A DNA stretch of 64,000 bases from Trypanosoma brucei (Eukaryota). Positions 1 through 64,000 of the stretch are shown here, piece by piece. The position numbers were made by a program, and so were the translations under genes. The stretch lies in assembly GCA_000002445.1 (NCBI GenBank), contig AL929603.2, positions 672,001 to 736,000 of the forward strand. Reading direction: 5' to 3'. The stretch's first letter is position 1, and each line of letters starts with the position of its first letter. Under the pieces are notes generated by a model. That model had not been told where the DNA came from. It did not search any database and saw nothing but the letters and a program-made list of their open reading frames with translations.

Positions 1-6
1 AAGGGC

Positions 7-660
7 ATGAAGTTTGCCTCCCCTCTCGGTCCCAGCGGTTGGGCGACGCGAAACAGTGGTACAGGTTCAACGGTGCTTGATGTAAACTGGGACTTGCGCG
101 AGCGGATGGATTATTATGTGCACTACAGCGTACCCTCTACCTGGACGGTGGTGGAGCATGTGAGTGACAACAGTGTTGCAATTCAGAGCAAACCACCTGT
201 TTGCGATAGTCCCGGAGCTGAAGGGCCAACTGTTCACGGGTTCTCTCTCAATTGCTTCGCCTACAAGCAAAAGGTCAAGGAGCCTGACTGTGAGAAGTTG
301 CTGAGCTTGTTCTTACATCGCTTCGACGCGTCTGTCTCAAATTCATTGGCTGTTTTATCGAAGGCATCAGGCCGTGGCAACGGCGTTATATGCGGCACTG
401 CGAAACCCGAGCAGGACATTAGCGAAGTGTTGGCTAACAGACTAGAATGTGCGGTGGCTGAGATTACGTTTACACCAGCTGTCGGGGAGCCATTAGCGCA
501 TGGTCTCTGCCGTGCTTTTTACAACTCGAACCGTAGATTTCATTATGTCGTTGTTGTTGCAGTACCGGAAGATGAGTTCACGTTGTCAAAAGATCTTCTC
601 ACCCATGCACTCCTCGCGGTTGTTGAGAGTCGAGTTGAGGCGGCGCCCAAAGGCACGTGA
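7..660 (+). CDS. hypothetical protein (reading frame is open to the window edge, so possibly 5'-truncated)
   Basis: ATG at 7 opens a 217-codon ORF with coding-like composition, co-directional with the downstream array. No domain recognisable by eye. Confidence 0.4.
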   Translation: MKFASPLGPSGWATRNSGTGSTVLDVNWDLRERMDYYVHYSVPSTWTVVEHVSDNSVAIQSKPPVCDSPGAEGPTVHGFSLNCFAYKQKVKEPDCEKLLSLFLHRFDASVSNSLAVLSKASGRGNGVICGTAKPEQDISEVLANRLECAVAEITFTPAVGEPLAHGLCRAFYNSNRRFHYVVVVAVPEDEFTLSKDLLTHALLAVVESRVEAAPKGT

Positions 661-1047
661 GTGCGCGGCACAAACGCATGCGAATGGCGGTCGTTCTGCC
701 ACGAAAGACGCTAAAAGCCTACGATTAAAAGCATGCGAATGGCACGCTTATCGACGAAACGGACGCGGTGGTGGAGTCACGCAACTCTCTTTGTCAGTGC
801 TTTATAACGACGTTGTGTGGTAAGGGACGCCTATTACGGGCTGGGACCGTACAGGTATCACTCTTATATCATCTCATGGGTGGGTAAATTTCGCTCTCCC
901 ATTATATCATTTCCTCCCTCAGAGTATTGCATCATTGTTCTAGTGTGTCGTGCTCCTATAGGCAAAAAGGGGGGGAAGCATCGCGGCGCTGCGACCAGAC
1001 ATTCATCTACTGATCTCATACCTGCACATACAAAGTAAGGCTCAACC

Positions 1048-2727
1048 ATGGAGGGGACGGAGTGCGGGACCGAACAAGCCAAAAGCTCCGTTCCGCTACG
1101 CACGCACAGCAACGAAAATCTGCTAAAGTTTGACACGCACGACAAATACTCAACTGTAGCATCCGTAAAGAAAGCGATCATGCGCAGTCTTCCACCACCG
1201 AAGACGAACGTACCACCACAACCGCTGTTCACCGGTTTGTTGCGTATGGCAAAGAGCCCTAACACGCCCCTCTTGTTCCTAGCATTTGAGACTCCCGAGC
1301 ACCGCGCGGCGGCAGCTGAAATGCTGAGCACAATGTCCTTCCGCGGGAGGAAGCCATGGCATGAAGTGCCCGTAACGCCACGAGACCTACAACTCACTTA
1401 CAAAGGTGCCGGCCGCAAGCGAGAGCGGACAGAAGATGCAGAGGGCCAAAGTAAGGTGACTCAATGGGGAGGCTGCCCAATGGAAGAACAACTGCAACGC
1501 AAAAAAAAGCACTGCTTGCAAGTAATGAGAGCTATAACCCTCGGCGGGGGCAGCGAATATGAGAAACTCTTCACGGGAATTCACCCTAGCCCGCATCAGA
1601 CAGGTTACCGAAATCACGTTCAGTTTACATTTGGCTTTACGGAAGCTGGAGAAGCAACGATTGGGTTTTTGAAAGGTTCTGTAATTGATGGGATATACGC
1701 CATTGAGTCTGTCTTGGAGAAAGATATTGAAACGGTAAATCCTCTTGCAAAGTTGGTGGCAGATGCGGTCATGACGGTCTATCACTTGTTCAAACCATTA
1801 GAGAAGGGTGGGCTGGAGGTCTACGACAAAATCAAAGAGGAGGGTTTTTGGCGTCGCCTCCAGGTGAGGCATAATGTGCTCGGAGAGGTTATGGTGGATG
1901 CCGAAATGGATACTGAAAGTGTGGCGGAGGATATTGTGGCGAGTGTCAAAGCACAGCTCGTAGCTGCGTTGCAGGGCGAAACGTTGAGGAAGAAACTTTG
2001 CGCTGCGCATGGCAAAGATACGGCAAATATCGTGAGTGTGCAGTACCACCATGGGACGGGTATGAACCCTGCACCTCCTGAAGCTCCTCGGCACGTTCTC
2101 TTCGGGAGTGCAACACTTACTGAGCATCTCTTGGGGCTGCAGTTTGAACTTAGCCCCACATCCTTTTTTCAGGTGAACACAGCCGGGATGGAGCTGCTAC
2201 TGCGCGAAACCGTGGCGGTAGCGGAGCTGACCCCCGAAACGACACTATTGGACCTCTGCTGTGGCACTGGAACGATTGGAATTGCCCTGGCCAAACACGT
2301 GAAACGGGTGATTGGTATTGAGCTTGTGGAATCGGCAGTGCGTGACGCCCGCCTGAATGCTGAGCGCAACGGCGTGAGGAATGCCACGTTCAACTGTGGT
2401 CGTGTAGAGCATCTCCTGCCCAGTGTTATTAGCCAGTTGAGTCCAGAAGATCGTAAGGACATCGTGGCGATACTCGACCCACCGCGTGCGGGCGTGACGC
2501 CAACGGTGCTAAAGTGGATACGCGGAACCGCTACAATACGCCGTCTTGTGTATATCTCGTGTGAACAGAAAGCCCTACAGCGGGATTGCCCACCGCTAAC
2601 GAAACCGGCGACGAAAGCCTACAGAGAATCTCCGTTTAACGTTGTGGCAGGATTTGCTATTGATATGTTCCCACATACACCACACGTCGAAATGGTGGCC
2701 GTCCTTTCCAGAAGTAATAGCTCATAA
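1048..2727 (+). CDS. tRNA (uracil-5)-methyltransferase, TrmA/RumA/TRM2 family (SAM-dependent)
   Basis: SAM-binding motif I 'LDLCCGTGTIG'. 'FFQVN' motif. Catalytic-Cys motif 'YISCEQ' corresponding to TrmA 'SCNP'. General-base motif 'DMFPHTPHVEMVAVL'. Start is ATG. Confidence 0.8.
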   Translation: MEGTECGTEQAKSSVPLRTHSNENLLKFDTHDKYSTVASVKKAIMRSLPPPKTNVPPQPLFTGLLRMAKSPNTPLLFLAFETPEHRAAAAEMLSTMSFRGRKPWHEVPVTPRDLQLTYKGAGRKRERTEDAEGQSKVTQWGGCPMEEQLQRKKKHCLQVMRAITLGGGSEYEKLFTGIHPSPHQTGYRNHVQFTFGFTEAGEATIGFLKGSVIDGIYAIESVLEKDIETVNPLAKLVADAVMTVYHLFKPLEKGGLEVYDKIKEEGFWRRLQVRHNVLGEVMVDAEMDTESVAEDIVASVKAQLVAALQGETLRKKLCAAHGKDTANIVSVQYHHGTGMNPAPPEAPRHVLFGSATLTEHLLGLQFELSPTSFFQVNTAGMELLLRETVAVAELTPETTLLDLCCGTGTIGIALAKHVKRVIGIELVESAVRDARLNAERNGVRNATFNCGRVEHLLPSVISQLSPEDRKDIVAILDPPRAGVTPTVLKWIRGTATIRRLVYISCEQKALQRDCPPLTKPATKAYRESPFNVVAGFAIDMFPHTPHVEMVAVLSRSNSS

Positions 2728-3212
2728 CACTTGAGCTCACACATACTACGGGAACTGTTGTTTTTCTTTTTTCCTTCCCCCGTGGGGAAAGAGCCGTCGC
2801 TTTCATATTATTTTTTCGTCTTCAAGGGTAGGGCCGCGCCACCCCTTACCGCTGTTCCCGTCCTCCTCGTTTAACCGTCGAGCACTCATTGCATATTTTC
2901 TTTTCATAATAACGGTGTAATGTAAGAAGGGAAATCGAATGTTGCCCAGAGGTGGGCAGCGACGGGCATCCCTTGCGGAAACAAAACTTTGGTCTCCCCT
3001 TCTCCATACACCATACCATCATCTGCATCACAATCCTCCACGCATACGGTTTACCCCCACTTCCCCGTCCTCTCGCTCCTATGATGCGCTTATGTCTGTG
3101 CCTCGTTAGTGCGGCCACGACTAGAGAAGGAAAGGAAAGACATCTGCGTCGGCTATCTCACGTTATCACCACCGCCCTCCTTCCCCGCCAGTAGAAAGCG
3201 TTGAAAAGAGCG

Positions 3213-4454
3213 ATGTCTGCGTGGGCCTCTGGAGATACACTAGAGAGGTTGAAGCTAAAGCCCGAAACTGCTCCTAGCAATAGGGGTAACGGTCGGCAGG
3301 CGTCCGCTGACGCCACGAGCAGCACCTCAGTTAAGGCAACTAGTAATGCGGATGCCGAAGGTGTTGTGCAAGCCTCCATGGCTGCAACAATAGCCTCCAC
3401 CAATAAAAACAAAAACAAGAAAGCATTGGAAGGCAAGGTATCGAAAAAGAATGCCCCTAAAAACACAGCCCACACTGCGGATGAAAAACAGCCACCCACA
3501 CAGGAACAGACAGCATCGTCCTCTGGGGGTGCGAAGCGGAACGAGCCAAAGAAAGGGGCGTCTGACTCCCGTGACTGTCCCGTTACACTTCCAAGCGACG
3601 TAGCAGAGCTTGTAGTGAATGCATTCACATTCATCGGCACCGTGCAAGCACTGAGGGCGGGAACAAGTACGGATGGAAGGGAGTCGATGCTCTCTGCGGC
3701 GGTTAGGGCACCAGAGTTCGTGCCACAACGCAGGGATTACGCCGTGCAGAACGCCACGTCGGGCAGCGACACCCAACATGTGGGCGAGCTTGCCAGTAAC
3801 GCCTACCCGATGCATCATCACCACCACCATCACCACTATCAGCTGCACCAACAACAAAAGCAACCGCAGCACACGCCGCTGGTATCGACCTCGCGGGTGC
3901 AACAACAGGAACAACCACCGTGGGCACCCTACTACAATGACCAGCAGCACCGACAGCATCACAGCGTGCACCACCATCGCCATCAGCAGCAGCAACAACA
4001 GCTAGCGTACGGTCAACCCGACTGCACGACGGGAAAGATGTACCACGATGCATACAGCCCTGTAGACTACGATATGAATCTTTGTGCTGCACCTCCGTAC
4101 TCGCGCATGTACAGCGGGTATCCCGGAATGTGCATGGGCGCCAACATGCTCCCCAACATGAGCGGTTACGGTGGACTTGCCCTCCGCCGACCTTTACCGT
4201 ACTTTCCACAGCAACAGAATCAAGTGACTGCCTACAAGTCAACCCATGTTGGCCAACAGCAGCCGTGGATGCGCAATGACAGTGGTCCGTCTAATGCTAG
4301 GAAAGGAAGTGGTGCGGGTCAATGGTATCCGGGGGGACAAGCCGGCTTTAACGATGCCTTGAGTGTGTGGAATCAGCAGCGGAACGCCGGAAACTGGGCA
4401 AGGCAGGCGGAGCAAAGTGGGCCAGCGGGAGCGCACACATCTTCCGCACCATGA
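3213..4454 (+). CDS. low-complexity protein with a His8 run and a Q/H/Y/G/N-rich C-terminal half (hypothetical)
   Basis: Track ORF starts at TTG 3201; the first ATG is at 3213 (MSAWASGD...). N-terminal half is K/A/S-rich. C-terminal half contains HHHHHHHH, poly-Q and a Y/G/N/Q prion-like composition. Confidence 0.5.
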   Translation: MSAWASGDTLERLKLKPETAPSNRGNGRQASADATSSTSVKATSNADAEGVVQASMAATIASTNKNKNKKALEGKVSKKNAPKNTAHTADEKQPPTQEQTASSSGGAKRNEPKKGASDSRDCPVTLPSDVAELVVNAFTFIGTVQALRAGTSTDGRESMLSAAVRAPEFVPQRRDYAVQNATSGSDTQHVGELASNAYPMHHHHHHHHYQLHQQQKQPQHTPLVSTSRVQQQEQPPWAPYYNDQQHRQHHSVHHHRHQQQQQQLAYGQPDCTTGKMYHDAYSPVDYDMNLCAAPPYSRMYSGYPGMCMGANMLPNMSGYGGLALRRPLPYFPQQQNQVTAYKSTHVGQQQPWMRNDSGPSNARKGSGAGQWYPGGQAGFNDALSVWNQQRNAGNWARQAEQSGPAGAHTSSAP

Positions 4455-4685
4455 GAAACGCCTCGATATAATAATAACTTAAAATACAAAAGGAAACGAA
4501 AAACAATGGATGAATATAAGTGGGGAAACAATAAAGTAGCGGAAGAGTCTAAGGAGAAAGAGAAGAAACGAGCAGGGTGAGAATGGGGGGAAAAGAGATA
4601 AATAAAACGGGTGGAGAAAAGAAGTGTTGGGAGTACCATCGCAGGAGTTTTTCAAAAGAAAAAAGGGAGCAAAAAGTAATTTGTG

Positions 4686-4905
4686 TTGATTTACACGTGG
4701 TGGTTTCCTTTCTTCTGTACCTGTCCTGTTCTTTTCTTCCCCATTTTAACTTTTTCACCCCTATTTGTTCATTCCTTTCGCCGACGCCAAAAGTTGTTGG
4801 ACGTAACAAATATCTTCCCCTCCCCCCCCCTTCCTCTTCACCTCTCACCCCCCCCCCCCAATCCCTTGTTCGCTACTTCTCTTATTGGTGATCTTCTTAC
4901 GGTAT
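4686..4905 (+). promoter_or_regulatory. ~200-nt polypyrimidine (CT-rich) tract in the 1.3-kb spacer upstream of alpha-SNAP
   Basis: 'ttcctttcttctgtacctgtcctgttcttttcttcccc...cccctccccccccc ttcctcttcacctctcacccccccccccaatcc'. Typical kinetoplastid trans-splicing and polyadenylation signal. Confidence 0.45.
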
Positions 4906-5296
4906 ATTTTATGTATTTGTGTCACGAGTGGTGGTGAAACTGGGGTGGGGAAGGAAAGAGTGGTTCTAGGTCGATTGTTGTGATAGGGATGATTAAATAA
5001 ATAAAAGGAGGGTATGAATGAAGGAGCGGAAAAGGTTTGGAGGCAGGAACTCTTGTTTGTTTATGGGTGTTAATTGTTACCTTCAGTGTCCAAGCATGCA
5101 ACTAGTGAAGGTAGGGAAAGGAGTGGAGGAAAGTAAGGGGAAAAAACTTGGGGTTATTTTTCCATTATGAGCTAAGAAATGGTGATGGAAGATTGAATAC
5201 CCAAAGATAGGTAACATGAGAAAGAAACAGGTTTCACACGCTCATACACCCCTTCATTTCGTTTGCTTCTCCATCTTCGGCTTGCCTGCCAGCACA

Positions 5297-5322
5297 CCCC
5301 CCCCCCCACACACACACACACA
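5297..5322. repeat. poly-C run followed by a (CA)n microsatellite
   Basis: 'cccccccccccacacacacacacacaagc'. Confidence 0.85.
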
Positions 5323-5765
5323 AGCCCGTCATTTGGGTCTCGCTTACTCGCAAACGCTCGCTTCCTCAACCTACGCATACATACATATATATTTATACAT
5401 ATACGACACGTGTTTGTGTTTGATGTGGTTCACATCCTTGCACTCGTCTTCTTTCGTACACCCATCATTGATTACCCTCTTTTAAAGGGGAGAGTGGGTG
5501 TTGAAGGAATTGGGCTAATAAAACTTGTTGCAATGCCTGTGCGTATGTGTTTGTACACGTGCACACAGCTTCGTAAATCTCCCCCTCGCCACCCCCTGCT
5601 GGAGTGTGTCTTTAGGTCTCCAAGGAGAAAAAATAATCCTTCTTACTTGCATTCCCGTAGTAAACGGACCCAGTCAAAGGGGTACGCAGAATTAGGAACC
5701 ACGGCGTTTCCGGCGTATAACGACAGCAGTTGATACAGAAACGCAAGCAGCACAACACCACCTTC

Positions 5766-6611
5766 ATGTCTGCTGAGTCCATATACCGCGATGCGGAGAA
5801 GAAGCTCAAGAAGTGGTTCTTCGTGGACTACGATGAAGCGATGGAATTGTTTGAAAAAGCCGCTGGCCGTTTCAAAGCGGAGAGAAACTACAGCCGTGCC
5901 GGCGATGCCTTCATGAAGGCACATGACTGCGCTATGAGATCTAAGAACCCCGTTGCCGCCGGACGCTTCTGTTCGGAAGCGGTGGTTATGTACCAAAAGA
6001 CCGACAGAACCAAAGCCGCGGCGCTGCTAGACATGGCCGTGCGTACGCAGATTGACAACAACAAGCTGCGTGAGGCGGCTAAACTGGAGAAGGATTACGC
6101 CGACGCGATTTACGAAGACGGGCACGGGATGGAAGCCATCACTCACTACGAAAAGGCGCGGCGGTACTTCGACGCGGAGGATTACAAATCTCAGGTGAAG
6201 AACTGTGACGTCGCCATAGCAAATATATACGGTGAGAATGATATGTTTGACAAGGCCCTAGCACTGTTTGAGCGACTCGGCAACACAAGTGCGAGTGGTC
6301 CGCTACGCCACGAAGCGAAAGAATTCTATATGCGGGCCATGCTCTGCCGTCTTGCTTCAATTGGAGAGGACAACCGAGAGGTAGGCTCTGCAGAGGCAGC
6401 GGAAGCGCTCAGCGCGTACATGAAGCGAGACCCGTACTTGAAGAATACACGGGAGGCGGAGTCTTTGCAGAAACTTTTGGAGGCAGTAGAAGAGTCGAAC
6501 GAAGAAAAGTTTGAGGATGCCGTTTCACTTCTTCAAGAACTCCGCATGCTAGACGAATGGAAAACGCACGTGCTTCTTGTGGTGAAGAACAAAATGAGTA
6601 GTCTGTTGTAG
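5766..6611 (+). CDS. alpha-soluble NSF attachment protein (alpha-SNAP)
   Basis: Track ORF starts at TTG 5730; the first ATG is at 5766. TPR-like helical repeats. The C-terminal 'KLLEAVEESNEEKFEDAVSLLQELRMLDEWKTHVLLVVK' matches the alpha-SNAP C-terminus (KKLLEAHEEQN...YDSISRLDQWLTTMLLRIK). The length (~280 aa) is typical. Confidence 0.7.
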   Translation: MSAESIYRDAEKKLKKWFFVDYDEAMELFEKAAGRFKAERNYSRAGDAFMKAHDCAMRSKNPVAAGRFCSEAVVMYQKTDRTKAAALLDMAVRTQIDNNKLREAAKLEKDYADAIYEDGHGMEAITHYEKARRYFDAEDYKSQVKNCDVAIANIYGENDMFDKALALFERLGNTSASGPLRHEAKEFYMRAMLCRLASIGEDNREVGSAEAAEALSAYMKRDPYLKNTREAESLQKLLEAVEESNEEKFEDAVSLLQELRMLDEWKTHVLLVVKNKMSSLL

Positions 6612-7152
6612 GGTGGAGTTCCACCCCTTGAAGTTGTGAGGAAGTATGGAAGGGGTCGATAGCAGGGGGACGGGCACCTCTTTTGCCATAGCTTTCTCAA
6701 CAACTTCACTGGCACACCATTCTTCGACAGAGTATTATTTTACAGTTGGCATTGCTACTTTTCTCTCCGTTTTTTTTTCCTGGCGGTAATCACGCCTTTT
6801 CGCTCTGCCCCGCCCCCCCCCCCCCTCTCCTTTGAAAACTGCTTGTAACGCCGCCGTCCCGTGTCTTCAGCAGGAAGTACGAGTTAGCTCAAGCCTCAGG
6901 AAGAGCTAGTTTTTTACTTTATACACCCAACTTACCACAACCAGGGAGAAAAAAACTAAAAGGACAAATGTGGTAGATCGTCTTATTCCAGTGATGCGTG
7001 AAATAACCTTTCGATCCATCCTGTTTACACTTGAGCTCCCACCATTGTATTGTATCTTCCCAACCCCCTTCGCATGATTGAGACCCCTCTCATTTATGTC
7101 TGCTTTTTTTTTTTCGTCCATCTTCGCACGCATAATTCACAAGCCATAGACA

Positions 7153-10100
7153 ATGAGGCGCACTCAGGTTCGAAATAGTCGCCTCCATGACATAAAAGAC
7201 TCACCGTCTAACGAAGCGGAAGTGCAAGCTGTGCTCGCAGCTGCCAAAGCATCAGAGGGTGATGCATGGAATGCAGTCCGTTTGCTTGCCGGCTGTGCAC
7301 GTTGCACGCTACAAGCGGGTCGTGGACACCTTGCACTTCCGCTTATAGTTGCATCTTTTGAGCTGTCACCCGAGCCCTTTAGGCAACTGGTCGGCTTACA
7401 ACAGCTGACGGTTGATGGCTCTCAACAGCAGATACTTCAGGAAATCGCCGAGAATGACGCATTCACAAAAAACGAAAGGGGGGCAAACGGCATTATGTCC
7501 ACAGTTTTGATCGTTTGGCATGGTGTGGTGGTCTCCGTTGCTCAGAATGGCAGTTGTCCAAAAGACTTCCTTCGATTTTCACACTGCATTGCGCACTTGC
7601 TCTCGCTCCTACCGGGTGCAGATGGAGTCGTTCACGAGGATCTGTCCGCGTGCTGGTTGTACAATATTATTATGTTCGCACACAAGTGTAAGTGCATGAA
7701 GGCGGTGGCACATTATCTGCTTGAAGGAATGTTGGCAGACGTTAGTGAGCTTCCAGAGGACTTGCGCGACGCAAGCACGCTTCAATCCCTCCCCTTCGCC
7801 TTCAGAAAATGGGGCGCGGCGAAGGCTTTTGTCCACGCAGGTGTCCGCAAGCACGCGGTAGCGACCATGTTTAAAAGGCTTTGTTTAGCTCTCTATACGG
7901 AGGGGTGTGACGATTTGCGGACAGTGCAGAGAGAAATCGATTCCAGGGCTCTCGCCGTGACAAATGCTCTCCAGCAGACCTTTGGCAGCGAAACATCGCA
8001 CTACATGGTAGACTTCCACCGCCCACTCCGCATGGAAGCACAACATATAGCTCTTTTGTGTCAACATGCGATGGACGAGGACCAACTCTGCACGCCGCGC
8101 GGACAATTTGGTTGTATCCGCCTAGCGTGTCTCTTGAAGAGGGCAGCAAACAAAATCATGGCTCCAACCATGAACGAGTGCAAGTTGGTGTCGCTCTCCA
8201 GTGTGGTGGCGCTCGCGTTGAGGCACCAATACATTGACATAGCAGCGGAGATACTGCAGACGGGTGTCGAAACTGTGGATCCATCTGATGAATCGCTGCT
8301 TCTGTGGGGAAAAGATTTAGAGCTCGTTCTTGCGCAAAACCTGTCGGCACACCTACCGGCGGCAGCGCAATGTCCAGTTAAGCCAGTCGAAAGGGCTCGC
8401 GACGAGGCTAGCTCTGGTGTTGACGACAAGGTGGGAGTAGGGACGGTGGGGGCACCGGAACCGACACAACTCCTCCACGAAGTTGTGCAGGGGAGTCTCA
8501 GCGACGCAGAGGCCGTGCGCGTTCTTGCACTTGCCGACGACTTAACACAACTGCTCCCGATAGGGCTGACACTCCTCCGTGGCCGAGGCACATTACAACA
8601 GCGATTGCTAGCTGACAAGATTGCCGTGCCGTTCGTCATTGGCGCCTTGGCTCGACTTGTTCAGTTGCTTGTAAATGAAGGGGACATGCCGCTCGTGAGG
8701 TGTTTTCTACCATTCATTGCTCACCTCTGTGTGGGAGTCCCATCGCGTGCCCATCTGTTATTTACGCTTCAGGCAATCGCCGCTTTTGCGAAGGGTTTCC
8801 CAGGTGACACGGGGGAGTGGGCCTCCATTGCGTCAGCTCTCAGTCAGTTCTCGCCACTACGGTCGATAGATGCGGCGCCATCCTACTGTCATACCAAGGC
8901 AATTACGACAGGGCGCACATTTGCCTCTCGGCGCCGCGTATTTGATGCGCTCCGCGTCTGTAGAAAGACACCCAAAACGATGATGCATTCCTATTGCCAG
9001 GTTCAGGTGTCTCTGCTGGGGGAGGGAGGGGGAGTTCGGCTGCTTCGCACCACCCACGTCAGGACAACGGCTGATACCCGTTGGGAAAAGGTGTTACGGA
9101 TTGAGTATCTACTGCTACAGTTAGTGGAAGAAATGAAGATCATTGAGCGACGGAACCGAGATCATTTGCGTTCGACTGATCAGGGGGAGTCTCCTTTGTG
9201 CGAAGATCTGCCAGTATCTTCGTTGCGCTCCGATATTAGTGTCGGACCCGTGTGTTGTAGCGTAGGCGGCGCACAGGATGCGAGAAAAGCACGGGAGGAA
9301 TGGTGGAACGAGCGGCGGGCGCTGGACCGATCCATCGGGGCGGTGGTCCAATCCATGCAGTCCCCGGAGGGATTTGGCTGTTGGCGGGCGGCACTGTGCG
9401 GCGAGCTTCCCGATTCCTGTCAAGTAGCCGTGTGGGACGCAACAAAAGAACTGCTCTCAGGTTTGGGTTTACCTGCGCAGCACGAGGGTGATGTATCGCT
9501 GGTGCTTGCAGCACTCCCCTTCGTGGGAGACCGGCACCCGGAGGACGGCGACTTGTTATTCAACCCGTCACACGTTGGACCCACGAATCCCTGCGGCTGC
9601 TGCGATGAAACGTTGAGGAGGCTCTCCACGGCACTTGAGCAAGAGCTGATTACCCACCTGGATGCAAAGTTAGTTAATGAACCTACTGCGTGCCGGAAAG
9701 CTTGCTTACATGTGCTCACAGCAATGCATGCCGTGATATCGGAAAAGAAATGTAACCAGCCGGTGGATCACGGGGGGGAACCAGAAAAACGGTTGACGGA
9801 CGGATGCTATCACGTGAATTTGTATGAAATCCCTCGCACACCTGTATATTTAGTTCTTGATAATGAGCTCCACTGCCTTCCCTTCGAAGGTATTGATGTT
9901 CTCCGTCACGGCAGCGTCTCTCGCGTCCCGACTGTTTCATTCGTTTCGACTTTTACGAGCACCCTTGGCCAGCGAAATGATTCCTGTCACTCAAGCGGTG
10001 ATTACATCGAAAAGGGAGGAAAAAATGCGGCTGGTTGCGCAGGAACGGTGTGCTGTGTTATTGATCCGGCGGGAGTTATGTCCAAGACATTGAGGCGGCT

Positions 10101-10632
10101 CCTCCCACTGTGCAGTCGAAAGGGCTGGGTTGTGAAATCGCACAATTCGCCGCCCTCAGCGCGTTTGCTGAGAGAAATGTACAGGGCAGGTGTGCGATTG
10201 TATGTGTATGTCGGTCACGGAAAGGGAGAGCAAATTATTCAACGCGGGGAATTGTATGAGCGCGTCCCTGATCCTGCGAATTTCCCTTCTGTGTTCTTGA
10301 TGGGCTGTAGCAGCGCTTACATGGATGGGGGACTGACGTACGATTGCTATGGTATGCCCTACGCCTTTCTGCACGCAGGGGCGCCACTCTTCGTTGGTTG
10401 TCTATGGCATGTCACAGATGGGGAAATCGACCGTCTGACAAAGCGTTTGCTGTCATTTGTTTCATACGGAGGGGGCAGTGGCGATGACTTCGGCGTTTGC
10501 CGCACCATGGCAGCTGGTGAAGCCTTGCGTCTTGCGCGCAAGTCATGCAAACTGCCCTACCTGACGGGGTGCGCCACAGTCCTTTACGGCATGAACCTCC
10601 CGCTTGGGGGTACACCGGGTGGAGCGATGTGA
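7153..10632 (+). CDS. separase (separin, peptidase C50)
   Basis: 1159-aa protein. The C-terminal caspase-like domain has 'LYVYVGHGKGEQ' (catalytic His) and 'SVFLMGCSSAYM' (catalytic Cys) at the spacing and context seen in Esp1/separases. The N-terminal region is long and helical. Confidence 0.7.
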   Translation: MRRTQVRNSRLHDIKDSPSNEAEVQAVLAAAKASEGDAWNAVRLLAGCARCTLQAGRGHLALPLIVASFELSPEPFRQLVGLQQLTVDGSQQQILQEIAENDAFTKNERGANGIMSTVLIVWHGVVVSVAQNGSCPKDFLRFSHCIAHLLSLLPGADGVVHEDLSACWLYNIIMFAHKCKCMKAVAHYLLEGMLADVSELPEDLRDASTLQSLPFAFRKWGAAKAFVHAGVRKHAVATMFKRLCLALYTEGCDDLRTVQREIDSRALAVTNALQQTFGSETSHYMVDFHRPLRMEAQHIALLCQHAMDEDQLCTPRGQFGCIRLACLLKRAANKIMAPTMNECKLVSLSSVVALALRHQYIDIAAEILQTGVETVDPSDESLLLWGKDLELVLAQNLSAHLPAAAQCPVKPVERARDEASSGVDDKVGVGTVGAPEPTQLLHEVVQGSLSDAEAVRVLALADDLTQLLPIGLTLLRGRGTLQQRLLADKIAVPFVIGALARLVQLLVNEGDMPLVRCFLPFIAHLCVGVPSRAHLLFTLQAIAAFAKGFPGDTGEWASIASALSQFSPLRSIDAAPSYCHTKAITTGRTFASRRRVFDALRVCRKTPKTMMHSYCQVQVSLLGEGGGVRLLRTTHVRTTADTRWEKVLRIEYLLLQLVEEMKIIERRNRDHLRSTDQGESPLCEDLPVSSLRSDISVGPVCCSVGGAQDARKAREEWWNERRALDRSIGAVVQSMQSPEGFGCWRAALCGELPDSCQVAVWDATKELLSGLGLPAQHEGDVSLVLAALPFVGDRHPEDGDLLFNPSHVGPTNPCGCCDETLRRLSTALEQELITHLDAKLVNEPTACRKACLHVLTAMHAVISEKKCNQPVDHGGEPEKRLTDGCYHVNLYEIPRTPVYLVLDNELHCLPFEGIDVLRHGSVSRVPTVSFVSTFTSTLGQRNDSCHSSGDYIEKGGKNAAGCAGTVCCVIDPAGVMSKTLRRLLPLCSRKGWVVKSHNSPPSARLLREMYRAGVRLYVYVGHGKGEQIIQRGELYERVPDPANFPSVFLMGCSSAYMDGGLTYDCYGMPYAFLHAGAPLFVGCLWHVTDGEIDRLTKRLLSFVSYGGGSGDDFGVCRTMAAGEALRLARKSCKLPYLTGCATVLYGMNLPLGGTPGGAM

Positions 10633-11131
10633 CCTCCGATCTGCCTTGTTAGCTCGGGCCCAACATTTGATATATTCACCTTTGCACGTGCATGCACACG
10701 CATGCCTGCATATGCGTGTGGTGAGAAAACGAACGGAGCCCGCATTCTTGAGTTGCACAGTTGTACGACCCACCCAACCTATCCCATACCTTCACCTGTG
10801 CGGGTGGGGGCGCATTGCTCGTCGAATCAAAAGAGGACGGCGGCGGTTTTCGTTCTCCTCCCCCCCCCTCCCGATTCCTCTGTATTGCACAACAATACGC
10901 AGTGAACATTGCGCGCACGTGGGAGTGAATATCCACTTCTGTTATCATATTGTTCATCTAGCACCCCTCTGAATCTTGATTATTTCTTCTCAACATTCTT
11001 TTGGCAGCTTTTAAATTCCCTCCGCTGTCATAATATCAAGTAATAGACAAAAAAGGAAGCGAGGCAGGTAGGTAGATAGGGAAAGGCCGATACCCACCTA
11101 CCCATCCTACCTCCCACCATCAAGGAGACGG

Positions 11132-12631
11132 ATGGCCATCGCTCCCGCCCTCCGTGATATGTTGGAGCGGAATACCATTCCACGCCGCCAACTCTTGGGA
11201 AGAAGATATCATGTAGTGACTGATATTGGCAAAGGAATGTTCAGTGAGGCTTTTCTGGTAGAGGACAAGCAGGCAGGCGGGGCACTGGCGGTGGTGAAGT
11301 CTTCAAGGATCGCGCAGGGAAATGCAGAGGGAATGAATAGGGAGCAACAGCTGCGTCTGGCCATTTCCGAGGCCCGCATTATGGCTATGTTCAATGACGA
11401 CGGCGTTGTACGACTCTTGGACTTCTGGTGCGAAGATGGAATTGATAGCATTTGTTTCTTAATGGAATATTGTGCAGGGGGGGACCTAGAGGCGTACCTG
11501 AGGCTCCGGTACCCACTTGCTGAGGGCCTTCTTCTGGTTTTCTTCGTACAGTGTCTCCTTGCTGTGGCGCACATTCACACAAAGGGAGTCATCCACCGGG
11601 ACCTCAAACCCGCCAACATATTGGTCGCAGAGGGGGACAGTGGCAATACCGTACCAACCTTAAAATTGACGGATTTCGGTCTTAGTGCCATGAACAATGC
11701 CGGCACCGCATTGGAGGAGCTCTCCCTCGTCGGCACACCACTGTACATGTCGCCCGAAGTTATACAACATGGAGCATGTGTCTTTGGAAGTGATGTGTGG
11801 AGTCTCGGTGTTGTCTTCTACCGCCTTATAACAAATGAACAGCCATTCAATGCATTGAACCAAAGGGCGTTGCACTTCAGTATCGTCAACACCCAGCCAC
11901 CCCATCCATGTAGTGTAGCGAAGCACTACTCACGCGAGCTCGGCGATCTCGTCATGGTAATGCTGGAGAAGGACATCGCGAAACGACCAACCGCGCGATA
12001 CCTCATCGCCTCGCCACTCTTTGAACGAGTCCTGCAGCGGTCCCCGTGGCGCAGTCGACCACTGCGTGGTGCCACATGTCTCTTCGTGTGTCGTACCGAC
12101 CGAACGGTAAACATCTTAGCGGAACCGCACTTTAGTGCCCCCATTGTGGCGACACTTGGCTTCGGGGAACACGTGTTTGTTTCGAATCGGTTGTGCGTTC
12201 GCACGGTGTTGAAACAGTGTAGCGTCACAGGAGCCGTGACTCGTGCCTTTACGTGGCTTCCGCCGCAGGCAAGCAACGGTGGAAATGGACGCAGTGACGG
12301 CGGTGGCGGCTCAAACCCCCATGCCTTAAACCCTTTCGAATGTTCCCACCGACCAGTCGCCAGGCCGCCGAGGACGATGCAAGTTACTGGTGAGGGTATT
12401 CTTTTGTGGTACCGTGTGGTTGGGCCGCGGGAGGGGTACTGCGCCCCGTCCGAGTGCGGGAGGAATTTGCTCTGGCATGTACATAACTACACTCCCTGTG
12501 GCCCGCTGCCCACTCATCCTGCCCCTGTGACAACGAATCTCCCGCGGCCAGTGAGCCCGGGGTCACCGGACAAGAAACAAACTTGGACCATAGGGCAAAT
12601 AATTTCATCATTGTTTGGCGCACATGGCTGA
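11132..12631 (+). CDS. Ser/Thr protein kinase, NEK-like, with a ~200-aa C-terminal extension
   Basis: Kinase motifs 'HRDLKPANILV', 'DFGLS' and 'GTPLYMSPEV' (NEK-type activation segment). 'MEYCAGGDLE' follows the NEK pattern. The glycine loop is 'IGKGMFSEAF'. Confidence 0.75.
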   Translation: MAIAPALRDMLERNTIPRRQLLGRRYHVVTDIGKGMFSEAFLVEDKQAGGALAVVKSSRIAQGNAEGMNREQQLRLAISEARIMAMFNDDGVVRLLDFWCEDGIDSICFLMEYCAGGDLEAYLRLRYPLAEGLLLVFFVQCLLAVAHIHTKGVIHRDLKPANILVAEGDSGNTVPTLKLTDFGLSAMNNAGTALEELSLVGTPLYMSPEVIQHGACVFGSDVWSLGVVFYRLITNEQPFNALNQRALHFSIVNTQPPHPCSVAKHYSRELGDLVMVMLEKDIAKRPTARYLIASPLFERVLQRSPWRSRPLRGATCLFVCRTDRTVNILAEPHFSAPIVATLGFGEHVFVSNRLCVRTVLKQCSVTGAVTRAFTWLPPQASNGGNGRSDGGGGSNPHALNPFECSHRPVARPPRTMQVTGEGILLWYRVVGPREGYCAPSECGRNLLWHVHNYTPCGPLPTHPAPVTTNLPRPVSPGSPDKKQTWTIGQIISSLFGAHG

Positions 12632-13284
12632 GTATCTATTCCCATTCCCCTGTCCATCTGCATGCAGTCGCCACAATGGAGCATGCAAATGGTGCCAAGT
12701 CCGGGGTTTCAACTCCATCTCTGTTGAGGGGGTTGGTTGGTTTCAGTCACTCTCTTTTGTTTACTTGCTTGACCGTTTTTCATCTGATGACTATTCTTTT
12801 TTAATTTGTTTTTGTTTTCACCTTCCGCACATCCTGATTGCTATGTTTAGTAACGTGTCACTCAGTTCAGTCTGTGAGCCCGGCGTTCTGGAAAGCGGAA
12901 AGGTGGTGAGCACAATATTTTCGCAGTGAATGAGGGAAGCTACGCAACCACCGTCATTGCACACCCTCGCCACCCCCTTCTGCTTCGTACAGGCAAATGT
13001 GCAGTCAAATGCCCTGTGTCTTTGTATACCGTGTACTTCCCTTTCTTGTTGTTTCTTTTATTCCATTATTGCTTTTCAGCTCTCATCCCAGTGAGTTGGG
13101 GGGGGGGGGAATCAGTCTGTTACCGAACAGTGCGCCTTTACCCCGAACTAAGCTTTTTTGTTCATTTGCTATTTTCTTTGTTCAAATGAACTGCGTTTAG
13201 GATTGGTTTGTCATACTGTGTGTGAAGAAATGCAGCCCATCTCTCACACTTCTTATCGTCCCGCTTATGCTAAAACATTGTGTC

Positions 13285-13317
<33 letters not shown>
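13285..13317. repeat. (TA)n microsatellite
   Basis: 'tatatgtatatatatatatatatatatatatatg'. Confidence 0.9.
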
Positions 13318-13541
13318 GCGTGTGACGCAATGCCGTTGCGTCTTCTTACTAGTTTACTTCTTCAACACATGTACCTCTACCCCTTTGTTTTTTGTTCTAC
13401 TATTCTTTTCCTTCCCGCCCTCTAGCACCCATAGAACCCACAAACCTAGCTTGTAGGTGCATAGGTATCGGTACACGTACAAGTATATAGTACATAAGAA
13501 GGATAGAACAATAGAAACGAATTGTAACCTCGTGGGTGCCG

Positions 13542-14459
13542 ATGCATGTTGTGAGTGAAATTCAGCGGCGCCCAAACAAAGCGCGCCTCAAGTCCGAGAA
13601 ATACATTGTGCACTTCTATTCTCTCTGTACACTCGTTCAACTCGTGTGTTTAATAGTTTTTGTGACTCAATTTGACATGGCCTCGAACCGTACCTTCACA
13701 AGCTCCCTGTGGGTCGAAAACCCGTTCGAGTTGGCACCGTCGCTTGTTTGGTTGTCAAAAAGATGCAGCCACAGCGTACAGAATGAGAGAGTGTTCGCCT
13801 TCACCGGCGTGTCGGTGAATATCTCCGATAAAGTCGTTGGAGTGATGTTTGCAGCCCTCGCTACGGAAATGCATGCGACGTTCTTCCTGGCTGTCACTGC
13901 GCTTCTTGTTGGTGCCATCAACCGCTATGCTGTCAAGGCGAACTTTTTTGAGTTTAAGTGGCGTAACTTCAACGTGCGGAAGGACTGTTTCTTCGCAACA
14001 GAAATTGTTCTTATCTCTGCCCTGCTCCATTCCGTCTTACTGGCGGAAGACACACATAGAATGCTCCATGATTACCTTGATCACTGCAACACGAGGTCCA
14101 GGGGCTTCTTGCCATACTGCTCCACAGTGCCAATGATTATTTTCATTACGTTTGCCTTTGCTACGTACTTTTTTGGCTTCTTTGTGTACATGTGGAACGC
14201 ATTGCCCAAGTATGGCATTATGTCAGATGAAGAGGTGGTGGAGTACAGAGAGTGGCTGCGCAGGCGAGAGGAAAGTGTGGCAGAGGTAAAACGCATGGAA
14301 GAGGAAGTCAGGCGGGCGAATACGAGGCTGCAGCTGATGTTGGAAAATGAAAAAAATATGAAATTAGGGAAGTCGACCTACCAGTCCAGGAGGCCGACAA
14401 TCCGCAGGGAGGCTTACGGAAGCAAACAGGGAGACGATGCACAGCAGTGGGGAACATGA
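13542..14459 (+). CDS. hypothetical multi-pass membrane protein with a charged coiled-coil C-terminus
   Basis: Track ORF starts at GTG 13536; the first ATG is at 13542, and another ATG at ~13677 begins MASNRTF. Several hydrophobic helices are followed by an E/R-rich heptad tail. Confidence 0.45.
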   Translation: MHVVSEIQRRPNKARLKSEKYIVHFYSLCTLVQLVCLIVFVTQFDMASNRTFTSSLWVENPFELAPSLVWLSKRCSHSVQNERVFAFTGVSVNISDKVVGVMFAALATEMHATFFLAVTALLVGAINRYAVKANFFEFKWRNFNVRKDCFFATEIVLISALLHSVLLAEDTHRMLHDYLDHCNTRSRGFLPYCSTVPMIIFITFAFATYFFGFFVYMWNALPKYGIMSDEEVVEYREWLRRREESVAEVKRMEEEVRRANTRLQLMLENEKNMKLGKSTYQSRRPTIRREAYGSKQGDDAQQWGT

Positions 14460-15335
14460 AGGACATCGCATGCTAACTGTAAGGCGTACTATTGAAACTA
14501 TTCCCCTCTTTCCGTTTGTTCTTCCGCAGTTTACTTGTCTCAGTTCTGCAGGCGGGGCTAGGCACATGAACGAGTGATGTCGTGGCGCACTTGCGTCTCC
14601 GTAGAAACGCAGTGCCGAGAGACAGGGATATTTGTGTTTGTCTGCATGGAGGGGTGTTGGGCAGTTCCACATACATGCACACACACACACGCAAACAGTT
14701 ATATCCTCACGTTCATCACCGCATATGTAACGGTTGGTAAATGTGCGTGTCGGACGACCGTGTATGGCCCTTGGTGTATCCTCTCACGTCCATATTAAAG
14801 GGTCTTCTAAAGTCTAAGAAGCTCATGTTTCCTGTTGTTGTTGTTTTGGAGAAGAGGCACTGTTTTGGAAACTTTAAAAGAAAGAGGCGCAAAGGCGTTG
14901 AAGTTGTATCGATACGGTGCGGAGTAAATAGAGTATAAAGCATTGAGATATACCGGAAGCAAAAAAAAAGGGGAAAATAAGCAATGAGATTTGAAAGATA
15001 GTTTTCATATACCTTCCCACGGGGTCTGCTCGCATCAAAAAGAGTGCCCCTTCTTTATTCCCTCTTCCTCTTCATTTGTCTACTGTTTGTCGCTATCCCC
15101 TCGAATGCATGCAAATGCCACTCGCGTCTTCCCTCGCTCACTACTCTCATTCACGCTTTATTTTTCCTCCTACCGTATTTCATCCTTTACTGCTACCGAC
15201 GTGTCAGGCACATATACGCACGATCATCCGTGGCCCACTGAAGAGGCGGGGAAAACAAATCGCAACAGCAAGAGGGAAAAAATAAATTAATAAATAAAAC
15301 ACCAACATAGGCGTACCTGTCACTCACGTTTGTCA

Positions 15336-16253
15336 ATGAAGGTTTATTTCACATACGAGGGCAAGGACGCCAACGGCGTTGTGGTGGACACAACTATTGT
15401 GGAGGCATACAAGTTGAAGGTGGATATCCCATCCAAATGGCTCAGTGGGCCATGCAAACAGCTGCTGCAATTTGTAGTCACAACATATAACAAGAAAGAC
15501 CCGGAGCAGCAGTTGAACCCAGAGGAACTCAGCATGTGGCTTGGTAATGTGGAACTAAAACCAACAGATATTGTGGAGAGTCGAATTAATGAGTACAACG
15601 ATATCCGTATCGTACACACACCGAAGGGACGGTCGGGACAAAATCAGCAACCAGAAGGTTCCATCATATGTACCAACTATGGCTGCGGCCAGTATTTTCT
15701 TCCAGGGGAAAATAACGACACAGCCTGCAAACACCACAAGGAGCCACCTGTCTTTCACGACATTGAGAAGTACTGGCGCTGCTGCACATCACGGCGGGCG
15801 CGCGATTGGGAAGAGTTTAAGGCGATTCCGGCCTGTTGCACGGGGCCACATAGCACAGAAAACCAAGCCGTTTCATTTGCAAGTGCCCCCGTAGCGAATG
15901 TGCCTCTCGCCTCTGGTCAAGCCGCTGCCATCACGGGGGTTAATAATGCCACAGCAGGGGCACCAGCGGAGCGCCGTACAACAGGGCCACGTGAATTCGA
16001 GGCCGCGGTACGCGAGAAGCGGCGGGATGAACCGCAGGCCGTTGTGGATGGAAAGGCAAAGTGCCGTAACTTCGGCTGCCAGCAAGAGTTTATTGTGGCA
16101 GATAACCACCCAACGGCATGCCGTTACCACAGTGAGGGCCCCGTGTTTTGGGACACATATAGGTATTGGAAGTGTTGCCCAGACAAAAAGTGTTTCGACT
16201 TTGATGACTTCGTAAAGGTTCCCGGATGCAGCGTAGGGCCGCACCTGCTGTAA
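15336..16253 (+). CDS. CHORD-domain protein (two CHORD zinc-binding domains)
   Basis: Track ORF starts at TTG 15330; the first ATG is at 15336. Two copies of the CHORD signature are present: 'C.NYGCGQYF...NNDTACKHHKEPPVFHDIEKYWRCC....W.EFKAIP.CCTGPH' and 'CRNFGCQQEF...NHPTACRYHSEGPVFWDTYRYWKCC...FDFDDFVKVPGCSVGPH'. Confidence 0.7.
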   Translation: MKVYFTYEGKDANGVVVDTTIVEAYKLKVDIPSKWLSGPCKQLLQFVVTTYNKKDPEQQLNPEELSMWLGNVELKPTDIVESRINEYNDIRIVHTPKGRSGQNQQPEGSIICTNYGCGQYFLPGENNDTACKHHKEPPVFHDIEKYWRCCTSRRARDWEEFKAIPACCTGPHSTENQAVSFASAPVANVPLASGQAAAITGVNNATAGAPAERRTTGPREFEAAVREKRRDEPQAVVDGKAKCRNFGCQQEFIVADNHPTACRYHSEGPVFWDTYRYWKCCPDKKCFDFDDFVKVPGCSVGPHLL

Positions 16254-16302
16254 CCCAGTTCACGATCGATGATACACTTGCCGTCTTTGAGAAGCTTCTG
16301 GT

Positions 16303-16351
16303 TGTGTTTGTGTGTGTGTGCGTGCGTGCGTGCGTGTGTGTGTGTGTGTAT
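16303..16351. repeat. (GT)n / (GCGT)n microsatellite downstream of the CHORD gene
   Basis: 'gtgtgtttgtgtgtgtgtgcgtgcgtgcgtgcgtgtgtgtgtgtgtgta'. Confidence 0.9.
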
Positions 16352-16962
16352 ATGCTTGTGAAGGAGCAAGCAAATGACACAATGCCTCTGGAAACGACAT
16401 CAAAAGGCTGATTGGTGGCTACTTGTTTTAGCATGGAGGGGATCACTTGTGTAAACGAAAGTTACAGTAACACATCTGATTAAAAAATGGCGTGAACCCC
16501 AGGAAAGAAAGGAGGGATGCCCCTTAGCGTGTTAGTATTCCCGCCGGCCCTGAAATGCATTCACGACTTTACTGAGTACTTTGCTGTAAAAAAAAAAAAA
16601 AGGAGCCAGTAACACAGAGAAGGGATGTCTCGAAAGGACAGATGCGTCCACTACCGTTGCTGTGGCGCCTCACCTAATGATAAACGGGCATCGGTGCCTG
16701 CACATAGGTACGCGAAAAAAGACTTAATTACTATTGGTATTATCGTGGGCAGCGGACTCAAGCACGAAGACCGGTTCCGTGTTTATTCTTTCCTCGCCCT
16801 ATACACATCTTCCACAGCGATTTTGTGTCACTAAATGTTATCTTTCACACCCCACAATTATGTACATTTATATATTATTATTATTATTTATTTTTTCTCG
16901 TCACCTCTCCCTTCACGTGCTTACATCGCACAGCGCCGTAGGAGCACGAAAGCCCATCGCCG

Positions 16963-17487
16963 ATGGCCGACAAGCAGGAGAACTACGCACGCACAGCGAC
17001 CGTCGATCTGACGGTGCAGCACGAGAAGGCCTACCAGCGCCAGACGGCCGTCAATGAGAACATTCGCACGGCCTCGAAGAAGCACGTGAACCGCAGCGGG
17101 CACATTCGTTACTCCAAGAAGATCGGTCTCGGTTTCGCCACGCCCAAAGCTGCCATCAACGGAAAGTACATTGACCGCAAATGTCCCTTCACGAGCAATG
17201 TGTCCATTCGTGGCCGTATCCTCCGTGGCGTAGTGCACTCCACAAAGATGCGCCGTTCCATTGTCATCCGCCGTAACTACCTGCACTTCATCCGTAAGTA
17301 CCAGCGTTACCAGAAGCGCCACCGCAATATTACCGTCCACTGCAGCCCCTGCTTCGATCCGAAGCCTGGTGATGAGGTGGTGGTTGGACAATGCCGCCCG
17401 TTGAGCAAAACAATCCGCTATAACGTGCTGCAGGTCGTCTCCAAGTCCGCCGCCGATAAGATGGGGAAGAAGTTTTCCAAGAACTGA
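16963..17487 (+). CDS. RPS11: 40S ribosomal protein S11 (uS17)
   Basis: Near-colinear with eukaryotic RPS11, e.g. '[33 protein letters not shown]', '[14 protein letters not shown]' and '[15 protein letters not shown]'. ATG start; 174 aa. Confidence 0.92.
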
Positions 17488-18154
17488 GGTTGCAGATGTG
17501 GAATCAGCGGTGTCACGCTTACGACCGCAGGGGCTGTGACGGAATTTGTCTCGGCGCTATAGTCATATGGATGAAGGAAGGAATTAGGGGCCAAAGAGAG
17601 GGGAAAGAAAGGGACGGTAGAAGCAGCAGCTGTATACCAATCGGAGTGGCGTGGTTGCACATGGTATCTCACTCACTCCAATGGGCAAATGCTCTTGTTT
17701 CACGTACCCTGCACATTTTACACCCTTTCTCCTTGCTTGGTAACTCTTTCCTTTCCTCCTTTCATTTTCATTTTCATTTTTTATAACTGTTTACTTGTTG
17801 GGCCGCTGATTAGCACCGGCAATGAAAGAAACAAAAGGAGGAGGGCAACTCCGTTGGTTCTTTCTTTGCTGGAGAATCCACTACAAGTGCTCTACAGTGT
17901 CACTCGCTACAAGGCAAATTTTCTTCGAAAAGTTCCCTTGCTTACTTCCCTTTTACCTCGCCTTCTCACTTTCTGCGAAGGTTCGCTTTAACTTGCCAGT
18001 ACGCTTGTGAAGCGGTTGACGGTTATTACAAGGTTTATTATATCCCCCCAGAGTCGAAGCGAAAGCGCTAAAGCAAGCAAAGGTACATCAAGAAACAAGC
18101 TGTAAAAGCACAGGCACGGGTATATATAGATATATACACAAAAATATCTAAAAG

Positions 18155-18820
18155 ATGGACGCATCCAGTGCCGCTACAACAAAACCCTTCCAAGGCAACG
18201 TCCGCTGCGAATGGTTCCAGACCCCCTCGCAGGTCACGTTCACCTTCTACGTGAAGGAGCGTCAAAGGGGTGATGTGCGTGCAGACGTGACTGAGCAGTC
18301 ACTCACCGTTTCGATCCGCCTCGACCCCTCCGGCCGTGAATATCAGTATAATGTCGAGCGCTTCTACGCCCCGTTGGCGGAGGCGTCCGCTACTATTAAT
18401 ATCAGTGGCATGAAGGTGGAAGTTCAAGTCCGCAAGGCCGTTGAACAGCAATGGCCGACACTTGAAGCTCCGGAAGACGACGTGGTTTTGCCCAGCACCT
18501 CAGGAGGAACCCCAACAACCTCCACCATTGCTGGTCTGCCAGCCACCGCAAAGGACTTGCCGTATCCGAACAGCCGCGGCCGCGACTGGAGTGCTGTAAA
18601 ACTTGATGACGATGATGAAAAACCAGAAGGGGACCAAGCACTGAACGCGCTTTTCCAGAAGATTTACGGCAACGGCACAGACGAGCAGCGCCGGGCCATG
18701 ATGAAGTCCTTCGTGGAAAGCAACGGCACGGTGCTTTCCACGAACTGGGCTGACGTTGGAAACCGGCACGTAACCACAGAACCACCCACCGGAATGGAAG
18801 AAAAGAAGTACGAAGGCTAA
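18155..18820 (+). CDS. SGT1: SGT1-like HSP90 co-chaperone (CS + SGS domains, no TPR domain)
   Basis: N-terminal p23/CS-like fold ('[20 protein letters not shown]...'). The C-terminal SGS domain '[48 protein letters not shown]...[10 protein letters not shown]' closely matches human/yeast SGT1 ('[44 protein letters not shown]'). Confidence 0.72.
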   Translation: [221 protein letters not shown]

Positions 18821-19544
18821 ACAGAATGCAGGAGGAGGCTAATGAAAGCGAGCGACGACGGGAAGGATTCAAAGTAAATGTGCAAATGCATCCCTCTTTC
18901 CCCAACCCACAACCCTCCATCCTCCACCCTCCGCCCTCCGCCATCAGGTTAATTGCAAAGGCAAAAGGGGGGTAGAAAACAGAGAACAGACATCAGTTGG
19001 GTGTGGTGGCAAAACGATAACGGGGGATCAGGGACATGGCGAAAGGGAAAGGGATTGCAGGAACACTCTCAAGGAAATTGGCGCCACGCGTGAACTATCA
19101 GCATCATCAGGTGTACTCCAATGTTCCAGAGGATAAGCTTATTGGGACCGTTTCCCATGGACGCAAGTTGCCACACTTATTATTATTATATTCACTACTA
19201 TTATTACAACTGGCACTGCCAGTTAGTCCATACTTTATCATACTTGGAAGTCCCTCACTATCGCTGTGTCACCACCTTTTCCACTGTCTCGCAAACTTAA
19301 TTTCACACTCCATGTGCACGAATTGGACTTGCATTTTCTCTGTTCTCTTCTCACCCACTAAGCCTCATACACACGTCATCAGATAGAAGGATAGAAAATG
19401 CGCCGTTACGACGATCCGCTCCGAGGGGGGTCGTCTTCTCTTAGCTGTGGTTTATTCGGTGTTATATTTGTTTATATTTGAATGTGGACACATGAATCAT
19501 ATCATACACGTCTCCATAATACCAGCCAATAAGGATCCGTATCA

Positions 19545-19712
19545 TTTTTTTTTTCCTCGTTCCCCTGTCTCAAATGTCTCTCTTCCTTCTTTCACTTTGC
19601 CTATTTGTGCATTATCTTTTCCACTGCCCCTTTTAGTCCCTCTCCTTTGCCTGCCTTGCCCGCCCTCCCCTCCTCCGAGGGCCCTGCCGTGCCTTTTTTC
19701 TTTGCGAAAGAT
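19545..19712 (+). promoter_or_regulatory. polypyrimidine tract upstream of the TBC Rab-GAP gene
   Basis: Long T/C-rich run ('ttttttttttcctcgttcccctgtctc...ccttgcccgccctcccctcctcc') ending ~80 nt before the first ATG at 19797. Confidence 0.45.
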
Positions 19713-19796
19713 AGGGAATAGTTCGCGAGGTGGAGACGGATACATATATATATACGAAAAGAGCAGACTATTTTGCATTCGAAATTGTCTAAGCTT

Positions 19797-21398
19797 ATGG
19801 TGCTGTCCGCCGCAATAGAGAAGCGGCAGCATCCCACAGAGCAGGGAGGAGAAGAGATGCAGTGGATGGGTTCTTCCCCGAGGTGTCCCTCATCGGTGGA
19901 AGCATGTCGCAGGATTTGCATCGGGGAAGGGTTGGCCAACAATGACGTGCGTATTAGCGGTTGGTTACTGCTCTGTGTGTCAAATACCAAAGAAGCAACG
20001 ACATCCCCATTGAGCAAGTTTGATAGCGCAGCCAACAAAGGATGCGGCACGAAACTTAACAATGATGTTGATGATGGTGACAGCAGCGGCAGCAATCGCG
20101 CAGAAGTGGGTGGCAACGGAAATGCAAGTAGCATGAAAAGCGATCTCCATGATTCTGTTAGTCGAAGCGAAGCACCAGCAGGGACGACTAACACATCCAG
20201 CTCGTCACTGAGTGAAACGCATGGTGACAGTGCCGTTGTATCGAAGCGGAAAGAAAAGCCGGTGGATGAAGATGTTGATGCGAAGGACCATGTGGAAGAA
20301 GGGTATGGAGATTCAGCACAACCGGTTGATGCCTTAGAGGAAAGTAGCACAATTTCTGACAGTTGGGGTGCGGATCTCCCAGCAAACTGCCACGCACGTG
20401 TTATAGTGGCCGATGTAAAGCGTTCTCTCTGGAAGTTGTACCCCAATGAAACTGTGCGGGAGAAAAAAAGGAAGATGCTATGCAACATCCTTGCACAAAT
20501 CCTCTCCAATAACCCCGAGCGGCACTACTACCAGGGACTGCACGAAATGGTCGGGTTTGTTATGTACGTGATGGAGGGAGCGAGGGAGGCTGACATAGTG
20601 GCCGTATGCAGCAGACTGTTGGTACAACAGTGGCGTTCCTTTAGTTGCAAACAGCTTGAAAGGTCACAGTCAATGATGTATGCCATGCATACCATAGTGG
20701 TGAAGGAGGAGAAAATCCTCGCTGAAGAATTGGAGGCTTGTAGTGTGGGACCTGAGTCGCACTACGCTATGCCATGGCTCATCACATGGTACACCCACGT
20801 GTGTGACGATGTTGAAGCTCTTAGCCGGTTGTTTGACTTTCTGGTGGCAAGTGAAGACGAGAACACTGTCATCTTTTTTACAGCGGCCCTCATGCTACAC
20901 GAAAGGGAACAAATTATTGGTATAATCAAAGAAGTTAAAAGTAGTTGCTGCGATTGTGACGACAGCGACGGAACGGCTACAGCTGAGGAAATAAATAAGA
21001 CGCTGGTGATGGCGCAAGTTTACTCCAGACTGGTGAGGTTACCGAAGGAGGTACTGAGGCGCGACAGGGCCAGAGACCTTGAAAGTATAATCCGTCGCGC
21101 CACCGTGCTACATGAAAAGTACCTAAGTTACGCGAATGACGTTCGTGGACGCTTCATGCGTAACATCGTGTCTGTTTCAACCACATCAGACAGCAGCGGG
21201 AAATGGCACCAATGCAAGCGTTGGTTGCGCTTCTCTTTGGAACGACGTTGGGTAAATGCGGGATTCATCTGCATCATTGCAATATTTGCTTTTTGGTATA
21301 GGGAGTCGACTTCAAGGGGTGTCACACTGTTGGGGAATTGGATAACTGACCTTTACACAGTGTCATGTAGCATAAGATCTTCAGTTTTCACAGTTTGA
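19797..21398 (+). CDS. TBC-domain Rab GTPase-activating protein
   Basis: Track ORF starts at TTG 19773; the first ATG is at 19797. TBC dual-finger motifs are present: Arg finger 'IVADVKRS' (IxxDxxR) and Gln finger 'HYYQGLHEMV' (YxQ). The N-terminal ~200 aa are acidic and low-complexity. Confidence 0.65.
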   Translation: MVLSAAIEKRQHPTEQGGEEMQWMGSSPRCPSSVEACRRICIGEGLANNDVRISGWLLLCVSNTKEATTSPLSKFDSAANKGCGTKLNNDVDDGDSSGSNRAEVGGNGNASSMKSDLHDSVSRSEAPAGTTNTSSSSLSETHGDSAVVSKRKEKPVDEDVDAKDHVEEGYGDSAQPVDALEESSTISDSWGADLPANCHARVIVADVKRSLWKLYPNETVREKKRKMLCNILAQILSNNPERHYYQGLHEMVGFVMYVMEGAREADIVAVCSRLLVQQWRSFSCKQLERSQSMMYAMHTIVVKEEKILAEELEACSVGPESHYAMPWLITWYTHVCDDVEALSRLFDFLVASEDENTVIFFTAALMLHEREQIIGIIKEVKSSCCDCDDSDGTATAEEINKTLVMAQVYSRLVRLPKEVLRRDRARDLESIIRRATVLHEKYLSYANDVRGRFMRNIVSVSTTSDSSGKWHQCKRWLRFSLERRWVNAGFICIIAIFAFWYRESTSRGVTLLGNWITDLYTVSCSIRSSVFTV

Positions 21399-22317
21399 TG
21401 TATACTCGGTCTCACCCACACATACTTCGTCATGTCATATCATTCCCTCAAATTTCCCCTCCCCTCCCCTCCACCTGCTTATTGCTACTATTATTACTAT
21501 TGTTGTTTCTGCTGTTCTTGTTGTTAGCGGTACTGGTGATGGTGGCGTTCTGTTCTGCCTGCTCGGCGTACTCTGAACTCGCTTCTTATATCACAGGAGG
21601 TGATGTTGAACAAAAACAAAAAAAAGTGCGCGCAGTAAGATAACTGTGTGTCGTTGCTATAGGTCTTTTATATGCGCGTAAGCTCTGAAGCAAATCACGT
21701 ACGTCTTTCATAGGTGGACGAGGGAGAGAAGGCAAGGGAGACAGGAGGAGAATGTAAATGCAAAAAGAAAAAAATTGATGTTTTCAGTGGTAATTGGATA
21801 CCCATATTAGTGCTTAGTATACTTGCATTCGTTCATTTGCTTATAGTTGTACCTATCCAGGACCGTGCCCAAGCCGGGGAAGGGAAGGGTACGATATGGT
21901 GAATCACTTTCTCATCCCCTACAGTACCATGAAAATGTGCGCACTATATCTTTCAGAAAGGCGGTAAACGCTTTAGTGAAACTATACCATCGTGCTTGAT
22001 ATAACTACTTTCCCCCCCCCGCCGCCCTCAGCACAGCTCCGCAGTTGTACTATCCATATCAACTCCTTGCTTTTATGCATAACTTTCATCTACATGCTTT
22101 TCCGCTCCTTCAAACAATTTACCATGCCGTTTTCACAAGTCTATCCCCCTTTCCTCGCCGTCTGAAGCCACTTCAAAGTCCCCGGCTCAGGCGCACTAAG
22201 AGTGAGAGGGGTTAGGGAAGGGCGTGAAGTGCTGCGAAAAGCACTGCTGGATAAGGAGCTGAGTGTACTTGTTCCAGCACGGCGGAAGAGAGAAGAGAAG
22301 AGAGGTAGCGGAACTGT

Positions 22318-24465
22318 ATGGCATACAGTGGTGCAGGGTTTCTCATTCTAAGGGCACAAATAGCATGGTGGCCACCGGCCGCAGAACTGCATCGGCACCC
22401 ACTCGACCCCAAAAGAACATTTTTCTCGGCTATCACTGATGGTGGAGTGTCTATTGGAGCGGGGAAACAGTTTGTATCCCTATCTCGGTTGGGAAAGAGC
22501 GTCGTACTTGGTGGCCGCCCCCTCATGAACTGCTCCTCCTCTCCGCCGTGCCTTCAGGTGTATGATCCATTCAGTGGTATGGAGATAACAGTTGCTTTCA
22601 AAGTTGAGGGAGGGCTTACTGAAGGAAGTAAACAATGCGTATTGGATGTTTCGACTCTCCGCGAATTTGTGAATGATGACAGAGTGAGGGTCACAGCAGC
22701 CCCACTGACAGCAGGTGTGCCGTTTCACCAGCTTCAAGAATTCCTGCAGTTAGACGAGGGTGAAGAAGAGAATGATGCCACGTGCGGAGAGCACCACGGC
22801 GGTCACAGAAATCATGACAATGGCTTTGCAAATCGTCCCGGTAATTATCATAGCTTATTTGGCGATCGGTATCTTGGGGTGGCGCTGCGGCACATCACGC
22901 ACCGGCTTAAGTGCTCTCCGCGACCCGCTGTGTGTTCGGTTCTCTTCAGCGGGGAACACGGTGTGGGTAAAACATATGCGGTGCGCCGGCTGCTAGAACT
23001 TGTGCCCCCAGTTGTTGACATTTGTGGTTGTCCCCATTTGGTGGAACGTCGGGAAATGAGCATTGCGGCGCTGCTCCTGTTGAGCGAACAGGAAGCCGTA
23101 GCCACAGTCCAGGCAGTCTTCACTCCCCCATTGGTCGAGGCGCATCATGACAGTGGAAACCGCGTTAACGGTGCTGAACCGTGTGGTGTGCTCCTGCTCG
23201 TAACTCTTGATCGGATTGACCTGTTGGTTTCCGCCGCCAACTCACTGGTGGCGCTCGTAACACACCAGTTGTGCATGGTATTGGATGAACTGCAACACGG
23301 AGTGGGTGAGGGGGGAGGACGTATAGTGGTGACACTGGCAACGGCTGAAAGTACGAAATCAATTCCAACCGCACTGCTCGCTCGTCTGGGACAACGCCTA
23401 GTGAATTTGGCGCACCCCACATTGTCAGAGCGGCTGCGTTTTATTAGGACTACTTGCAATGACGCTGATAACTTGCGATCTTACTCACCCTGTGTTCTGG
23501 AACGAGCTGCAGAAGCGTTGAGTGGTCGGACTGCCGCCGAGCTGCAGGCAATGAAAGTGGACGAGGTCCTCCAGCTGCTGGAACGTGAAGCAGCCCTCCA
23601 CCGCAAGCACGAGCCCTTCGCCAAGAACAGTGTTACCGACGTACCCGATGAGTATCGCGGGCTGGTTGGTTTGTCCGATATCATCCGCGAGGTGGAGGAG
23701 TTGGTGGTGTGGCCGCTGCAGCAGCGAAAGCTGCTCAGCCGCTGCGGTGTCCAACCCCAAAAGGGGCTTGTAGTGTATGGTCCTCCGGGTTCTGGGAAGA
23801 CGGCATTGCTGACGCGGCTGGCACGGCGACTGAAGAGTGCGCGGGTGCACGTGCTCCTAGTGGACGGACTTTCACTGATCGAGAAGGAGGTCGGGCGGAC
23901 GGAGAAGAACATTGCCTCGTTGTTTGCAGCTGCTCGGGCGACCTCACCCACGGCGCTCTTTCTTGATAATATCGATAGCCTCGCCCCACCACGTGGACGA
24001 GAGACAGGGGAGGTGTCTACCACAGCGGACCGCAGCCTCAGTACTCTGCTGACGGAAATGGACGGTATCGGAGGGGGCCACACTGGAAGTGACGTTCCTC
24101 TCGTCTTTGTCGTTGCCGCCGCATCAAACCCAGAGGCACTGGATGCAGCCATAAGTCGGCCCGGGCGGCTGGACCTTCACATTACCTTGCCTCTTCCAAC
24201 CATAGAAGCCCTCCAACAGCACATTGTGAGACGTCTGGTTGAAGCTGTGGAGGCGTGCGACGAAGCTGAGGCGATTACTGCTGACTTCATTGCTAATGTT
24301 GATGCATATGTGATGCGGTGGTTGGGCCGGTCTCCGAGCGCGACAGTGGCGGACGCCAACGACTTTGTGCGGCATATTTTGCTGCGTGTCGTAGTGGAGC
24401 CTGAAGGTGTGCCAGGGGCGAAAGATCGCCTTCTAGAATGTTTTACAAAGGTCCTTCCACTGTAG
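22318..24465 (+). CDS. type-II AAA+ family protein (two AAA modules); both Walker-B motifs lack the catalytic Glu
   Basis: D1 Walker A 'GEHGVGKT'. D2 Walker A 'GPPGSGKT'. D2 sensor-1 and SRH 'VFVVAAASNPEALDAAISRPGRLD'. D2 aligns residue-for-residue with the p97 D2 domain. Walker B is 'LFLDNID' in D2 and 'LVTLDRID' in D1. Confidence 0.7.
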   Translation: MAYSGAGFLILRAQIAWWPPAAELHRHPLDPKRTFFSAITDGGVSIGAGKQFVSLSRLGKSVVLGGRPLMNCSSSPPCLQVYDPFSGMEITVAFKVEGGLTEGSKQCVLDVSTLREFVNDDRVRVTAAPLTAGVPFHQLQEFLQLDEGEEENDATCGEHHGGHRNHDNGFANRPGNYHSLFGDRYLGVALRHITHRLKCSPRPAVCSVLFSGEHGVGKTYAVRRLLELVPPVVDICGCPHLVERREMSIAALLLLSEQEAVATVQAVFTPPLVEAHHDSGNRVNGAEPCGVLLLVTLDRIDLLVSAANSLVALVTHQLCMVLDELQHGVGEGGGRIVVTLATAESTKSIPTALLARLGQRLVNLAHPTLSERLRFIRTTCNDADNLRSYSPCVLERAAEALSGRTAAELQAMKVDEVLQLLEREAALHRKHEPFAKNSVTDVPDEYRGLVGLSDIIREVEELVVWPLQQRKLLSRCGVQPQKGLVVYGPPGSGKTALLTRLARRLKSARVHVLLVDGLSLIEKEVGRTEKNIASLFAAARATSPTALFLDNIDSLAPPRGRETGEVSTTADRSLSTLLTEMDGIGGGHTGSDVPLVFVVAAASNPEALDAAISRPGRLDLHITLPLPTIEALQQHIVRRLVEAVEACDEAEAITADFIANVDAYVMRWLGRSPSATVADANDFVRHILLRVVVEPEGVPGAKDRLLECFTKVLPL

Positions 24466-25024
24466 TGTTGCGAGTTGGTTCCAGTCTCTTCCTTACGTCC
24501 TGGTGGTTCTATACACATACTGGCCCAGTACACGTCATCGCGCCGCCTTGACCTCAACCGCGTCCACCTGATCGCCCATGTCGATCACACTTTCCTTATT
24601 GTCGATTGATCTCCACGCGTATGGCGCTATTGTTCGGACCTATTGTGTTCTCGGCTGGCCTTGTGGCTTGCTGCATTACGCACTTTTACACACCATACCG
24701 CCGCCTGGACAAGCTGGCGCATCCCGCATAACATGTGACTCGTTTGTTTTCTCATTTATGTTAGCAAGTTCTTCACTTCGAATTTTCTTTTTTTTTATGC
24801 TTTAGGTTGTGGTATCACCAGTTCATTGGTGAAATAGGTGCTCTGCAGCCAGGCCGGGGCTGGGAAGGGCAAACAAAAACTGGAAAAAAGCAAAGGGAAT
24901 TGCACGTGGAGGGGAAACCAGCTTGGCTTCGTGGGGCTCTTTCTCGTGGGTCTGCACGCGCGTATACATATATTTGACTAGCATCGTCCGTTTAAAGGAA
25001 GTTTGATTGAGGTAAGTTACAAGG

Positions 25025-28000
25025 ATGGCCGCAGTTCAGAGGAATTCTTTGAAGGAGTCACGGCTGCAGACGCGCCTAGCTGCTCGGCAACAGCAATTAC
25101 TGGCCACCTTTCAGGAAAATGTAGAGAAATTTAGCAACGAGCTTCACACGGAGCAGCAACAGAAGTTAGAGATGCTGAAGCAAAGCTTGCACGACAGTCA
25201 CGAAAACTGTACTAAAATGTTAGAACAGGAGTTACAACGTGCTGAGGCGCATCGGGTGTTCCTCCAAAAGTACGAAGGGGATTATGCGCAAGCCACCACC
25301 TCCCCTACCACTGAAGGAGCTACAATGGAACCCTTAATCGACTGCTATCACGGTGCCGGTGAAGGGTTCGCGGAAAGCAAAAAACGTATGGCTGAAGAAC
25401 GGTACCGACTTGTTAGCATGGCAGTGACTTTACGCTACTCATACCAGGAAAGGGTGGAAACCATTATCGGATGTAACGAGGGTTTACAAGAGTGTGAAGA
25501 ACGATGCCGTACGTGGCTGCAGCAAGCCCTCTTCGATGTTATACTCTCTATGGCTAAAATTGGTTATTCCAGTGTATCGGCGTCACAGGTCCTGGCACAG
25601 CGGGTGATTCACAGCAGCAACGAAAGTTTCTATAGAACACATGCAGCGTATAAGACGCTTCTTCTTCAGCTACAATCCCGAGAGCTGCTGAAACAGCGGG
25701 TGTATGCTCGTCAGATGGCGTTGCTGTACAACAACACCCTACAGAACATGGAACGTAGCAGTTCGCTTTGGGCCGCGACGCTGCTGCACACAGATTCGTT
25801 TCGTCGGCCGAAATACCGCGAAAGTCTACTGCAACACATGGGCAAGCTCATCGCTGACATGCACCGCGACGGCGTAGAGTTCCTCAATAACATCGGGTGC
25901 ATTTTGCAGTCGTTGAGGCGCGCCCGAGACCCACTGCCCAACGAGTGTGGGCAAACATGCGGTGGCACTATGCATGACGGTTGGCTGCGCGGCTTTGACG
26001 GAGGGCTCTTCTCTCCCGTTTTCGTCCCGTCTGCACCTGAAGACGTAACTGTGGAGTGGCGGGTTAAAGCTAATGTGTTGGTGCGTCATGCCATCGCTCA
26101 GGGAGTATTGGTTATGAATGAGGTGCAAGAGGCGGAAGAGCAGCTGCGCCAGGGGGCAAATGCGATCTACACACAATTGGCGCAGGTCCTGCGCTGGATC
26201 CACGAGCCTGATCCAGAAACAGGAGAAGCGCTCTCGTGGGCAACAGCATCGCTGCAGGAACGGGATGCAATCTATATCCCATTTACCACACTTAACTCTC
26301 CGCGGCTTTCTAAGTGTATGGCCGCGAATGAGGCACTTCTGACGCCATTGCTGGTGGTTATCCAAGCAGAAAGCGATTGGTTTGTCACCACTGTAGACGA
26401 GGAACTCTGTAGGTGCCAGAACACGTTGGAAAGCATTCTTCTTACAGATTCCCACAGCGTGTTGCAAATGTTTGACGGCGCAACGAAGAAACTAGGGCAA
26501 ACAGTAGAAGCGGCTGTTGGTTTCACACGCTCTCAGCTTGTTACGCTATATGAGGCACGCAAGGACCACGAAGATAACCTGCGCTACTTAGAAGAAGAGT
26601 TCACAAGTGCGCAAATGGATGTGCAAATAGCCACCACGCCACAGGCGGCAGAAAAATACTTCGTCGAGGGACTGAAAATCTTAGACCGCATTAATGTGAC
26701 GCACAGAACCTTCCACCGCAACACAGTCGAGGCGCTACAACAACTGGAAAGTGAAGGCGTGGCGGTGACGGAGCAGCAGTGTAAGGGGTTGCTACGACTC
26801 CTGGGATTAGAGAGCGAATCCACGCGGGCGCAACGCTTGAAGGAAGAACGTATTGCCGCTGCAATGGCGGCGGCCGAGGCGGCGGCGAAAAAATCTCGTG
26901 GCAAAGAGGCAAAAACATTTGAGGAATTCTACGAAGAAATGGAAGAGGCCGAGGAGGAGGCTGAGCAACCCAACTACCCAACCATTGTTGCTGATGACGG
27001 GGAGCTATACCTTGTTGTCTCAGCCACACGCCTTGTGGAGCATGGCCCGGGCGACGGACACGGGGAGCGCTCTGAGAGGTCGACTCCCCACTCCCGCACA
27101 TCAACTCCAAAGGGTCGTCTCAGAAAGACATCGAAAAGTCAGAAGGCAAAAGTCAATCAACAGTCGGCAACAAAGTTATCCGGAAATAAAAGACGCTTGC
27201 CGATGCGGGCGGCGCGCCAACACGGACATTCCGACAGCGAACCCCCTCCAGCACCGCAGCCGTCCACATCACCTGCGTTCGTGGTGGCGTATAGACAGTT
27301 GTTGGATAGGGTGCTTCAGGAGCAGTTAATTGCCGAGGAAGGTCAGCCAGGAGGTCAGTCTGAAGACACTAATGCCACCGGCTCTTCTGGAAACGTAGTT
27401 ATCGTGCAAAGGGCACAACTGTCCACCGCCGCTGTGGACGAATGGCGTGAAATGCTTCGACGCGAAGTGCTTAACTGGACGGTGCATCTGCGACAGGCAA
27501 CCGCTGAGTATCTTCGGAAGCAGTGCCTCGAGAAAAAATTGGAGGTCGATGCTGAGACAAATGAGGCACTAAGACGCAACCGTCGACGACCAGCGGCACT
27601 GCAAGCTGGTACATATGAATTGCGGGTGCGTGAGCTCCAGTGCACAATCGATTCGATTGGGAAGCAAGGCGTGCGGATAAGGCACATGCACAAGCGGTTG
27701 CTAGAGTCGTGCCGCGCGGCTCTTAACACTGAAGATGGCAGCCAAGACCCCTTTTCGCAGGACGACAGTGAAGTGGCCGATGCTAAACTGTTCGCAGAGT
27801 TGGAGAAACTTCAGGGTATGATACCTGCTGCTACCTCCGTGGGAATGCTCACAGGGCAGGAGCGTATCTTTTCAAATCTCATTAGCACAGCACTGGAACA
27901 GCGGGAAGCACACTATTCACGCACAATAGGCGGTATTGTTCAGCAGGGAGACGCTCTAGAACAGTCGATCCGCTCATATCTCCGGAGTTTCGCCGTGACC

Positions 28001-30331
28001 CTTCCCGCCGATATTGAAGAGCTCCGTCTGGCCTCGCTAGCGGAGAATGCAAAGAAGGAGGCAGAGCTTGCTGAGCTAGAAGCAAACGCTAAGGGTCAGA
28101 AAAAGGGAGGCGATCGTCCAAAGAAAAAGAAAGGAGGGAAGAAATCGGCTTCGAAGGAAGCGGTGGAGGAAAAGGCGAACAAAACGGAGGATGAGGCAGC
28201 GGATGGTGCACAAGGGGAGAAACCAAATGAAATGATCGAGTTACTGCTTGAAGCCCTCAATGAAATAGAAAGGGTCAAACAAACCATTGCCGAACGCAGA
28301 GAAATACAAATACAGCGCGTGGAGGAGGCGCGTGCCAGATACATGGCCGCGTTCCAACAAAATATTGGTGAAATGGAAACATTCTCCCAACTGCAGGAGC
28401 TTATCGCGCGACTCAAGTTGCAGGTGCACTCACTAATCGTTCAATCAGAGGCGAAGGAAGCAAAGATTGACTCCATGCTAAAGGAACTGGAAGAATTAAC
28501 CGCGGAAGAACCCACTCTACCGGCATTTACCAATAAGCTAAAAGGTGTACTAAATGGGGAGTGGGGCGATCAAACAGAGCCCACAAGCATGGGCAGCCGT
28601 GTAACGAGTGCGGAGGAATTCAGGAGTAGTAGTCCGAAAGAGGGTGAGGTTGCCCAAGTTGAAAAGTTTGTAGAGGATTCGAAGGCTGCGGAACAAGAAT
28701 TGCCCGGGTTGTTATCCGCTGCTGTGGCAGATTTGCAAAGTGAAGTCCGTGGTAGTGAAGTGGTGCGTATCCTTAAGCTTCTTGACAAGATGAGAACCAG
28801 ACTGTACGCACGCGGCCGACTCCTCGATTGTTTACAGAACGGTATAGAGCTTTTTAATGTACCCCAAGATCGATTTGTGGAAGCGCAGTCGGTCTCTCGA
28901 GCTGGAATGGGGACAGACGAGGCGCGGGCTTCAAACGCCACTCCCTCACCCAACCAAACGCCGCCAGTGTCCCGACCGCAGCGGAGGTCACGAGCAAATA
29001 CCTCAGCCTTGAAGGGGCCGGAATTGCAATACCCGCCTCTGGAACTACCCGAAGTGAAACCCATAGCAGTGCAGATGCAAGAATGGAAAGACGAAATGAG
29101 GACACAGGCAACCTCTCTGCTAGAGCCCCATTTTGCCTCCTTCCCACCACCGCTATTGCGACGACTTCCTGGAATGACAAATGGTGAGATAGAGGACGTC
29201 CTGTTAGTGTTGTACCAGCAATTTGATGGTTTGGAACAGCGCTCGCAGCAGCACGTGAAGCAGGCAGTTGGGACCTACCGGGAACAGATTGAGCGCTTGA
29301 ACTCCGTGCTGAAAAAGGTGCCCGCTCATTTGGTCGCCTCCACGTACCAAGTTTCTGCGCGAGCGCTTGAGCGGCGCGTCAAAGTTATAATGGAAGTTTT
29401 TCTGAAGCTGCACGACAAGTCCAACGCACTACGCAGGAAACACGAAGGCTCCATGCGGACAACCCTTGCATCCAATGCGAACTTTTCCAGAATGCATACT
29501 ATACGTGATGCTGAGAACATGCGGCAGGCTGAAGCACAAAGACTCATCGAAAATTTCTGGGTGCTTGTACAGCGTGAAGTGGATGAAGAGGCTTCCATGC
29601 ATTCTGGGCGGAACATCAGCGTAAACAACAGTTTCTTTGCAATAATGCGCGGTATTGTAACACCGCAGCACCTGAAGCCCCCCAGCGAGGAGCCGAAACA
29701 CAAGGGGCTGCGCCGACTTTTGCAGCTCAAAGCGCAGTTAACGATGCCTACGCCCAGGCGAGAGCGCAGGCTGCAGGAAACAATGCCGCGGCATGCACAC
29801 AACGCAGGAAAGGGTGCTGCCAATGCGGACGCCGCTGGAAAGTCATCAGAGCCTCAGGACACCACCAAGGGGCCACTGCCGCTGCTGCAAATTCCGGATA
29901 AGGAATATAACTGCGTTATTGCCGGTGATAGTCAGAAACTGCAGCTAGCCGGGGGTGGGGTCCGCGTGTCGCCAGACACCACTACCATTGCCATCCAGGG
30001 GGCGGCTGGAACATCAGCTAAACCGAATCAAGCTGCAATTATGACGCCATCAACAACGTCGGCGACGGGGTTAAGCGAAAATGAACGTCAAGGGACTGTC
30101 TCAGTTACGATTGTGGGTCCGGGAACTAAATTGCACAAAGAGGCAGCGGAGCTTACGCTGCGGTCGGTGGATCTCTTTAATCAGCGGTCAGTAGGAGCTG
30201 GCGCTGTCATCAATGGTGCATTCCGCAAGTGGACGGGGCAGGAGGAAATGTGTTCAAAGGTGTGGAAGGCCTCGTTCGCGCGCTTCAGAAAATCGGGTGG
30301 CTCAACATCACTTTTTGGTTCTTCCCGCTGA
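25025..30331 (+). CDS. large coiled-coil protein (hypothetical, 1768 aa)
   Basis: Uninterrupted 5.3-kb ORF with an ATG start. It has long heptad-like E/Q/K/R/L-rich segments and a basic K-rich cluster. No enzymatic motif is recognisable. Confidence 0.6.
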   Translation: MAAVQRNSLKESRLQTRLAARQQQLLATFQENVEKFSNELHTEQQQKLEMLKQSLHDSHENCTKMLEQELQRAEAHRVFLQKYEGDYAQATTSPTTEGATMEPLIDCYHGAGEGFAESKKRMAEERYRLVSMAVTLRYSYQERVETIIGCNEGLQECEERCRTWLQQALFDVILSMAKIGYSSVSASQVLAQRVIHSSNESFYRTHAAYKTLLLQLQSRELLKQRVYARQMALLYNNTLQNMERSSSLWAATLLHTDSFRRPKYRESLLQHMGKLIADMHRDGVEFLNNIGCILQSLRRARDPLPNECGQTCGGTMHDGWLRGFDGGLFSPVFVPSAPEDVTVEWRVKANVLVRHAIAQGVLVMNEVQEAEEQLRQGANAIYTQLAQVLRWIHEPDPETGEALSWATASLQERDAIYIPFTTLNSPRLSKCMAANEALLTPLLVVIQAESDWFVTTVDEELCRCQNTLESILLTDSHSVLQMFDGATKKLGQTVEAAVGFTRSQLVTLYEARKDHEDNLRYLEEEFTSAQMDVQIATTPQAAEKYFVEGLKILDRINVTHRTFHRNTVEALQQLESEGVAVTEQQCKGLLRLLGLESESTRAQRLKEERIAAAMAAAEAAAKKSRGKEAKTFEEFYEEMEEAEEEAEQPNYPTIVADDGELYLVVSATRLVEHGPGDGHGERSERSTPHSRTSTPKGRLRKTSKSQKAKVNQQSATKLSGNKRRLPMRAARQHGHSDSEPPPAPQPSTSPAFVVAYRQLLDRVLQEQLIAEEGQPGGQSEDTNATGSSGNVVIVQRAQLSTAAVDEWREMLRREVLNWTVHLRQATAEYLRKQCLEKKLEVDAETNEALRRNRRRPAALQAGTYELRVRELQCTIDSIGKQGVRIRHMHKRLLESCRAALNTEDGSQDPFSQDDSEVADAKLFAELEKLQGMIPAATSVGMLTGQERIFSNLISTALEQREAHYSRTIGGIVQQGDALEQSIRSYLRSFAVTLPADIEELRLASLAENAKKEAELAELEANAKGQKKGGDRPKKKKGGKKSASKEAVEEKANKTEDEAADGAQGEKPNEMIELLLEALNEIERVKQTIAERREIQIQRVEEARARYMAAFQQNIGEMETFSQLQELIARLKLQVHSLIVQSEAKEAKIDSMLKELEELTAEEPTLPAFTNKLKGVLNGEWGDQTEPTSMGSRVTSAEEFRSSSPKEGEVAQVEKFVEDSKAAEQELPGLLSAAVADLQSEVRGSEVVRILKLLDKMRTRLYARGRLLDCLQNGIELFNVPQDRFVEAQSVSRAGMGTDEARASNATPSPNQTPPVSRPQRRSRANTSALKGPELQYPPLELPEVKPIAVQMQEWKDEMRTQATSLLEPHFASFPPPLLRRLPGMTNGEIEDVLLVLYQQFDGLEQRSQQHVKQAVGTYREQIERLNSVLKKVPAHLVASTYQVSARALERRVKVIMEVFLKLHDKSNALRRKHEGSMRTTLASNANFSRMHTIRDAENMRQAEAQRLIENFWVLVQREVDEEASMHSGRNISVNNSFFAIMRGIVTPQHLKPPSEEPKHKGLRRLLQLKAQLTMPTPRRERRLQETMPRHAHNAGKGAANADAAGKSSEPQDTTKGPLPLLQIPDKEYNCVIAGDSQKLQLAGGGVRVSPDTTTIAIQGAAGTSAKPNQAAIMTPSTTSATGLSENERQGTVSVTIVGPGTKLHKEAAELTLRSVDLFNQRSVGAGAVINGAFRKWTGQEEMCSKVWKASFARFRKSGGSTSLFGSSR

Positions 30332-31125
30332 CGCGATGTAGCGAGGGGTGAGAGAAAGAAAAAATGGACTGACGCACGGGGAGAAGGGAAATACCCACCA
30401 TGTTGACGACATCGCCATTAGCCCAGTCGGTAGGCTGCAGTGGGTAGCGAAAGAAGCAGTGCCTACAAACTTTTCCTGTGAATGTTTGTGTGCACCTTGG
30501 AAATGATGTTTTTGCTGCGGTGCTAGCAGCCATCACCCAGACATTCATGCCGCTAGCGTTGGTATAAGTGGGAAAGATCAAAAACGAACAGGATAATATG
30601 GTATAGGTGCGTGTGGGACCTAACCTTGGCTACTTTGAAAAACGTTGTTGCAGTGACGCGGCAAGGGCAACTGAATGCCTATTGGGACACCACTCAAATG
30701 CTCAATGTATTCTTCTAGCGTCCGCTACACCGCTCATCCCTCAACCTCCTATCACCTTTATTCACGATCATGGTTTATGTACATTTGCTCACTCTGAACT
30801 CGTGAGGGCTTCATTCCTTCCCCGTTTTCCCCCTTCACACTCCTCCACGTGCACTCTGCTTTTTCACCCACGGTTATCTTCAGTGCTTACGCTTACGTTG
30901 TTCTCTCTCCTCTTACTCTTCTTCATTCCTACCCCTTGTTCAACCTTTACTTTCGTCATTACTAGTATTTTTCCACTAGCGCGCACAGGTATTGGTTAAA
31001 AATACAAACAAACCAAAGTTAAGGTTTACACCTTATATTTTGGGACATCCCTAATAGGCGCATACGCACATATATACGCAAAACCCTTCCCCTCTTCCTT
31101 ATTCCCACGAGTTCGGCTTGTCACC

Positions 31126-34100
31126 ATGACAAGTGACGGAGCTGTTAATATGGACACACTTCCAACACTGGTGAGTGAACTTGCCAGTGTCGCTGCACGA
31201 GCGAATGGCAAGGCACTTGACATGGAGGGTGGTGTTGCCTACATAAATGCGCTTCACAAACTTGAGTCCTTTGCACTTTCCACAGGTGAAGAGGAATGGA
31301 AGCCCACTCCATCCACCACATCTGCTGCGGCCGACATAATGGAACTTGCGTTGCAAAGTGCAGCGCGCGAGCCGCTTTCGTGCGTGCTGCTTCAGGCCTG
31401 GGTTGCTGTGCTCGATGCTCTACTGCAGCGTGCCTCATCAACGATTATTGACCCCCAGCCGCATGCAAAACGCCTATGGGAAAGTGCGCAACGACTGGTG
31501 AAGCTCCGCACAGCGCCAGGGAGCGATGCAGCTTTGGCAAGTGTCCTGACTTTCCTAGGGGTAATTCTACGGCGACGGCAAATACACATCGAGTGTGCTC
31601 CTCGGGGTCAGCTTCCTAGCCCTGCGAGTACTCCGGGAATTTTGTCACGGGTGGCGGCATTACAACTTGTTCCTTTGCTTGCAGCATCAGCTCTGACCTC
31701 CAGTGGTCCAAAGAAGGCCTATATTACGTGGCCATGGTTGGAATACCTTCGCAAGGCGATCACATGTAATGTGCCCGCTGTTTGTGAGACTGGCGTTCGA
31801 GCCATGGGGACGATTCTTCAAACAGGGGCTGAACCTGAGGCGAACTATATAAACGATTTCATTGAATTGCTTTTTTCGCTGGCTGTGAGTGGTAACGCCT
31901 CTGCTGCGCTGGAGAATGAACTTGGATTTTCCATTGGACGGCTGCTTGCCGCCTCACAACGGCCGGGTGGATGGTCTCACTTCGGTTCCTCGATGGCCAA
32001 GGGATCGGTGCGCATCATGAAGCTTCTGTTTGATCCCGCCAAAATAAATCCAAGCTCAAAACGCGTTCTGTCAACGGCTGTGGGTGAGTTATTGGCGATC
32101 CTTGGTCCAACTAGTGCAAATTCAGTGGAAAAGGCAATTCACTGCATCTTCGAGTGGCTCCTGGCAGCAGACCCCCAAGATGGGACGTCGAACATGCCGG
32201 ATATTGTCGCAGGTGCCCTACTGCACTGGGCCAAAACGGCGCGCTCAGACACCTTTCGTAGCGCCATTTTGCGGCATCTTATCCCTTTCTTAGACACAGA
32301 TAGCAGTGAGACAGTGGCGTACACTGCCCTGTTGTGCCTTAAAGGTGTTGTTTCAACGGTTGTGGAGCTTGATGAATATGCGGCAAACCTTTGGGAGAAA
32401 CTCCTGAAGCAGGTCACCCGGAACAAGGATATCAAGAAAGCAACGAGTGAAGTTATGAAGTGCGTCGTGGAGCGCAACGAGTGGTGCCGGCGTGCACTGC
32501 TCCGACACATATTCGCAACGTGCTGCAGCAATAATCCCCCCACGGGGGTTGACGCGTACTTGTCGATGATGCCTCTCTTCACCATGCACGTACAAGCACT
32601 ACTTGAATTACCTGCGGCCGTGTTGCAGAAGCCTTGCATGACTGGTGTGACGCTTGCAGCCGTCGCCCGCCTCAGTGTGGATGATTCTCATGACGCACTC
32701 GCAGACATCTTTCATTGGTGCGTGGAGTATTTCTGTAAGCTTTCAAGGTTACTCTTAGTCCACCAGCGGCAGTCCCTGCCACCTACTATCACTACGAGCG
32801 TACGTTCCTCTCTACGTGTGTTCCTGGGCGCTCTCGTGAGCAGTGCACCAACAGCAGGCGAAGTGAGAGCCATCGCTTCGGCCCACGCGCGTGCCACAGT
32901 CGCCGCCTGTGAATTGCTCCCGCTAATAGAACCTGGGGATACGGAGGTTAAACTTGTCGTGGCGCTGCTAGAAACACTTGACGACCCGATTGTACCTGTT
33001 GCTGTTCCGCGCGTAAGGGGCGCCGTGTACAGATTGCTGAGCCGCCTGCCGTGGGGTACATGTCATGACGACGCTGGCAAGCGCCGGGCAGTTACACTTG
33101 CTTTGGACGATATGGGGGAGGCTGTGCGTCTCGGTGTGCCGTGCGCATGGGACGAAGAAGAGGCCGAGAAGTGTGGAACCAGTGATGGTGCTAATGGTAG
33201 TGCTGTAAGTATCGTAAAACTACATAATGTGGAGTTGCTCCCATGCCTGGCTGCTGTCTGGTGCCTTGACGATCGACAATGCATGAGGCCTACACCGAAA
33301 CAAGCCTTAACCTCTACTGTTACGCGCTGTGCTGTACAGCTGATAGCGGCAGCATCGGCTGCCACATGCAATGCCGGAACCCAGAGTGGCTGCTTGCTAC
33401 GGTCTGTGCTGGTGAGTATGCGTCACTGGCGTCAAATAAAGGCTGAGGACCCCACCGTGCAAGCATGGAACGTTTTGTGTTGTCTTAACGCAGTCACAGC
33501 GCCCACTAGCTCGAATCTCCCTGGTGGAAACGAAGCGGCTACTATTGTGGCTGAGGACAATGGTGGAGAATGGCTTGAATTCATTTCGACCCACTGGCTG
33601 GGGCACGGGGTTTGGGCTCTGCGGCTTCTGTCAGCTCAGATAATGGCAAGGCTTGCGTTAGCCTCGGGTGGCGTGGACACTTTTACTTCTTCTGTTGTGA
33701 ATCAAGTTAATTTGAGTTCCTGCCGCATTAGCGGCGCATTGATTGCGCTTGGCCTGATGCACGGCTGTCCCAACGGAGCTGGTGCGGATGGCACTAATAA
33801 AATAACTACTTCAGGGATGGCAATATCGTTTATAGCGCGGATGCTTAGTCAGTATGGTTTGCGCGGTGATGGGGAAGGGGCCGTGGTTGCCGCGTCTGTG
33901 CTCATATCTTTGATCCATCTTTCAGCACACCAAAGGCCATTGGTGGAGACCGTCATTCGAACATCTCTTGCTCCCCAACTTTTGTTGTACCAGGAGCCGC
34001 AACGGCAGACGGCACTGGCACCGATGCGTCCCATCGTCACGGTGTTGCTGCTTGAACTCGTGACACGTCTCTCACTTCACAAAAGCGTTCACGATGGATC

Positions 34101-36786
34101 CGTTATGAGCGTCTTTGCCTCCAGCGTCGTTTCATGTGCAGCCGTCGCTGCAGTTACAAGCACCACGGCAACCGCTGATGTCATTAATCAAAAAAATAAT
34201 AGTATTATTACGTACGGCAGCGCGTTTCCGATCGTGATGTCTGAGAAAGCGGCAGCAGCTGTGGTGGAAACCGTGCGGGAGGTGGTGGAAGACATCAAAC
34301 AGTTGCCGGCTCATCCGGTTGCTTCAACTCCTTCTGCTCATCACGGAGTTGGACACAGACTTGCCGTGGATATAGCTGTGCTCCAAAAGATTGTGCTGCA
34401 GGCCCTCGGCAACACGGGATACCTGAGTGATGCAGTCTCGTGTGCGGCAGCAGGCGTAACTGTATCGGCCGGCAGAGTGTTAAAACCGAGCAGCCTGATG
34501 TCGCAGTGGCTATTGAGGATGGCTGAACGCATCGACGGAGCCACGACGATGGAGAGTCGTCGTGCGTGGACAAAAGCGATGGGAGTTATCGTAAACCAAG
34601 CGTGGAGGGAGCCCCGTGAGAGGGCTGCGTGCCTGCATTCGCTGAATCTGATCATACGAGGAAAGCCCTCTCAGTTATATGGGACCGCCGGAGAGGAGGA
34701 TGAGAGGCCGAATCGTGGCGACATGGACATGGACGACTACGACATTGAAACAAAGGGCGTTTCACTTGCGAAGGCTGCGCCGGCACTCGAGCTGCGAACG
34801 GTGTCGAGCGAGCCACAGTCGAAGGCAGCTGTGCTGAACGTCTTACTGCAAGTTCTGAACGAGGAGCATCAACGCGTTGAGTTGAACGATGACACTCTCC
34901 CGCAGTTTCTTCAGCTGCTTTTTTCTGCTGTAGCACTTGCAGAGGTGTCGCCGTGTCTCGTCCGACCGGCTGCGGATGCTCTATATCTGCTGCTCAGGAA
35001 GTACGGTTACAGCATGAAAGATATATCGACGCCGCTGCTACAGCCATGGAAGGTTCTGCTGATCAACGGGATGGTTCATGTTATAGAACGGTGCGTGTAC
35101 TACAGTGGAGTAGGCAGCGCCCTCGCAGAAGAATTTTTTGCCAGTAACATTTCGGACGACACAAGTGCCCGCCGCGTTGTCTCGGCTCTCACCCAGCTCT
35201 TTTCACAGTTGGGGCAGCTTGATGTAAGTCACGCCGAGGTAAGCCATGGCTGCAGTGGGCGAGTGGCTGCCGCCATCGCAAGGTGTTCAGCAGTTGCATC
35301 TTCTTGTAATGATTCTTCCAAAACACAACCTGCCCGTTGGCCGCAAACATTACAACGAGCCCACGATACGCTCGCGTCGCCCAACGCTCAGGCAGTGATA
35401 GCACTCCTATGCAATCAGATTGTCTCTGCTATAACACTTGCACACGGATACGAACCACCACATGGAATGGTTCCCACGCCGCTGGATTCCTGTACGTATG
35501 TCACACCAGCAGTCGCACTGGAATTGCTCCTTCAACTCCGCAACACATCGCAGGACATTGACTCCACCGTAAGCCACGCTGCGGGGTACTTGATTGTTAT
35601 ACTTTTGGCAATAAAGATAGAGGAAACAGTGGTACCCCGGCCCGTGCTCAGCGGCGTCTCTCTTCAACAGCTACGCACCTTGGTGCCGCTGCTGTCCCCA
35701 CCCCACTGTGAAACGTTAGTGGACACCGTCCTTGCACTGCTCCCAACAGTGCTGTTGAAGGAAGTTGGCATGAAAGAAGAGGAAAAGATGGAGGAATTGA
35801 TAGAAATCTCTGCAGCGGCGGCATCGCTCATACAGAGCAGCCGCGGAAATAGTGCCTTCATGCCTACAGAGGGGCGAGACGAAGTGCGTGAAAAGCGCCG
35901 AAGTCAAGTAGAGCGGCTGATCTCTATGCTGACGGCCGAGACTCATCGTGTGTTGAATTTATCGCTTGCGCCCCTTACCCTTGTGGTACATAGTGACTGT
36001 AGTGTGGACTGCGTCGTTGAAGTGTTGCGCCAACTCGACGTCAACGTGCTGCTGCGTAGTGAAGGAAGGGCGGCTGCACTATCTATGCATTTATGCCAGA
36101 GGTTCCCCGTAGAGGAGTTGCGTGATATGGCCCAATCCAGTGTATGCGCTTTCCTACTACTATTGTGCTGTGAGGAAAGCCAGCAGAGGCTGAAAATGTT
36201 GGAGACCCCGAACATCTCCCCAACTGTACTCGCACGCATTGCGGAGGCATTCGCGCAGTCAAGGGACCCGAAGCTACTGATCGAATACTTGCGCCCCCAA
36301 CTGAGCTGTTCCACTCGGGTTTGTGGTGTATTTCTGTCCGTGTGTACGGCCGCGAAGCGTGCGGAGCTGCAGCAGCAGTGGAGACCTTGCGTGGAGGATA
36401 TGCTTCTGGCAAGTATTGACGCAGCGGAGCCGCAGGAGAAGGAAATGGAGGGGTTGTACAAACAAACGCAGCCTTACGGTGACGACACAAATAAACGTGT
36501 GGCTTTCTTTGTGCGAAGTTTAATTTCCCTGTCGCACATGCACGGCGGTCCGAGGGAAGCCTACTCACGATATCCGAAAGCTTGCTCGGCCTTAACGGAC
36601 CATATCATGAAGAACTACGCGAATGAGCTGAGGACTGTCATCCAGTCGTTGCATGAGGGGGACGCGGGTACGCTGCGGGAGCTCATGCAGTTACGGGGCG
36701 GCGCCACTCAATGTGGGCCGGGGGCGCAAACCACAACCGCGGCGGCTCCGCAACGCCTAACGATTAACCTCTCGTCATTCACGTAG
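31126..36786 (+). CDS. large alpha-solenoid (HEAT/ARM-like) protein (hypothetical, 1886 aa)
   Basis: Uninterrupted 5.7-kb ORF with an ATG start. Amphipathic L/A/V-rich helices repeat throughout, as in HEAT-repeat scaffolds. No catalytic motif is visible. Confidence 0.6.
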   Translation: MTSDGAVNMDTLPTLVSELASVAARANGKALDMEGGVAYINALHKLESFALSTGEEEWKPTPSTTSAAADIMELALQSAAREPLSCVLLQAWVAVLDALLQRASSTIIDPQPHAKRLWESAQRLVKLRTAPGSDAALASVLTFLGVILRRRQIHIECAPRGQLPSPASTPGILSRVAALQLVPLLAASALTSSGPKKAYITWPWLEYLRKAITCNVPAVCETGVRAMGTILQTGAEPEANYINDFIELLFSLAVSGNASAALENELGFSIGRLLAASQRPGGWSHFGSSMAKGSVRIMKLLFDPAKINPSSKRVLSTAVGELLAILGPTSANSVEKAIHCIFEWLLAADPQDGTSNMPDIVAGALLHWAKTARSDTFRSAILRHLIPFLDTDSSETVAYTALLCLKGVVSTVVELDEYAANLWEKLLKQVTRNKDIKKATSEVMKCVVERNEWCRRALLRHIFATCCSNNPPTGVDAYLSMMPLFTMHVQALLELPAAVLQKPCMTGVTLAAVARLSVDDSHDALADIFHWCVEYFCKLSRLLLVHQRQSLPPTITTSVRSSLRVFLGALVSSAPTAGEVRAIASAHARATVAACELLPLIEPGDTEVKLVVALLETLDDPIVPVAVPRVRGAVYRLLSRLPWGTCHDDAGKRRAVTLALDDMGEAVRLGVPCAWDEEEAEKCGTSDGANGSAVSIVKLHNVELLPCLAAVWCLDDRQCMRPTPKQALTSTVTRCAVQLIAAASAATCNAGTQSGCLLRSVLVSMRHWRQIKAEDPTVQAWNVLCCLNAVTAPTSSNLPGGNEAATIVAEDNGGEWLEFISTHWLGHGVWALRLLSAQIMARLALASGGVDTFTSSVVNQVNLSSCRISGALIALGLMHGCPNGAGADGTNKITTSGMAISFIARMLSQYGLRGDGEGAVVAASVLISLIHLSAHQRPLVETVIRTSLAPQLLLYQEPQRQTALAPMRPIVTVLLLELVTRLSLHKSVHDGSVMSVFASSVVSCAAVAAVTSTTATADVINQKNNSIITYGSAFPIVMSEKAAAAVVETVREVVEDIKQLPAHPVASTPSAHHGVGHRLAVDIAVLQKIVLQALGNTGYLSDAVSCAAAGVTVSAGRVLKPSSLMSQWLLRMAERIDGATTMESRRAWTKAMGVIVNQAWREPRERAACLHSLNLIIRGKPSQLYGTAGEEDERPNRGDMDMDDYDIETKGVSLAKAAPALELRTVSSEPQSKAAVLNVLLQVLNEEHQRVELNDDTLPQFLQLLFSAVALAEVSPCLVRPAADALYLLLRKYGYSMKDISTPLLQPWKVLLINGMVHVIERCVYYSGVGSALAEEFFASNISDDTSARRVVSALTQLFSQLGQLDVSHAEVSHGCSGRVAAAIARCSAVASSCNDSSKTQPARWPQTLQRAHDTLASPNAQAVIALLCNQIVSAITLAHGYEPPHGMVPTPLDSCTYVTPAVALELLLQLRNTSQDIDSTVSHAAGYLIVILLAIKIEETVVPRPVLSGVSLQQLRTLVPLLSPPHCETLVDTVLALLPTVLLKEVGMKEEEKMEELIEISAAAASLIQSSRGNSAFMPTEGRDEVREKRRSQVERLISMLTAETHRVLNLSLAPLTLVVHSDCSVDCVVEVLRQLDVNVLLRSEGRAAALSMHLCQRFPVEELRDMAQSSVCAFLLLLCCEESQQRLKMLETPNISPTVLARIAEAFAQSRDPKLLIEYLRPQLSCSTRVCGVFLSVCTAAKRAELQQQWRPCVEDMLLASIDAAEPQEKEMEGLYKQTQPYGDDTNKRVAFFVRSLISLSHMHGGPREAYSRYPKACSALTDHIMKNYANELRTVIQSLHEGDAGTLRELMQLRGGATQCGPGAQTTTAAAPQRLTINLSSFT

Positions 36787-37572
36787 CCCCGATAATATCC
36801 CACATTGGGCTCCTTAGCCCAATCCTGCAAATACGGTAACGGCCCCGTGCGCACCCGTTCACTCAATTTTTACGTATTGCTTTATTCCGACTTATGCTAC
36901 CTTTGTGCGTGTGTATTTATTTTATCCTCCTTTGGTCAGCATGCTTGACTGCAGAAATGGGCTTTCTGGGTGCATGCTTTGCGAGTAAACGAAAATCATT
37001 GTTAACAAACTACCTGTTTATAGCTGTGAATATTGGTGGAGAGGTAAGAAAACAGGTGAGAGTGTGTAGATTTATGTGTATCGCGTAGGAAATTCTCTCT
37101 AAAAAGATAATTAGTCTTCACCACCGCGCTTCTTCTCACTCGCATCACAAAGAAAGGCGGCTACTGATTGTTTGCTAAGATAAGGGAGGAAGCAAGGGTA
37201 TGATAGGGTCAACTGCACCTCTCATGCACATCATGTCTTAACGTGCACACATGTGAATGTGTGCGTCTATATACGTGTATGTTGGTTGCGTGCATAGGTG
37301 TGCGTACTTCTTTTTTGATATTATAAACAAGCAGGCCAAAGAAAAGTGCTGTGAACTTCGATAAGCCAGCCCTCACATACATACACACGTGTATGGCCGT
37401 GAGTTTGTGTTTGCACATCTTCCTTGCTGGCACCATCTTTCATTCCCTTCTGTTTATGTATCTTTCTAAGGTCTCTGAGCACGGTTAGAGAGGGGAGTAG
37501 CATCACACAGTCTCCAAAAAAAAAAGGAAATAAGCGAAAAAAAGTACAGGCGACGATATCAGCCGTGATTAG

Positions 37573-40308
37573 ATGAGTGCATTTGCGCTGGCGACACGCG
37601 GAGAACCAGTGTCGTGGGAAAAGTTGGTAGTGCGCGCGCTGAGTTTCATTGACGCCACGCCAAGTGTGGCTGCTACCAATGCACTCCACGCACTCACTTC
37701 CTATAGCGCATCGCCTCCAAGCATTTACTGCGATGCGGCGGCCGGAGTCCGCAACGCGAAGCTACACAGTGGGTTGCTCCTTTCACTCCATCATGCAACA
37801 GCACAGTGGCCAAAGCTTTTGCGGCATATGCTCGCGCCGCCGCCAGTTATCGTGGGAGAGCAATCGCTTTCAATTAGCGGACCAGCAATGGAACTCTTCG
37901 TGGTGCTCTACAACGCCAGTGTTAGCAATTGCGAAGCGGGGTTCGCGGCGATGTCCCGCGCACATGCAGATGCAGCACGCACCGGTATGATGACAGCAGC
38001 AGAAACGCCGTCTTCATCTCCCCTTGCCAACAGCAAATCTGCCTTTAAAAGCTTCACTATGGGTGCAGAACTTGCCTTCCTCGCGGAACAGGCGCTAGCG
38101 GAGGGCGGCGACGAGTTGCTGCCTGCTGTCGATCGTCATTCATTACAGAAACAACTTGACTTCCGTTCCATACATGAGCTGGCAGAGTTGTGCGTAGCAA
38201 CGGCGAAATACGTCTATTCTACAACCTCAGGGGCCGTATCCAAGAAGCATGACACCCTTGCTAAGCTTGCGTATGCCGCAGCAACGACAGCAGTGCCTCT
38301 AGGACTGAAAGCAATGTCCTTGCTGCTAACAGTTATGTCAAGGCTTCTGACGGCGGCGTATCACCGCCACATGGCGGAACATTACTACCGCTTAGACAAG
38401 GTGCCTGATATGTCACTTGTGCTCGGACACATCATGTACGCCATGAAGCTCTTGAAAAAAATACAGGTGGATTGCCCTGCTGTTCTTCGAGGGCATGCCA
38501 CTTCGCAGAAAGCTCCGCCATCATCTTCCTCCGATGCGATGAGAAGTGTCCGCCAGCTACTTGGACAAATCAGTGCTAGCATTGTTGGAAACGGAGGGAC
38601 AGGTGCAAAAGAACAGGGATGTCAGTCGATTAACGAGCTGGCGGACCTGTTGGAGGAAGGAGATATGATGAAAGTGTTTCCCCTTGCAGGAAGCCTCGTC
38701 CGCGACGTGGCCAAACTGCACGAGAAATACCAACATGAGAACTCGGTTGTGTATTACTCGCGGCCAGCGTCCGATGAAGAAATTAAGGATGACGTCCCAG
38801 AGGCAAAACTGCTTGATGTGGCGAGTGATAGTATTAGATACAGCAGCAATCGTGAAGAGCTGTTAGAGGTCTTGGCTAAGAGGCTCGACACCGATCTCTC
38901 TAAGTTTGCAGAACTTCCAGCTCCAGATGAGTTGGCCTCATCGCTGGAGGGTCGAGAGATGATGGTCAGAGTCCGCGACAAACTGAAGGCACTTCAGCAG
39001 CTCACCGCGGATGCAAAAGAGACTCTGAGCATCCCACACTTTGTGGAACCCACGCTGACGCAACTAGAGTCGCTTCTCCAACCATACGTCAAGCCCGCAA
39101 TCCAAGATAGAGGTGCGAGTCGAAATGACGAGGGCAGCGGGGCCACTACAGATAGTCCCTGTCCACTAGACAGTTGCCTGGACGCAGCCGTCAATAATGT
39201 GGAAGAAGCGCTTTCACGACATCTTCAGGTCAGTAATGGGTTGTATCGTGCGAAGTGTGAGTACATTGGTGAGTACGTAGGACCCTTTGAGGTAACAGAG
39301 ACACTCAAGAACAGACAACACGCGTGGCTCACGCGAGTACACCAACTGCGTTCTAGCGTGAGGAGCATTCTCATTCACCGTGACAAAAAGGTAGAGCTCC
39401 GCGAAACGCTCCTTCTCCCCGAAAGCACAGTGTTGCAACCGTGCCTCGCGAATGCTGTCACCGTTGTGGAGAGAGCCGGGGATTTACTGTCCTCGCTGGA
39501 GCCTAAACGGGCTTCCCGTGGCACTACTCCTCCCGCATCAGACAATTCTTCTGATGAACAGCTGTCCGCTGCGGCTAGACTTCAGGTTCTACTGGAAACG
39601 TTATGTGAGGCAGATGGTTCACTGACCGCAGCCTTCGAGCGCGCGCAGCCGCTTCGTGATGAGACACGGTGGGCGCGTGTGGCAGGTGTGCTGCGCGAAG
39701 CTGCTGAACTCATCGGCGAAGGGAACAATATTGTTAGCGAGGCAGTCTCGGCAACGGATGAAATGGAAAAGCAACAAAGTCGTATCGTCGTGCATCCAAT
39801 TGAGCGTCTGCAGGACGTCGTCTTTGAAACGCCGAGCCTTCCTGGCCAAAGGAAGCGGCGTGGGAAGCAGGCGGAACCTCCTCGACAGCGAATGGCCACA
39901 CCAACAAAGCAAGAACTGGAGGGTGCCTCATGTTCCACTTCCGAACAGGCTCCTTGCAGGAAGGGTAAAAACCGTCACACGGGGTTGGGGGAAAAAGCGG
40001 AGGTTGTCGAGGGCGTTAGATGGAGTTGGCCATCAACTGTTGAGAAGGGCATTCGCACTGAAAATACGAGTGGCGCCGAGTCACCAGCCGATAACGTTGC
40101 TGTTGTGGGAAGTGTGCGCAGTACCAAAAGGTCAAGGGAGGGAACGCCGCTGTCGCCCTTAAACTCCTCCGTCGCAAGTGATGCAGCTGGCCAGTTGAAC
40201 ATTCCAGAAGCGGAGGCATCTCCATTGTTCAAGCGTCGCATAAAGGAGCTCAACAGCGGCCGGATCGGTAGAAAAGGTGGTGAAGCAGGCGGAAGGAAGG
40301 GAAATTAA
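37573..40308 (+). CDS. hypothetical protein (911 aa) with a basic Ser/Pro-rich C-terminal tail
   Basis: Uninterrupted ORF with an ATG start and coding-like composition, co-directional with its neighbours. Confidence 0.55.
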   Translation: MSAFALATRGEPVSWEKLVVRALSFIDATPSVAATNALHALTSYSASPPSIYCDAAAGVRNAKLHSGLLLSLHHATAQWPKLLRHMLAPPPVIVGEQSLSISGPAMELFVVLYNASVSNCEAGFAAMSRAHADAARTGMMTAAETPSSSPLANSKSAFKSFTMGAELAFLAEQALAEGGDELLPAVDRHSLQKQLDFRSIHELAELCVATAKYVYSTTSGAVSKKHDTLAKLAYAAATTAVPLGLKAMSLLLTVMSRLLTAAYHRHMAEHYYRLDKVPDMSLVLGHIMYAMKLLKKIQVDCPAVLRGHATSQKAPPSSSSDAMRSVRQLLGQISASIVGNGGTGAKEQGCQSINELADLLEEGDMMKVFPLAGSLVRDVAKLHEKYQHENSVVYYSRPASDEEIKDDVPEAKLLDVASDSIRYSSNREELLEVLAKRLDTDLSKFAELPAPDELASSLEGREMMVRVRDKLKALQQLTADAKETLSIPHFVEPTLTQLESLLQPYVKPAIQDRGASRNDEGSGATTDSPCPLDSCLDAAVNNVEEALSRHLQVSNGLYRAKCEYIGEYVGPFEVTETLKNRQHAWLTRVHQLRSSVRSILIHRDKKVELRETLLLPESTVLQPCLANAVTVVERAGDLLSSLEPKRASRGTTPPASDNSSDEQLSAAARLQVLLETLCEADGSLTAAFERAQPLRDETRWARVAGVLREAAELIGEGNNIVSEAVSATDEMEKQQSRIVVHPIERLQDVVFETPSLPGQRKRRGKQAEPPRQRMATPTKQELEGASCSTSEQAPCRKGKNRHTGLGEKAEVVEGVRWSWPSTVEKGIRTENTSGAESPADNVAVVGSVRSTKRSREGTPLSPLNSSVASDAAGQLNIPEAEASPLFKRRIKELNSGRIGRKGGEAGGRKGN

Positions 40309-40979
40309 CTGCGGGGAGGTAAAGCAACATGGCGCTGAAAGGTGTGATGGGCAGGATAAAATATTGGGGGGCTTTGAAGGGGACGTAATTTGAGGTTATG
40401 TCATACGTCTGGCGTGGGTTGTTTCTGAGTTGATCGAACAGATCGTTGTTGCTACGCCAACTGCAGCCAATTGGTAGTGTTAGGGCAGACTCAAACGTAT
40501 ATACATATATACACTGATATAACTTTCCCGTGCTCGTTTCTCATGTTGCACGTGAGGAAGGGAGCGGAACCCTTCCTTGTGGTGACAGTTGGACTAGCCA
40601 TGGTCAGTTACCTCTGTTTGATGTTGCCGACATCTTTCACTTCAGGTATACAAACTTGTAGTGAACAGATGGGAAACAGTGGAGGTAACATCAGACAAAA
40701 AATGTGCTTGTACCAGTCATTTCTCTCACTTGAGCAACATTGTTATTTGACACGTTCTCAGTTTCGTATGCAACAGCAGAAAGTTCAAACATCCCGCTAT
40801 TACGTCTTTTTTTTTCCATCTGCTTCCGCTCTGCCTTGCATGTGCACACGTGCCTGGTCCCTCATACATCCACAAACATGCACACGAAGCGGCAAAGGGA
40901 AGGAAGAGGGGAGTATTTCTACTCGTTATTCTCCAGTAGCAGCCGTGACCAGCACCAGTCCTCCTTTTGCCGGCCTTTA

Positions 40980-41735
40980 ATGGTGCTACAGCATCTTGAA
41001 CTTCTTCGAAAGAAGCGTATTTTGCTCGCGTCTGCCTCACCGCGGCGCCTAGAAATACTTAAAATCATCGGACTTGATGTCCACGTATGTCCATCGGGTG
41101 TTGCAGAGGATTTACCAAAGAGTGAGTTCAAGTGCGGTGGGGATTACGCTCTCTGCACTGCAAAGCTGAAAGCTAAACACATAATTAGACAGAAAATGGA
41201 AGCGGCCAACAGTGGCAGTGGGAAAACGCAAAGTGGTTCACGCAGTCGCTTGCCGTTTGATGTGCTCATTGCGGCTGATACCGTTTCGACGATGCCCGCT
41301 CACGAGGGCGACGGTACAATCGACATCATTGAGAAACCTTCGACCCGCGAGGAGGCGGCCGCCACGATGCGACGGTTGTCTGGAAACTCACATGAGATGT
41401 GGACCGGCGTCGCCATTGCTGTGGTGTGCGGAAAGAACTCCACAGATGACGATGGAGGCGTCGGGGACAACTGTGAGGAGTTGATACGTTGGTTTGAGTT
41501 GAAGGTGTGCACCACCGTGCACTTCGCGGTGTTGTCGGAAGCTGAAATATTGGCTTACACCAGCTGCCCAGATAACTGGGCTGGTAAGGCGGCGGGTTAT
41601 GGTATTCAGGGTATCGCTGCCTGCATGATCCGCTCTATAGAGGGAGATTACTACAATGTTATGGGGCTTCCGCTTCAGGCTGTGTGTGCTTTGTTTGACA
41701 AACTCATCGATGAGGGGATAATTTCACACAATTAG
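40980..41735 (+). CDS. Maf-like nucleoside-triphosphate pyrophosphatase (Maf/septum-formation family)
   Basis: 'ILLASASPRRLEILKIIGL', 'LIAADTVS', 'EKPSTREEAAATMRRLSGNSHEMWTGVAI' and 'GKAAGYGIQGIAACMIRSIEGDYYNVMGLPL' match the Maf signature. Track ORF begins at TTG 40740 and runs through a polypyrimidine tract. I chose the ATG at 40980 (MVLQHLELL...); an earlier ATG at ~40878 is possible. Confidence 0.7.
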   Translation: MVLQHLELLRKKRILLASASPRRLEILKIIGLDVHVCPSGVAEDLPKSEFKCGGDYALCTAKLKAKHIIRQKMEAANSGSGKTQSGSRSRLPFDVLIAADTVSTMPAHEGDGTIDIIEKPSTREEAAATMRRLSGNSHEMWTGVAIAVVCGKNSTDDDGGVGDNCEELIRWFELKVCTTVHFAVLSEAEILAYTSCPDNWAGKAAGYGIQGIAACMIRSIEGDYYNVMGLPLQAVCALFDKLIDEGIISHN

Positions 41736-42201
41736 TGGAGCTAGCACGATGGCACATATTTGCGGTATCCTTGTCAATGTGAAAGCAAAACACAGAAAGA
41801 GAAGAGGAGATATGAAGAAGAACAGGAGGAGGGCGGCCTCTTCCAAAGGTTGGCACGCAAAGATATGCGTTTGGTTGCCTGGGCTGCTTCATGAATGTTC
41901 ACAAGGTGGGCTACAGGCATCGGGTGCAATATCCCATAAGTTCCCTCAACCCACTCCATCACAGTACCCAAACTTGCCCGTAACACCTCATGTTTTCCCC
42001 CCATTAGACGGGATATGCACATTTACATCCGTATATATATATATATACATATATATCCTTCTTATTGGTCTACGCAACGAATGTTTGTCGAAGCGAAGGG
42101 AAGGGAAACTGAAAAGGGGTACCAAGAGAGGTGGGAAACTAGTTAACTAGTGCTCTTTGGAGTGGGAGGAGGAGACAATCCAGGAAGGGATAGAGGGCTC
42201 G

Positions 42202-42222
42202 TTTTTTTCTTTTTCTTGTCAG
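42202..42222 (+). promoter_or_regulatory. polypyrimidine tract plus AG dinucleotide immediately upstream of the EFR3-like start
   Basis: 'gtttttttctttttcttgtcAG' lies 15 nt before ATG 42237. It sits inside the ORF-track N-terminal extension, which argues the extension is untranslated. Confidence 0.5.
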
Positions 42223-42236
42223 TGGTAGTAAGGGGA

Positions 42237-45203
42237 ATGGGATGTGCATGCATCCGCACGAAACCACCGCGGTTCAAGGGTTTTGTTGTTGACGCGTACC
42301 CAAGCGATAGAAAAAACGACAGCCCGGTGCAGGATACCCTCGGGAAACTGGAAAACTACGTGGCAAGCAACCCGGAGCGTATCCCACGCATATGCCGAAA
42401 GATATCCAAGCTCCTAGCACAGGATGAACGGCGAAAACACACGCAACGAATTCTCGTTGGGCTGAAAATGCTAAAAGAACTCATTGTGAACTCCAGTGAG
42501 GTGAGTGGATTTGTTCCCCACTCCATTGATATATGCGCCCGGCTGTTGAATCAACGGTACACGGCGGAAATACGCATTGCAGTGGCCGATGTGATTACAG
42601 CCCTGTGTTTCAAAGTTGTTGGTCACCACGATAGGGAACACTCATGCCATCTCCTTAACCACAGCAAAGACCGGCTCTTACCGCCGTTACTGCAGATGTG
42701 CATGGAGAGACTGACAGAGGTGCGCAAAAGTAGTGACGATTCAAAGGCAGAAGACGGTGGTGGTGGTTTTACCATGGAACTGATGCGCTGCCATCATGCG
42801 GGCGTCGTGGCACTGGGAAACCTTGCTTTTTGCCTGCAGGGTGCTCTTGCAAACAGTGTAAGAGGGGTGGAAACGGCCTTTTTGCTTAACCTTTTGCATG
42901 CGGTGTCTAATGGCGGCCCTGCGATGCAGGAGCAACAGTTCAACATGCTTCACGCACCCGATATGCATGAATTCAGCGCATCTACGAGTTACAATAGTAA
43001 CGGTGGCGCCGACGGGGGTCCATTCCGCAGTGTGTTGCTACCTGATGACAGAAATGAGTGCACAGCTGTGCGCATTGCCGCCGCTGCATGGGGAATTGGC
43101 GCTATTGCATCTTGTGTGCCGAGCGTCAATATACGTGCCTTCCTGCAGAGTGTTCAAAACTTTATCACCGTTCATCGTGTGTGGTCACCACCGCTCTTTC
43201 CCTGTGTTGTGTTCCGTTCGCTGACCCACGCGATGGAGCGCCGGCCACAGCGGCTTGGCTTCTGCGTATGCAAGTTTCTCCATGACTTCGGCAAAGAGAA
43301 GGCAGTGTCCACGAGCTCTGTAAGCAAGCGGGAAAGGGGAAAAGGGAAGAGAGGAATGATGGCTCAAAATACCGCAGGTGTGCTTTCAGGTGTCTTGCAG
43401 GCCTTGGTTGTGTGTGTGAGTGAAGTGCGAATGATTGGTCGAACACCACAAATTCTGATCGACGAGTGGCCAACTGACGCGGTGTTGATAGACTCGAGCC
43501 TTGTCGATGGGCCAGCAATGGAAATATTTGAATTACATCTCAAGTTGGTGTTGCGATTACTGCAGTGCGCATACAGGTGGCAAAACGCCCCTCAACTGCA
43601 CCAACTTCTGCTTAAACTTCTTTACTGCTTGCAGAGGGTGTTGTCGACCTCCACACAAGGCCCTGTGGTCACTGTGGCACTCCAAGCATTGGCGGAAGCG
43701 GCGTCATACATTCGGACAGTTCCGTTTGCCGACCGCAGCGAACTCTCCGCTGCCTCATTTATCGAGCCATACCTTCAAAGCAGTGGCAGCATGCGGCCAC
43801 ACATCGCACGGGTGCTTGCAGGGTTCCTTTCGGGTGCCCCTCCATCCGTTCATACGCCTCCGGACGAACTTGCGGGAGTTGTGAAGGGTCGGAAAGTGCG
43901 AGAGACGGCGGATTCATCCACTGAGCAACTGGAGGCGCACCAGTCGCCACTTTTGACAGACGGACGTGACGTCGCTACGGCTAAGGAATGGTTGCTCTCA
44001 GTTATTGGTAAAAGCAGGGATGACAATAGTGACGTCTCCGCAACGTGTGTTGTGGAAGTGGGGAGGGTTATGGGAGCCCTTCTGCAGGGGTGCGGAGCAG
44101 CAGAACTCAGTTTCGCGCTTGCGGTCGCTGATATGTTGCAGTCGTTTGCCTCAGACACTAAAAAAAATACGGATCTCCACGTGGCGTGGTCGCATCAGTC
44201 ACTCGTAATTCTTGTTAACTGCTCCATTTTTTGCGGTGCCCCGCAGTTATATCGGTATGCTACAGAACTTCTTGAGCAACGCCACAATGCCGGGGAGCTT
44301 TCCACACATTTTTGCCACAATACTGAAGGCGATACGATACGACTCATGCGTCCAAAGCATGGCAGCCAACAGGAAGGAGGACAAGCCAACTTACAGCCAC
44401 TACGCACACAACCGATGGATGAGCCACCGGTGACAATCCGCGTCGACATGGATGTTGTCATCAATATGGTTGCTGAATATGCAACTGAAGAACTAATGAG
44501 TGCGTTACGCTTCCCTCCGCAAGACAACAGGGCATCAAAAAAAAATACAACCGCAGTCGCGGATAGACTGAAGGCGGCGGTAGCAGACGCCTCCTCAGCC
44601 GTACGGCATTCTAAGCAGAGCGTTGAGCCACGACAACATCAACAAAAGGGCGGTCAATCTACGGTAACAGCGGGAGCACAGCGGGATGCATGGGTGTTTT
44701 ATCCCGGCATACTTGACGTACCAGCACCTGAAGCCGATGGCAAGAGTCAAGCAAGTGAGTGTGGTCCCAGACTCTCTGTGATAGTTGATAGTGAAAAGAT
44801 ACCTGCTCAGGATTCAGCTGAAACAACGCATGGTGTAGGCGGGCAACCGTTGTTTGTTCTGCCGGTACGGGAGCGTATTGCAGAACTGCTTGCAAGGCAT
44901 AATGTTGGGCCAACCACAACATTAATACCTCCGGGCTCCAATTTCACACCACTTCCCCTTCCGTTGGGTGTACGATCACTTCATGTGGACCCGACGGCTG
45001 ACGGCATGCCCGCTGAGGAGCCGGCCCCACAGTCCCGTGCCACTAACGAAAGGAGAGTAAAGCAACATGAATTCAGCAACGGCGGCTGGAAACGCCACAT
45101 GCCAACGAGTAGCAATGGTAGCAAAGTTGTCCACGGTGACAGTGCGGGGAGCGATGACGCTGACGGAGCGTCTTTCAGTTCAATTAGTGCGTCAAGTGTC
45201 TGA
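42237..45203 (+). CDS. EFR3-like protein (candidate plasma-membrane PI4-kinase scaffold) with an N-terminal dual-acylation motif
   Basis: Track ORF starts at GTG 42150. The first ATG, at 42237, gives 'MGCACIRTKPPRFKGFVVDAYPSD...', which parallels the human EFR3A N-terminus 'MPTRVCCCCSALRPRYKRLVDNIFPED'. The downstream match continues: 'LENYVASNPERIPRICRKISKLL' against 'LTFYAVSAPEKLDRIGSYLAERL'. A polypyrimidine tract and AG lie immediately upstream of 42237. Confidence 0.55.
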   Translation: MGCACIRTKPPRFKGFVVDAYPSDRKNDSPVQDTLGKLENYVASNPERIPRICRKISKLLAQDERRKHTQRILVGLKMLKELIVNSSEVSGFVPHSIDICARLLNQRYTAEIRIAVADVITALCFKVVGHHDREHSCHLLNHSKDRLLPPLLQMCMERLTEVRKSSDDSKAEDGGGGFTMELMRCHHAGVVALGNLAFCLQGALANSVRGVETAFLLNLLHAVSNGGPAMQEQQFNMLHAPDMHEFSASTSYNSNGGADGGPFRSVLLPDDRNECTAVRIAAAAWGIGAIASCVPSVNIRAFLQSVQNFITVHRVWSPPLFPCVVFRSLTHAMERRPQRLGFCVCKFLHDFGKEKAVSTSSVSKRERGKGKRGMMAQNTAGVLSGVLQALVVCVSEVRMIGRTPQILIDEWPTDAVLIDSSLVDGPAMEIFELHLKLVLRLLQCAYRWQNAPQLHQLLLKLLYCLQRVLSTSTQGPVVTVALQALAEAASYIRTVPFADRSELSAASFIEPYLQSSGSMRPHIARVLAGFLSGAPPSVHTPPDELAGVVKGRKVRETADSSTEQLEAHQSPLLTDGRDVATAKEWLLSVIGKSRDDNSDVSATCVVEVGRVMGALLQGCGAAELSFALAVADMLQSFASDTKKNTDLHVAWSHQSLVILVNCSIFCGAPQLYRYATELLEQRHNAGELSTHFCHNTEGDTIRLMRPKHGSQQEGGQANLQPLRTQPMDEPPVTIRVDMDVVINMVAEYATEELMSALRFPPQDNRASKKNTTAVADRLKAAVADASSAVRHSKQSVEPRQHQQKGGQSTVTAGAQRDAWVFYPGILDVPAPEADGKSQASECGPRLSVIVDSEKIPAQDSAETTHGVGGQPLFVLPVRERIAELLARHNVGPTTTLIPPGSNFTPLPLPLGVRSLHVDPTADGMPAEEPAPQSRATNERRVKQHEFSNGGWKRHMPTSSNGSKVVHGDSAGSDDADGASFSSISASSV

Positions 45204-45983
45204 TCCGTCAGAGCGCCTCGAAAAAAAAACTCAGGTGGGCGTCGTCTTTGTCAGTTGTTATTTCTGTTACTTTAATTTCTATCGTCAAACAGTGACAATC
45301 CCAATTCCTTTAGTCTGTGTGCCTTTATTTTCTTCCAGCTCGAACTACATGCACTTCCAAACAAGTAAATCTTGTTGCTGTGCAGTAAAGCGCCCGTGCT
45401 ATCCGATGCACGTGCTCGCAAGAGCTTTGCTTTTCGTGTTAGGGAATCGGCTCCCTGGTAAACACGTTAAATATATATATATATATATTTATATTAATAC
45501 ACATATTACCTCCCCTCCTACCTCTGCCAACGGCAAAAAGAAGTGTATAACGCGGTGTTTTTTCACGCTATTTATTATTTTTTTTCCCCCTTTCGGCACA
45601 AAGTATTTATTACACCTCTACTTTCTGTGCCTGTGCGATTTTCTCCTTTCTTTGTGTGCGTGTGCGTGGTGTTTCACCTTTTGGGTGCACTGCCCCTATG
45701 CCAGACACATGAACGAACACACAAACACACCACTGTCGATACGTGTTGCACAATGGCGTCCTTTGGGCACCAATTTCTTCTTACTTATTTATCACTTCTT
45801 CTCTTCATCATATCCCCCTTCTTTCGTTACCCGCATGTATTATTCATTAGGTTGATAAGGGGGGTTAGGGTTAGGTCGAAGGGGAAAAAAGAAAAAAAAA
45901 CGGTAGCTTTCAAAGGGGGAAACACTCAACGCCAGCAAACAAAGTTACACCAACAGCGAGCGAAACGGGTAAAGTGAAACATC

Positions 45984-48602
45984 ATGTCGTTGGGTACGCC
46001 ATGTGGGCCATTGGACGGCGAGAGGGCTTCCATCGATCTTCAGCACTGCAACGCGGACGGTGAGGCGGCGGCGCTGATTCAACCAACAGTGACGGAAGGC
46101 CTACCCGTCGCCTGCGCTTTCACAATAACAAACTATCGTTTTACTATACGCGAGTTACCCAGTAGCAACGAGAAGGATAAGGACGAACACGGCAAATGTG
46201 AAGGCCTTCACTTCTCCATGCCGTTGCTTTCAATTGAATCGTGGAGTGCACCGCGTGTGGCAATGACGGCGGCACTCCGCGCCGTGTTCCAGCAGGGCCG
46301 CGGGCAAACAATACCCGAGGCGGATACGGGCGTAGCGGAAGCGTCGGCAGCTTCCAAAGGGGGAGCGGAACTACCGGCGTACAAGCTGAAGATTTGCACA
46401 AAACATCTTTGGGATGTGGAGCTTCTGCTACAGGGAAAACGCATGGAGGGTACTGGAAGGAGTTTAGAGGCACTTCGCGTTGTCCAGCATCTGAAGGATA
46501 TGCCAGCCTTTGAACTCTATGCAAAGAGATACAAGGGCCGCCCTGAAGTTGAAGACCCAAGCGGCGATGCTGGACACAACCATGAAGGAGGCAGCGGCGG
46601 CAACGCGGATGAGGATCTTATCAATTCTGTTGAGTTTGGCTGGAACTTGTACAATGAGGACCGGGAACTGGAGCGGCAGTTGTGTCTTTCTCCGGGTAGT
46701 GAAATACCAAGCGTTAGCGATACACAACGGGCGGGGCCGATGCGAGACCTGCGCCCATGGTTTCGGCTTACGCGAGTTCAACAGCCGCTTAATAGGTACG
46801 GTAGGACACCAACGTATCCTTTCCGTATCGTAGTGCCCAATGCTGCCAGTGATGAACTGCTATTAGATGTTATGTCGGCCCGTTCACGCGCACGCATTCC
46901 GGCGGTGTCGTTTGTTTACCTCCGCAATGGCGCCGCATTAGCTCGTTGCTCACAGCCACTCACGCGCTCGTCGTTGATGCGCGCCGACGGCGAGTTGTGC
47001 AGCATGTTGACTAACGACTACACCGAACATAATGCTGCGCCCAATCAAGATATGAGCAAAACCCGTGCTGCTGCAGCAGCCGTGGTGGAAACTGTGGCAC
47101 AAACCTCCACAAAACCTCCGCCACCCCTATTCGACACGGACGTAGAAGAGGGGAAGACATCGGGAAAAGAAACTTGCGGTTCCTCCCCTGTTAATCAGCA
47201 GCAGGAGGATTTGCCACGGCGGCAGCGGACACTCGTAGTTATGGATTGTCGCCCGTATTCTGCAGCGCTGGGTAATGCTAACTTAGGTGGCGGATATGAA
47301 AACGGTTCCACGCACTACTTTTGTGACGTGAGGTTTGGTAACATTGAAAATATTCATGCCGTCAGTAAGTCCTTTGCAAAGTTGAAGGAGCTCATTCAGC
47401 GGTTCAGCGGAACGGAACCGAAAAGTGGCTTCCTTCAAAAGTTGCATGAAACCAAATGGCTCCAGCATATACAGAATGTGATGCAGTGCTCGAATAACAT
47501 TGCGGATTCGCTTGAGCGTGGTGAGTCTTGCCTCGTACATTGCACGGATGGCTGGGATCGCACCCCGCAGACTGTCGCGACCGCAATGCTCCTGTTGGAT
47601 CCTTTTTACAGAACCATTGTGGGGTTCTGTGTGTTAGTGGAAAAGGAATTTTGTTCGATGGGCCATAAGTTTGCTGAGCGTTGCAGTCACCAAGTGAAGG
47701 GAGACACGGTTTATGTCTTGGACCCTGGTGTTTCAGCGTCAGACACGGAAGCGCAACCTCCAAGCCAACAACAACATCAGCAGCAGCAGCAACTTCAGCC
47801 CTCACCCATCTTTGTGCAGTGGATGGATGTAGTGTTTCAAATTGTGAGGCAATTCCCGCGTCGCTTCGAATTCACCCCGCGGCTGCTGGAATATCTGAGC
47901 ACTGAGGTTTATGCCTGTCTTCATGGAACGTTTCTCTGCAACGGGGAAAAGGAACGAATGTTTGAGGGAGTTCGCTTGAACACAGCCTCCATATGGACTG
48001 ATATTGTGCGGACTGCATTGAGGGAACGGGAGGGAAAAGCACCGCTTTACTTTGTTAACCCCGCATATGACTCAGCGGCGGCGTGGGAATTCATATCAAA
48101 GAGGAAAGGATGTGGTATCAATCGCATCTCCCCCAATTGCAGTAGCAAGCGCATTGTATTTTGGGAATCCTTTTATTTGCGCCATGATGGTGACACCGGC
48201 AGCACCGAGTTGCTCGATGCATTGGCATACGAACACATGCACCAAAAAAGGGGTACCACAACACCTGTCGGAGTTAAGTTTCATGAGGAATGGGAAAAAT
48301 ATTTTAATGACCTCATCCGTGAGGCCTGTGAAGCCCGAAAACGGGAGGTGGTTGAAATGAGGAACCTTCAACAAAATCTCGAAGTGCAGCGCCCTCCCCA
48401 AGGCGTGGATTCAACTTCACGGTCAAGTGGTCCGAAAATGTGTCATTGGTGTCATAAAACTTTCGGTTTGCTTAGTAAATTCACTACTGTGCGGTGTAGT
48501 CACTGTGGACACATCCATTGTAGTGACTGTATGGAAACTGAAGTTAAGGGCAAAAAACTCTGCCGTAGTTGCTATAGTGCACACAAGTTAAATAGTGCAT
48601 AG
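45984..48602 (+). CDS. myotubularin-family phosphoinositide 3-phosphatase with a C-terminal FYVE-like zinc finger
   Basis: PH-GRAM region with 'FTITNYRFTI'. Active-site 'CLVHCTDGWDRTPQ' (CX5R). 'SMGHKFAERCSH' follows the myotubularin pattern. The C-terminal Cys/His cluster is 'CHWCHKTFGLL...RCSHCGHIHCSDC...CRSCY'. Confidence 0.75.
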   Translation: MSLGTPCGPLDGERASIDLQHCNADGEAAALIQPTVTEGLPVACAFTITNYRFTIRELPSSNEKDKDEHGKCEGLHFSMPLLSIESWSAPRVAMTAALRAVFQQGRGQTIPEADTGVAEASAASKGGAELPAYKLKICTKHLWDVELLLQGKRMEGTGRSLEALRVVQHLKDMPAFELYAKRYKGRPEVEDPSGDAGHNHEGGSGGNADEDLINSVEFGWNLYNEDRELERQLCLSPGSEIPSVSDTQRAGPMRDLRPWFRLTRVQQPLNRYGRTPTYPFRIVVPNAASDELLLDVMSARSRARIPAVSFVYLRNGAALARCSQPLTRSSLMRADGELCSMLTNDYTEHNAAPNQDMSKTRAAAAAVVETVAQTSTKPPPPLFDTDVEEGKTSGKETCGSSPVNQQQEDLPRRQRTLVVMDCRPYSAALGNANLGGGYENGSTHYFCDVRFGNIENIHAVSKSFAKLKELIQRFSGTEPKSGFLQKLHETKWLQHIQNVMQCSNNIADSLERGESCLVHCTDGWDRTPQTVATAMLLLDPFYRTIVGFCVLVEKEFCSMGHKFAERCSHQVKGDTVYVLDPGVSASDTEAQPPSQQQHQQQQQLQPSPIFVQWMDVVFQIVRQFPRRFEFTPRLLEYLSTEVYACLHGTFLCNGEKERMFEGVRLNTASIWTDIVRTALREREGKAPLYFVNPAYDSAAAWEFISKRKGCGINRISPNCSSKRIVFWESFYLRHDGDTGSTELLDALAYEHMHQKRGTTTPVGVKFHEEWEKYFNDLIREACEARKREVVEMRNLQQNLEVQRPPQGVDSTSRSSGPKMCHWCHKTFGLLSKFTTVRCSHCGHIHCSDCMETEVKGKKLCRSCYSAHKLNSA

Positions 48603-48655
48603 AAAGCTCTTTTTTTTTTCCCCTCTCTCTATCTCTATCTCTTTCTCCCTCTTTT

Positions 48656-48686
48656 TCAAAATAAAATAAAATAAAATAAAAATATA
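48656..48686. repeat. (AAAAT)n microsatellite in the myotubularin 3' flank
   Basis: 'aaaataaaataaaataaaataaaaatat'. Confidence 0.85.
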
Positions 48687-50221
48687 AGTGTGTGAGGAGG
48701 GCGACGAGGAGAAGAGAGTGAGGGGAACAAAAGAAAGGAAGAAGGGGGAAAAAAACGAACAGGGAATTGTGAAATGAGTTGATAAATAAATCGAGAGAAA
48801 AAAAAACAGCATCAACAGGATGGGAAAGAAAAAGAAAGAATTATTTAATTGATCATTTAATTAATCATTTAATTAATTTCAAGAAGGAAAAAAACTGAAT
48901 CATGTTTGTTGAAGAGGGCAACAGAAAAGGAAGGGGAAAATAATGGTAATAACAATGCAAAAGAAGAAGGATTAAGAAGGAGCAGCAACGGTAAAGGGAC
49001 TGTGATAATGGTGCAAGGAAGGAAAAAAGAAAGGCGAAAAGGGGATGAGGAATATGCTTTTGTGTACTTTTACTTTGTTTTGTTTTGTTTCTTAAAGCGG
49101 AATTTAGGAACATTTGTGTCTCTAAAGAAACTTCACACGCACACGTACACACGTATATATACATTTATATGTAAATAAATACACATGTATGTATGTGTGA
49201 AGGAAATGCATTTAAATCTTCACTTCCCCCTTTTTCCTCCTCTTTTTTTTTGTTTCTTCCCTTCATTCTCAACTTATCTTTTTATATTCCCTTCCCGCCC
49301 GCGTTTTCACTCCATTGCTTTGAAAAGGATGTGCGCACATCCGCTCCCATATATATATATATATATTTGTACATATTCGTATTCATGTATTTTGTAATTT
49401 ACTGGACAGGCTGGAAAGTAAATTCTTTTCTGTTTCCATTTTGTTTTGTTGTTTAATTTTTTTTTCTTTTTTGTATTCCGTTTTTTTTTTCGTTGTTGTC
49501 GTTGGCGTTGTGGCTCTGGTTGCTCTGTTTTCCTGTAGGTGCTGTTACTGAAATTATTAGCGATGCCAAATATTTGAGACTCCCTTTTCCTGCACATGCA
49601 ATATGCAACATGCACAGGCTTACGTGAGTAAAGTGTAAATCATTATTTTCTTCTTTATATGTGGAGAAAAAAAAATTTAATGGATTTTCAAAAAAAAAGG
49701 AAAAATACGTTTAAATCCGGATATTTCTCCCCTTCTTTTTTTTTGCATTTCTTTTCCGTTTTGTCATACATACGAGAAAGTAAAAGGAAGACCAAGAGAA
49801 GACCAAAAAGGAAAAAATATATAGGATCTAAGTAAATAAAAGAAAAAGTTTTTGCTCATTACCACCAAAATATAACAAGAGTAAATAAAAGAGAGAAATT
49901 ATTCGGTACAAGCATTTCATTTTATAGATTTTCGCATAAACATCATATCGCAATCCAAGAAAAAAAGAGAGAGATAAAGAGGAATATATATATATATATA
50001 TATATACAAACATAAAGACGGAAAAGTAAAAAAAAAAGAAAAAAAAAGAGCAACAACAACAATATAGCACTCAAGGAGAACAAGCACATTAATTAATCAA
50101 CTGAGGAAGGCACGAGTGCGACCCAGAGGTTACACATACAAAAAAGAGGGAAAAGAACATAAACAAACAAAAATATAAGGAGAAGAGACAGAGAAACAAA
50201 AGGAAATAAATAAATAAATAA

Positions 50222-50980
50222 ATGGAAGAAGTACTCGATAACAAAGAGACCAACTTTGAAGCTGCAAATAATACCGGCAGCGAATGTGATGTAAGTTCCT
50301 GCGGCTCAAATAATGGCGTTGATGAGCATCGGAACCGAGTGGTGGCGCTGCGACCCGCTGATGCTCTCGACGCCCCGCTGCACTTAACGGAAATTCCCAA
50401 ACAATTCCTTTTGGAGCCCGGAGCGGCGGGAGTTGGAGTTGGAATTGGAACCCGTCAGTTGGTTCTAAAAGACAAAACGGAAGCGGCGCAACGCTCATGG
50501 CCTCGTTTTCGCGTCCCTGTTGATCGACCGCTTCCCCGAGCCGTATGGTCCCCGAGTTGTCGCCGCCGTCGCCCATCACAAGTGGAAAGTTATCTGGCAC
50601 CTCTTTTTACAGCGAGTGGTAATGAAGAAGAAAAAGCCACTTTATCATTTCTTCATCCCCCGGAAGGTAACCCACGGCAGGTGGTGGAGGAACGTAAAAG
50701 GCAGGAAATGTCACAAAGGTGGGTGGATGCTGAAGGAAATCCCCGCCTGTCAGTGGCGGAGGTTCCCATACGCGTACCAAACCTTAAAAAAAAGGTACCA
50801 AAAGATTTTGTCCCTCAATGCGCCCTTGTCTTTACGCAGTCGCGTATGGCTGAAGTGGAGGAGACGCGAAAGCGACAGGCGGAAATCGCGGAATTGTCGA
50901 GTAAACGGCTTTCAAGACAAATGAGGGACGATCGCTTCTCAGAGGAGCGACATGAGGAGGAAAACACACCAATGGCGTAA
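50222..50980 (+). CDS. hypothetical protein (252 aa)
   Basis: ATG-initiated ORF with coding-like composition, flanked by very AT-rich spacers. No recognisable motif. Confidence 0.4.
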   Translation: MEEVLDNKETNFEAANNTGSECDVSSCGSNNGVDEHRNRVVALRPADALDAPLHLTEIPKQFLLEPGAAGVGVGIGTRQLVLKDKTEAAQRSWPRFRVPVDRPLPRAVWSPSCRRRRPSQVESYLAPLFTASGNEEEKATLSFLHPPEGNPRQVVEERKRQEMSQRWVDAEGNPRLSVAEVPIRVPNLKKKVPKDFVPQCALVFTQSRMAEVEETRKRQAEIAELSSKRLSRQMRDDRFSEERHEEENTPMA

Positions 50981-50994
50981 GTTGTTGCTGGCGG

Positions 50995-51068
50995 TTGTTT
51001 TGTTTTTGTTTTTGTTTTTGTTTTGGTGTGTGTGTTGGTGTTGGTGTTGGTGGTGTTTCTGTTGGTGG
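50995..51068. repeat. (TTTTG)n then (TGGTG/TG)n GT-rich tract directly after the stop of the 50222..50980 gene
   Basis: 'gttgtttTGTTTTTGTTTTTGTTTTTGTTTTGGTGTGTGTGTTGGTGTTGGTGTTGGTGGTG'. Confidence 0.85.
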
Positions 51069-51640
51069 ATGAAAGAGGAGAGGAAGAGGAACGTGTATTA
51101 TCTTGTTTTTGAGCCGGTGTTCTCTTGTCTAATGGTAAGTAAAAAAACAAAAACAAAAAAGGACCTGTGGAAAAGGCGTAATGCCTTCCTATTATACATA
51201 CTGACAAGCTTAACGAAAAAAAAAGAAAAGAAAAGAAGGATCTCAGAATGAGGGTTAGTTAAGGTGTATATGTATATATTTTTATATTTTTTTTTCTTTT
51301 GTATTTTTCCATGATAGTTTCATATATCAGGAGTGGCATGTATGTATGTACGTACGAATGAATGAATGAATGTATGTGAGTAAAAGGGGGGGAGGGGAAA
51401 AAGAAAAAAAGAAAAGATGATGCAACGGTGCGTGGATGTGTCGATGCAGTGTTTGAGTTTTGTTTATATAGGTGCCTGTACGTGTGTTCAAAACGCAAGA
51501 TTAGCAGATAATTGATATGCGCGCACAAACACATTTGCATTTACTCATATTCACGTGGCTCGGTGTGCATTGCACTTATTACACATTTATTTATGTTCGT
51601 AAAAGGCATGGACTCATGCGAACTTTGTAACGCTGTCAAC

Positions 51641-51641
51641 G

Positions 51642-51674
<33 letters not shown>

Positions 51675-51675
51675 T
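51641..51675. repeat. (TA)n microsatellite
   Basis: 'gtatatgtatatatatatatatatatatatatatatt'. Confidence 0.85.
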
Positions 51676-52455
51676 CCACTTCTTTTTATTATTTTTCTCT
51701 TTTCTTGTCTTTTGTCTTTTACATTTCAAAAGGGAAGGAAAGTGTGAAGACAGTATGGAGTCAAGTCACTTTAAAAGGTGAGAAAGGATGAAACACGTGC
51801 AATTAAATTGCATATAATATACGAAATGCATATAATTTACATATTATATGAGCAACTGGAAGCAAAAAAAAAACGAAAAAAAAAAAGGCATCATCGCGAA
51901 TATTAAGTGCTTTGGAGATCGGACCGTTAAGACACGCGCAGGCGGGGTTCCCCAAAAGTTATCGGTGCCGTTTTTTTTTTTTTTTAATAAGAATAAAAAT
52001 AAATAAAATTTACCGGGTTCCGTCAATATTTCACAGTGGTGGTCTCCCGATTCGCGACCCGTGCGGGTGGCGCCGTTTTTCATAACAAAAACAAGTTTAA
52101 TGTGCAAAAGGCATTTAAAAAAGAAGGGGAAAAGGAAAAAAGCGGCTGAAAAAAAGCGAAGTGAAGTAAAGTTTTTATTACTATTGTCGCTGCTATCACT
52201 ATTATTATTATTATTACCATTGTAAAATGCCCCTGTTGCTACCTCGTCCATAAATATATGCTTAATGTTCACTTTGCATATCCATGAAGAGTTTGTTTGT
52301 TTTGTTTTGTCGAAACTGTTGGGCTATTCCGTACTGTGACAACAATGGAAACGGAAAAAGAACAACAACAATACTTCCAGGCTATTTACGTTTTCTAATG
52401 TTTCGTTTTGCCTTGCAAATATGTGAAAACGTGGGTTGGTTGAGGCCCCGGAAAG

Positions 52456-53505
52456 ATGTCGACATCAAAATCTGAAAAAGGTGAAGAAAGTTTTGCAGAG
52501 GGAGAAAGTAATAACGAAAGTGATGATGACAGTGGTAATGATGGCGGGCATGAAGCAAATAATAATAATAATAATTGCAACAATGGAAGTGCTGAGGCCT
52601 GCACAAAAGAAGAGACACCGGTGGCACGGAACGGGAATAATAGCGAATCCCCGCCACAACAAGAAGAGAAACCCGCCACCCAGTCCAGTATTCTTGCGCT
52701 TTCTTGGTGTTGGGGAATGGTGGATCTTTTAAGGCTGAAAAATTTCACAGAGTTAACAGAGGTGAATGTTAACAACTGTGTTGACCTCGCAACTCTAATG
52801 GGACTGAAATATTGCAAGAAATTGAAAAGACTTAATCTCCACAAGTGTACAAAACTACAAGACCTGTCGGAAGCGGGGAGTTGCTGGAGGTTGGAGACTT
52901 TGATTGTGTGCGAATGCGAGCGACTCGAAAATTTGAGAGGGTTGGGGGGTCATCAGAGATTATCGTGCGTCAGAATTTCCCGCTGTGGGATGCTCGCCGA
53001 GGTAAACCTCGACGGTACCGTAAAGCTCAAAAAATTGTCCATTGACGAATGCTGGGCACTGAAAGAGGTTTATGTAACAAGATGTAAAACATTAGAATCG
53101 GTTGCACTTGTCGACTGCAGCCGACTAAAGAGTTTGTGTGGGCTCGTCCACCTGGTGTCTCTAAAATCACTTAATCTGGAGGGGTGCATAAGCATCGCGG
53201 AAATCGGGACCTTGAACACAAATAATAAGTTGGAAAGACTCAACCTTGGAAATTGCTTTATGTTGACAGATATGGAATTTCTGAATCACTGCATGAAGCT
53301 GAAGAGAGTGGTGGCTCTGGGAGTCCCCATAGATGAAGTGGTGAAAAGTAATTTAAGGAATAGGGGCGTCAGAGTTATTGATGAAAACGATGTGGATGAA
53401 TCATACAAGTGTTACCAACGACAATATCTGGAACGGGCATCCGTTGCGGAAAAGTCGTTACAGTGGGAGGAAAATGTTAAGGAAATTCTCTCGTACCCTC
53501 GTTAA
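52456..53505 (+). CDS. leucine-rich repeat protein
   Basis: Tandem ~23-25-aa LRRs, e.g. 'LKRLNLHKCTKLQDLS', 'LETLIVCECERLENLRGL', 'LKKLSIDECWALKEV' and 'LKSLNLEGCISIAEI'. The acidic N-terminus has a poly-N run. It is the last gene of the + array. Confidence 0.6.
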   Translation: MSTSKSEKGEESFAEGESNNESDDDSGNDGGHEANNNNNNCNNGSAEACTKEETPVARNGNNSESPPQQEEKPATQSSILALSWCWGMVDLLRLKNFTELTEVNVNNCVDLATLMGLKYCKKLKRLNLHKCTKLQDLSEAGSCWRLETLIVCECERLENLRGLGGHQRLSCVRISRCGMLAEVNLDGTVKLKKLSIDECWALKEVYVTRCKTLESVALVDCSRLKSLCGLVHLVSLKSLNLEGCISIAEIGTLNTNNKLERLNLGNCFMLTDMEFLNHCMKLKRVVALGVPIDEVVKSNLRNRGVRVIDENDVDESYKCYQRQYLERASVAEKSLQWEENVKEILSYPR

Positions 53506-53650
53506 TGTGCCATACAAAATTATAGGCTTCGCAAACTAGTGAACATTATACATTGAACATATGTGCATACATGACTGGTTTTGATTGCATTATGTCGCCA
53601 GCCTTCTAAAGCTGACAACGCTCAGCTTAGTTGACTTACGCTTTTTACAT

Positions 53651-53678
53651 CCCAGCCCCTGCACGTGGTAGGGCTGGG
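53651..53678. other. GC-rich perfect 8-bp inverted repeat (hairpin) with a 12-nt loop containing CACGTG, 150 nt past the LRR gene stop
   Basis: 'CCCAGCCC ctgcacgtggta GGGCTGGG'. Confidence 0.5.
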
Positions 53679-54850
53679 GCACAAATGACACATAAAGAGA
53701 AAGAAGGAAACTAACGCAGAGAAATTGGAAATGAAGAGGGAGGAAGCCCTTCAGGTATTTGTCGTGTGGCATTTATGTTGCAGGTTTGCAAACTTTTTCT
53801 CTCAGTTACTTTACCACAAGGGAATGTAGAGACTGGATGAGGGAATTGTCCGTATGTCCGTCACGACAATGGCGGGGAGGAGGCGTGGGTGGGAAACGTA
53901 ACTCAGGGATGGCTGCGCGTCGCCACGAAAGTGAGACACGGCCTGCCAGAACCCTGAGCCAGGCGAGTAACCAAGCACGAGATCAGGTTAACGAAAACGG
54001 GAAGCAGGAGAACATTGCGAGCTCCTCTTTTTTTTTTCTTTTCCTCATGGTGTGGTGAGGCTGTGTCCCGTTTTAAACACCTAAAACACTTCCTGGCATC
54101 GCCGTCGAAGGGCAGACAGGAATAGACGCGAAATGTAACTGCACTTTTTCGCACTTGCCGGGGCGCGCCGCAGGGGGTGCACAAACAGCTGGGAGGGACA
54201 AGGCTGCCGGCACGCCCCTCATGTTTCATTGGGTTCCGACGCGACGCGGCAACGGGGACTCGCTTACAAACGGATTTGAAGAGAGGGGGACCACCCATAA
54301 GCGAATTTGTATTCGTTTTCCGGCGTGACGCTCCTCTTTTTCTTCCCCCACCTCGCCTGACGATACTGAACAAGCCGCTCACGGGCCTGGGCTCCTCAAC
54401 TTCCGCCGCGGTACGGGCACAGGCAATGGAGCCGTCTCCTCCTTGCCGTGCGGGTGAAAAGAGTTAGCCCCATCGTTCCATTCCGCACTTCGGCACCACC
54501 CTGCATTCAACCCCCAAGGAGAAATTGGCGCGCGGCTACCCACCCTCTGTCGTGGGATATCGCGGGTCCCTGCTCTGTCGGGCCCGTCAAAACGCCAAGA
54601 TCCCTTATTTGCGCGATTTCATCACCCATGCCGACGATCCTTGGGCTCAATCAAAAACCCAGCGCGGCAACAGCAACAAACGACCCACTGCGGCGCACAA
54701 ATTCAAATGAATCACGACTGCCATCCGACGGCATCTCATAAACCGGTATGCGCCGGGGCCCACAGCCGATCGCACACTTCTCTAAGTTATCACATCGTTC
54801 CAAACTCCTACCGGCAGCAAAAAGGCACGCCGAGGAAGCTTTTCTTTCCG

Positions 54851-54867
54851 CCCCCCCCCCCCCCCCC
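54851..54867. repeat. C17 homopolymer (G17 on the minus strand) inside the strand-switch region
   Basis: 'ccgccccccccccccccccccaacc'. Confidence 0.85.
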
Positions 54868-56537
54868 AACCGAAGGACTTACGAGTTTTCTTTAAGCAGG
54901 CAGCAGCGGCAATAAAGAGGGGGGCGATATATTCTGGGTCAAACAGACGCCGAGCAACATTCGCGGCGTCAGACCCAAAGCCAACGGAAGTAAAGAAGTT
55001 GCAACCGTAAAAACAGGAACACAAGCCAAAAATAAAAATGGTAAAGAAAAAAGGAAAAAAATGGGGACTGCGCGACTTAGCACGTGCACATTAACGACCG
55101 CTAAAGCAAAGAATACTCCGCACGTAATGCATTTACGTCGCTTAAACTTCATACGGTAGCAAGCACACGCCACAGCGAGCATAAATACATATCAGATTCA
55201 TCCATTTGCTTCCCATCGTATTGCAACAACGTTAGCAAACCTTTGCTTCATGCTGCAGCCCCTAATGATAAAGGTGACCATCCGATCCCACAACGCCAAC
55301 CACGAAGATCCAAAGCACTCAAGATCGTTGGAGTTATTCACAAAAACATGCTTGGAAGCGTTTCATCGCTCCTTCACACAGTCCCTAAAGGTTTAAAAAG
55401 CGTTACCGCGATAGCAAGGAGACCCAAGTGAGTCACCCGTGCCAAAATTTTGAAGATGCCAACAAACAAATATATATCATCCTAGTTACGGTTCAAATAT
55501 ATTGACCGGTGGGTGGACATGAACACACACATACACACATGCAGTTTGCACATGTCAGGAAATTGTGCAGCAACGTTCTGCCTGAGGAATCAAAAGGTGA
55601 AAACGGCTCCCAAAACTTGCAATAGTGGGCGCCTCAGCTGAGGAAATCTTCACAAAAATAAGGAAAGCAATGGTTAACCCTTCACTTCACTACCCGCAAT
55701 ACTCCACCGGAGGTGCCAATGACAGATGGCCACGCAACGGACTTCACCGCGGGGACTTGGCTCGACCAAACAGTTACCAATACTTGGGCGTGGACCGTTG
55801 AGTGCAATGACACGATAACCACACACCCCCGGCACAACAAAGGTGGAACCATGGATTCGCCTTCGGAACCTCAAGAAGATAGACAACCCGCAGCGTCACA
55901 TTTCATAGAATTCACGTTCAGCTGCGGCTCCTGCGCCAAAAAGAAACTGCACGTCCTTTCCTCCTTCCTTAACAGCCTCCCCCACCCGTCAGTCAGAAGT
56001 TATTGCTCGCATCTTACTACAGGTGCATACGGAAAACAAGCGCCACATTCCCCTACCCACAGCAAAGAGTTGGCGCTCGACCTACCATTCATACCCACAT
56101 TCTTGTTTTCCCCCTTATCTCCCCACATGGTTTCAACTCCCGTCAGCGGTTCACAAGTACCAGTATGCTTCCATAAGGCGAATATCTGACAAGAACAATT
56201 CTTTCCACGATGACCAATGTTTCCTGTGCGAATCACCGCAGTAAGGAAATGAAAGGGGATGAAAACCTTCACTTCCATTACCTTAAACAATGCAAATTTA
56301 CATTACACGACCTTTCTCCCACACATACACCATGTTTCGCAGCGCACAACAGCTATTCGCGAACCCTGAAGTCTGACTTTCCCTCAGAAACAGTCTGGTT
56401 GATAATGTCAAAGAAAACTCTCAAACATTAACCAAAGTCTTCGTAGCTTTTAAAAACATCAAGACCTGCATATCGGTTAATAGCCTACTCCTCTTGCAGA
56501 CTTGCTCGACCATTTGATTACATACCCCAAGTCCTCA

Positions 56538-56855
56538 TTATCGATTGACTCCCCGTTCCAACATATCAAGCAAAAGTTCCAAGTACCTCCTGTTTTGCCG
56601 TTGGAGCTGCTTCATTTGATTAGCAAATTCTACACGTATATCCTGCAGTTGTTTCTGCTGCTCATCTCTCAACTGCTCTGGTTGTGCAGTGGAAATAATA
56701 CCCAACTTTCCCAGCTGTTGGCGCATATCCTCCGCCGTGCGTTCATCGTCATTCAAAGATGGCACAAAGTCGCTCAGAATATCCCTAGATCCCTTCAGCG
56801 TCTCCATCGACGATTTGGATTGATCTGGGGTGGCATTTTCTGTCACTTGAAGCAT
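56538..56855 (-). CDS. small coiled-coil protein (hypothetical, 105 aa)
   Basis: ATG-initiated minus-strand ORF. The sequence is E/Q/R/L heptad-like ('QLRDEQQKQLQDIRVEFANQMKQLQRQNRRYLELLLDML'). The overlapping plus-strand ORF is Leu-rich antisense junk. Confidence 0.35.
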   Translation of the reverse strand: MLQVTENATPDQSKSSMETLKGSRDILSDFVPSLNDDERTAEDMRQQLGKLGIISTAQPEQLRDEQQKQLQDIRVEFANQMKQLQRQNRRYLELLLDMLERGVNR

Positions 56856-59562
56856 CGTTTAGTGGCGCTTTCGCCGCTTGAAAGCCAGTGTGGGAAAGTG
56901 CACCCTGGCCCGTGACATTCCCTTGGCTCATCATCAAAACGGAAAAAATAAAGTCGTGCAGCTGTCTTGCGTCTTCCGTGGCCACAATATTTGTCAGAGC
57001 CTCGACGCCAAGTCAATGTATAGGGAGTTAAGCTCTGTTTTGCCGGCCGACCGCCGATCAACATCCCCCACCAAATCCCGAAGTGGTTTTCTGTGTACCT
57101 CGCCTCCGCGTCCGCAACAAACGTTCCACATAGTCACTCACTTTAACCCTCTTTTTTTGGAGCACGTGCGTGCGGTGCGGCGAATGCAAATAGAAACCGG
57201 TAAATATGTTTACAGTCCAAAGAGAAACAACTCAGTGAAGAAATAGCAAGTTTTTCCGCAATGGTATCGCGATTGCGGCTCCCAATTTTCAACGTTCCTC
57301 AAACTACTGTTAGCCCAGCGACTCCCAACAAAAACAATTATATGGGACCAGATTAAACCGACTCTGACATTTTCACGACAGAACCACCCAGCTGAATCAC
57401 AACTCAGTGGAACCACCCGAACAACAAAAAGCACATGTACTCAAATGGGGGGGGGGTCCGAAGCCTTTCCCCAAACAAGCGCGGTATACCATTTCCTCGA
57501 CAAAATAACACTGACAAAGAAACCGCACACAAACACACACACCTCCCATAAATTTACCCCAGCACATTCACTCACAAAGGCATAACCCGCATGAAAATGC
57601 ATGCGCGTGCATGTGTTTGGCGGCATGTGCCATACGATGCCGCTTAGGAGTCGGGCGCAAAACAGGTTGTGTCTGCCGACATGGAAGAGGAAATTAGTGA
57701 TTTTAGATGCACAACCGAAACTGCGACCACAAAAGAAATGGTTCAAGGCAATGGACCGGGCGGGGGACGGGAACCCCAAGCAGACATAACAACACGGTGA
57801 GAAATAATGAACGAAACATTTACCAGCAGGGAATGGGCCGCGCAAGGCGAACCCACAAGCAGAGAAACACAAACACATTAGCATATATTTATGTCGGTAT
57901 GCTTCACCATACGGTTGTACAGTAACAGACGCCCCGTCGATAGACTCAACCGCTTTTTCTGCTCCTCTTTTTATTTACGGGAAAATGAGGAACTGAAATA
58001 ATAATGACAGACTACAGCGTGTGTTTCACGCCTTGCACACACACCTAATTCGTAGCGACAAACTTACATAGGTTATTACGAGAGTAATCCTCTCCATGTG
58101 GTGAAAAGGTGAAAGGGAAAAGTAGCGCCTAGATGAGTTTTGCGCAACGCCCTAACTTGAACTCAGCTGCTACTGTATTTTTTTATTCTTTTTATTTTTC
58201 AACTTTTAGGACATGCGAACGCAACTGCATTACGCGTTGGGAAATACACACAGCAACAAAGCACTTCGGGATCGTGCCAAAACAACCATGCATGTATGTA
58301 TGTATATTAATAAAACGCTTTTACTTGAAATGTAACCTCCCTAGAGCTCATTGGAAAATATAACGGCCCTTCCCGTTTACCCACCCTCCTCGCACAAAAA
58401 CATACATACGTTTATGCATATGTGGATACATTTATAAGATATGCAATGGAAAGGGTGGAAAGGGAACAACAAGACGGAATTAATGGTAGGAGTCGTCATC
58501 TTACGCCTTTTGTCAGCCCTATCCCATGGCACACGCGCACGCACAGGCACTTGCACTTGCACTTGCACTAAACACACTCCGAAAGCACAAGTCAGCGATT
58601 TGCGTGTAAAAACAAAAACACGAGCAGACTCTACGGATGTAAAACAAAAAAAGCAAGTGGTTTCCATTAAACATAAGGCACGGCAAACAGCACAGATATT
58701 TTTCCACATGTATAACGTCATATTGTCTTACATTTTCCATGATGAGTATCTCACCACTGGAGTCACACAAATGTTCCTCTCATGTATTCGAATACCGACC
58801 TTCAGTACCGTGCCCACAAGTATGCACTCGTGAATTTCAACATCAAACATAATAAAGGCAGTCCATCACTTAAATATAAATGTGTGATAAGTTCGTTTCG
58901 GAGTTCCCGCGCCTTTTTTCTCTCTTCTTTTTCTTGTCCTATTATTGCCTTGTTATTATCATTACTATTGTTGTTGTTATTGCTTTTGTAAGCCCTTTCG
59001 ACTAGTGTGCCAAACTTTCGCAATTCGGAAAGATCCGCCCCCGCTCAGCCCACACATACGCACTTCTCTGTTTTAACAGCACGGAGAGAGACGGATGTGT
59101 TTTCATGCGATAAATGATACACGACTTCGTTTGTTTTGCTTCAGCCATATATGCTGCAAACCCAATCTCACATCTCCTTTATACGGCAAACTTATACGAA
59201 AATGACACATAAAACCAAATAGTAGAGATACCTTTTTTTAAAAAAAAAATTAGAAAAATAGAATTCAGCAAGTTGCCCTGAAAGGAAAGAAGATGTGCAC
59301 CGCCCATAAACCACATACACACATACATGTGTGTGTGTATGTGTGTACATATGTGCAATGAGAAAACGAAAGAATTAATTAACTACATCACTTGAAGAAA
59401 AGGAAAAATACAAGAGAAATTCATGGGAAGAATTTTAAAAATAACCAATAGGAATCATCATGCTCGCCACCAGCATCAGCCACAAATAAATAAATGTGTG
59501 TAAAAGAGAGAGAGAAAAAAAAAAGAGAAGAGCCTTCAAATGGCGGTAAGAGTGAAGTGAAT

Positions 59563-59602
59563 AACAATAATAATAATAATAATAATGATAATAATAATAA
59601 TA
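59563..59602. repeat. (AAT)n microsatellite
   Basis: 'aataataataataataataatgataataataataatatt'. Confidence 0.85.
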
Positions 59603-59722
59603 TTTTCTGTGGTGATAACAATAAAACACAATAAGTAGAAAGTGTAGGGTTGGGGAGAAACAGCTGAGCCGGGGCACAGGAAAAGGAAATAAAAATAAAG
59701 GGAATGAGATGTTGTACACAAA

Positions 59723-60211
59723 CTATTTGGATTTCTTCAGACGACTGAATTCCACAGTGAATTGCGATACGGATACCGCATTTCCCGATTTTTCATCATA
59801 TTCCATCCAATCTGTGCTCAAATCCGCTGCCTCAAACGTCGCTCCCTCCGCTTCCACCACCCACTTGTCATCAATCTCCAATTCCGTAGGCGTCGCTCCC
59901 CGCACTTCAATTATCAGTATTGAATTCCCATCGCCTTTTCCATTATCCTCTTCAGGGCGGTACGTGCCGTAACTCTCGGGGTCAATATGTGCAGTGATGA
60001 GAGTTTTGCATGAAGCGCATTTGAAGGCGGCGTTACGCGTCCCGCCACCGCCGCTGTCACATTCCTCGCTCTCATCAACATAAACAAAATTAGGACTGAA
60101 TTCCCTGCAGGCATCACATGTTACTTTCAAACCCCAGTTGCGAGGACGCATTGGGCGAATACAAACAACACCTTCCGTTTCAGCGGACACCGAAAGGCGG
60201 TAAAGTGGCAT
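59723..60211 (-). CDS. DUF866 / CXXC-motif zinc-binding protein (C1orf123-like)
   Basis: 162 aa with two CxxC pairs ('CDAC...' and 'CASC') at the spacing typical of the DUF866 family. ATG start confirmed on the reverse complement. Confidence 0.5.
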   Translation of the reverse strand: MPLYRLSVSAETEGVVCIRPMRPRNWGLKVTCDACREFSPNFVYVDESEECDSGGGGTRNAAFKCASCKTLITAHIDPESYGTYRPEEDNGKGDGNSILIIEVRGATPTELEIDDKWVVEAEGATFEAADLSTDWMEYDEKSGNAVSVSQFTVEFSRLKKSK

Positions 60212-60770
60212 TCGTAAAACTTCAAAGGGATTTTTTTTTAAAAAAAAGGGCTGTTAAGAGTTGAAAGGCAGTGACAGTGCGCAGCGGCTTGCGTGTGTAA
60301 GTAATAAATGTATTTGTTTGGCCTTCCGTATGTGTATCTGCAGGCTTACCTGCGTCTTTTCTTACTTGTTCGTATCTGCTATGAGTACAGAAATGGGGAG
60401 AGAGGAATACTGATGATGTCCCTCAATCCTTACACGATGTTTCACGTCCAACAATAATAGAGGAAAAAGTCTTGTGGCGGGTGATGAGATTTTGTTGCTT
60501 TTTGGGGGAGGAGGGAAATAAAAAGGGGAAAAAGGAGAACAGAGCTCCAAAAAACAAAAAACAAAGGAAATTACGCCACGTGGTGGAGAAACATTGACAA
60601 GGAATACAGCAGAAACGGCCTGCGATGCGACACGGTGGACAAGAAAACCCCCCACATTCTTGGAGGAAATTAATATTCGCGTGGTGACGGTAGTGGTTGG
60701 GGAGGTGACCACTTTAAAAAAAAAAAAGAGAGAGAAAGGAAGGAAGGAAGTGCAGAAACAGTGCAGCAAG

Positions 60771-61820
60771 CTAAACACCTGCAATACGCTGCGTGCAATA
60801 GTCGTCAATGATAGCAACACAAGCTAATGCAAACTTACGCGCAACGTATGGATAATATGACTCTGGGGCATTAAACATAACACAATTTGCGGTAATGTGC
60901 CAAACTGCCTGCTCCAGTTCCTGTAGTGTCCTAATCACATTGCCCTTCTCTCCACTATTCGTTGCAATCGAAAAATGTGGTGGCTGAGAAACCGCAGATG
61001 CTCTCGATGTCACACCGCCATTTCCTCGCTCACGCTTCCGCGATCCAACGCCTACATTATTTTGCCCCGTAGGCAAGTAAGCACCTGACTGATGTTTGTG
61101 CAATTCATAATCACGACGGGCCGCTAACACACGCCTCTTGACGCACATCAGCGAGAGTGGCTGATGAATTACCGTAACATACGGCCCGGAACGGACGCCA
61201 TTAAACTCCATCACGGTTGAAGGAACAACCGGGGCTAAAAACACGGCGGCGCCATCCACAAGGGTGAATTGTTGTACGAGATCAATGAGAATATCTGGGC
61301 TTATAAGTTCCCGCCGCAAATTGTGCCAGCGCGCCTTCTGCTCAGAAGTGAGTTTACGAAATGCCGCCTCCCGGCCGCAGAATCCACTTTCATCCCATAC
61401 CGATGTTGCGACAGTTGGTGAACCACTCAAAACACCAACAGGAATCCCCGGTTCCCCGCCTGCTGCACCCGCTGACACTTTCGTCACATCCAACACTCCC
61501 ACAGCCGCTGATGTTCCGGAAACGGAACTCCGATGAATGCCTGCTAATGTTGTTGCTGTTGTGGTGGTGGTGGTGCTTTCAATGCGCTGCCGCAGCTTTT
61601 CTGAGAGTTTATTACTAAAGTCCTTGCAGGCGGCTTCCATTGCGGGACGGCTCCCATGCACCTGAAGGTAATGATAATACAACTCCTTCACACGTGTCGC
61701 CGGGAGCATTAGTTTGGTGAGAGAATAAAAAAGAGATGAAATCAACAACCAGTCGTGCTCTTCCTCCTCGGGATCCACAAGTCGAACCATCAAACTCTGT
61801 AACACATCGACATGTCGCAT
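60771..61820 (-). CDS. bromodomain-containing protein (candidate bromodomain factor)
   Basis: The C-terminal region 'FLAPVVPS...YVTVIHQPLSLMCVKRRVL' follows the ZA-loop pattern (FxxPV...Y..I..PMDL.TI..KL), and the downstream 'ITANCVMFNAPESYYPYVARKFA' follows NCxxYN...S.Y..A. ATG start confirmed. Confidence 0.5.
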   Translation of the reverse strand: MRHVDVLQSLMVRLVDPEEEEHDWLLISSLFYSLTKLMLPATRVKELYYHYLQVHGSRPAMEAACKDFSNKLSEKLRQRIESTTTTTTATTLAGIHRSSVSGTSAAVGVLDVTKVSAGAAGGEPGIPVGVLSGSPTVATSVWDESGFCGREAAFRKLTSEQKARWHNLRRELISPDILIDLVQQFTLVDGAAVFLAPVVPSTVMEFNGVRSGPYVTVIHQPLSLMCVKRRVLAARRDYELHKHQSGAYLPTGQNNVGVGSRKRERGNGGVTSRASAVSQPPHFSIATNSGEKGNVIRTLQELEQAVWHITANCVMFNAPESYYPYVARKFALACVAIIDDYCTQRIAGV

Positions 61821-62380
61821 ATACCCCTTCTTTTTCTTTTCTTTTGAGTTGCACAGCCGTGTGGCCGTGAAGAACCGAAAGAAGAGTCAACAGCACTACT
61901 AAGAGGAGGGGGAAAAAAAGCGCACACACAAGTATATCTTACCTGAAGTTATTCAAATATATATAGATATATATATATATATATATTTGATTGCGTGTTT
62001 AATGTATATTTATGTATATATGTATATACTCACACTCGCCTTATTCTTGCGTCCCGCCATCCAAGAAATAAAAAGGAAGCCAGAGATGTTGTGAGCGAAA
62101 GCTGTTGCACACGGGGATGTTAATCAAACAATAAGCAGCAGAAGATGCGGATGAAAAAAACAACAAAAGAAACCATTAAACATGTGGAATGGCGTTCGCA
62201 TCTACACGTATATATGTGTGTATGTGCCCTTGACCGGAAAAAAAAAAAAGTAAGCAAACGCTTCTCTGAAAAGTCTTTTCTTTTTTTTTAAAAAAACAGA
62301 ATCGTTGAATGTACAGTGACAAAACACAGAAGCACACAAACACAAACTCAATCAGACAGAGAGATATACACACACACACA

Positions 62381-62420
62381 TATATATATATATATATTTA
62401 TTTATATATATATATATATC
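62381..62420. repeat. (TA)n compound microsatellite
   Basis: 'catatatatatatatatatttatttatatatatatatatatc'. Confidence 0.85.
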
Positions 62421-62456
62421 ACACCTGCGGTTGATCCTCCTTCAAACAAACATCCC

Positions 62457-63770
62457 TCACTCTTTTCGCTCTTTCTTCCTCTGTGAAGCGGAAACATCCA
62501 CGCGGAGAACCTCACGTTTGCGCTTTTTCTTCACGGAAAGCGGGTTTGGACCACGTGCCTTTCGCCTGCTGGAATGTTTCACAAATGCTGAAACTGAACT
62601 ATCACCACTACGACTAGTAACTGCTGCGTCTCTTTGCGACTTTCCCTTTGCAACATGCGGAATCCCATCCGTAACTGATTTGATGTTATCAAACCCACGT
62701 GCACGTTTCAGAGGAGGCTCGGCACCAGGCACAAGATTAGCGGAAAGATGTCGCATAAAAGCGATGTCTGCTTCTGAAAGGCCCTTATGGCCCCCAACTC
62801 GCACACCACCGCAGTGGAAATCATTATGGACATCACCGCTGCCACTACTTCCATAACTTTTATTATGGTTATAATTACTGCTATTGGCATCGCGGTTATT
62901 CATCTTACCGCTTCCTTCATAATTAAAGGAATCCCCGTTCCTTTCTATCCACAGCGCCGTTGGCATTGTCGTCAGACGTATGAGAGCCGAATCCGCTGGA
63001 AGTAGTCGACGCACATCATGAGATTGTGTGGCCACAAAAAAGAAATTAGCGTTCTTACCGCCATGCACGGAGTAGCCGTGTGGTTTCCCTGAAGCCACTT
63101 CAGTTATGAATTGTGTCACCGCCTTTCCTTCATTCCGGCCTCCCGATTCTGATGAAACTTCAGCTGTAGAAGTTGTTTCTCTATTCTGATATCCCACACA
63201 CATTAATCCCTTTAATAAAGCTTCAGCTACGGCACCGAGGCCGCACTTCTTCATTCCTCCTCCGGCATGTGACGCGCTTGAAATACTTTTGCCGTGTCCC
63301 TTTGAACCCCGATTCGTTACCTTCTCAACATCATTTTTTTCCTCACGCTGCACCATACGCCGCAGAGCTGTTGCAGTTTCGGGTAAATAATACAATGAGA
63401 GATTAATACCTTTTTGTTGCTTAGACTTTTCAGCGGGTTCGGAATCACTTTGAGTCGTCTGGGAAGCGGCTGCTGCAAATGTCTCATGCATAAGTGCCTT
63501 TAGAGTCCGCACAGGCGGCTCATGCATTTCGCTAATCCCATTTTTATTATTATTTTTATTATTGTTAATATTGTTATTAATACCGCTGCTAGTCCCTCCT
63601 CCTCCTCCTCCTCCCATGCTAAAGTTATTATTACAGATAGCATGGCCAACTGCACGCAAAAAAGAGGCATCACAAAGTATATTATAACTATCTAAGCAAA
63701 GCCCATGTTCAGCACTAAGTATCCGCAAACGCCGCTTATTGGCGTGGGCACGCAATACCCTGCGCTTCAT
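62457..63770 (-). CDS. PIN-domain rRNA-processing protein, UTP23/Fcf1-like
   Basis: Track ORF runs to 63953, but its first 61 codons are hydrophobic low-complexity translation of an (AAT)n/purine-rich spacer. From the ATG at 63770, 'MKRRVLRAHANKRRLRILSAEHGLCLDSYNILCDASFL' parallels the Utp23/Fcf1 N-terminus (KRxK...K......F...PYQVL.D..F). The C-terminus is a basic KKRKRE tail typical of nucleolar proteins. Confidence 0.4.
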   Translation of the reverse strand: MKRRVLRAHANKRRLRILSAEHGLCLDSYNILCDASFLRAVGHAICNNNFSMGGGGGGGTSSGINNNINNNKNNNKNGISEMHEPPVRTLKALMHETFAAAASQTTQSDSEPAEKSKQQKGINLSLYYLPETATALRRMVQREEKNDVEKVTNRGSKGHGKSISSASHAGGGMKKCGLGAVAEALLKGLMCVGYQNRETTSTAEVSSESGGRNEGKAVTQFITEVASGKPHGYSVHGGKNANFFFVATQSHDVRRLLPADSALIRLTTMPTALWIERNGDSFNYEGSGKMNNRDANSSNYNHNKSYGSSGSGDVHNDFHCGGVRVGGHKGLSEADIAFMRHLSANLVPGAEPPLKRARGFDNIKSVTDGIPHVAKGKSQRDAAVTSRSGDSSVSAFVKHSSRRKARGPNPLSVKKKRKREVLRVDVSASQRKKERKE

Positions 63771-63900
63771 GTTGTGATATCCCTTAACCGCAAATACTAA
63801 TAATAACAATAATAATAATAATAGTGACGGCGGTAGCAATTTAAAAATATATGTAAATAAGTAAATAAATAAGGGGAAAAAAAGAAAGAAAGAAAGAGCA
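63771..63900 (-). promoter_or_regulatory. polypyrimidine tract (minus-strand sense) upstream of the UTP23-like gene
   Basis: The plus strand here is purine-rich ('aataataacaataataataat...ggggaaaaaaagaaagaaagaaagag'), so it is pyrimidine-rich on the coding (-) strand. Confidence 0.4.
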
Positions 63901-64000
63901 CAGATGCGGAAAAGAAAAGTAGAAGCAAACACGCTAAAAGACAAAATCAACATCCGGATTCAGGATATCACACACCTCACCGAAACACGTGGAGAATTAC

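What the first reader, a model, noticed from the sequence alone, without database searches (positions are those of the whole stretch)
15336..18820. CHORD-domain protein and SGT1, known HSP90 co-chaperone partners, lie two genes apart with only RPS11 between them
CHORD proteins (plant RAR1, metazoan CHP-1/melusin) bind SGT1's CS domain and HSP90. The tandem-CHORD gene (15336..16253) and the CS+SGS gene (18155..18820) are about 2 kb apart in the same transcription unit. Kinetoplastid gene arrays are not generally functionally clustered, so this may be coincidence. The pairing is still specific enough to note, and co-transcription from one array would give matched copy number.
Basis: partly seen in the sequence, partly recalled or inferred. 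Interest (0 to 1): 0.5.

Follow-up and report, generated by a model that had tools for sequence, protein, structure and literature searches.

The report
Neighbouring HSP90 co-chaperone genes in Trypanosoma
Two genes for helper proteins of the HSP90 chaperone (CHORD and SGT1) do lie about 2 kb apart in Trypanosoma brucei, but only in the genus Trypanosoma, and published data show the two mRNAs are regulated separately, so the closeness is most likely an accident of gene order.

Summary
Window 15336-16253(+) encodes a tandem-CHORD protein. 16963-17487(+) encodes ribosomal protein S11. 18155-18820(+) encodes a TPR-less SGT1 with CS and SGS domains. The window is Trypanosoma brucei chromosome 1, and the genes are the annotated Tb927.1.3170, .3180 and .3200.

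The order CHORD-RPS11-SGT1 is shared by T. brucei, T. vivax, T. melophagium and T. cruzi, inside a fully collinear 10-gene block. In Leishmania major and Phytomonas the same block lacks CHORD. L. major CHORD lies about 43 kb away at the chromosome end. In four bodonid-type contigs CHORD has other neighbours, and in a fifth SGT1 has other neighbours.

The two genes are not co-regulated. SGT1 mRNA is a strong ZC3H11 target (9.5-fold bound, 9-fold heat-induced). CHORD mRNA is not (1.15-fold and 1.7-fold). (AUU)n repeats follow SGT1 in all four trypanosomes, but follow CHORD only in T. brucei.

Both proteins keep HSP90-contact residues, but the plant-type CHORD-II/CS interface residues are mostly not conserved.

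The genes were already annotated and their interaction was predicted in 2013. The most likely reading is lineage-specific synteny without a clustering function. Interest is low.

The parts
15336..16253 (+). CHORD-protein gene (Tb927.1.3170), 305 aa. Architecture: N-terminal ubiquitin-like beta-grasp domain, CHORD-I, linker, CHORD-II. There is no CS domain.
   Evidence: Pfam CHORD x2, E 9e-40. PDB hits 2yrt and 2xcm_E. 48 kinetoplastid-type homologues, nearly all full length. Gene ID from PMC9538636.
15336..15620 (+). N-terminal domain of the CHORD protein (aa 1-95), predicted ubiquitin-like beta-grasp fold.
   Evidence: AF2 block-mean pLDDT 91-98 over aa 1-90. Foldseek PDB hits to ubiquitin, SUMO and NEDD8 with TM(target) 0.55-0.77 at about 10% identity. 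No Pfam hit even at E<=10. Conserved in all aligned kinetoplastid homologues.
15666..15851 (+). CHORD-I (aa 111-172). All 8 Zn ligands are present, and it keeps the His-Asp pair (H141, D142) that contacts ADP in plant RAR1.
   Evidence: Residue mapping onto AtRAR1 CHORD-II. Invariant columns in alignment A1. Residue roles from PMC2935968.
16062..16244 (+). CHORD-II (aa 243-303). All 8 Zn ligands are present. Trp272 replaces the otherwise invariant ADP-contacting His. It is preceded by a conserved PQxIVDGKA extension.
16874..16888 (+). (ATT)5 repeat in the CHORD-RPS11 spacer, immediately upstream of the RPS11 polypyrimidine tract. It is probably outside the CHORD mRNA (inferred).
   Evidence: It is absent at this place in T. 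vivax, T. melophagium and T. cruzi. CHORD mRNA is not enriched on ZC3H11.
16963..17487 (+). 40S ribosomal protein S11 gene (Tb927.1.3180), 174 aa.
   Evidence: Pfam Ribosomal_S17_N and Ribosomal_S17. 81-88% identical in other trypanosomatids, and always directly upstream of SGT1.
17689..17991 (+). 100-aa low-complexity ORF, annotated as hypothetical in one T. b. gambiense record. Probably not a gene.
   Evidence: Called only in L005. Not called in L006, L008, L009 or L012. The translation is pyrimidine-tract-like.
18155..18820 (+). SGT1 gene (Tb927.1.3200), 221 aa. CS domain (aa 17-94, nt 18203-18436) and SGS domain (aa 143-219, nt 18581-18811). No TPR domain.
   Evidence: Pfam. PDB hits 1rl1, 2xcm_C, 2jki_S. 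Homologues outside kinetoplastids are SGT1 proteins. Gene ID and the lack of TPR are described in PMC6197667.
19176..19205 (+). AU-rich (AUU)-repeat element downstream of SGT1, within its presumed 3'UTR. This is the ZC3H11-type heat-shock stabilisation motif.
   Evidence: Sequence. (ATT)3 at 19179-19187. (ATT)3, (ATT)19 and (ATT)29 lie downstream of SGT1 in T. vivax, T. melophagium and T. cruzi. SGT1 is listed as a ZC3H11 target with '(yes)' for (AUU)3 in PMC3616968 Table 1.

Best explanation
The region holds three ordinary, single-copy, already annotated T. brucei genes: CHORD (Tb927.1.3170), RPS11 (Tb927.1.3180) and SGT1 (Tb927.1.3200). They lie inside one long RNA polymerase II directional gene cluster.

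Both flanking genes encode HSP90 (HSP83) co-chaperones.
- SGT1 is the TPR-less kinetoplastid form. It keeps the HSP90-binding face of its CS domain.
- The CHORD protein has the architecture ubiquitin-like domain, CHORD-I, CHORD-II. Both CHORD domains keep their zinc ligands and most of the HSP90-binding hydrophobic patch.

I infer that both dock on the HSP83 N-domain and can sit in the same chaperone complex. A direct plant-type CHORD-II/CS contact is not supported at residue level.

Their closeness on the chromosome is a Trypanosoma-specific piece of synteny, produced by one small rearrangement relative to Leishmania and Phytomonas. It has no operon-like role. The genes are co-transcribed with dozens of unrelated genes, separated by trans-splicing and polyadenylation, and their mRNA levels are then set individually. 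SGT1 belongs to the ZC3H11/(AUU)n heat-shock regulon. CHORD does not.

Shown here: gene identities, synteny pattern, residue conservation, and the distribution of (AUU)n repeats. Taken from papers: ZC3H11 binding and heat induction. Inferred: HSP83 binding by both proteins, and the neutrality of the adjacency.
For: Identity:
- Pfam and PDB matches.
- 99.7-100% identity to T. brucei-group chromosome 1.

Synteny:
- SNAP-separase-kinase-hyp-CHORD-RPS11-SGT1-RabGAP-AAA-DUF4456 is collinear in T. brucei, T. vivax, T. melophagium and T. cruzi. The pair is therefore no better conserved than its unrelated neighbours.
- L. major and Phytomonas EM1 have separase-Brix-hyp-RPS11-SGT1-RabGAP-AAA-DUF4456 without CHORD.
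- L. major CHORD sits at 738.9-739.8 kb, and SGT1 at about 695 kb, on the same strand of chromosome 20. CHORD is 2.7 kb from the chromosome end, and a second assembly also places it at the contig end.
- Bodo saltans and two divergent relatives share WD40-CHORD-giant fn3 gene.
- A parabodonid-like contig and a bodonid-like SGT1 contig (tandem SGT1 x2) show no linkage.

Separate regulation:
- PMC3616968 Table S1 gives SGT1 bound/flow-through 9.48 and a 41C/27C ratio of 9.04. CHORD gives 1.15 and 1.74.
- SGT1 is listed among heat-inducible genes in a 2026 preprint, and CHORD is not mentioned in its main text.
- (ATT)n>=3 follows SGT1 in all four trypanosomes, but follows CHORD only in T. brucei.

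Protein level:
- The CS HSP90-face residues Y157/F168/K221/E223 map to F21/Y32/K87/E89.
- CHORD Zn ligands are 8 of 8 in both domains.
- The HSP90 patch is largely kept (with residue roles).
Against: - A named pair within two genes has a naive probability of about 4e-4.
- A July 2026 preprint reports that co-complex genes in L. major are enriched in shared transcription units and lie closer together than random pairs. [quoted passage not shown] Position could therefore matter.
- In L. major the two genes are still on the same chromosome and strand, 43 kb apart. An unnamed EukProt genome numbers them 31 genes apart.
- The polarity of the rearrangement is unresolved, because no Paratrypanosoma or other early-branching trypanosomatid locus could be retrieved.
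- No direct interaction or expression experiment was done here.
- Steady-state mRNA levels were read from one published data set only.
Confidence: 0.75

Rival explanations
1. Selected proximity. CHORD was brought next to SGT1, or kept there, in the Trypanosoma lineage. Neighbouring positions in a polycistronic unit receive the same nascent transcription and the same position-dependent response when initiation stops. This would help two partners of one HSP90 complex stay in proportion.
For: - The preprint 10.64898/2026.07.29.740908 reports positional expression gradients and an excess of adjacent co-complex pairs in L. major.
- The adjacency is kept across the deepest sampled splits of Trypanosoma.
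- Both proteins keep HSP90-binding residues.
- The interaction of exactly these two T. brucei proteins was predicted from gene fusions in other eukaryotes (PMC3714255).
Against: - CHORD is one of only two genes that differ between the Trypanosoma and Leishmania/Phytomonas versions of the block. It is therefore the least conserved element, not the most.
- The mRNAs behave very differently (9.0-fold against 1.7-fold on heat shock; flow-through rpkm 107 against 39), and RPS11 lies between them.
- Trypanosoma-wide conservation equals background synteny.
- The preprint is not peer reviewed, and its analysis was done in L. major, where the pair is 43 kb apart.
Confidence: 0.13
2. The two proteins are not functional partners in trypanosomes at all. 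Each is an independent HSP83 co-chaperone, or has another role, so the pairing is a coincidence of annotation as well as of position.
For: - Zhang et al. 2010 state that the CHORD-CS contact is unique to plant CHORD-II.
- Here RAR1 E170 and W217, whose mutation weakens the contact, map to V254 and P302 in CHORD-II and to P123 and P171 in CHORD-I.
- SGT1 G182 and I185, whose mutation abolishes binding, map to T46 and S49.
- CHORD-II has Trp at the ADP-contacting His position.
Against: - Five of eleven mapped CS contact residues (D180, E183, Q184, Y199, R203) are kept.
- A conserved PQxIVDGKA extension precedes CHORD-II where plant RAR1 has its SGT1-binding extension.
- Both proteins keep HSP90-N contact residues at non-overlapping sites, so they could sit in one complex even without a direct contact.
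- From memory and not checked here: human CHP-1 and melusin have been reported to bind SGT1.
Confidence: 0.12

Closest known systems
Plant RAR1-SGT1-HSP90 complex (PDB 2XCM; Zhang et al. 2010, PMC2935968)
   Same: - A tandem-CHORD protein without a CS domain, plus a separate SGT1 with CS+SGS.
- Zn ligands are fully conserved.
- The CS HSP90-face residues are conserved, and the CHORD hydrophobic HSP90 patch is largely conserved.
   Different: - No Cys or His residues in the linker between the CHORDs, where plant RAR1 has a CCCH motif (sequence; the motif itself recalled from memory).
- An extra N-terminal ubiquitin-like domain.
- SGT1 lacks TPR.
- The RAR1 residues E170 and W217 and the SGT1 residues G182 and I185 that hold the plant CHORD-II/CS interface are replaced.
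- CHORD-II has Trp instead of the ADP-contacting His.
Metazoan CHORD proteins CHP-1 (CHORDC1) and melusin
   Same: - Two CHORD domains that bind the HSP90 N-domain.
- The best PDB sequence hit is the human CHP-1 CHORD domain (2yrt, E 6e-16).
- Like these proteins, it lacks the plant-type SGT1-contact residues.
   Different: - The metazoan proteins carry a C-terminal CS domain, and the trypanosome protein has none (also noted in PMC6197667).
- The trypanosome protein has an N-terminal beta-grasp domain instead.
TPR-less SGT1 of insects
   Same: - CS+SGS only, about 210-220 aa.
- Lepidopteran SGT1 homologues are among the best non-kinetoplastid hits (E about 1e-36 to 1e-32).
   Different: - An independent lineage.
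- Bodonid SGT1 is longer (about 280-340 aa) but has no TPR hit either.
ZC3H11/(AUU)n heat-shock mRNA regulon of trypanosomes (Droll et al. 2013, PMC3616968)
   Same: SGT1 mRNA is a listed target. Its downstream region carries (AUU) repeats in all four Trypanosoma species examined.
   Different: CHORD mRNA is not enriched on ZC3H11. Outside T. brucei its downstream region lacks the repeat. The two neighbours therefore belong to different post-transcriptional regimes.

Membership tests
CHORD-domain proteins (Pfam PF04968) | Two roughly 60-residue CHORD domains scoring above the Pfam gathering threshold | tested here: met
   135.6 bits against a cut-off of 24.6, two stretches.
CHORD-domain proteins (Pfam PF04968) | Eight zinc ligands per domain (AtRAR1 C159, C164, C178, H181, C196, C197, C213, H218) | tested here: met
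   CHORD-I: C112, C117, C131, H134, C149, C150, C167, H172. CHORD-II: C243, C248, C262, H265, C280, C281, C298, H303. These are invariant or nearly invariant in 32 kinetoplastid-type sequences.
CHORD-domain proteins (Pfam PF04968) | Invariant His-Asp/Glu pair contacting Mg-ADP of HSP90 (RAR1 H188, D189) | tested here: inconclusive
   CHORD-I keeps H141 and D142. CHORD-II has W272 and D273, and Trp is the rule in most kinetoplastids.
Plant RAR1 type | No CS domain, with SGT1 supplied in trans | tested here: met
   No CS hit in the CHORD protein. A separate CS+SGS gene is present.
Plant RAR1 type | CHORD-II residues that bind SGT1-CS (I153, E170, W217) | tested here: not met
   E170 maps to V254 and W217 to P302 (CHORD-I: P123 and P171). 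By manual alignment of the extension, the I153 position is V237.
Plant RAR1 type | CCCH motif between CHORD-I and CHORD-II (recalled from memory) | tested here: not met
   The linker, aa 173-242, contains no Cys or His (sequence).
Metazoan CHP-1/melusin type | C-terminal CS domain after CHORD-II | tested here: not met
   The protein ends 2 residues after the last Zn ligand of CHORD-II.
SGT1 | SGS domain at the C-terminus | tested here: met
   PF05002, 109 bits, aa 143-219.
SGT1 | CS domain with an HSP90-binding face (AtSGT1a Y157, F168, K221, E223) | tested here: met
   PF04969, 26.7 bits. Mapped to F21, Y32, K87, E89.
SGT1 | N-terminal TPR domain | tested here: not met
   The CS domain starts at aa 17 and there is no TPR hit. 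This is the known kinetoplastid condition (PMC6197667).
Functional gene cluster (operon-like) | Adjacency conserved beyond background synteny across lineages | tested here: not met
   Present only in Trypanosoma, inside a fully collinear block. Absent in L. major, Phytomonas and five bodonid-type contigs.
Functional gene cluster (operon-like) | Coordinated expression of the members | tested here: not met
   From published data: heat induction 9.04 against 1.74, and ZC3H11 binding 9.48 against 1.15. The (AUU)n element is consistently present only downstream of SGT1.
HSP90-SGT1-CHORD ternary complex | Physical association of the two proteins with HSP83 | not testable with these tools
   Needs co-IP, Y2H or a multimer structure prediction with interface scores.

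The most novel reading that the evidence does not exclude
In the stem of Trypanosoma, CHORD was relocated to sit two genes upstream of SGT1. It has been held there because neighbouring positions in a polycistronic unit receive matched nascent transcription. That would make this pair a concrete, testable example of gene order serving as dosage coupling for partners of one chaperone complex.
Probability: 0.1. Interest if true: 0.45.

Novelty: already known. Interest (0 to 1): 0.15.

Why it matters
It matters little as a finding. Both genes are annotated. Their domain peculiarities (SGT1 without TPR, CHORD protein without CS) are published. Their interaction was predicted in 2013.

The value of this check is negative evidence. 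It shows that a tempting partner-genes-side-by-side pattern in a trypanosome array is lineage-specific synteny, with gene-specific post-transcriptional control. That is what the standard model of kinetoplastid gene expression predicts.

If the minority reading were true, the pair would be a convenient test case for the recent claim that gene order within polycistronic units tunes stoichiometry.

Tried and rejected
- An Rfam scan and a tRNA scan of the whole window found nothing.
- Pfam on the CHORD N-terminal 105 aa and on the linker found nothing, even at E<=10.
- I looked for an early-branching trypanosomatid (Paratrypanosoma, Blechomonas) to fix the direction of the rearrangement. None could be recognised among the named hits, and all 12 contig look-ups are used.
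- I tried to learn the source organisms of the Ubl-Cdc37 protein and of the distant Ubl-CHORD proteins. The cluster look-up returned no names.
- The supplement of the 2026 genome-architecture preprint is not held, so I could not check whether this pair is in its co-complex list.
- I considered folding a CHORD-II/linker/CS chimera to test the interface.
- I considered that the (ATT)5 at 16874-16888 makes CHORD a ZC3H11 target. I rejected this because CHORD mRNA is not enriched on ZC3H11 (1.15-fold), the repeat abuts the RPS11 polypyrimidine tract, and it is absent in the other trypanosomes.
- I considered CacyBP/SIP (also CS+SGS) as the identity of the 221-aa protein. I rejected this because all best non-kinetoplastid and PDB hits are SGT1, and PMC6197667 found no CacyBP in kinetoplastids.
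Full report
**What is there**

The window is Trypanosoma brucei-group chromosome 1.
- The CHORD ORF is 99.7% identical (one residue differs) to T. b. gambiense DAL972 record FN554964.1 at about 448-470 kb.
- The RPS11 and SGT1 ORFs are 100% identical to that record.

| Coordinates (+) | Protein | Pfam result |
|---|---|---|
| 15336-16253 | 305 aa | two CHORD domains, PF04968, E 9e-40 |
| 16963-17487 | RPS11 | Ribosomal_S17_N + Ribosomal_S17 |
| 18155-18820 | 221 aa | CS (26.7 bits, cut-off 21.3) + SGS (E 1e-31) |

Sequence searches of the PDB give matching results.
- The CHORD protein matches human CHP-1 CHORD (2yrt) and Arabidopsis RAR1 CHORD-II (2xcm_E).
- The CS domain matches human SGT1 (1rl1) and AtSGT1a (2xcm_C, 2jki_S).

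Published tables name the genes Tb927.1.3170 (CHORD), Tb927.1.3180 (RPS11) and Tb927.1.3200 (SGT1) (PMC9538636, PMC6197667 and the supplement of 10.64898/2026.01.20.700697).

All real-looking long ORFs from position 7 to 53505 are on the + strand. The three genes therefore lie in one directional cluster.

**Anatomy of the two proteins**

The CHORD protein has no CS domain. This makes it unlike metazoan CHP-1 and melusin. It also has no Cys or His in the inter-CHORD linker.

Its first 95 or so residues have no Pfam match even at E<=10. An AlphaFold2 model built from 32 homologues gives block-mean pLDDT of 91-98 over residues 1-90, with a beta-beta-alpha-beta-beta-beta topology. Foldseek matches ubiquitin, SUMO and NEDD8 with TM(target) 0.55-0.77 at about 10% identity. 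The architecture is therefore ubiquitin-like domain, CHORD-I, linker, CHORD-II.

I mapped both proteins onto the Arabidopsis RAR1 and SGT1a numbering of the 2XCM complex (residue roles from PMC2935968; mapping).
- **Zinc ligands.** All eight are present in both CHORDs.
- **HSP90 patch on the CHORDs.** F187, W194 and F207 are kept in both. The F204 position is W158 in CHORD-I and F289 in CHORD-II.
- **ADP contact.** CHORD-I keeps the His-Asp pair (H141, D142). CHORD-II has Trp272 at the 'invariant' His position, as in most kinetoplastids.
- **SGT1 CS, HSP90 face.** Y157/F168/K221/E223 map to F21/Y32/K87/E89, so this face is conserved.
- **Plant CHORD-II/CS interface.** This is mostly not conserved. 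RAR1 E170 and W217 become V254 and P302. SGT1 G182 and I185 become T46 and S49.
- **Partial similarity.** D180, E183, Q184, Y199 and R203 of SGT1 are kept. A conserved PQxIVDGKA extension precedes CHORD-II, where plant RAR1 has its SGT1-binding extension.

Zhang et al. state that the direct CHORD-CS contact is a property of plant CHORD-II only. The safe inference is that both trypanosome proteins bind the HSP83 N-domain at different sites. A direct contact between them remains open.

**Synteny**

| Lineage | Gene order around the locus |
|---|---|
| T. brucei (two assemblies), T. vivax, T. melophagium, T. cruzi | SNAP-separase-kinase-hyp-CHORD-RPS11-SGT1-RabGAP-AAA-DUF4456 |
| L. major chr 20, Phytomonas EM1 | separase-Brix-hyp-RPS11-SGT1-RabGAP-AAA-DUF4456 |
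| Bodo saltans and two divergent metagenomic relatives | WD40-CHORD-giant fn3 protein |
| Parabodonid-like contig | CHORD among unrelated genes |
| Bodonid-like contig | two tandem SGT1 genes, no RPS11 or CHORD nearby |

In L. major and Phytomonas the homologue of the T. brucei 305-aa hypothetical protein directly precedes RPS11. A six-frame search finds no CHORD remnant there.

L. major CHORD lies at 738.9-739.8 kb on chromosome 20, and SGT1 at about 695 kb, on the same strand. CHORD is 2.7 kb from the end of the GenBank chromosome record. A second, long-read assembly places it 1.4 kb from the contig end.

A six-frame check across all 17 loci finds CHORD, RPS11 and SGT1 together only in Trypanosoma.

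Two conclusions follow.
- Conservation within Trypanosoma is no more than the background collinearity of the whole block.
- CHORD is one of only two genes that differ between the Trypanosoma and the Leishmania/Phytomonas versions of that block. It is the mobile element, not the anchored one.

Given the bodonid outgroups, parsimony mildly favours insertion of CHORD in the Trypanosoma stem. Without Paratrypanosoma the direction is not settled.

**Regulation**

Trypanosomatid arrays are co-transcribed, and mRNA levels are set afterwards (PMC6597758 and PMC3616968 abstracts). Droll et al. (PMC3616968, Table S1; column headings verified) report:

| mRNA | ZC3H11 bound / flow-through | 41C / 27C | Flow-through rpkm |
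|---|---|---|---|
| SGT1 | 9.48 | 9.04 | 107 |
| CHORD | 1.15 | 1.74 | 39 |

A 2026 preprint again lists SGT1 among heat-inducible co-chaperones. Its main text does not mention CHORD.

I tested the cis element directly. (ATT)n>=3 occurs downstream of SGT1 in all four trypanosomes:
- T. brucei: x3, inside an AU-rich stretch at 19176-19205.
- T. vivax: x3.
- T. melophagium: x19.
- T. cruzi: x29.

It does not occur downstream of CHORD, except for an (ATT)5 in T. brucei at 16874-16888. That repeat abuts the RPS11 polypyrimidine tract and is probably outside the CHORD mRNA. Neither L. major nor Phytomonas has the repeat at these positions, as Droll et al. noted for Leishmania chaperone genes.

The two neighbours are therefore under different post-transcriptional control. 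The 'matched dosage through co-transcription' idea is not supported.

**What is already known**

- PMC6197667 describes the TPR-less kinetoplastid SGT1. It notes that kinetoplastid CHORD homologues lack the CS/ACD domain, and it shows the synteny of the SGT1 locus.
- PMC9538636 lists the single T. brucei CHORD gene as an HSP83 co-chaperone.
- PMC3714255 (2013) predicted, from CHORD-CS fusions in other eukaryotes, that exactly these two T. brucei proteins (XP_001219015.1 and XP_001219018.1) interact.

None of the papers I could search comments on the adjacency itself, but it is plain from the gene numbers.

**Counter-view**

A July 2026 preprint (10.64898/2026.07.29.740908) reports that expression declines along transcription units. 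It also reports that co-complex genes in L. major share units and lie closer than random pairs. This keeps a selected-proximity reading alive, and I give it about 0.1-0.13. Against it:
- In L. major this pair is 43 kb apart.
- The preprint is not peer reviewed.
- The expression data above show no coupling.

**Chance**

This is my own rough estimate, assuming about 9,000 genes. A named pair falls within two positions with probability of about 4e-4. Among roughly 40 HSP90-system genes, about 0.3 such pairs are expected. Among the thousands of known interacting pairs in a genome, several are expected.

**Verdict**

The functional-clustering interpretation is not supported. The genes and their likely partnership are already in the literature. 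Interest is low.

The side observations may be worth a separate look:
- The ubiquitin-like domain on kinetoplastid CHORD proteins, and its fusion to Cdc37 in one unidentified organism.
- The His-to-Trp change in CHORD-II.
- The second top ZC3H11 target in the same window.

Noticed in passing
window 15336-15620 (+), aa 1-95 of the CHORD protein: Kinetoplastid CHORD proteins carry a confidently predicted ubiquitin-like beta-grasp N-terminal domain (block-mean pLDDT 91-98 over aa 1-90) with no Pfam family. A search of 1.8 billion representative proteins found only 13 relatives. Of the ten scanned against Pfam, four are CHORD proteins, five have no Pfam family, and one (P0174, 377 aa, source organism unknown) has this domain fused to Cdc37_N + Cdc37_M, another HSP90 co-chaperone.
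   Followed up: partly
window 16149-16151 (+), Trp272 of the CHORD protein: CHORD-II has Trp (VFWD) where Zhang et al. 2010 describe an invariant His that hydrogen-bonds the ADP beta-phosphate in HSP90. The Trp is shared by most kinetoplastid homologues, while CHORD-I keeps VFHD.
   Followed up: partly
window 59723-60211 (-) and 59566-59601 (-): This ORF is a CXXC_Zn-b_euk/DUF866 protein (PF05907, E 2e-38), i.e. Tb927.1.3390. It is the single most ZC3H11-enriched mRNA in Droll et al. (11.8-fold bound, 28.6-fold heat-induced). A long (AUU)n run lies 122-157 nt downstream of its stop codon. Two of the top four ZC3H11 targets therefore lie about 40 kb apart in this window, in opposite, converging gene arrays.
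   Followed up: partly
window about 53506-59722: This is a convergent strand-switch region between the + array (ending with an LRR protein at 52456-53505) and the - array. It is lower in GC and the GC skew changes sign. There are no tRNA or Rfam hits anywhere in the window.
   Followed up: no
L016 8009-10315: A bodonid-like metagenomic contig carries two tandem SGT1 genes (331 and 338 aa, CS+SGS) with no RPS11 or CHORD nearby. PMC6197667 also mentions extra copies in basal lineages.
   Followed up: no
L001 2756-3646; L010 10001-10642 (L. major chr 20): PMC9538636 Table 2 lists L. major CHORD as LmjF.20.1620, two numbers from SGT1 (LmjF.20.1640). In two L. major assemblies the CHORD gene lies at the chromosome or contig end, about 43 kb from SGT1. 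The published ID therefore looks wrong, or the numbering is not positional.
   Followed up: partly
This hints at loose linkage there as in L. major. No contig was available to check.
   Followed up: no
window 17689-17991 (+): A 100-aa ORF between RPS11 and SGT1 is annotated as a hypothetical protein in T. b. gambiense. It is low-complexity and pyrimidine-tract-like, and it is not called in another T. brucei-group assembly or in other species. It is probably a spurious gene model.
   Followed up: partly
window 11132-12631 (+) versus L010 4161-5114 and L015 6149-7096: Besides CHORD, the only other difference in the collinear block is the gene after separase. Trypanosoma has a protein kinase there, and Leishmania and Phytomonas have a Brix-domain gene.
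   Followed up: no
window 16300-16350 (+): There is an imperfect GT-rich (TG/TGCG) microsatellite just downstream of the CHORD stop codon, presumably in its 3'UTR.
   Followed up: no

What the first reader, a model, noticed from the sequence alone, without database searches (positions are those of the whole stretch)
42150..45203. EFR3-like protein whose true N-terminus is an MGCAC dual-acylation motif hidden by a GTG-initiated ORF extension
The ORF track begins at a GTG (42150) and reads through a polypyrimidine tract and AG ('gtttttttctttttcttgtcAG', 42202-42222). The first ATG, at 42237, yields 'MGCACIRTKPPRFKGFVVDAYP'. Gly2 gives N-myristoylation, and Cys3 and Cys5 give palmitoylation. This is the classic kinetoplastid flagellar and plasma-membrane targeting signal, as in calflagins. 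The following ~120 aa parallel the EFR3A N-terminus, which is palmitoylated and anchors PI4KIIIalpha at the plasma membrane. That points to a membrane-anchored PI4K scaffold.
Basis: partly seen in the sequence, partly recalled or inferred. Interest (0 to 1): 0.55.

Follow-up and report, generated by a model that had tools for sequence, protein, structure and literature searches.

The report
Trypanosome EFR3 orthologue with lipid-anchor N-terminus

Summary
The GTG ORF (42150-45203), the polypyrimidine tract with its AG, the first ATG at 42237 and the MGCAC... product are all present. The window is T. brucei TREU927 chr1:672001-736000 and the gene is Tb927.1.3290.

The "hidden" N-terminus is an artefact of the ORF track. 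GenBank and UniProt (Q4GYP4) already start at 42237. Published spliced-leader mapping puts all five acceptor sites upstream of that ATG. The major site is AG 42092-93 (140 of 175 reads). No ATG lies in the 143-nt 5'UTR.

EFR3 homology is statistically solid. The single-sequence Pfam hit is sub-threshold. A profile of trypanosomatid orthologues recovers bona fide EFR3s from 1.84 billion proteins. hhalign gives 98.6% probability and E=1e-15 over 566 columns (aa 3-692).

Met-Gly plus a nearby Cys is conserved in nearly all Discoba homologues with a complete N-terminus. The T. brucei sequence fails the PROSITE myristoylation consensus, so dual acylation remains an inference.

TrypTag places this protein and PI4K-alpha at the flagellar pocket.

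Verdict: an ordinary but uncharacterised orthologue, of modest interest.

The parts
42092..42093 (+). Major spliced-leader acceptor AG (140 of 175 mapped reads); the 5'UTR starts at 42094
   Evidence: Kolev 2010 suppl. file 20, chr1:714094, UTR 143 nt, 'ag'. The offset of 672000 was verified for all five sites.
42097..42098 (+). Second acceptor AG (21 of 175 reads; 5'UTR 138 nt)
42094..42236 (+). Major 5'UTR, 143 nt, with no ATG. It contains the GTG at 42150 and the whole supposed N-terminal extension.
42150..42236 (+). GTG-initiated 'extension' of the ORF track (29 codons). It is non-coding 5'UTR, not part of the protein.
   Evidence: Orthologues all begin at the aligned Met-Gly.
42202..42217 (+). 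16-nt polypyrimidine tract, the longest in the intergenic region
42221..42228 (+). Two minor spliced-leader acceptors: AG 42221-22 (5 reads, UTR 14 nt) and AG 42227-28 (8 reads, UTR 8 nt)
42237..45203 (+). CDS of Tb927.1.3290 (988 aa plus stop), the T. brucei EFR3 orthologue
   Evidence: Exact match to CAJ16540.1 / XP_001219027.1 / Q4GYP4. Homology.
42237..42251 (+). Met1-Gly2-Cys3-Ala4-Cys5: candidate N-myristoylation (Gly2) and S-palmitoylation (Cys3, Cys5) site, followed by the basic stretch R7, K9, R12, K14
   Evidence: Conservation. Acylation itself is inferred.
42243..44312 (+). EFR3-homologous alpha-solenoid (aa 3-692)
42372..42560 (+). Sub-threshold Pfam EFR3_ARM (PF21052) match, aa 46-108
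   Evidence: 23 bits against gathering score 27.6, E 1e-4. All 10 orthologues match at E up to 1; best E 2.9e-5.
44316..45200 (+). Predicted disordered C-terminal tail (aa 694-988). By analogy this is the region that would bind a TTC7/Ypp1-type adaptor.
   Evidence: Mostly pLDDT below 50; AF2 also predicts helices at aa 738-791 with pLDDT about 60-87. The analogy comes from PMC11092606. Binding was not tested.
44865..44897 (+). Short helix (aa 877-887, RERIAELLARH): the most conserved island in the distal, poorly aligned part of the tail and a candidate partner-binding element
   Evidence: Its role is inferred.
45204..45722 (+). 3'UTR, with mapped polyadenylation sites at 45711, 45715, 45720 and 45722 (major)
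   Evidence: Kolev 2010 suppl. file 21, checked

Best explanation
Window 42237-45203 encodes Tb927.1.3290, the Trypanosoma brucei orthologue of EFR3.

Shown:
- Translation starts at ATG 42237. The mRNA is trans-spliced mainly at AG 42092-93, which gives a 143-nt 5'UTR that carries no AUG.
- Residues 3-692 form an alpha-solenoid homologous along its whole length to animal and plant EFR3.
- The tail from residue 694 is predicted to be largely disordered.

Inferred:
- The flexible N-terminal peptide MGCACIRTKPPRFK attaches the rod to the inner leaflet of the surface membrane. Attachment would use S-palmitoylation of Cys3 and Cys5, probably primed by N-myristoylation of Gly2, and would be helped by the adjacent basic residues.
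- The disordered tail, with a conserved helix at aa 877-887, recruits PI4K-alpha (Tb927.3.4020), directly or through a TTC7/Ypp1-like adaptor.
- PI4P would then be made at the flagellar pocket, the plasma-membrane domain where TrypTag lists both proteins.
For: Identity and gene model:
- Exact match to the annotated 988-aa T. brucei TREU927 protein on chromosome 1.
- Five spliced-leader sites and four polyA sites for Tb927.1.3290 fit the window with one offset. All dinucleotides and UTR lengths match.
- No ATG lies between 42094 and 42236.

Homology:
- Pfam EFR3_ARM matches all 10 orthologues at E up to 1 (query 23 bits, below the gathering score; best E 2.9e-5).
- The orthologue profile, run against 1.84e9 proteins, returned 61 hits. 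Of the 20 tested on Pfam, 17 passed the EFR3_ARM gathering score, 12 of them at 75-149 bits together with PF21072.
- hhalign against 12 bona fide EFR3s gave 98.6% probability, E 1.1e-15 and 566 aligned columns covering aa 3-692.
- The AF2 model is an alpha-solenoid.

Anchor:
- M1, G2 and C5 are invariant in 10 orthologues.
- MG plus Cys occurs in about 30 kinetoplastid or jakobid homologues.
- The Cys cluster aligns with the palmitoylated Cys cluster of metazoan EFR3 (PMC3518224 and PMC11092606).
- The L. major orthologue LmjF20.1490 scored 0.967 with Myristoylator.

Localisation and partner:
- TrypTag Fig. 5i source data list Tb927.1.3290 as flagellar pocket 'ring' and Tb927.3.4020 as flagellar pocket 'proximal'.
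- Tb927.3.4020 is PI4K-alpha.
Against: - No direct evidence of acylation was found.
- MGCACIR fails PROSITE PS00008 (Ile6). The other Trypanosoma species fail it too (Pro7).
- The T. brucei protein is not in the Mills 2007 high-confidence list.
- No hit was found in the T. cruzi or L. donovani myristoylome supplements (the L. donovani identifiers were guessed).
- A single-sequence Pfam search does not reach the gathering score.
- Foldseek does not separate Efr3 from other solenoids.
- A TTC7/Ypp1 orthologue in T. brucei was not looked for.
- The tail shows no recognisable similarity to the metazoan TTC7/FAM126-binding segment.
- T. brucei lacks the C-terminal Y-V-D-L-L end conserved in the other trypanosomatid orthologues.
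- The TrypTag sub-patterns differ ('ring' against 'proximal'), and the tagged terminus is unknown to me.
Confidence: 0.7

Rival explanations
1. It is an EFR3 orthologue anchored by S-palmitoylation of Cys3 and Cys5 plus basic residues only, as in mammalian EFR3. Gly2 is not myristoylated in T. brucei.
For: - The T. brucei N-terminus fails PS00008 (Ile at position 6), as do the T. cruzi, T. grayi and T. conorhini sequences (Pro7).
- It is absent from the high-confidence T. brucei N-myristoylome prediction.
- It is not found in the T. cruzi myristoylome supplements.
- Metazoan EFR3 works with a Cys cluster and no Gly2.
Against: - Gly2 is invariant in all Trypanosoma and other kinetoplastid orthologues while positions 3-10 vary freely.
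- Arg7 suits N-myristoyltransferase (own knowledge).
- PS00008 is a loose consensus with known exceptions (own knowledge).
- The orthologues outside the genus Trypanosoma that have the aligned N-terminus pass it.
Confidence: 0.22
2. It is an EFR3-fold protein that has been repurposed. It would be a flagellar-pocket membrane scaffold acting independently of PI4K-alpha, for example in endocytosis or receptor organisation.
For: - The tail is not recognisably similar to the metazoan TTC7/FAM126-binding region.
- T. brucei has lost the conserved C-terminal motif.
- The TrypTag sub-patterns of the two proteins differ.
- EFR3 has reported functions beyond PI4KA in animals (PMC11941745).
Against: - The PI4KA-EFR3 module is conserved in yeast, animals and plants (PMC3518224; PMC11092606; Noack 2022 as cited).
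- T. brucei retains PI4K-alpha, which is also listed at the flagellar pocket.
- EFR3 tails are poorly conserved even between yeast and human.
Confidence: 0.1
3. Translation starts at GTG 42150, giving the 1017-aa product of the ORF track with no N-terminal acylation site.
For: - The GTG lies inside the major mRNA (5'UTR 42094-42236).
- Prokaryote-style gene callers produce this 1017-aa model (P0001, P0014, P0015).
Against: - The extension is a translated polypyrimidine tract (LVFFFFLSVVV) with no counterpart in any orthologue.
- About 7% of transcripts are spliced downstream of the GTG.
- The reference annotations of three Trypanozoon genomes use the ATG.
- Non-AUG initiation is not a normal feature of trypanosome mRNAs (own knowledge).
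- The same artefact occurs in an ENA call of a Leishmaniinae orthologue, P0007.
Confidence: 0.02
4. It is a generic HEAT/ARM solenoid whose resemblance to EFR3 is only compositional or fold-level.
For: - The Pfam single-sequence score is below the gathering threshold.
- Foldseek ranks importins above Efr3.
- PDB sequence searches with profiles find no Efr3.
Against: - Of the 20 hits of the orthologue profile tested on Pfam, 17 pass the EFR3_ARM gathering score, 1 is just below it, 2 matched no Pfam family, and none matched any other family.
- hhalign gives E 1.1e-15 and is collinear over 566 columns, starting at the N-terminal Cys cluster and the R-[FY]-K-x-[LF]-V...[YF]-P motif.
- Intermediate discoban sequences pass the gathering score, and the Andalucia protein is annotated as an EFR3 homologue.
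Confidence: 0.02

Closest known systems
Metazoan EFR3A/EFR3B (human EFR3A Q14156; Drosophila RBO/cmp44E)
   Same: - Collinear homology over the whole solenoid (hhalign 98.6%).
- An N-terminal Cys cluster is followed by R-[FY]-K-x-[LF]-V-x-x-[IVA]-[YF]-P and K-L-x-x-Y...P-E-[KR]-[LI]-[PD]-R-[IV].
- A disordered C-terminal tail is present.
- The metazoan protein is a peripheral plasma-membrane anchor for PI4KA (PMC3518224, PMC11092606).
   Different: - The trypanosome protein starts Met-Gly, a potential myristoylation site. It has 2 Cys rather than 3-4.
- It is about 170 aa longer, with a much longer tail (about 295 aa), largely predicted disordered.
- The tail is not recognisably similar to the TTC7/FAM126-binding helices (aa 724-787 of EFR3A).
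- FAM126 is reported as metazoan-only.
- TrypTag lists it at the flagellar pocket; whether it also covers the rest of the plasma membrane could not be checked.
Yeast Efr3 (crystal structure 4N5A)
   Different: Yeast Efr3 has no lipid anchor and binds membrane through a basic patch. Sequence similarity is too low for HMMER to detect.
Plant EFOPs (EFR3 OF PLANTS; Noack et al. 2022, PMC8774046, cited)
   Same: Plant-type sequences (P0065, whose cluster includes a Psidium guajava protein; P0066; P0068) were recovered by the trypanosomatid profile, and P0065 carries EFR3_ARM at 75 bits. They also have Cys residues just upstream of the conserved K-R-Y-K-K-L motif.
   Different: The plant N-terminus is longer (M..V.P.CG.LC.FCP) and has no Gly2. 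S-acylation of EFOPs is stated from my own knowledge of that paper and was not checked here.
Kinetoplastid N-terminally dual-acylated proteins (calflagins, HASPB, SMP-1/CAP5.5, PPEF)
   Same: They share a Met-Gly-Cys N-terminus. PPEF (MGCSTSK) and HASPB need Gly2 for subsequent palmitoylation and membrane targeting (PMC1885993).
   Different: - The proteins themselves are unrelated.
- Those proteins have Ser or Thr at position 6, whereas Tb927.1.3290 has Ile.
- Calflagins are flagellar-membrane proteins (own knowledge); the only TrypTag listing found for this protein is the flagellar pocket.

Membership tests
EFR3 family (Pfam PF21052 EFR3_ARM / PF21072 EFR3) | A single-sequence match to the Pfam family model above its gathering score | tested here: not met
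   EFR3_ARM scored 23 bits against a gathering score of 27.6 (E 1e-4), and PF21072 was not reported. All 10 orthologues match at E up to 1 (best E 2.9e-5). This reflects divergence rather than absence of homology; see the next row.
EFR3 family (Pfam PF21052 EFR3_ARM / PF21072 EFR3) | Statistically significant, collinear profile-level homology to bona fide members | tested here: met
   The orthologue profile found EFR3 proteins at library-wide E-values from 7e-11 to 8e-4. Of the 20 hits tested, 17 passed the EFR3_ARM gathering score, 12 of them at 75-149 bits with PF21072 above its cutoff. hhalign gave 98.6% probability, E 1.1e-15 and 566 columns, aa 3-692 against EFR3 5-646.
EFR3 family (Pfam PF21052 EFR3_ARM / PF21072 EFR3) | An extended ARM/HEAT alpha-solenoid rod of about 550-700 aa | tested here: met
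EFR3 family (Pfam PF21052 EFR3_ARM / PF21072 EFR3) | An N-terminal membrane-binding element (palmitoylated Cys cluster or basic patch) immediately before the conserved R-[FY]-K-x-[LF]-V motif | tested here: met
   The sequence element is present and aligns with the metazoan Cys cluster. The lipid modification itself was not tested.
EFR3 family (Pfam PF21052 EFR3_ARM / PF21072 EFR3) | A disordered C-terminal tail that binds TTC7/Ypp1 and thereby recruits PI4KA/Stt4 | not testable with these tools
   A largely disordered tail (aa 694-988, mostly pLDDT below 50) with a conserved helix at aa 877-887 exists. Binding and the presence of a TTC7 orthologue were not examined.
EFR3 family (Pfam PF21052 EFR3_ARM / PF21072 EFR3) | Plasma-membrane localisation together with PI4K-alpha | tested here: inconclusive
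   TrypTag Fig. 5i source data list Tb927.1.3290 as flagellar pocket 'ring' and PI4K-alpha Tb927.3.4020 as flagellar pocket 'proximal'. The organelle is the same but the sub-patterns differ. This is literature data rather than a direct co-localisation.
N-myristoylated and S-palmitoylated (dual-acylated) proteins | Gly at position 2 after the initiator Met | tested here: met
   The start codon is fixed by spliced-leader mapping and annotation. Gly2 is invariant in the orthologues.
N-myristoylated and S-palmitoylated (dual-acylated) proteins | The NMT consensus PROSITE PS00008: G-{EDRKHPFYW}-x(2)-[STAGCN]-{P} | tested here: not met
   GCACIR has Ile at the [STAGCN] position. The T. cruzi and T. 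grayi sequences (GNTCAP) have the forbidden Pro. More than 20 non-Trypanosoma homologues pass. Membership is therefore claimed only as probable.
N-myristoylated and S-palmitoylated (dual-acylated) proteins | Cys within a few residues of Gly2 | tested here: met
   Cys3 and Cys5 are present, and Cys5 is invariant in the 10 orthologues.
N-myristoylated and S-palmitoylated (dual-acylated) proteins | Experimental incorporation of myristate or palmitate | tested here: inconclusive
   No hit was found in the supplements of the T. cruzi or L. donovani (identifiers guessed) myristoylomes. The T. brucei lipidation proteome paper is not held. Absence from proteomic lists proves little for a protein that may be of low abundance.

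The most novel reading that the evidence does not exclude
In trypanosomes the EFR3-PI4K-alpha module would be confined to the flagellar pocket, the only site of endocytosis and exocytosis, rather than covering the whole plasma membrane. A myristoyl-plus-palmitoyl N-terminus would do the sorting. Tb927.1.3290 would then be the determinant that gives the pocket its own phosphoinositide identity. The MG-Cys N-terminus shared by kinetoplastids and the jakobid Andalucia would be an ancestral lipid anchor of EFR3, older than the metazoan Cys cluster.
Probability: 0.3. Interest if true: 0.55.

Novelty: new member of a known kind. Interest (0 to 1): 0.35.

Why it matters
EFR3 is the membrane anchor that decides where PI4K-alpha makes plasma-membrane PI4P. 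A 2020 review of the T. brucei phosphoinositide network lists PI4K-alpha but never mentions EFR3, TTC7 or Ypp1. The full-text searches I ran found no paper on a trypanosomatid EFR3.

Naming Tb927.1.3290 as the EFR3 orthologue turns a "hypothetical protein" into a testable component of pocket-membrane lipid signalling. Published localisation already places it and the kinase at the flagellar pocket.

The Cys-containing, apparently lipid-anchored N-terminus also appears in Discoba and plants. That is far wider than the "from Nematoda" origin stated in a recent EFR3 review.

This extends a well-known system by homology. It is not a new mechanism.

Tried and rejected
- PDB sequence searches with the single protein and with two profiles found no Efr3. 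Yeast Efr3 is too divergent, and the hits were designed or generic solenoids above E 1e-3.
- Foldseek against PDB gave generic solenoids, with Efr3 only at rank 39. I treated it as non-discriminating.
- The afdb50 library was unavailable.
- I hoped the Logan contigs carrying the gene were transcripts with a spliced leader. They are genomic contigs that break at a TA repeat and contain no SL sequence.
- The Nilsson 2010 spliced-leader-trapping supplements have no entry for the gene.
- Literature searches for Q4GYP4, Tb927.1.3290, the Leishmania identifiers, EFR3 with Trypanosoma and EFR3 with Leishmania found nothing relevant.
- The T. cruzi and L. donovani myristoylome supplements gave no hit.
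- The T. brucei lipidation paper is not held.
- I looked for a frameshifted copy of the conserved C-terminal Y-V-D-L-L motif downstream of the stop. None exists in any frame.
- GTG initiation and 'generic solenoid' were considered and rejected (see the rival explanations).


Full report
**1. Observation**

- The ORF listing gives a 1017-aa ORF at 42150..45203 (+) that starts at GTG.
- An in-frame TAA lies at 42144-46, and no ATG occurs until 42237.
- The stretch cgTTTTTTTCTTTTTCTTgtcAG occupies 42200-42222.
- ATG 42237 opens MGCACIRTKPPRFKGFVVDAYP.
- The product is 988 aa, not 989.

**2. Where the window comes from and what is already annotated**

The 988-aa translation is identical to CAJ16540.1 / XP_001219027.1 / UniProt Q4GYP4. 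That entry is "hypothetical protein, conserved" of T. brucei brucei TREU927, on a 1,064,672-bp record, which is chromosome 1. The T. b. gambiense and T. equiperdum entries are also 988 aa.

The 1017-aa GTG version exists only as prokaryote-style gene calls on Logan assemblies. The "hidden" N-terminus is therefore an artefact of the mechanical ORF track. The reference annotation already starts at MGCAC.

**3. The start codon, tested with published data**

The supplement of Mills et al. 2007 lists Tb927.1.3290 as the orthologue of LmjF20.1490, whose N-terminus is MGAANSCTCS ETKYRFKDFI. Kolev et al. 2010 (PMC2936537, suppl. file 20) give spliced-leader addition sites for Tb927.1.3290:

| chr1 position | Window position (first nt of the 5'UTR) | Reads | 5'UTR length (nt) | Dinucleotide |
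|---|---|---|---|---|
| 714080 | 42080 | 1 | 157 | cg |
| 714094 | 42094 | 140 | 143 | ag |
| 714099 | 42099 | 21 | 138 | ag |
| 714223 | 42223 | 5 | 14 | ag |
| 714229 | 42229 | 8 | 8 | ag |

With a single offset of 672000, all five dinucleotides and all five UTR lengths fit the window and point to ATG 42237. The four polyA sites (3'UTR 508-519 nt) fit the stop at 45203. This has four consequences.
- The window is chr1:672001-736000 and the gene is Tb927.1.3290.
- Every mapped acceptor lies upstream of ATG 42237.
- The major 143-nt UTR contains no ATG, so 42237 is the first AUG of every isoform.
It and the AG at 42227-28 account for 13 of 175 reads. The main acceptor is AG 42092-93, so GTG 42150 and the "extension" sit inside the main 5'UTR.

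All orthologues begin at the aligned Met-Gly. An ENA gene call of a Leishmaniinae orthologue (P0007) shows the same artefactual F/L/S-rich extension.

**4. EFR3 homology**

A single-sequence Pfam scan gives only EFR3_ARM at 23 bits, below the gathering score of 27.6 (E 1e-4, aa 46-108). All ten trypanosomatid orthologues match it at E up to 1.

I built a profile of the ten orthologues (A1) and ran it against 1.84 billion representative proteins. It returned 61 hits at E up to 1e-3.
- I ran Pfam on 20 of these hits. Seventeen pass the EFR3_ARM gathering score.
- Twelve of the 17 score 75-149 bits and also pass PF21072 (EFR3). These are the animal- and plant-type sequences.
- Five of the 17 are intermediates scoring 32-43 bits, among them a prokinetoplastid and a jakobid.
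- One further hit is just below threshold, and two matched no Pfam family. No tested hit matched any other family.

Profile-profile comparison of A1 with 12 bona fide EFR3s (A2) gives 98.6% probability and E 1.1e-15. It aligns 566 columns collinearly, T. brucei residues 3-692 against EFR3 residues 5-646. The alignment starts at the Cys cluster and the motif R-[FY]-K-x-[LF]-V-x-x-x-[YF]-P.

The AlphaFold model (pTM 0.63) is an all-helical solenoid to about residue 690. Behind it is a largely low-confidence tail; AF2 also places helices at aa 738-791.

**5. The N-terminal motif**

M1, G2, C5, R12, K14 and F16 are invariant in the ten orthologues while the residues between them vary. Met-Gly followed by 1-3 Cys recurs in nearly all kinetoplastid and jakobid homologues that have a complete N-terminus; P0028 has MG but no Cys before the motif. 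Examples:
- T. brucei: MGCACIRTK
- T. cruzi: MGNTCAPQK
- Leishmaniinae: MGASNSCTC
- Strigomonas: MGVPCSCSE
- Papus: MGCCCGKP
- Andalucia: MGAACSCQP

In the hhalign alignment the Cys positions coincide with the Cys cluster of metazoan EFR3 (MPTRVCCCCSALRPRYKRLV). That cluster is the palmitoylated membrane anchor (PMC3518224, PMC11092606).

There are caveats.
- GCACIR fails the PROSITE PS00008 consensus because of Ile at the [STAGCN] position.
- All Trypanosoma-genus sequences fail it, whereas more than 20 other homologues pass.
- The T. brucei protein is not in the Mills 2007 high-confidence list. The L. major orthologue is, with a score of 0.967.
- I found no proteomic evidence of acylation. 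The T. brucei study is not held.

Palmitoylation is therefore likely. Myristoylation is probable on evolutionary grounds but unproven.

**6. Localisation and partner**

The TrypTag source data for Fig. 5i cover the flagellar-pocket sub-compartments. They list Tb927.1.3290 under 'ring' and Tb927.3.4020 under 'proximal'. Tb927.3.4020 is PI4K-alpha, with localisation 'Cy/FP' in the Cestari and Stuart review table. That review never mentions EFR3, TTC7 or Ypp1.

The flagellar pocket is a plasma-membrane domain. The data are consistent with an EFR3-PI4K-alpha module there, but they are not a direct co-localisation or an interaction.

**7. Mechanism proposed**

- Shown: the gene model, the start codon, the solenoid and its homology, a largely disordered tail, and the conserved MG-Cys N-terminus.
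- Taken from the literature: pocket localisation of this protein and of PI4K-alpha.
- Inferred: lipidation of Gly2, Cys3 and Cys5 plus basic residues tethers the rod to the inner leaflet. The tail, whose most conserved distal island is the helix RERIAELLARH at aa 877-887, recruits PI4K-alpha through a TTC7/Ypp1-like adaptor. This follows the yeast and human precedent, in which a disordered EFR3 C-terminus folds on TTC7/Ypp1.

**8. Comparison and novelty**

This is a divergent member of a known family. One JGI record of a trypanosomatid orthologue and the Andalucia protein already carry the name EFR3.

New relative to the literature I could search:
- the explicit assignment for T. brucei;
- its link to the pocket localisation of PI4K-alpha;
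- the observation that lipid-anchor-type N-termini of EFR3 are widespread outside animals.

The MG variant is a modest variation on the known palmitoyl anchor.

The finding is ordinary in kind but useful. Interest 0.35.

Noticed in passing
window 45150-45203 (C-terminus of the CDS): The T. brucei protein ends ...SFSSISASSV. It lacks the C-terminal Y-[VIT]-x-[LV]-x end (for example YVDLL) conserved in all nine other trypanosomatid orthologues. No such motif is encoded in any frame downstream of the stop.
   Followed up: partly
P0007 (ENA gene call of a Leishmaniinae orthologue), residues 1-21: This call shows the same annotation artefact as the GTG extension. An F/L/S-rich extension (MSCCLRAAGFFISSLFFFLST) precedes the conserved MGASNSC. 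It looks like a translated pyrimidine-rich stretch upstream of the real start.
   Followed up: no
window 42034-42055: A TA-rich microsatellite (tatatatatatatatacatatatat) lies in the intergenic region. The Logan genomic contigs L002 and L003 both break there.
   Followed up: partly
window 45984-48602 (+): The downstream neighbour is a myotubularin-like phosphoinositide 3-phosphatase with a C-terminal FYVE-type finger (Pfam Myotub-related, 323 bits). It is Tb927.1.3300 by the Kolev coordinates. Two phosphoinositide-pathway genes are therefore adjacent in one polycistron, which is probably coincidence in a trypanosome.
   Followed up: partly
window 41067-41735 (+): The upstream neighbour is a Maf-like protein (Pfam Maf, 119 bits), most likely Tb927.1.3280. 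The mechanical ORF (40740-41735, TTG start) again over-extends its N-terminus.
   Followed up: no
N-termini of homologues P0002-P0005, P0024 and the window protein: All Trypanosoma-genus EFR3 N-termini (MGCACIR, MGNTCAP, MGNTCVP) violate the PROSITE myristoylation consensus, yet Gly2 is retained. The other kinetoplastid and discoban homologues that have the aligned N-terminus obey it. This is either a genus-specific relaxation or a loss of myristoylation.
   Followed up: partly
P0065, P0066, P0068 (plant-type sequences; P0065's cluster includes a Psidium guajava protein), P0043 (Andalucia godoyi): Cys-containing N-termini upstream of the conserved K-R-Y-K-K-L / R-Y-Q-R-L motif occur in plant and jakobid EFR3 homologues. 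A 2025 EFR3A review states that the Cys cluster starts from Nematoda (PMC11941745).
   Followed up: partly
TrypTag Fig. 5i source data (PMC9981465, suppl. file 15): Other chromosome-1 proteins in the flagellar-pocket 'ring' class include Tb927.1.2160 and Tb927.1.2260. In the Mills 2007 supplement (LmjF20.1230, SMP-1) both are orthologues of proteins predicted to be N-myristoylated. This hints that the 'ring' class is enriched in acylated proteins.
   Followed up: no

What the first reader, a model, noticed from the sequence alone, without database searches (positions are those of the whole stretch)
45984..48602. Myotubularin with an intact CX5R site, an internal poly-Q insertion and a degenerate FYVE-like C-terminal zinc finger
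The active site 'VHCTDGWDRTPQ' (~47529-47565) retains the Cys, Asp and Arg, so the enzyme is probably a catalytically active PI3P/PI(3,5)P2 phosphatase. A 'QQQHQQQQQLQ' insertion (~47761-47800) sits inside the phosphatase domain. The C-terminal 'CHWCHKTFGLLSKFTTVRCSHCGHIHCSDC...CRSCY' has FYVE-like cysteine spacing but lacks the basic R(R/K)HHCR PI3P-binding motif, reading 'HWCHKTF' instead. The finger may therefore not bind PI3P, suggesting altered targeting compared with MTMR3/4.
Basis: partly seen in the sequence, partly recalled or inferred. Interest (0 to 1): 0.5.

Follow-up and report, generated by a model that had tools for sequence, protein, structure and literature searches.

The report
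Trypanosome myotubularin with variant FYVE finger
This is the already catalogued Trypanosoma brucei myotubularin lipid phosphatase (Tb927.1.3300); its catalytic site is intact, and its C-terminal zinc finger is a conserved FYVE-family variant that lacks the residues normally used to bind the lipid PI3P.

Summary
Window 45984..48602 (+) is one intact 872-aa ORF. It has a strong myotubularin phosphatase domain (Pfam E 1.9e-96), an intact HCTDGWDR active site, a Q-rich tract inside the phosphatase domain and a C-terminal eight-cysteine finger. The gene is Tb927.1.3300, listed in the 2007 TriTryp phosphatome as a myotubularin with a FYVE domain.

Profile alignments place non-basic residues opposite R(R/K)HHCR with no register shift. 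None of 21 orthologous fingers has the motif.

The poly-Q is a T. brucei-specific lengthening of a variable patch inside a loop insertion conserved in all 11 aligned orthologues.

Verdict: an ordinary, known gene. The modest addition is that the annotated "PI3P-binding FYVE" is probably not a canonical PI3P reader.

The parts
45984..48602 (+). Complete CDS of the 872-aa myotubularin, identified as Tb927.1.3300 (stop codon included)
   Evidence: ORF list. Orthologues in T. congolense (73%), T. vivax, T. cruzi and others. The identification rests on the 872-aa length given for Tb927.1.3300 in PMC2175518, not on a sequence match.
46011..46523 (+). N-terminal PH-GRAM-like domain (aa ~10-180) with a lineage-specific loop insertion
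   Evidence: hhalign of the orthologue N-termini against the PH-GRAM regions of animal MTMs: probability 73.6%, E 2.9e-5, 81 columns. It aligns the TNYR, (V/M)PL..I and FAF/PAF motifs. There was no direct Pfam or PDB sequence hit.
46632..47957 (+). Myotubularin-like phosphatase domain (aa 217-658)
   Evidence: Pfam PF06602, E 1.9e-96, 323.5 bits. Best solved relative is MTMR2 (1zsq), E 9.5e-59.
46983..47204 (+). Insertion 1 in the phosphatase domain (aa 334-407; about 63 aa more than MTMR2). Low-complexity, containing the conserved PPP(P/S)L(F/L)(D/E) motif at nt 47115-47135
   Evidence: Gap between aligned segments with MTMR2. P379, P380 and L382 are invariant. Motif coordinates.
47535..47570 (+). 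Active-site loop VHCTDGWDRTPQ (aa 518-529). C520 is the nucleophile and R526 the CX5R arginine; H519 precedes the Cys
   Evidence: Coordinates. V518 through T527 are invariant in 11 orthologues. Aligned with the MTMR2 P-loop.
47700..47795 (+). Insertion 2 in the phosphatase domain (aa 573-604; 32 aa against 5 in MTMR2). Conserved G-D..D-GV..SDTE core followed by a variable Q/S-rich patch
   Evidence: G573, D580, G582, V583, S586, D587 and T588 are invariant.
47766..47798 (+). Q-rich tract QQQHQQQQQLQ (mixed CAA/CAG codons), the T. brucei-specific lengthening of the variable patch
   Evidence: DNA and coordinates. In the alignment the gapped patch holds 13 aa in T. brucei, 8 in T. congolense, 11 in T. 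vivax, a poly-Ser run in T. theileri, and 6 in T. cruzi.
48285..48380 (+). Long amphipathic helix (aa 768-799) before the finger, ending in the conserved L-x-V-x-R-x-P motif
   Evidence: AlphaFold2 model of aa 758-872: helix at model residues 11-42, block pLDDT 88-97. R785 and V801 are invariant.
48381..48431 (+). Flexible linker (aa 800-816) between the helix and the finger
   Evidence: pLDDT below 50 for model residues 50-57, and no secondary structure. Length varies among orthologues.
48441..48599 (+). C-terminal FYVE-family zinc finger (C820, C823, C838, C841, C846, C849, C860, C863) plus a short terminal helix. It lacks WxxD and R(R/K)HHCR, and has KLC in place of RVC

Best explanation
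The ORF encodes the catalytically competent myotubularin of Trypanosoma brucei (Tb927.1.3300).

Architecture: an N-terminal PH-GRAM-like domain; a myotubularin phosphatase domain with two conserved loop insertions; a long helix; a flexible linker; and a two-zinc, cross-braced FYVE-family finger.

Inferred mechanism: C520 in the HCTDGWDR loop removes the 3-phosphate from PI3P and/or PI(3,5)P2, as in MTMR2.

The finger is a conserved short-hairpin FYVE subtype. Its cysteine spacing (12-4-10 in most orthologues) and its C-x-x-C-H-E-K-F-G-Φ-F signature match the rabphilin/Slp4/melanophilin (FYVE_2) fingers better than the canonical FYVE. It lacks every PI3P-pocket motif. It therefore most likely does not read PI3P stereospecifically. 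Instead it probably acts as a structural or protein-interaction module, or as a weak electrostatic and hydrophobic membrane anchor. It is net basic and keeps a hydrophobic pair at the position of the membrane-insertion loop.

The poly-Q is a neutral, species-specific lengthening of a surface-loop patch.

Shown here: gene identity, domain composition, conservation, fold, and absence of the motifs. Inferred: substrate, catalytic activity, lack of PI3P binding, and the role of the finger.
For: - Gene and family: Pfam Myotub-related E 1.9e-96; MTMR2 E 9.5e-59.
- Active site: HCTDGWDRT is invariant. N431, N456, K562 and R566 align with MTMR2 N330, N355, R459 and R463 (the roles of these residues are recalled from the MTMR2 structure papers).
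- H519 is retained. Its absence was the argument for calling the paralogue Tb927.6.870 inactive (PMC2927912).
- In vivo relevance: RNAi knock-down and heterozygous premature stop codons in Tb927.1.3300 confer resistance to diaminothiazole compound 38 (PMC10350920).
- Finger sequence: eight Cys, K858 and G828 conserved; 0 of 21 orthologues have the His-His pair, and many have Glu there.
- Finger profiles (hhalign): against canonical FYVE, score 61.6, E 5e-14, with an 8-residue deletion; against FYVE_2 fingers, score 72.3, E 2.3e-16, ungapped.
- PDB profile search: Slp4 2.3e-5 and rabphilin 9.3e-5, ahead of Vps27, Hrs and EEA1.
- Poly-Q: the length of the patch varies between species, while the flanking insertion is conserved.
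Against: - No biochemical data exist for this protein's activity or lipid binding.
- The finger is net basic (+5 in T. brucei; +2 to +8 across orthologues). It keeps a basic residue two positions before Cys7 (RVC-like) and usually one three positions before Cys3. A non-canonical phosphoinositide site, as reported for some variant FYVE domains, cannot be excluded.
- InterPro/SMART FYVE (IPR000306) did call this protein in 2007.
- The finger model is only moderately confident (mean pLDDT 78). The full-length model failed (pLDDT 43), so any packing of the finger against the catalytic domain is unknown.
Confidence: 0.72

Rival explanations
1. The helix plus finger forms a Rab-effector-like (Slp-homology/rabphilin-type) GTPase-binding module. 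The phosphatase would then be recruited to membranes by a small GTPase rather than by its lipid substrate.
For: - Best PDB sequence hits are Slp4 and rabphilin-3A.
- Full-length Pfam FYVE_2 match over aa 769-869, profile positions 6-106, E 1e-4. The T. congolense and T. vivax orthologues carry precomputed PF02318 hits.
- 7 of 10 database proteins matched in one stretch across helix and finger are bona fide FYVE_2 proteins, some with C2 domains.
- Helix plus finger against FYVE_2 by hhalign: E 1.3e-14.
Against: - Helix-only against SHD1 helix-only is not significant (E 0.23, probability 0.3%), so the signal comes from the finger.
- The protein ends 9 residues after the last Cys. The second Rab-binding segment (SHD2, SGAWFF-type) is therefore missing.
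- The helix and finger are separated by a predicted disordered linker, unlike in rabphilin.
- The Pfam FYVE_2 score is below its cut-off (22.9 against 27.2).
Confidence: 0.1
2. The finger still binds a phosphoinositide (PI3P or another species) through a non-canonical basic surface, so the enzyme is substrate-targeted after all.
For: - Net positive charge in all 21 orthologue fingers.
- K or R two residues before Cys7 in 21 of 21; K/R three before Cys3 in 12 of the 21.
- A hydrophobic pair (LL, FF, IF, WF) after the conserved F-G, at the position of Vps27 'FSLL'.
- The FYVE fold is retained.
- ZFYVE27 (protrudin) and CARP2, which are variant FYVE domains, are among the structural neighbours.
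Against: - All three motifs that define PI3P recognition are absent (motif definition: PMC8233823).
- An acidic residue frequently occupies the first His position (SREQC, SKEYC).
- The T. brucei clade has a 2-residue insertion exactly at the pocket.
- The hairpin that carries part of the pocket is 8 residues shorter.
Confidence: 0.15
3. The protein is a pseudophosphatase, or the ORF is a decaying gene. On this view the Q-tract and loop insertions disrupt the catalytic domain.
For: Two large insertions (about 63 aa and 27 aa more than MTMR2) lie inside the phosphatase domain. The full-length AF2 model was of low confidence.
Against: - The ORF is intact, with a conserved start and stop.
- All catalytic and aligned substrate-contact residues are conserved.
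- Both insertions contain invariant motifs and occur in all 11 aligned orthologues, so they are old and tolerated.
- Loss of function gives a drug-resistance phenotype (PMC10350920).
- The low pLDDT is explained by an 11-sequence alignment.
Confidence: 0.03

Closest known systems
Tb927.1.3300, 'zinc-binding phosphatase, putative', the myotubularin-related phosphatase of Trypanosoma brucei
   Same: Identified as the same gene. The 872-aa length matches, trypanosome orthologues are found, and a database variant differs at 3 residues. It was listed in the TriTryp phosphatome with InterPro Myotubularin-related, FYVE/PHD-type and FYVE-type signatures. It was later the top RNAi resistance hit for a diaminothiazole.
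   Different: Nothing differs at gene level. The published description calls the finger a 'PI3P binding FYVE domain' (PMC2175518). The analysis here shows that the PI3P-binding motifs are absent.
Human MTMR2 / MTM1 (active myotubularins; PDB 1zsq, 1lw3)
   Same: PH-GRAM plus phosphatase core, a CX5R loop of the C(S/T)DGWDR type, and aligned substrate-contact Asn/Arg positions.
   Different: The trypanosome protein has Thr instead of Ser after the catalytic Cys and Lys for R459. It has two loop insertions (about 63 and 27 extra residues). It carries a zinc finger at the C-terminus, where (from general knowledge, not checked here) MTMR2 has a coiled coil and PDZ-binding motif.
Metazoan MTMR3 / MTMR4 (myotubularins with a canonical C-terminal FYVE)
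   Same: The same order of modules: PH-GRAM, phosphatase, helical segment, FYVE-family finger. MTMR3-like proteins P0014 and P0015 are among the best non-kinetoplastid hits.
   Different: MTMR3-like fingers carry WxxD, RKHHCR and RVC, with spacing 12-4-18. The trypanosome finger has none of these motifs and has spacing 14-4-10. No orthology with any human MTM was found in the published tree.
Rab-effector FYVE_2 zinc fingers (rabphilin-3A 1zbd, Slp4/granuphilin 5x6t, melanophilin 2zet; Pfam PF02318)
   Same: Identical cysteine spacing class (12-4-10/11), a C-x-x-C-H-E-x-F/L-G-x-F signature, a preceding long helix, and no PI3P motifs. These are the best sequence-profile and structure matches.
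   Different: There is no SHD2/SGAWFF segment after the finger. The helix similarity is not significant alone. A disordered linker sits between helix and finger. The host protein is a lipid phosphatase, not a vesicle-tethering effector.
Variant FYVE-like domains (CARP2 1y02; ZFYVE27/protrudin 1x4u)
   Different: Different sequence signatures and host architectures. Their reported ligand properties are also recalled from memory and were not tested here.

Membership tests
Myotubularin phosphatases (Pfam PF06602) | Myotubularin-like phosphatase domain above the curated cut-off | tested here: met
   323.5 bits against a cut-off of 25, E 1.9e-96, aa 217-658.
Myotubularin phosphatases (active subgroup) | CX5R loop with Cys, Asp and Arg, plus the His preceding the Cys | tested here: met
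   V518-H-C-T-D-G-W-D-R-T527 is invariant in 11 orthologues. Criterion taken from PMC2927912.
Myotubularin phosphatases | N-terminal PH-GRAM domain | tested here: inconclusive
   hhalign against animal MTM PH-GRAM regions: probability 73.6%, E 2.9e-5. No Pfam GRAM hit and no PDB profile hit.
Myotubularin phosphatases | 3-phosphatase activity on PI3P / PI(3,5)P2 | not testable with these tools
   Needs an enzyme assay. There is only indirect genetic evidence of function (PMC10350920).
Canonical PI3P-binding FYVE domain (Pfam PF01363 / SMART SM00064) | Eight zinc-coordinating Cys in the cross-braced spacing, and the FYVE fold | tested here: met
Canonical PI3P-binding FYVE domain | R(R/K)HHCR basic motif before and around the third Cys | tested here: not met
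   T. brucei has TTVR-C-S. 0 of 21 orthologues have the His-His pair. Profile alignments show no register shift.
Canonical PI3P-binding FYVE domain | N-terminal WxxD motif | tested here: not met
   No Trp or Asp at the corresponding positions upstream of Cys1 (SRSSGPKM-C). The orthologues lack it as well.
Canonical PI3P-binding FYVE domain | RVC motif before the seventh Cys | tested here: not met
   T. brucei has K-L-C. Only one distant orthologue (P0028) has RVC. A basic residue is kept in 21 of 21.
Canonical PI3P-binding FYVE domain | Pfam FYVE score above the gathering cut-off | tested here: not met
   12.4-18.6 bits against a cut-off of 27.8. All 11 orthologue fingers match, but none reaches the cut-off.
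Rab-effector Slp-homology / rabphilin-type domain (Pfam FYVE_2, PF02318) | Short-hairpin zinc finger of the FYVE_2 type | tested here: met
   Ungapped hhalign to 8 FYVE_2 fingers: score 72.3, E 2.3e-16. Slp4 and rabphilin are the top PDB hits.
Rab-effector Slp-homology / rabphilin-type domain | Pfam FYVE_2 score above the gathering cut-off | tested here: not met
   22.9 bits against a cut-off of 27.2 for the T. brucei protein. 9 of 11 orthologue fingers match, with best E 1.3e-6.
Rab-effector Slp-homology / rabphilin-type domain | SHD1 Rab-binding helix before the finger | tested here: inconclusive
   A long helix is present, but the helix-only profile comparison is not significant (E 0.23).
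Rab-effector Slp-homology / rabphilin-type domain | SHD2 segment (SGAWFF-type) after the finger | tested here: not met
   The protein ends 9 residues after Cys8 (YSAHKLNSA*). No orthologue has more than 14 residues there.
RING / PHD fingers | Best match to RING or PHD profiles or folds | tested here: not met

The most novel reading that the evidence does not exclude
The kinetoplastid active myotubularin may carry a rabphilin/Slp-type (FYVE_2-like) helix-plus-finger module. It could use this to dock onto a small GTPase or another protein rather than onto PI3P. That would mean Rab-effector-type FYVE fingers predate animals and were coupled to a PI3P phosphatase early in eukaryote evolution. It would also make the finger a parasite-specific handle on the pathway that modulates sensitivity to ITPK1-directed diaminothiazoles.
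Probability: 0.1. Interest if true: 0.55.

Novelty: already known. Interest (0 to 1): 0.25.

Why it matters
The gene and its domain layout have been in the literature since 2007, so nothing new is discovered at gene level. The useful correction is that the domain described there as a PI3P-binding FYVE lacks every PI3P-pocket motif in all 21 orthologues examined, and is closer to Rab-effector fingers.

This bears on how the enzyme finds its membrane. It is the only predicted active PI 3-phosphatase of the myotubularin type in T. brucei, since the paralogue Tb927.6.870 is predicted inactive. Loss of this enzyme gives resistance to an anti-trypanosomal compound series (PMC10350920), so its targeting mechanism has some practical interest. 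None of this would surprise a specialist, because variant FYVE domains are common.

Tried and rejected
1. Full-length AlphaFold2 with the 11-sequence alignment gave pLDDT 43. It is unusable, so nothing can be said about inter-domain packing or the loop conformations.
2. The N-terminal profile against PDB sequences gave no meaningful hit. PH-GRAM was supported only by profile-profile comparison.
3. The listing of cluster members on 10 distant orthologues returned no organism names. The taxonomic span beyond named Trypanosoma species is therefore unknown.
4. Literature searches for 'FYVE-like/FYVE-related/rabphilin' and for 'zinc-binding phosphatase' found nothing relevant. The 2020 T. brucei phosphoinositide review does not list this gene in its table.
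5. RING or PHD identity of the finger was considered and rejected.
6. A register-shifted canonical FYVE was considered and rejected.
7. A rabphilin-like Rab-binding domain was kept only as a low-probability rival, after the helix-only control failed and SHD2 was found absent.
8. The short ORFs at 45067..45855 and 45543..45977, and the antisense ORFs inside the gene, are low-complexity or overlapping frames with no support. They were disregarded.
9. A tRNA scan of the window was empty.
Full report
**Observation**

The window carries a single uninterrupted ORF at 45984..48602 on the + strand, 872 aa. Long same-strand ORFs without introns and AT-rich intergenic tracts are typical of a trypanosomatid.

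They lie within a few bases of the approximate positions given:
- VHCTDGWDRTPQ: aa 518-529, nt 47535-47570.
- QQQHQQQQQLQ: aa 595-605, nt 47766-47798.
- The cysteine finger: nt 48441 to 48575.

**Identity**

Pfam gives Myotub-related (PF06602) at E 1.9e-96 over aa 217-658. The best solved relative is human MTMR2 at E 9.5e-59.

The database search returns a near-identical protein differing at 3 residues. It also returns orthologues named 'zinc-binding phosphatase' in T. congolense (73%), T. vivax (61%), T. theileri, T. cruzi and T. rangeli.

The TriTryp phosphatome paper names the 872-aa T. brucei myotubularin Tb927.1.3300. Its supplement lists that gene with InterPro signatures for Myotubularin-related, FYVE/PHD-type and FYVE-type zinc finger, and the text describes the architecture as including a 'PI3P binding FYVE domain' (PMC2175518). 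The gene and its layout are therefore already known.

A 2023 drug-discovery paper found this gene to be the top RNAi hit for resistance to a 2,4-diaminothiazole. Both resistant lines had acquired premature stop codons in it (PMC10350920). That is indirect evidence that the protein is functional in vivo.

**Catalytic domain**

In an alignment of 11 orthologues (38-73% identical to the query), the whole loop V518-H-C-T-D-G-W-D-R-T527 is invariant.

The histidine before the cysteine is retained. Kerk and Moorhead used its absence to argue that the paralogue Tb927.6.870 is inactive (PMC2927912).

By the MTMR2 alignment, N431, N456, K562 and R566 sit opposite MTMR2 N330, N355, R459 and R463. The substrate-contact role of those MTMR2 residues is recalled from the MTMR2 structure papers and was not tested here.

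The N-terminus has no Pfam or PDB sequence hit. A profile-profile comparison with the PH-GRAM regions of animal myotubularins gives probability 73.6% and E 2.9e-5. It aligns the TNYR, PL..I and (P/F)AF landmarks around a loop insertion.

An active PI3P/PI(3,5)P2 3-phosphatase is the well-supported inference, although the activity itself is untested.

**The Q-tract**

Relative to MTMR2 the phosphatase domain has two insertions: aa 334-407 (74 residues against 11) and aa 573-604 (32 against 5). Both occur in all 11 aligned orthologues and contain invariant residues:
- P379, P380 and L382 of a PPP(P/S)L(F/L)(D/E) motif in the first insertion.
- G573, D580, G582, V583, S586, D587 and T588 of a G-D..D-GV..SDTE motif in the second.

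The Q-run is the variable tail of the second insertion. That patch holds 13 residues in T. brucei, 8 in T. congolense, 11 in T. vivax, a poly-Ser run in T. theileri, and 6 in T. cruzi. It is encoded by mixed CAA/CAG codons.

It is best read as a species-specific low-complexity lengthening of a surface loop, not as a functional novelty.

**The finger**

All eight cysteines are invariant in the aligned orthologues.

A whole-library HMMER search with the helix-plus-finger profile found 214 proteins at E <= 0.001. Among the hits examined, nine full-length proteins plus one fragment carry the finger at their C-terminus and match Myotub-related. The ten other hits tested are genuine FYVE or FYVE_2 proteins. 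The finger therefore belongs to the FYVE superfamily.

A profile of 21 orthologue fingers aligns to a profile of 50 canonical FYVE domains with probability 98% and E 5e-14.

- then endofin, EEA1, ALFY, Slp4, ZFYVE19, RIM2 and ZFYVE27

**Missing PI3P motifs**

The motifs that define PI3P recognition are WxxD, R(R/K)HHCR and RVC (PMC8233823). They are missing here:
- T. brucei reads TTVR-C-S where RRHH-C-R should be.
- Profile alignments to Vps27, Hrs and the canonical set put the two sequences in the same register.
- 0 of 21 orthologues have the His-His pair. Many have a glutamate there instead.
- The T. brucei/T. congolense/T. vivax clade has a 2-residue insertion exactly at this site.
- RVC is K-L-C in T. 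brucei, although a basic residue is kept at that position in all 21.

Pfam FYVE and FYVE_2 both stay below their gathering cut-offs.

**What kind of FYVE**

The finger is not simply decayed. Most orthologues have spacing 12-4-10; T. brucei has 14-4-10. The conserved signature C-(W)-x-C-H-E-K-F-G-Φ-F matches the Rab-effector FYVE_2 fingers (rabphilin, Slp4, melanophilin and their database relatives). Finger-only hhalign scores:

| Comparison | Score | E-value | Alignment |
|---|---|---|---|
| Kinetoplastid MTM finger vs FYVE_2 fingers | 72.3 | 2.3e-16 | ungapped |
| Kinetoplastid MTM finger vs canonical FYVE | 61.6 | 5e-14 | 8-residue deletion |
| FYVE_2 fingers vs canonical FYVE | 46.6 | 2.3e-10 | 8-residue gap |

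The PDB profile search ranks Slp4 (2.3e-5) and rabphilin (9.3e-5) above Vps27, Hrs and EEA1. Seven of ten database proteins matched in a single stretch across helix and finger are true FYVE_2 proteins.

This raised the possibility of a rabphilin-like Rab-binding module, which I tested:
- The helix alone does not match the SHD1 helix (E 0.23).
- The helix is separated from the finger by a predicted disordered linker.
- The protein ends 9 residues after the last cysteine, so SHD2 is absent.
- EEA1's coiled-coil-FYVE aligns about as well as the Rab effectors.

I therefore keep the Rab-effector idea only as a low-probability rival.

**Mechanism**

Shown: a myotubularin with all catalytic residues, and a conserved two-zinc FYVE-fold finger without the PI3P pocket.

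Inferred: the enzyme dephosphorylates PI3P and/or PI(3,5)P2. The finger does not read PI3P stereospecifically. It probably contributes protein-protein contacts or low-specificity membrane affinity. It is net basic (+2 to +8) and keeps a hydrophobic pair at the position of the Vps27 membrane-insertion loop. The helix may mediate oligomerisation, as coiled coils do in animal myotubularins; that comparison is drawn from memory. A non-canonical phosphoinositide site cannot be excluded.

**Novelty and score**

The gene, its family and its 'FYVE' annotation are published. The only addition is that the annotated PI3P-binding FYVE is a conserved, FYVE_2-like variant lacking the PI3P motifs. I did not find that point in the searchable literature. 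Variant FYVE domains are a well-known kind, so a specialist would not be surprised. Interest is low to moderate (0.25).

**Dead ends**

- The full-length structure model failed.
- The cluster look-up gave no taxon names.
- The 2020 T. brucei phosphoinositide review does not list the gene in its table.

Noticed in passing
window 42237..45203 (+): The gene immediately upstream encodes a 988-aa protein starting MGCACIRTKPP (an acylation-type Met-Gly-Cys start). It has a sub-threshold match to the EFR3 armadillo repeat (PF21052, E 1e-4, 23 bits against a cut-off of 27.6, aa 46-108). It may be a divergent EFR3, which from general knowledge is the plasma-membrane scaffold of PI 4-kinase IIIα. That would place two phosphoinositide-pathway genes side by side.
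   Followed up: partly
window 47115..47135 (aa 378-384) and orthologues: A PPP(P/S)L(F/L)(D/E) motif is conserved in all 11 aligned orthologues, inside an otherwise variable, low-complexity insertion of the phosphatase domain. It is duplicated in P0010 and P0011. It looks like a short linear interaction motif of unknown partner.
   Followed up: no
window 47700..47756 (aa 573-591): The conserved half of the second loop insertion carries an invariant D-x-GV-x-x-SDTE stretch, with Ser586 in a casein-kinase-2-type context (S-x-x-E). It is a possible regulatory phosphorylation loop close to the substrate-binding helix.
   Followed up: no
C-termini of orthologues P0003-P0008 (…EW(N/Y/D)S…) and P0026, P0027, P0030, P0042, P0062, P0075, P0116 (…DDE, NDE, NGD, EDA, VDE, PSD): Most Trypanosoma orthologues end in a conserved Glu-Trp motif just after the finger, and the distant orthologues end in short acidic tails. 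T. brucei and T. congolense have lost the Trp (HKLNSA, HELKS).
   Followed up: no
window ~53500..60770: Plus-strand genes stop at about 53.5 kb and minus-strand genes begin at about 60.8 kb. GC skew changes sign at 54 kb and GC content is low. This is a convergent strand-switch region between two polycistronic units. It contains no tRNA gene.
   Followed up: partly
window 40740..41735 (+), 52456..53505 (+), 60771..61820 (-), 62457..63953 (-): Other neighbours: a Maf-like protein (PF02545, E 7e-43); a leucine-rich-repeat protein; a protein with a weak bromodomain match (E 8e-4, below cut-off); and a protein with a UTP23 sensor motif match (24.9 bits against a cut-off of 15).
   Followed up: partly
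database proteins P0023, P0024, P0025, P0029, P0031 (hits): Very large proteins carry 6-19 tandem FYVE-type fingers. Two of the multi-FYVE hits tested (P0023, P0032) also have GAF domains. Most of their fingers lack the canonical R(R/K)HHCR motif, yet P0023 scores 470 bits on Pfam FYVE. Non-canonical FYVE repeats appear to be abundant in unnamed environmental eukaryotes.
   Followed up: partly
window 45984..48602 versus P0001: The window protein differs from the closest database sequence at three residues (D67G, G197D, L331F), with the same Q-tract length. This is ordinary strain or subspecies variation.
   Followed up: yes

What the first reader, a model, noticed from the sequence alone, without database searches (positions are those of the whole stretch)
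53506..56537. Convergent strand-switch region containing a GC-rich, ORF-less ~0.8-kb island
The + array ends at 53505, and - strand genes resume at 56538, so the two transcription units converge here. In trypanosomatids such regions are RNA polymerase II termination sites marked by base J and histone variants H3.V/H4.V, and they often host tRNA or snRNA genes. I could not find any tRNA T-loop signature. The segment ~54060-54800 is nevertheless ~57-60% GC, as GC-rich as the coding DNA and unlike the neighbouring ~30% GC spacers, yet has no long ORF. Instead three successive short + strand ORFs (54177-54467, 54448-54741, 54641-54895) sit in frames 0, +1 and +2, the pattern expected for a frameshifted pseudogene. 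A structured non-coding RNA locus is an alternative.
Basis: partly seen in the sequence, partly recalled or inferred. Interest (0 to 1): 0.5.

Follow-up and report, generated by a model that had tools for sequence, protein, structure and literature searches.

The report
Known trypanosome transcription-convergence zone, GC-rich spacer
This is an already studied place on Trypanosoma brucei chromosome 1 where two long gene arrays are transcribed towards each other; it contains a real but apparently non-coding GC-rich patch that is neither a tRNA or small-RNA gene nor a recognisable dead gene.

Summary
The + array ends with a 349-aa LRR protein at 53505, and 54060-54900 is 57.9% GC. That is richer than any other non-coding stretch in the window and than 97.6% of coding windows.

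The pseudogene reading fails. ORFs of this size are expected by chance in 84% of shuffles. No frame has a coding-like codon score. Six-frame searches against Pfam and 5.8 billion proteins find nothing. The ORFs are broken or changed by amino-acid-altering differences in sister strains, and the island varies at the non-coding rate. There is no tRNA, no Rfam match and no excess RNA folding.

The flanking DUF866 gene is Tb927.1.3390. This makes the region the published chromosome 1 convergent strand-switch region (Tb927_01 about 636-642 kb, also called CTU1 or cSSR 1.4). That locus is a strong DCL2-dependent siRNA source, and base J and H3.V restrain read-through there.

The real convergence zone is about 6.2 kb (53506-59722). 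The 105-aa ORF at 56538 is a lineage-restricted orphan.

The island is best read as lineage-specific non-coding DNA at the point where the two transcription units meet. Why it is GC-rich remains unexplained. Interest is low.

The parts
52456..53505 (+). Last conserved gene of the + transcription unit: a 349-aa ESAG8-like leucine-rich-repeat protein.
   Evidence: The ORF is. Its codon score is +0.20, like real genes. It is called as a 348-349-aa gene in T. equiperdum, T. b. gambiense and L004. Variable sites among the four genomes are 0.96%.
53506..59722 (.). The full convergent strand-switch region between the LRR-protein gene and DUF866 (Tb927.1.3390). It is equated with Tb927_01 about 636-642 kb (CTU1, cSSR 1.4).
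   Evidence: No conserved gene lies in it. Sequence conservation with T. congolense, T. vivax, T. theileri and T. cruzi stops at DUF866. The published length is 5,656 nt, against 5,664 nt for window 54059-59722.
54022..54046 (+). U-rich polypyrimidine tract on the + strand, with the next AG at 54058. It is a candidate trans-splice and polyadenylation signal at the left edge of the island.
   Evidence: sequence. The T-run length varies between strains (54028). Function is inferred, not shown.
54060..54900 (.). GC-rich island (57.9% GC). It is non-coding, specific to the T. brucei group as far as could be tested, and contains the GC-skew switch point.
   Evidence: Composition. No coding signal. 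No homology. Folding z-scores run from -1.45 to +1.94. Variable sites are 1.92% against 0.57% in coding DNA (p = 5e-4). GC is 57.6-58.0% in all four T. brucei-group genomes.
54839..54867 (+). Polypyrimidine tract ending in a C17 run, which is a G17 run and potential G-quadruplex on the - strand. It marks the right edge of the island.
   Evidence: The run length is polymorphic (C17, C12 or C14). A similar tract lies at 6796-6824, upstream of the gene at 7153.
54935..54977 (+). Two-part hairpin of 13 bp (6 + 7 bp) just right of the island.
   Evidence: MFE is -20.2 kcal/mol, z = -4.36, with 0 of 200 shuffles folding as well. It lies in a stretch with no variation among the four genomes (54894-55101). 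It was picked post hoc from about 150 windows, so significance is modest.
55043..55061 (-). U-rich polypyrimidine tract on the - strand, with the next AG at 54935. It is a candidate processing signal for - strand RNA entering the island.
   Evidence: Function is inferred.
56538..56855 (-).
   Evidence: Its codon score is +0.24, which is coding-like. The ORF is kept in four genomes, with an in-frame 87-nt deletion in L004. There is no homologue outside the T. brucei group in 5.8 billion or 1.84 billion proteins. Variable sites are 2.16% and mostly change the amino acid.
59560..59602 (-). An (AUU)14 repeat in the 3' UTR of the DUF866 mRNA.
   Evidence: TRF reports (AAT)14.3 on the + strand. Tb927.1.3390 is reported as a ZC3H11 target with an (AUU)n motif in its 3' UTR (PMC3616968).
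59723..60211 (-). First conserved gene of the - transcription unit: the DUF866 / CXXC zinc-binding protein, Tb927.1.3390.
   Evidence: It carries PF05907 and has orthologues at 59-67% identity in eight other trypanosome proteins.

Best explanation
The interval is the left half of a known convergent strand-switch region on Trypanosoma brucei chromosome 1. The region lies between an LRR-protein gene and Tb927.1.3390 (DUF866).

**Mechanism, from published data for this locus.** RNA polymerase II arrives from both flanking polycistronic units and terminates inside the roughly 6-kb zone, in chromatin carrying base J and histone H3.V. The residual overlapping sense and antisense transcripts are diced by DCL2 into siRNAs.

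**The island.** The GC-rich island (54060-54900) is non-coding DNA confined, as far as could be tested, to the T. brucei lineage. It sits where strand composition switches. It is not a tRNA, snRNA or snoRNA gene, not a detectably structured RNA, and not a recognisable pseudogene.

**Inferred, not shown.**
- The island is bracketed by polypyrimidine tracts on the + strand (54022-54046 and 54839-67) and approached by one on the - strand (55061-55043). It is therefore probably transcribed from both strands as low-abundance, processed run-off RNA that contributes to the double-stranded RNA pool.
- Its GC-richness is most likely a historical leftover rather than something kept by selection, because the island varies at the non-coding rate.
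For: **Organism and gene identity**
- The 105-aa ORF is 100% identical to a T. equiperdum protein. Residues 44-105 match a T. brucei TREU927 protein on a 1,064,672-bp contig.
- The DUF866 gene is Tb927.1.3390, and the reported (AUU)n 3' UTR motif is present in the window.

**Published function of this locus**
- Tb927.1.3390 is listed as proximal to a convergent strand-switch region. Antisense log2 RPKM over it is -9.97 in wild type, -4.31 without J, -4.83 without H3.V and -3.11 without both.
- Chromosome 1 region 636,387-642,042 is in the Reynolds table. Nascent dual-strand RNA at cSSR 1.4 (635-637 kb) increases when H3.V is lost.
- Tb927_01_v4 CTU1 (636,000-642,000) yields 28,345 small-RNA reads: 14,746 top strand and 13,599 bottom strand. 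Only 3.4% remain in dcl2-/- cells.

**Mapping of the window to that locus**
- The order of region-proximal chromosome 1 genes in Schulz (330, 530, 2780, 3390, 3730) matches the order of chromosome 1 regions in Reynolds.
- In the collinear L004 chromosome 1 assembly the DUF866 locus lies at 625-646 kb, which places the region at about 629-635 kb.
- The published length is 5,656 nt, against 5,664 nt for window 54059-59722.

**The island is real but not a gene**
- Composition and skew switch.
- Chance-level ORFs.
- Codon scores of -0.05 to -0.13 match the wrong-frame background of -0.043 +/- 0.071, against +0.085 to +0.27 for genes.
- The six-frame sliding scan never reaches 0.1.
- No Pfam, protein, tRNA or Rfam match.
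- Folding z-scores are near 0.
- ORF frames are broken in sister strains.
- Variable sites are 1.92% against 0.57% in coding DNA (p = 5e-4), and not different from the rest of the region (2.58%, p = 0.33).
- Polypyrimidine tracts lie on both strands.
Against: - The window-to-Tb927 coordinate mapping is indirect. It rests on gene ID, rank order, region length and a collinear assembly. No coordinates or primer sequences could be matched directly.
- The published data give totals for the whole 6-kb region. I could not see where within it the siRNAs, base J or H3.V peak, so placing the island in the overlap zone is an inference.
- If the island were neutral, its 58% GC should drift towards the roughly 44% of other non-coding DNA. 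Its persistence is not explained, and the four available genomes are too close (2-3% divergence) to test constraint finely or to polarise changes.
- The stretch 54894-55101, which includes a hairpin, shows no variation at all.
Confidence: 0.7

Rival explanations
1. The island is the last trace of an old gene or retroelement (for example a DIRE, ingi or RIME fragment) that inserted at the end of the + unit and has decayed beyond recognition. Its GC content would be inherited from that source.
For: - The GC content (57.9%) is at or above that of coding DNA and unlike any other spacer in the window.
- Strand-switch regions are known sinks for degenerate retroelements. T. cruzi has GC-rich strand-switch domains, and the T. 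brucei chromosome 1 centromere region carries ingi and DIRE elements (PMC1868937).
- At the equivalent position downstream of DUF866, T. vivax carries a reverse-transcriptase/endonuclease element and T. cruzi an RHS array.
- The island evolves at the non-coding rate.
Against: - No frame matches any of 5.8 billion proteins at E <= 10, or Pfam at E <= 1.
- There is no tblastn match to the T. vivax retroelement or the T. cruzi RHS genes.
- No residual codon bias remains in any frame. Codon bias should decay no faster than GC content does.
- There is no repeat or duplicate elsewhere in the window or the fetched loci.
- The non-coding ends of ingi and RIME could not be tested, because no reference sequence was available.
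Confidence: 0.18
2. The island, or part of it such as the G17 tract and the adjacent hairpin, is a cis-acting element of the termination zone. It could be a G-quadruplex or GC-rich roadblock, a nucleosome or J-positioning sequence, or an ORC binding site. It might help explain why this region is one of the most productive siRNA loci.
For: - The GC-skew switch point lies inside the island.
- A G17 run on the - strand is one of only six canonical G-quadruplex motifs found in the 64 kb.
- G4 ChIP-seq in T. brucei reports enrichment at transcription termination sites (PMC13316426).
- ORC1/CDC6 binds about 40% of convergent strand-switch regions (PMC3607257).
- CTU1 has one of the highest siRNA counts among the units for which counts were seen.
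- The stretch 54894-55101, with the hairpin, is invariant in four genomes.
Against: - The island as a whole varies at the non-coding rate.
- The C/G run is length-polymorphic between strains.
- Similar poly-C tracts are ordinary parts of polypyrimidine tracts elsewhere in the + unit.
- No sequence requirement for termination is known in T. brucei.
- Nothing comparable is conserved in sequence at the equivalent place in other species.
Confidence: 0.08
3. The island encodes a new, lineage-specific functional RNA (a long non-coding RNA or an unrecognised small RNA), or one or more small proteins.
For: - + strand polypyrimidine tracts with downstream AG bracket the island like an ordinary trypanosome transcript unit.
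- Automated annotations of sister genomes place short genes here.
- RBP33-bound, low-abundance non-coding RNAs from convergent strand-switch regions are documented (PMC4162612).
Against: - There is no Rfam match even at E <= 10 that looks real, no tRNA, and no excess folding across the island.
- Codon scores sit at background.
- The ORFs differ between strains by frame-breaking length changes and mostly amino-acid-changing substitutions.
- The short gene calls differ from one assembly to another.
- The substitution rate is that of non-coding DNA.
Confidence: 0.04

Closest known systems
T. brucei convergent strand-switch regions as RNA polymerase II termination zones and siRNA loci. Specifically Tb927_01 CTU1 (Tschudi et al. 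2012), cSSR 1.4 (Reynolds et al. 2016), and the region next to Tb927.1.3390 (Schulz et al. 2016).
   Same: - Two polycistronic units converge here.
- There is no conserved gene in about 6 kb.
- Read-through depends on J and H3.V.
- siRNAs come from both strands and depend on DCL2.
- By gene identity, order, region length and approximate coordinates, it is this very locus.
   Different: - The published work treats the region as a whole.
- In the passages I searched in these papers, no GC-rich island was described for this locus.
- The position of the signals within the 6 kb was not available to me.
GC-rich strand-switch domains of T. cruzi chromosomes 1 and 3, which are centromeric (Obado et al. 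2007, PMC1868937).
   Same: Both are GC-rich, ORF-poor islands sitting between directional gene clusters in a trypanosome.
   Different: - The T. cruzi domains are 11-16 kb, built of recognisable degenerate retroelements (VIPER/SIRE, L1Tc), lie between clusters transcribed towards the telomeres, and confer mitotic stability.
- This island is 0.8-1.2 kb with no retroelement homology, and lies in a convergent region.
- The T. brucei chromosome 1 centromere is described with ingi, DIRE, an rRNA array and a 5.5-kb array of about 30-bp repeats. None of these is in this window.
Convergent strand-switch regions that host tRNA, snRNA or other RNA polymerase III genes in trypanosomatids.
   Same: The genomic setting is the same.
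   Different: No tRNA, no Rfam family at gathering threshold in the whole window, and no B-box match in the interval.
Frameshifted ('unitary') pseudogenes.
   Same: Successive short ORFs lie in three frames within GC-rich DNA.
   Different: There is no parent homologue, no residual codon bias, ORF lengths are at chance level, and frames are not conserved between strains.

Membership tests
Trypanosomatid convergent strand-switch region / RNA polymerase II termination zone | Two directional gene clusters on opposite strands point towards each other. | tested here: met
   All long ORFs up to 53505 are on the + strand. Conserved - strand genes start at 59723. GC skew changes sign at about 54.2 kb.
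Trypanosomatid convergent strand-switch region / RNA polymerase II termination zone | Enrichment of base J and H3.V/H4.V, and read-through when they are removed. | not testable with these tools
   The sequence cannot show this. Literature for this locus: antisense RNA over Tb927.1.3390 appears in J-null, H3.V-null and double-null cells (PMC4721952 S2 Data), and nascent dual-strand RNA rises at cSSR 1.4 in the H3.V knockout (PMC4721609).
Trypanosomatid convergent strand-switch region / RNA polymerase II termination zone | siRNAs from both strands, dependent on DCL2 (specific to T. brucei). | not testable with these tools
   Literature: CTU1 at 636-642 kb gives 28,345 reads, split evenly between strands, falling to 3.4% in dcl2-/- cells (PMC3447711 additional file 3). 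The mapping of the window to CTU1 is indirect.
tRNA / snRNA / snoRNA gene locus | Cloverleaf or a covariance-model match; internal A and B box promoter. | tested here: not met
   ARAGORN finds 0 genes. Rfam gives 0 hits at gathering threshold in 64 kb, and only chance-level hits at E <= 10 in 53000-57500. The B-box pattern gives 8 matches against 11.6 expected, none in 53506-56537.
Frameshifted pseudogene | Detectable homology of the conceptual translation to a functional gene. | tested here: not met
   A six-frame query against 5.8 billion proteins gives nothing at E <= 10. Pfam on six frames gives nothing at E <= 1. tblastn against orthologous loci of four species gives nothing.
Frameshifted pseudogene | Residual codon bias or 3-base periodicity in the reading frames, and an ORF pattern beyond chance. 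| tested here: not met
   Codon scores are -0.05, -0.11 and -0.13, against a wrong-frame mean of -0.043 and genes at +0.085 or more. The best of six frames stays below 0.1 across 53800-55100. 84% of shuffles reproduce the ORF pattern.
Degenerate retroposon (ingi / RIME / DIRE) | Reverse-transcriptase or endonuclease coding remnants. | tested here: not met
   There is no Pfam RVT or Exo_endo_phos match, no protein match, and no match to the T. vivax element in L006.
Degenerate retroposon (ingi / RIME / DIRE) | Nucleotide similarity to the non-coding ends of ingi/RIME, or to the conserved 77-79-nt 5' signature. | not tested
T. cruzi-type GC-rich centromeric strand-switch domain | A domain of 10 kb or more made of degenerate retroelements, with Topo-II cleavage and mitotic stability. 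| tested here: not met
   The island is 0.8-1.2 kb and has no retroelement homology. The T. brucei chromosome 1 centromere is described with ingi, DIRE, an rRNA array and 30-bp repeats, and none of these is in the window. Topo-II cleavage cannot be tested here.
Structured non-coding RNA | Thermodynamic stability beyond shuffled controls, and compensatory changes. | tested here: not met
   For 120-nt windows across 54060-54860, z-scores run from -1.45 to +1.94 on both strands. Only a 43-nt hairpin at 54935-54977, outside the core, stands out (z = -4.4). There is too little divergence to test covariation.

The most novel reading that the evidence does not exclude
The GC-rich island and its invariant right edge (G17 tract plus hairpin, 54839-55101) form a lineage-specific cis-element or non-coding RNA unit. 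It would set where the two polymerases stop and overlap, and would explain why this particular region (CTU1) is among the most productive endogenous siRNA loci in T. brucei.
Probability: 0.08. Interest if true: 0.55.

Novelty: already known. Interest (0 to 1): 0.2.

Why it matters
No sequence determinants of RNA polymerase II termination are known in trypanosomes. A defined DNA element inside a well-studied convergence zone would therefore be useful if it turned out to be functional. As it stands, the work mostly clears things up:

- The region is a locus already characterised for base J and H3.V-dependent termination and for siRNA production.
- The pseudogene and RNA-gene ideas are not supported.
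- The true extent of the convergence zone is about 6.2 kb.

The only residue of interest is an unexplained compositional outlier (58-59% GC) at the strand-composition switch point.

Tried and rejected
- **tRNA or known RNA family:** ARAGORN and Rfam (gathering and E-value modes) find nothing real. The weak snoU2-30, mir-1892, SmY and mir-499 hits (E = 1-9, 17-22 bits against gathering scores of 39-86) are noise.
- **Pseudogene:** Pfam on six frames, a six-frame concatenated query against 5.8 billion proteins, and tblastn against T. vivax, T. theileri, T. cruzi and T. congolense loci all find nothing.
- **Retroelement relic:** there is no match to the reverse-transcriptase element in T. vivax L006 or to the RHS genes in T. 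cruzi L009.
- **Duplicate or repeat:** only low-complexity polypyrimidine matches appear in the window and loci.
- **Inverted duplication:** the two 349-aa ORFs at 52456 and 60771 have equal lengths, but the proteins are unrelated and no inverted repeat links them.
- **Synteny:** I looked for an intact gene at the same place in other species. Conservation stops at DUF866, the left arm is not syntenic, and the T. congolense contig ends 4.2 kb past DUF866, before the equivalent position.
- **Centromere:** rejected. There is no rRNA, ingi or 30-bp repeat array here, and the published chromosome 1 centromere is a different region.
- **Direct coordinate proof:** the cSSR 1.4 primers are not published. 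The distance columns in Schulz S6 could not be interpreted consistently. Gene IDs Tb927.1.3360-3385 appear in no searchable paper.
- **The 105-aa ORF as a conserved gene:** an exhaustive phmmer search against 1.84 billion representatives finds only itself.
Full report
**1. What the window is**

The 105-aa ORF at 56538-56855 (-) is 100% identical to a Trypanosoma equiperdum protein. Its residues 44-105 match a 62-aa 'hypothetical protein, unlikely' of T. brucei TREU927 carried on a 1,064,672-bp contig.

The window aligns over more than 14 kb at 98.4% identity to T. equiperdum and 97.2% to T. b. gambiense chromosome 1. It aligns at 96.7-97.4%, in two blocks, to another T. brucei-group chromosome 1 assembly, L004.

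**2. Checking the observation**

- The + array ends with a 349-aa ESAG8-like LRR protein (52456-53505) whose codon score is gene-like.
- The island is real. 54060-54900 is 57.9% GC, and the best 700-nt window (54166-54865) is 59.3%.
- No other intergenic 700-nt window in the 64 kb exceeds 47% GC. Coding windows average 53.0% (sd 2.9), and only 2.4% of them reach 57.9%.
- The island's immediate neighbours are 43-47% GC, not about 30%. The 32-36% GC spacers lie further away.
- GC skew changes sign at about 54.2-54.3 kb, inside the island.
- The three + ORFs are at the stated coordinates, and from those coordinates they lie in frames 0, 1 and 2.

**3. The frameshifted-pseudogene reading**

It fails every test I could apply.

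- *Chance.* In DNA of this composition stop codons are rare. 84% of first-order Markov shuffles of 53800-55100 give at least 3 open stretches of at least 84 codons on one strand. The longest observed open stretch (186 codons) is reached in 22% of shuffles.
- *Codon usage.* I built a codon log-likelihood model from 16 long genes of the window. It gives +0.085 to +0.27 per codon for the training genes. Held-out conserved genes score similarly (252-aa gene +0.17, DUF866 +0.18). The three ORFs score -0.05, -0.11 and -0.13. That is indistinguishable from wrong-frame open stretches inside genes (-0.043 +/- 0.071, n = 214), and they lack the GC1 > GC3 > GC2 pattern of genes.
- *Sliding scan.* The best of six frames in 60-codon windows never reaches 0.1 anywhere in 53800-55100. 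Most windows over genes score 0.13-0.42.
- *Homology.* Pfam on all six frames finds nothing at E <= 1. A concatenated six-frame query of 53750-55200 against 5.8 billion proteins finds nothing at E <= 10. tblastn against the orthologous loci of T. vivax, T. theileri, T. cruzi and T. congolense finds nothing, even though these include a reverse-transcriptase/endonuclease element and RHS genes.
- *Strain comparison.* In ORF2 the strain differences seen in the translations all change the amino acid. The C terminus of ORF3 shifts frame with the length of the poly-C run (C17, C12 or C14). The 159-aa - strand ORF is broken by a 1-nt T-run difference.
- *Rate of change.* Variable sites are 1.92% in the island against 0.57% in pooled coding DNA (Fisher p = 5e-4). 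The island does not differ from the rest of the region (2.58%, p = 0.33; 1.94% for 56856-59722) or from an AT-rich spacer (2.2%).

**4. The RNA-gene reading**

- ARAGORN finds no tRNA in 64 kb.
- Rfam has no hit at gathering threshold in the window. In E-value mode over 53000-57500 there are only four hits, at E = 1-9 and 17-22 bits, against gathering scores of 39-86.
- A B-box pattern is no more frequent than chance and is absent from the interval.
- Folding z-scores of 120-nt windows across 54060-54860 range from -1.45 to +1.94 on both strands.
- Two local hairpins stand out at the edges: 53650-53680 in the LRR-protein 3' UTR region, and 54935-54977 (z = -4.4). They were picked post hoc from about 150 windows.

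**5. Surroundings and comparative evidence**

- The 105-aa ORF has coding-like codon usage (+0.24). It is kept open in four genomes, one of which carries an in-frame 87-nt deletion.
- However, it has no homologue outside the T. brucei group, either in the word-indexed 5.8-billion search or in an exhaustive phmmer search of 1.84 billion representatives. Its variable sites (2.16%) mostly change the amino acid. It is an orphan of uncertain status.
- The first conserved - strand gene is DUF866 at 59723-60211, with orthologues at 59-67% identity in eight other trypanosome proteins.
- Nucleotide and protein conservation with T. congolense, T. vivax, T. theileri and T. cruzi stops at DUF866. The left-arm genes (LRR protein, 252-aa protein, myotubularin-like protein) are absent from those loci. 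DUF866 therefore ends a conserved unit, and what lies beyond it is lineage-specific.
- The T. congolense contig ends 4.2 kb past DUF866, so presence of the island there is undetermined.

**6. Identification with a published locus**

- Tb927.1.3390 is 'Hypothetical, conserved, DUF866'. It has an (AUU)n motif in its 3' UTR (PMC3616968).
- The window has (AAT)14 at 59560-59602, which is (AUU)14 just downstream of the DUF866 stop on the - strand.
- Only one T. brucei-group DUF866 cluster was found.
- Schulz et al. 2016 list Tb927.1.3390 among genes within 1 kb of a convergent strand-switch region. Antisense log2 RPKM is -9.97 in wild type, -4.31 in J-null, -4.83 in H3.V-null and -3.11 in double-null cells (PMC4721952 S2 Data).
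- The chromosome 1 genes in that sheet (330, 530, 2780, 3390, 3730) follow the same order as the chromosome 1 regions of Reynolds et al. 2016. Exactly one region, 636,387-642,042, falls between the neighbours at 517.9-520.9 kb and 724.0-731.4 kb.
- Its length of 5,656 nt compares with 5,664 nt between the end of the short ORF at 54058 and DUF866 in the window.
- In the collinear L004 chromosome 1 the DUF866 locus lies at 625-646 kb, which places the region at about 629-635 kb.
- Tschudi et al. 2012 list the same place as Tb927_01_v4 CTU1 (636,000-642,000). It gives 28,345 small-RNA reads (14,746 top strand, 13,599 bottom strand). These are unaffected in dcl1-/- cells (94%) and reduced to 3.4% in dcl2-/- cells, and the count is among the highest of the units I could see.
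- Reynolds et al. also report increased nascent dual-strand RNA at 'cSSR 1.4, 635-637 kb' when H3.V, or H3.V and J, are lost.
- The mapping is indirect but coherent. I could not match primers or coordinates directly.

**7. How it most likely works**

*Shown, from the literature for this locus.* Polymerases from both units enter the zone. Base J and H3.V limit how far they go. Overlapping transcripts are diced by DCL2.

*Inferred from sequence.* The island is where the two units meet.
- It contains the skew switch.
- It is bracketed by + strand polypyrimidine tracts: 54022-54046 (next AG at 54058) and 54839-54867 (next AG at 54874).
- It is approached by a - strand U-rich tract at 55061-55043 (next AG at 54935).
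- Poly-C runs on the + strand are ordinary components of such tracts elsewhere in the + unit.

The island is therefore probably transcribed on both strands as low-abundance processed RNA, of the kind reported to be bound by RBP33 at convergent strand-switch regions.

*Unexplained.* The cause of the GC-richness is unknown. A decayed insertion is the leading idea, but residual codon bias is absent. Since that bias should decay no faster than GC content, a former coding sequence is unlikely. A non-coding source, or a biased process such as gene conversion, is not excluded.

**8. Comparison with known things**

- The region is a member of the class of T. brucei convergent strand-switch and termination zones, and indeed a named instance of it.
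- The closest analogue for a GC-rich ORF-poor island in a strand-switch region is the T. cruzi centromeric domain (PMC1868937). That domain is 11-16 kb, made of recognisable retroelements, and lies between clusters transcribed towards the telomeres.
- The T. brucei chromosome 1 centromere is a different region, described with ingi, DIRE, an rRNA array and 30-bp repeats, none of which is here.
- G-quadruplex enrichment at termination sites (PMC13316426) gives the G17 tract some context, but the tract is length-polymorphic.

**9. Verdict**

The general strand-switch interpretation is right and already published for this locus. The pseudogene and structured-RNA ideas are not supported. What remains is an unexplained compositional outlier that evolves at the non-coding rate. 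Interest is low (0.2). The entity is already known. A small probability (about 0.08) remains that the island and its invariant right edge act as a functional cis-element or RNA unit.

Noticed in passing
window 56538-56855 (-): A 105-aa ORF has strongly coding-like codon usage (+0.24 per codon). It stays open in four T. brucei-group genomes, one with an in-frame 87-nt deletion. It has no homologue outside the group and mostly amino-acid-changing differences. It may be a young orphan gene or a chance ORF, and part of it is annotated 'hypothetical protein, unlikely' in TREU927.
   Followed up: yes
window 59560-59602: An (AAT)14 repeat corresponds to (AUU)14 in the 3' UTR of the DUF866 mRNA. It matches the reported ZC3H11-binding (AUU)n motif of Tb927.1.3390 (PMC3616968). 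The repeat region differs in length between strains (67 indel columns in 59400-59599).
   Followed up: partly
window 54935-54977 and 54894-55101: A 13-bp two-part hairpin (z = -4.4) lies in a 208-nt stretch with no difference among four genomes. The surrounding region varies at 2-2.6%.
   Followed up: partly
window 53650-53680: A GC-rich hairpin (CCCAGCCC...GGGCTGGG) lies about 150 nt downstream of the LRR-protein stop codon, in a 352-nt stretch (53575-53926) without variation among four genomes. It could be a 3' UTR element.
   Followed up: partly
window 54851-54867: The C17 homopolymer is the longest G or C run in the window. It is length-polymorphic (C17, C12 or C14) among T. brucei-group genomes. 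It is one of six canonical G-quadruplex motifs found in the 64 kb, all of them C-runs on the + strand.
   Followed up: yes
L006 13214-18341 (T. vivax); L009 11727-20489 (T. cruzi): At the position equivalent to this convergence zone, just downstream of DUF866, T. vivax carries a non-LTR retroelement (RVT_1 plus endonuclease) and T. cruzi carries a tandem RHS gene array. The end of this conserved unit is a recurrent site of lineage-specific insertion.
   Followed up: partly
L008 10850-11450 (T. theileri): A 61-64% GC, homopolymer-rich island lies immediately downstream of DUF866, in a locus that is otherwise 17-49% GC. It shows no sequence similarity to the T. brucei island. It may be a positional analogue or an assembly artefact.
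   Followed up: no
window 48603-50221, 50981-52455, 61821-62456: The last genes on both sides of the convergence zone are separated by unusually AT-rich spacers (32-36% GC, against 43-50% elsewhere in the window). These are full of (TA)n, (A)n and (T)n tracts and are highly indel-polymorphic between strains.
   Followed up: no
window 45067-45855 (+): A 262-aa ATG ORF overlaps the 3' end of the 1017-aa gene and has a negative codon score (-0.08). It is probably not a gene.
   Followed up: no
L003 and L004 gene calls between DUF866 and the LRR-protein gene: Automated annotations place different sets of short genes (61-159 aa) across the convergence zone in different assemblies: seven in T. b. 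gambiense and three in L004. These calls are inconsistent, as expected for non-coding DNA.
   Followed up: partly
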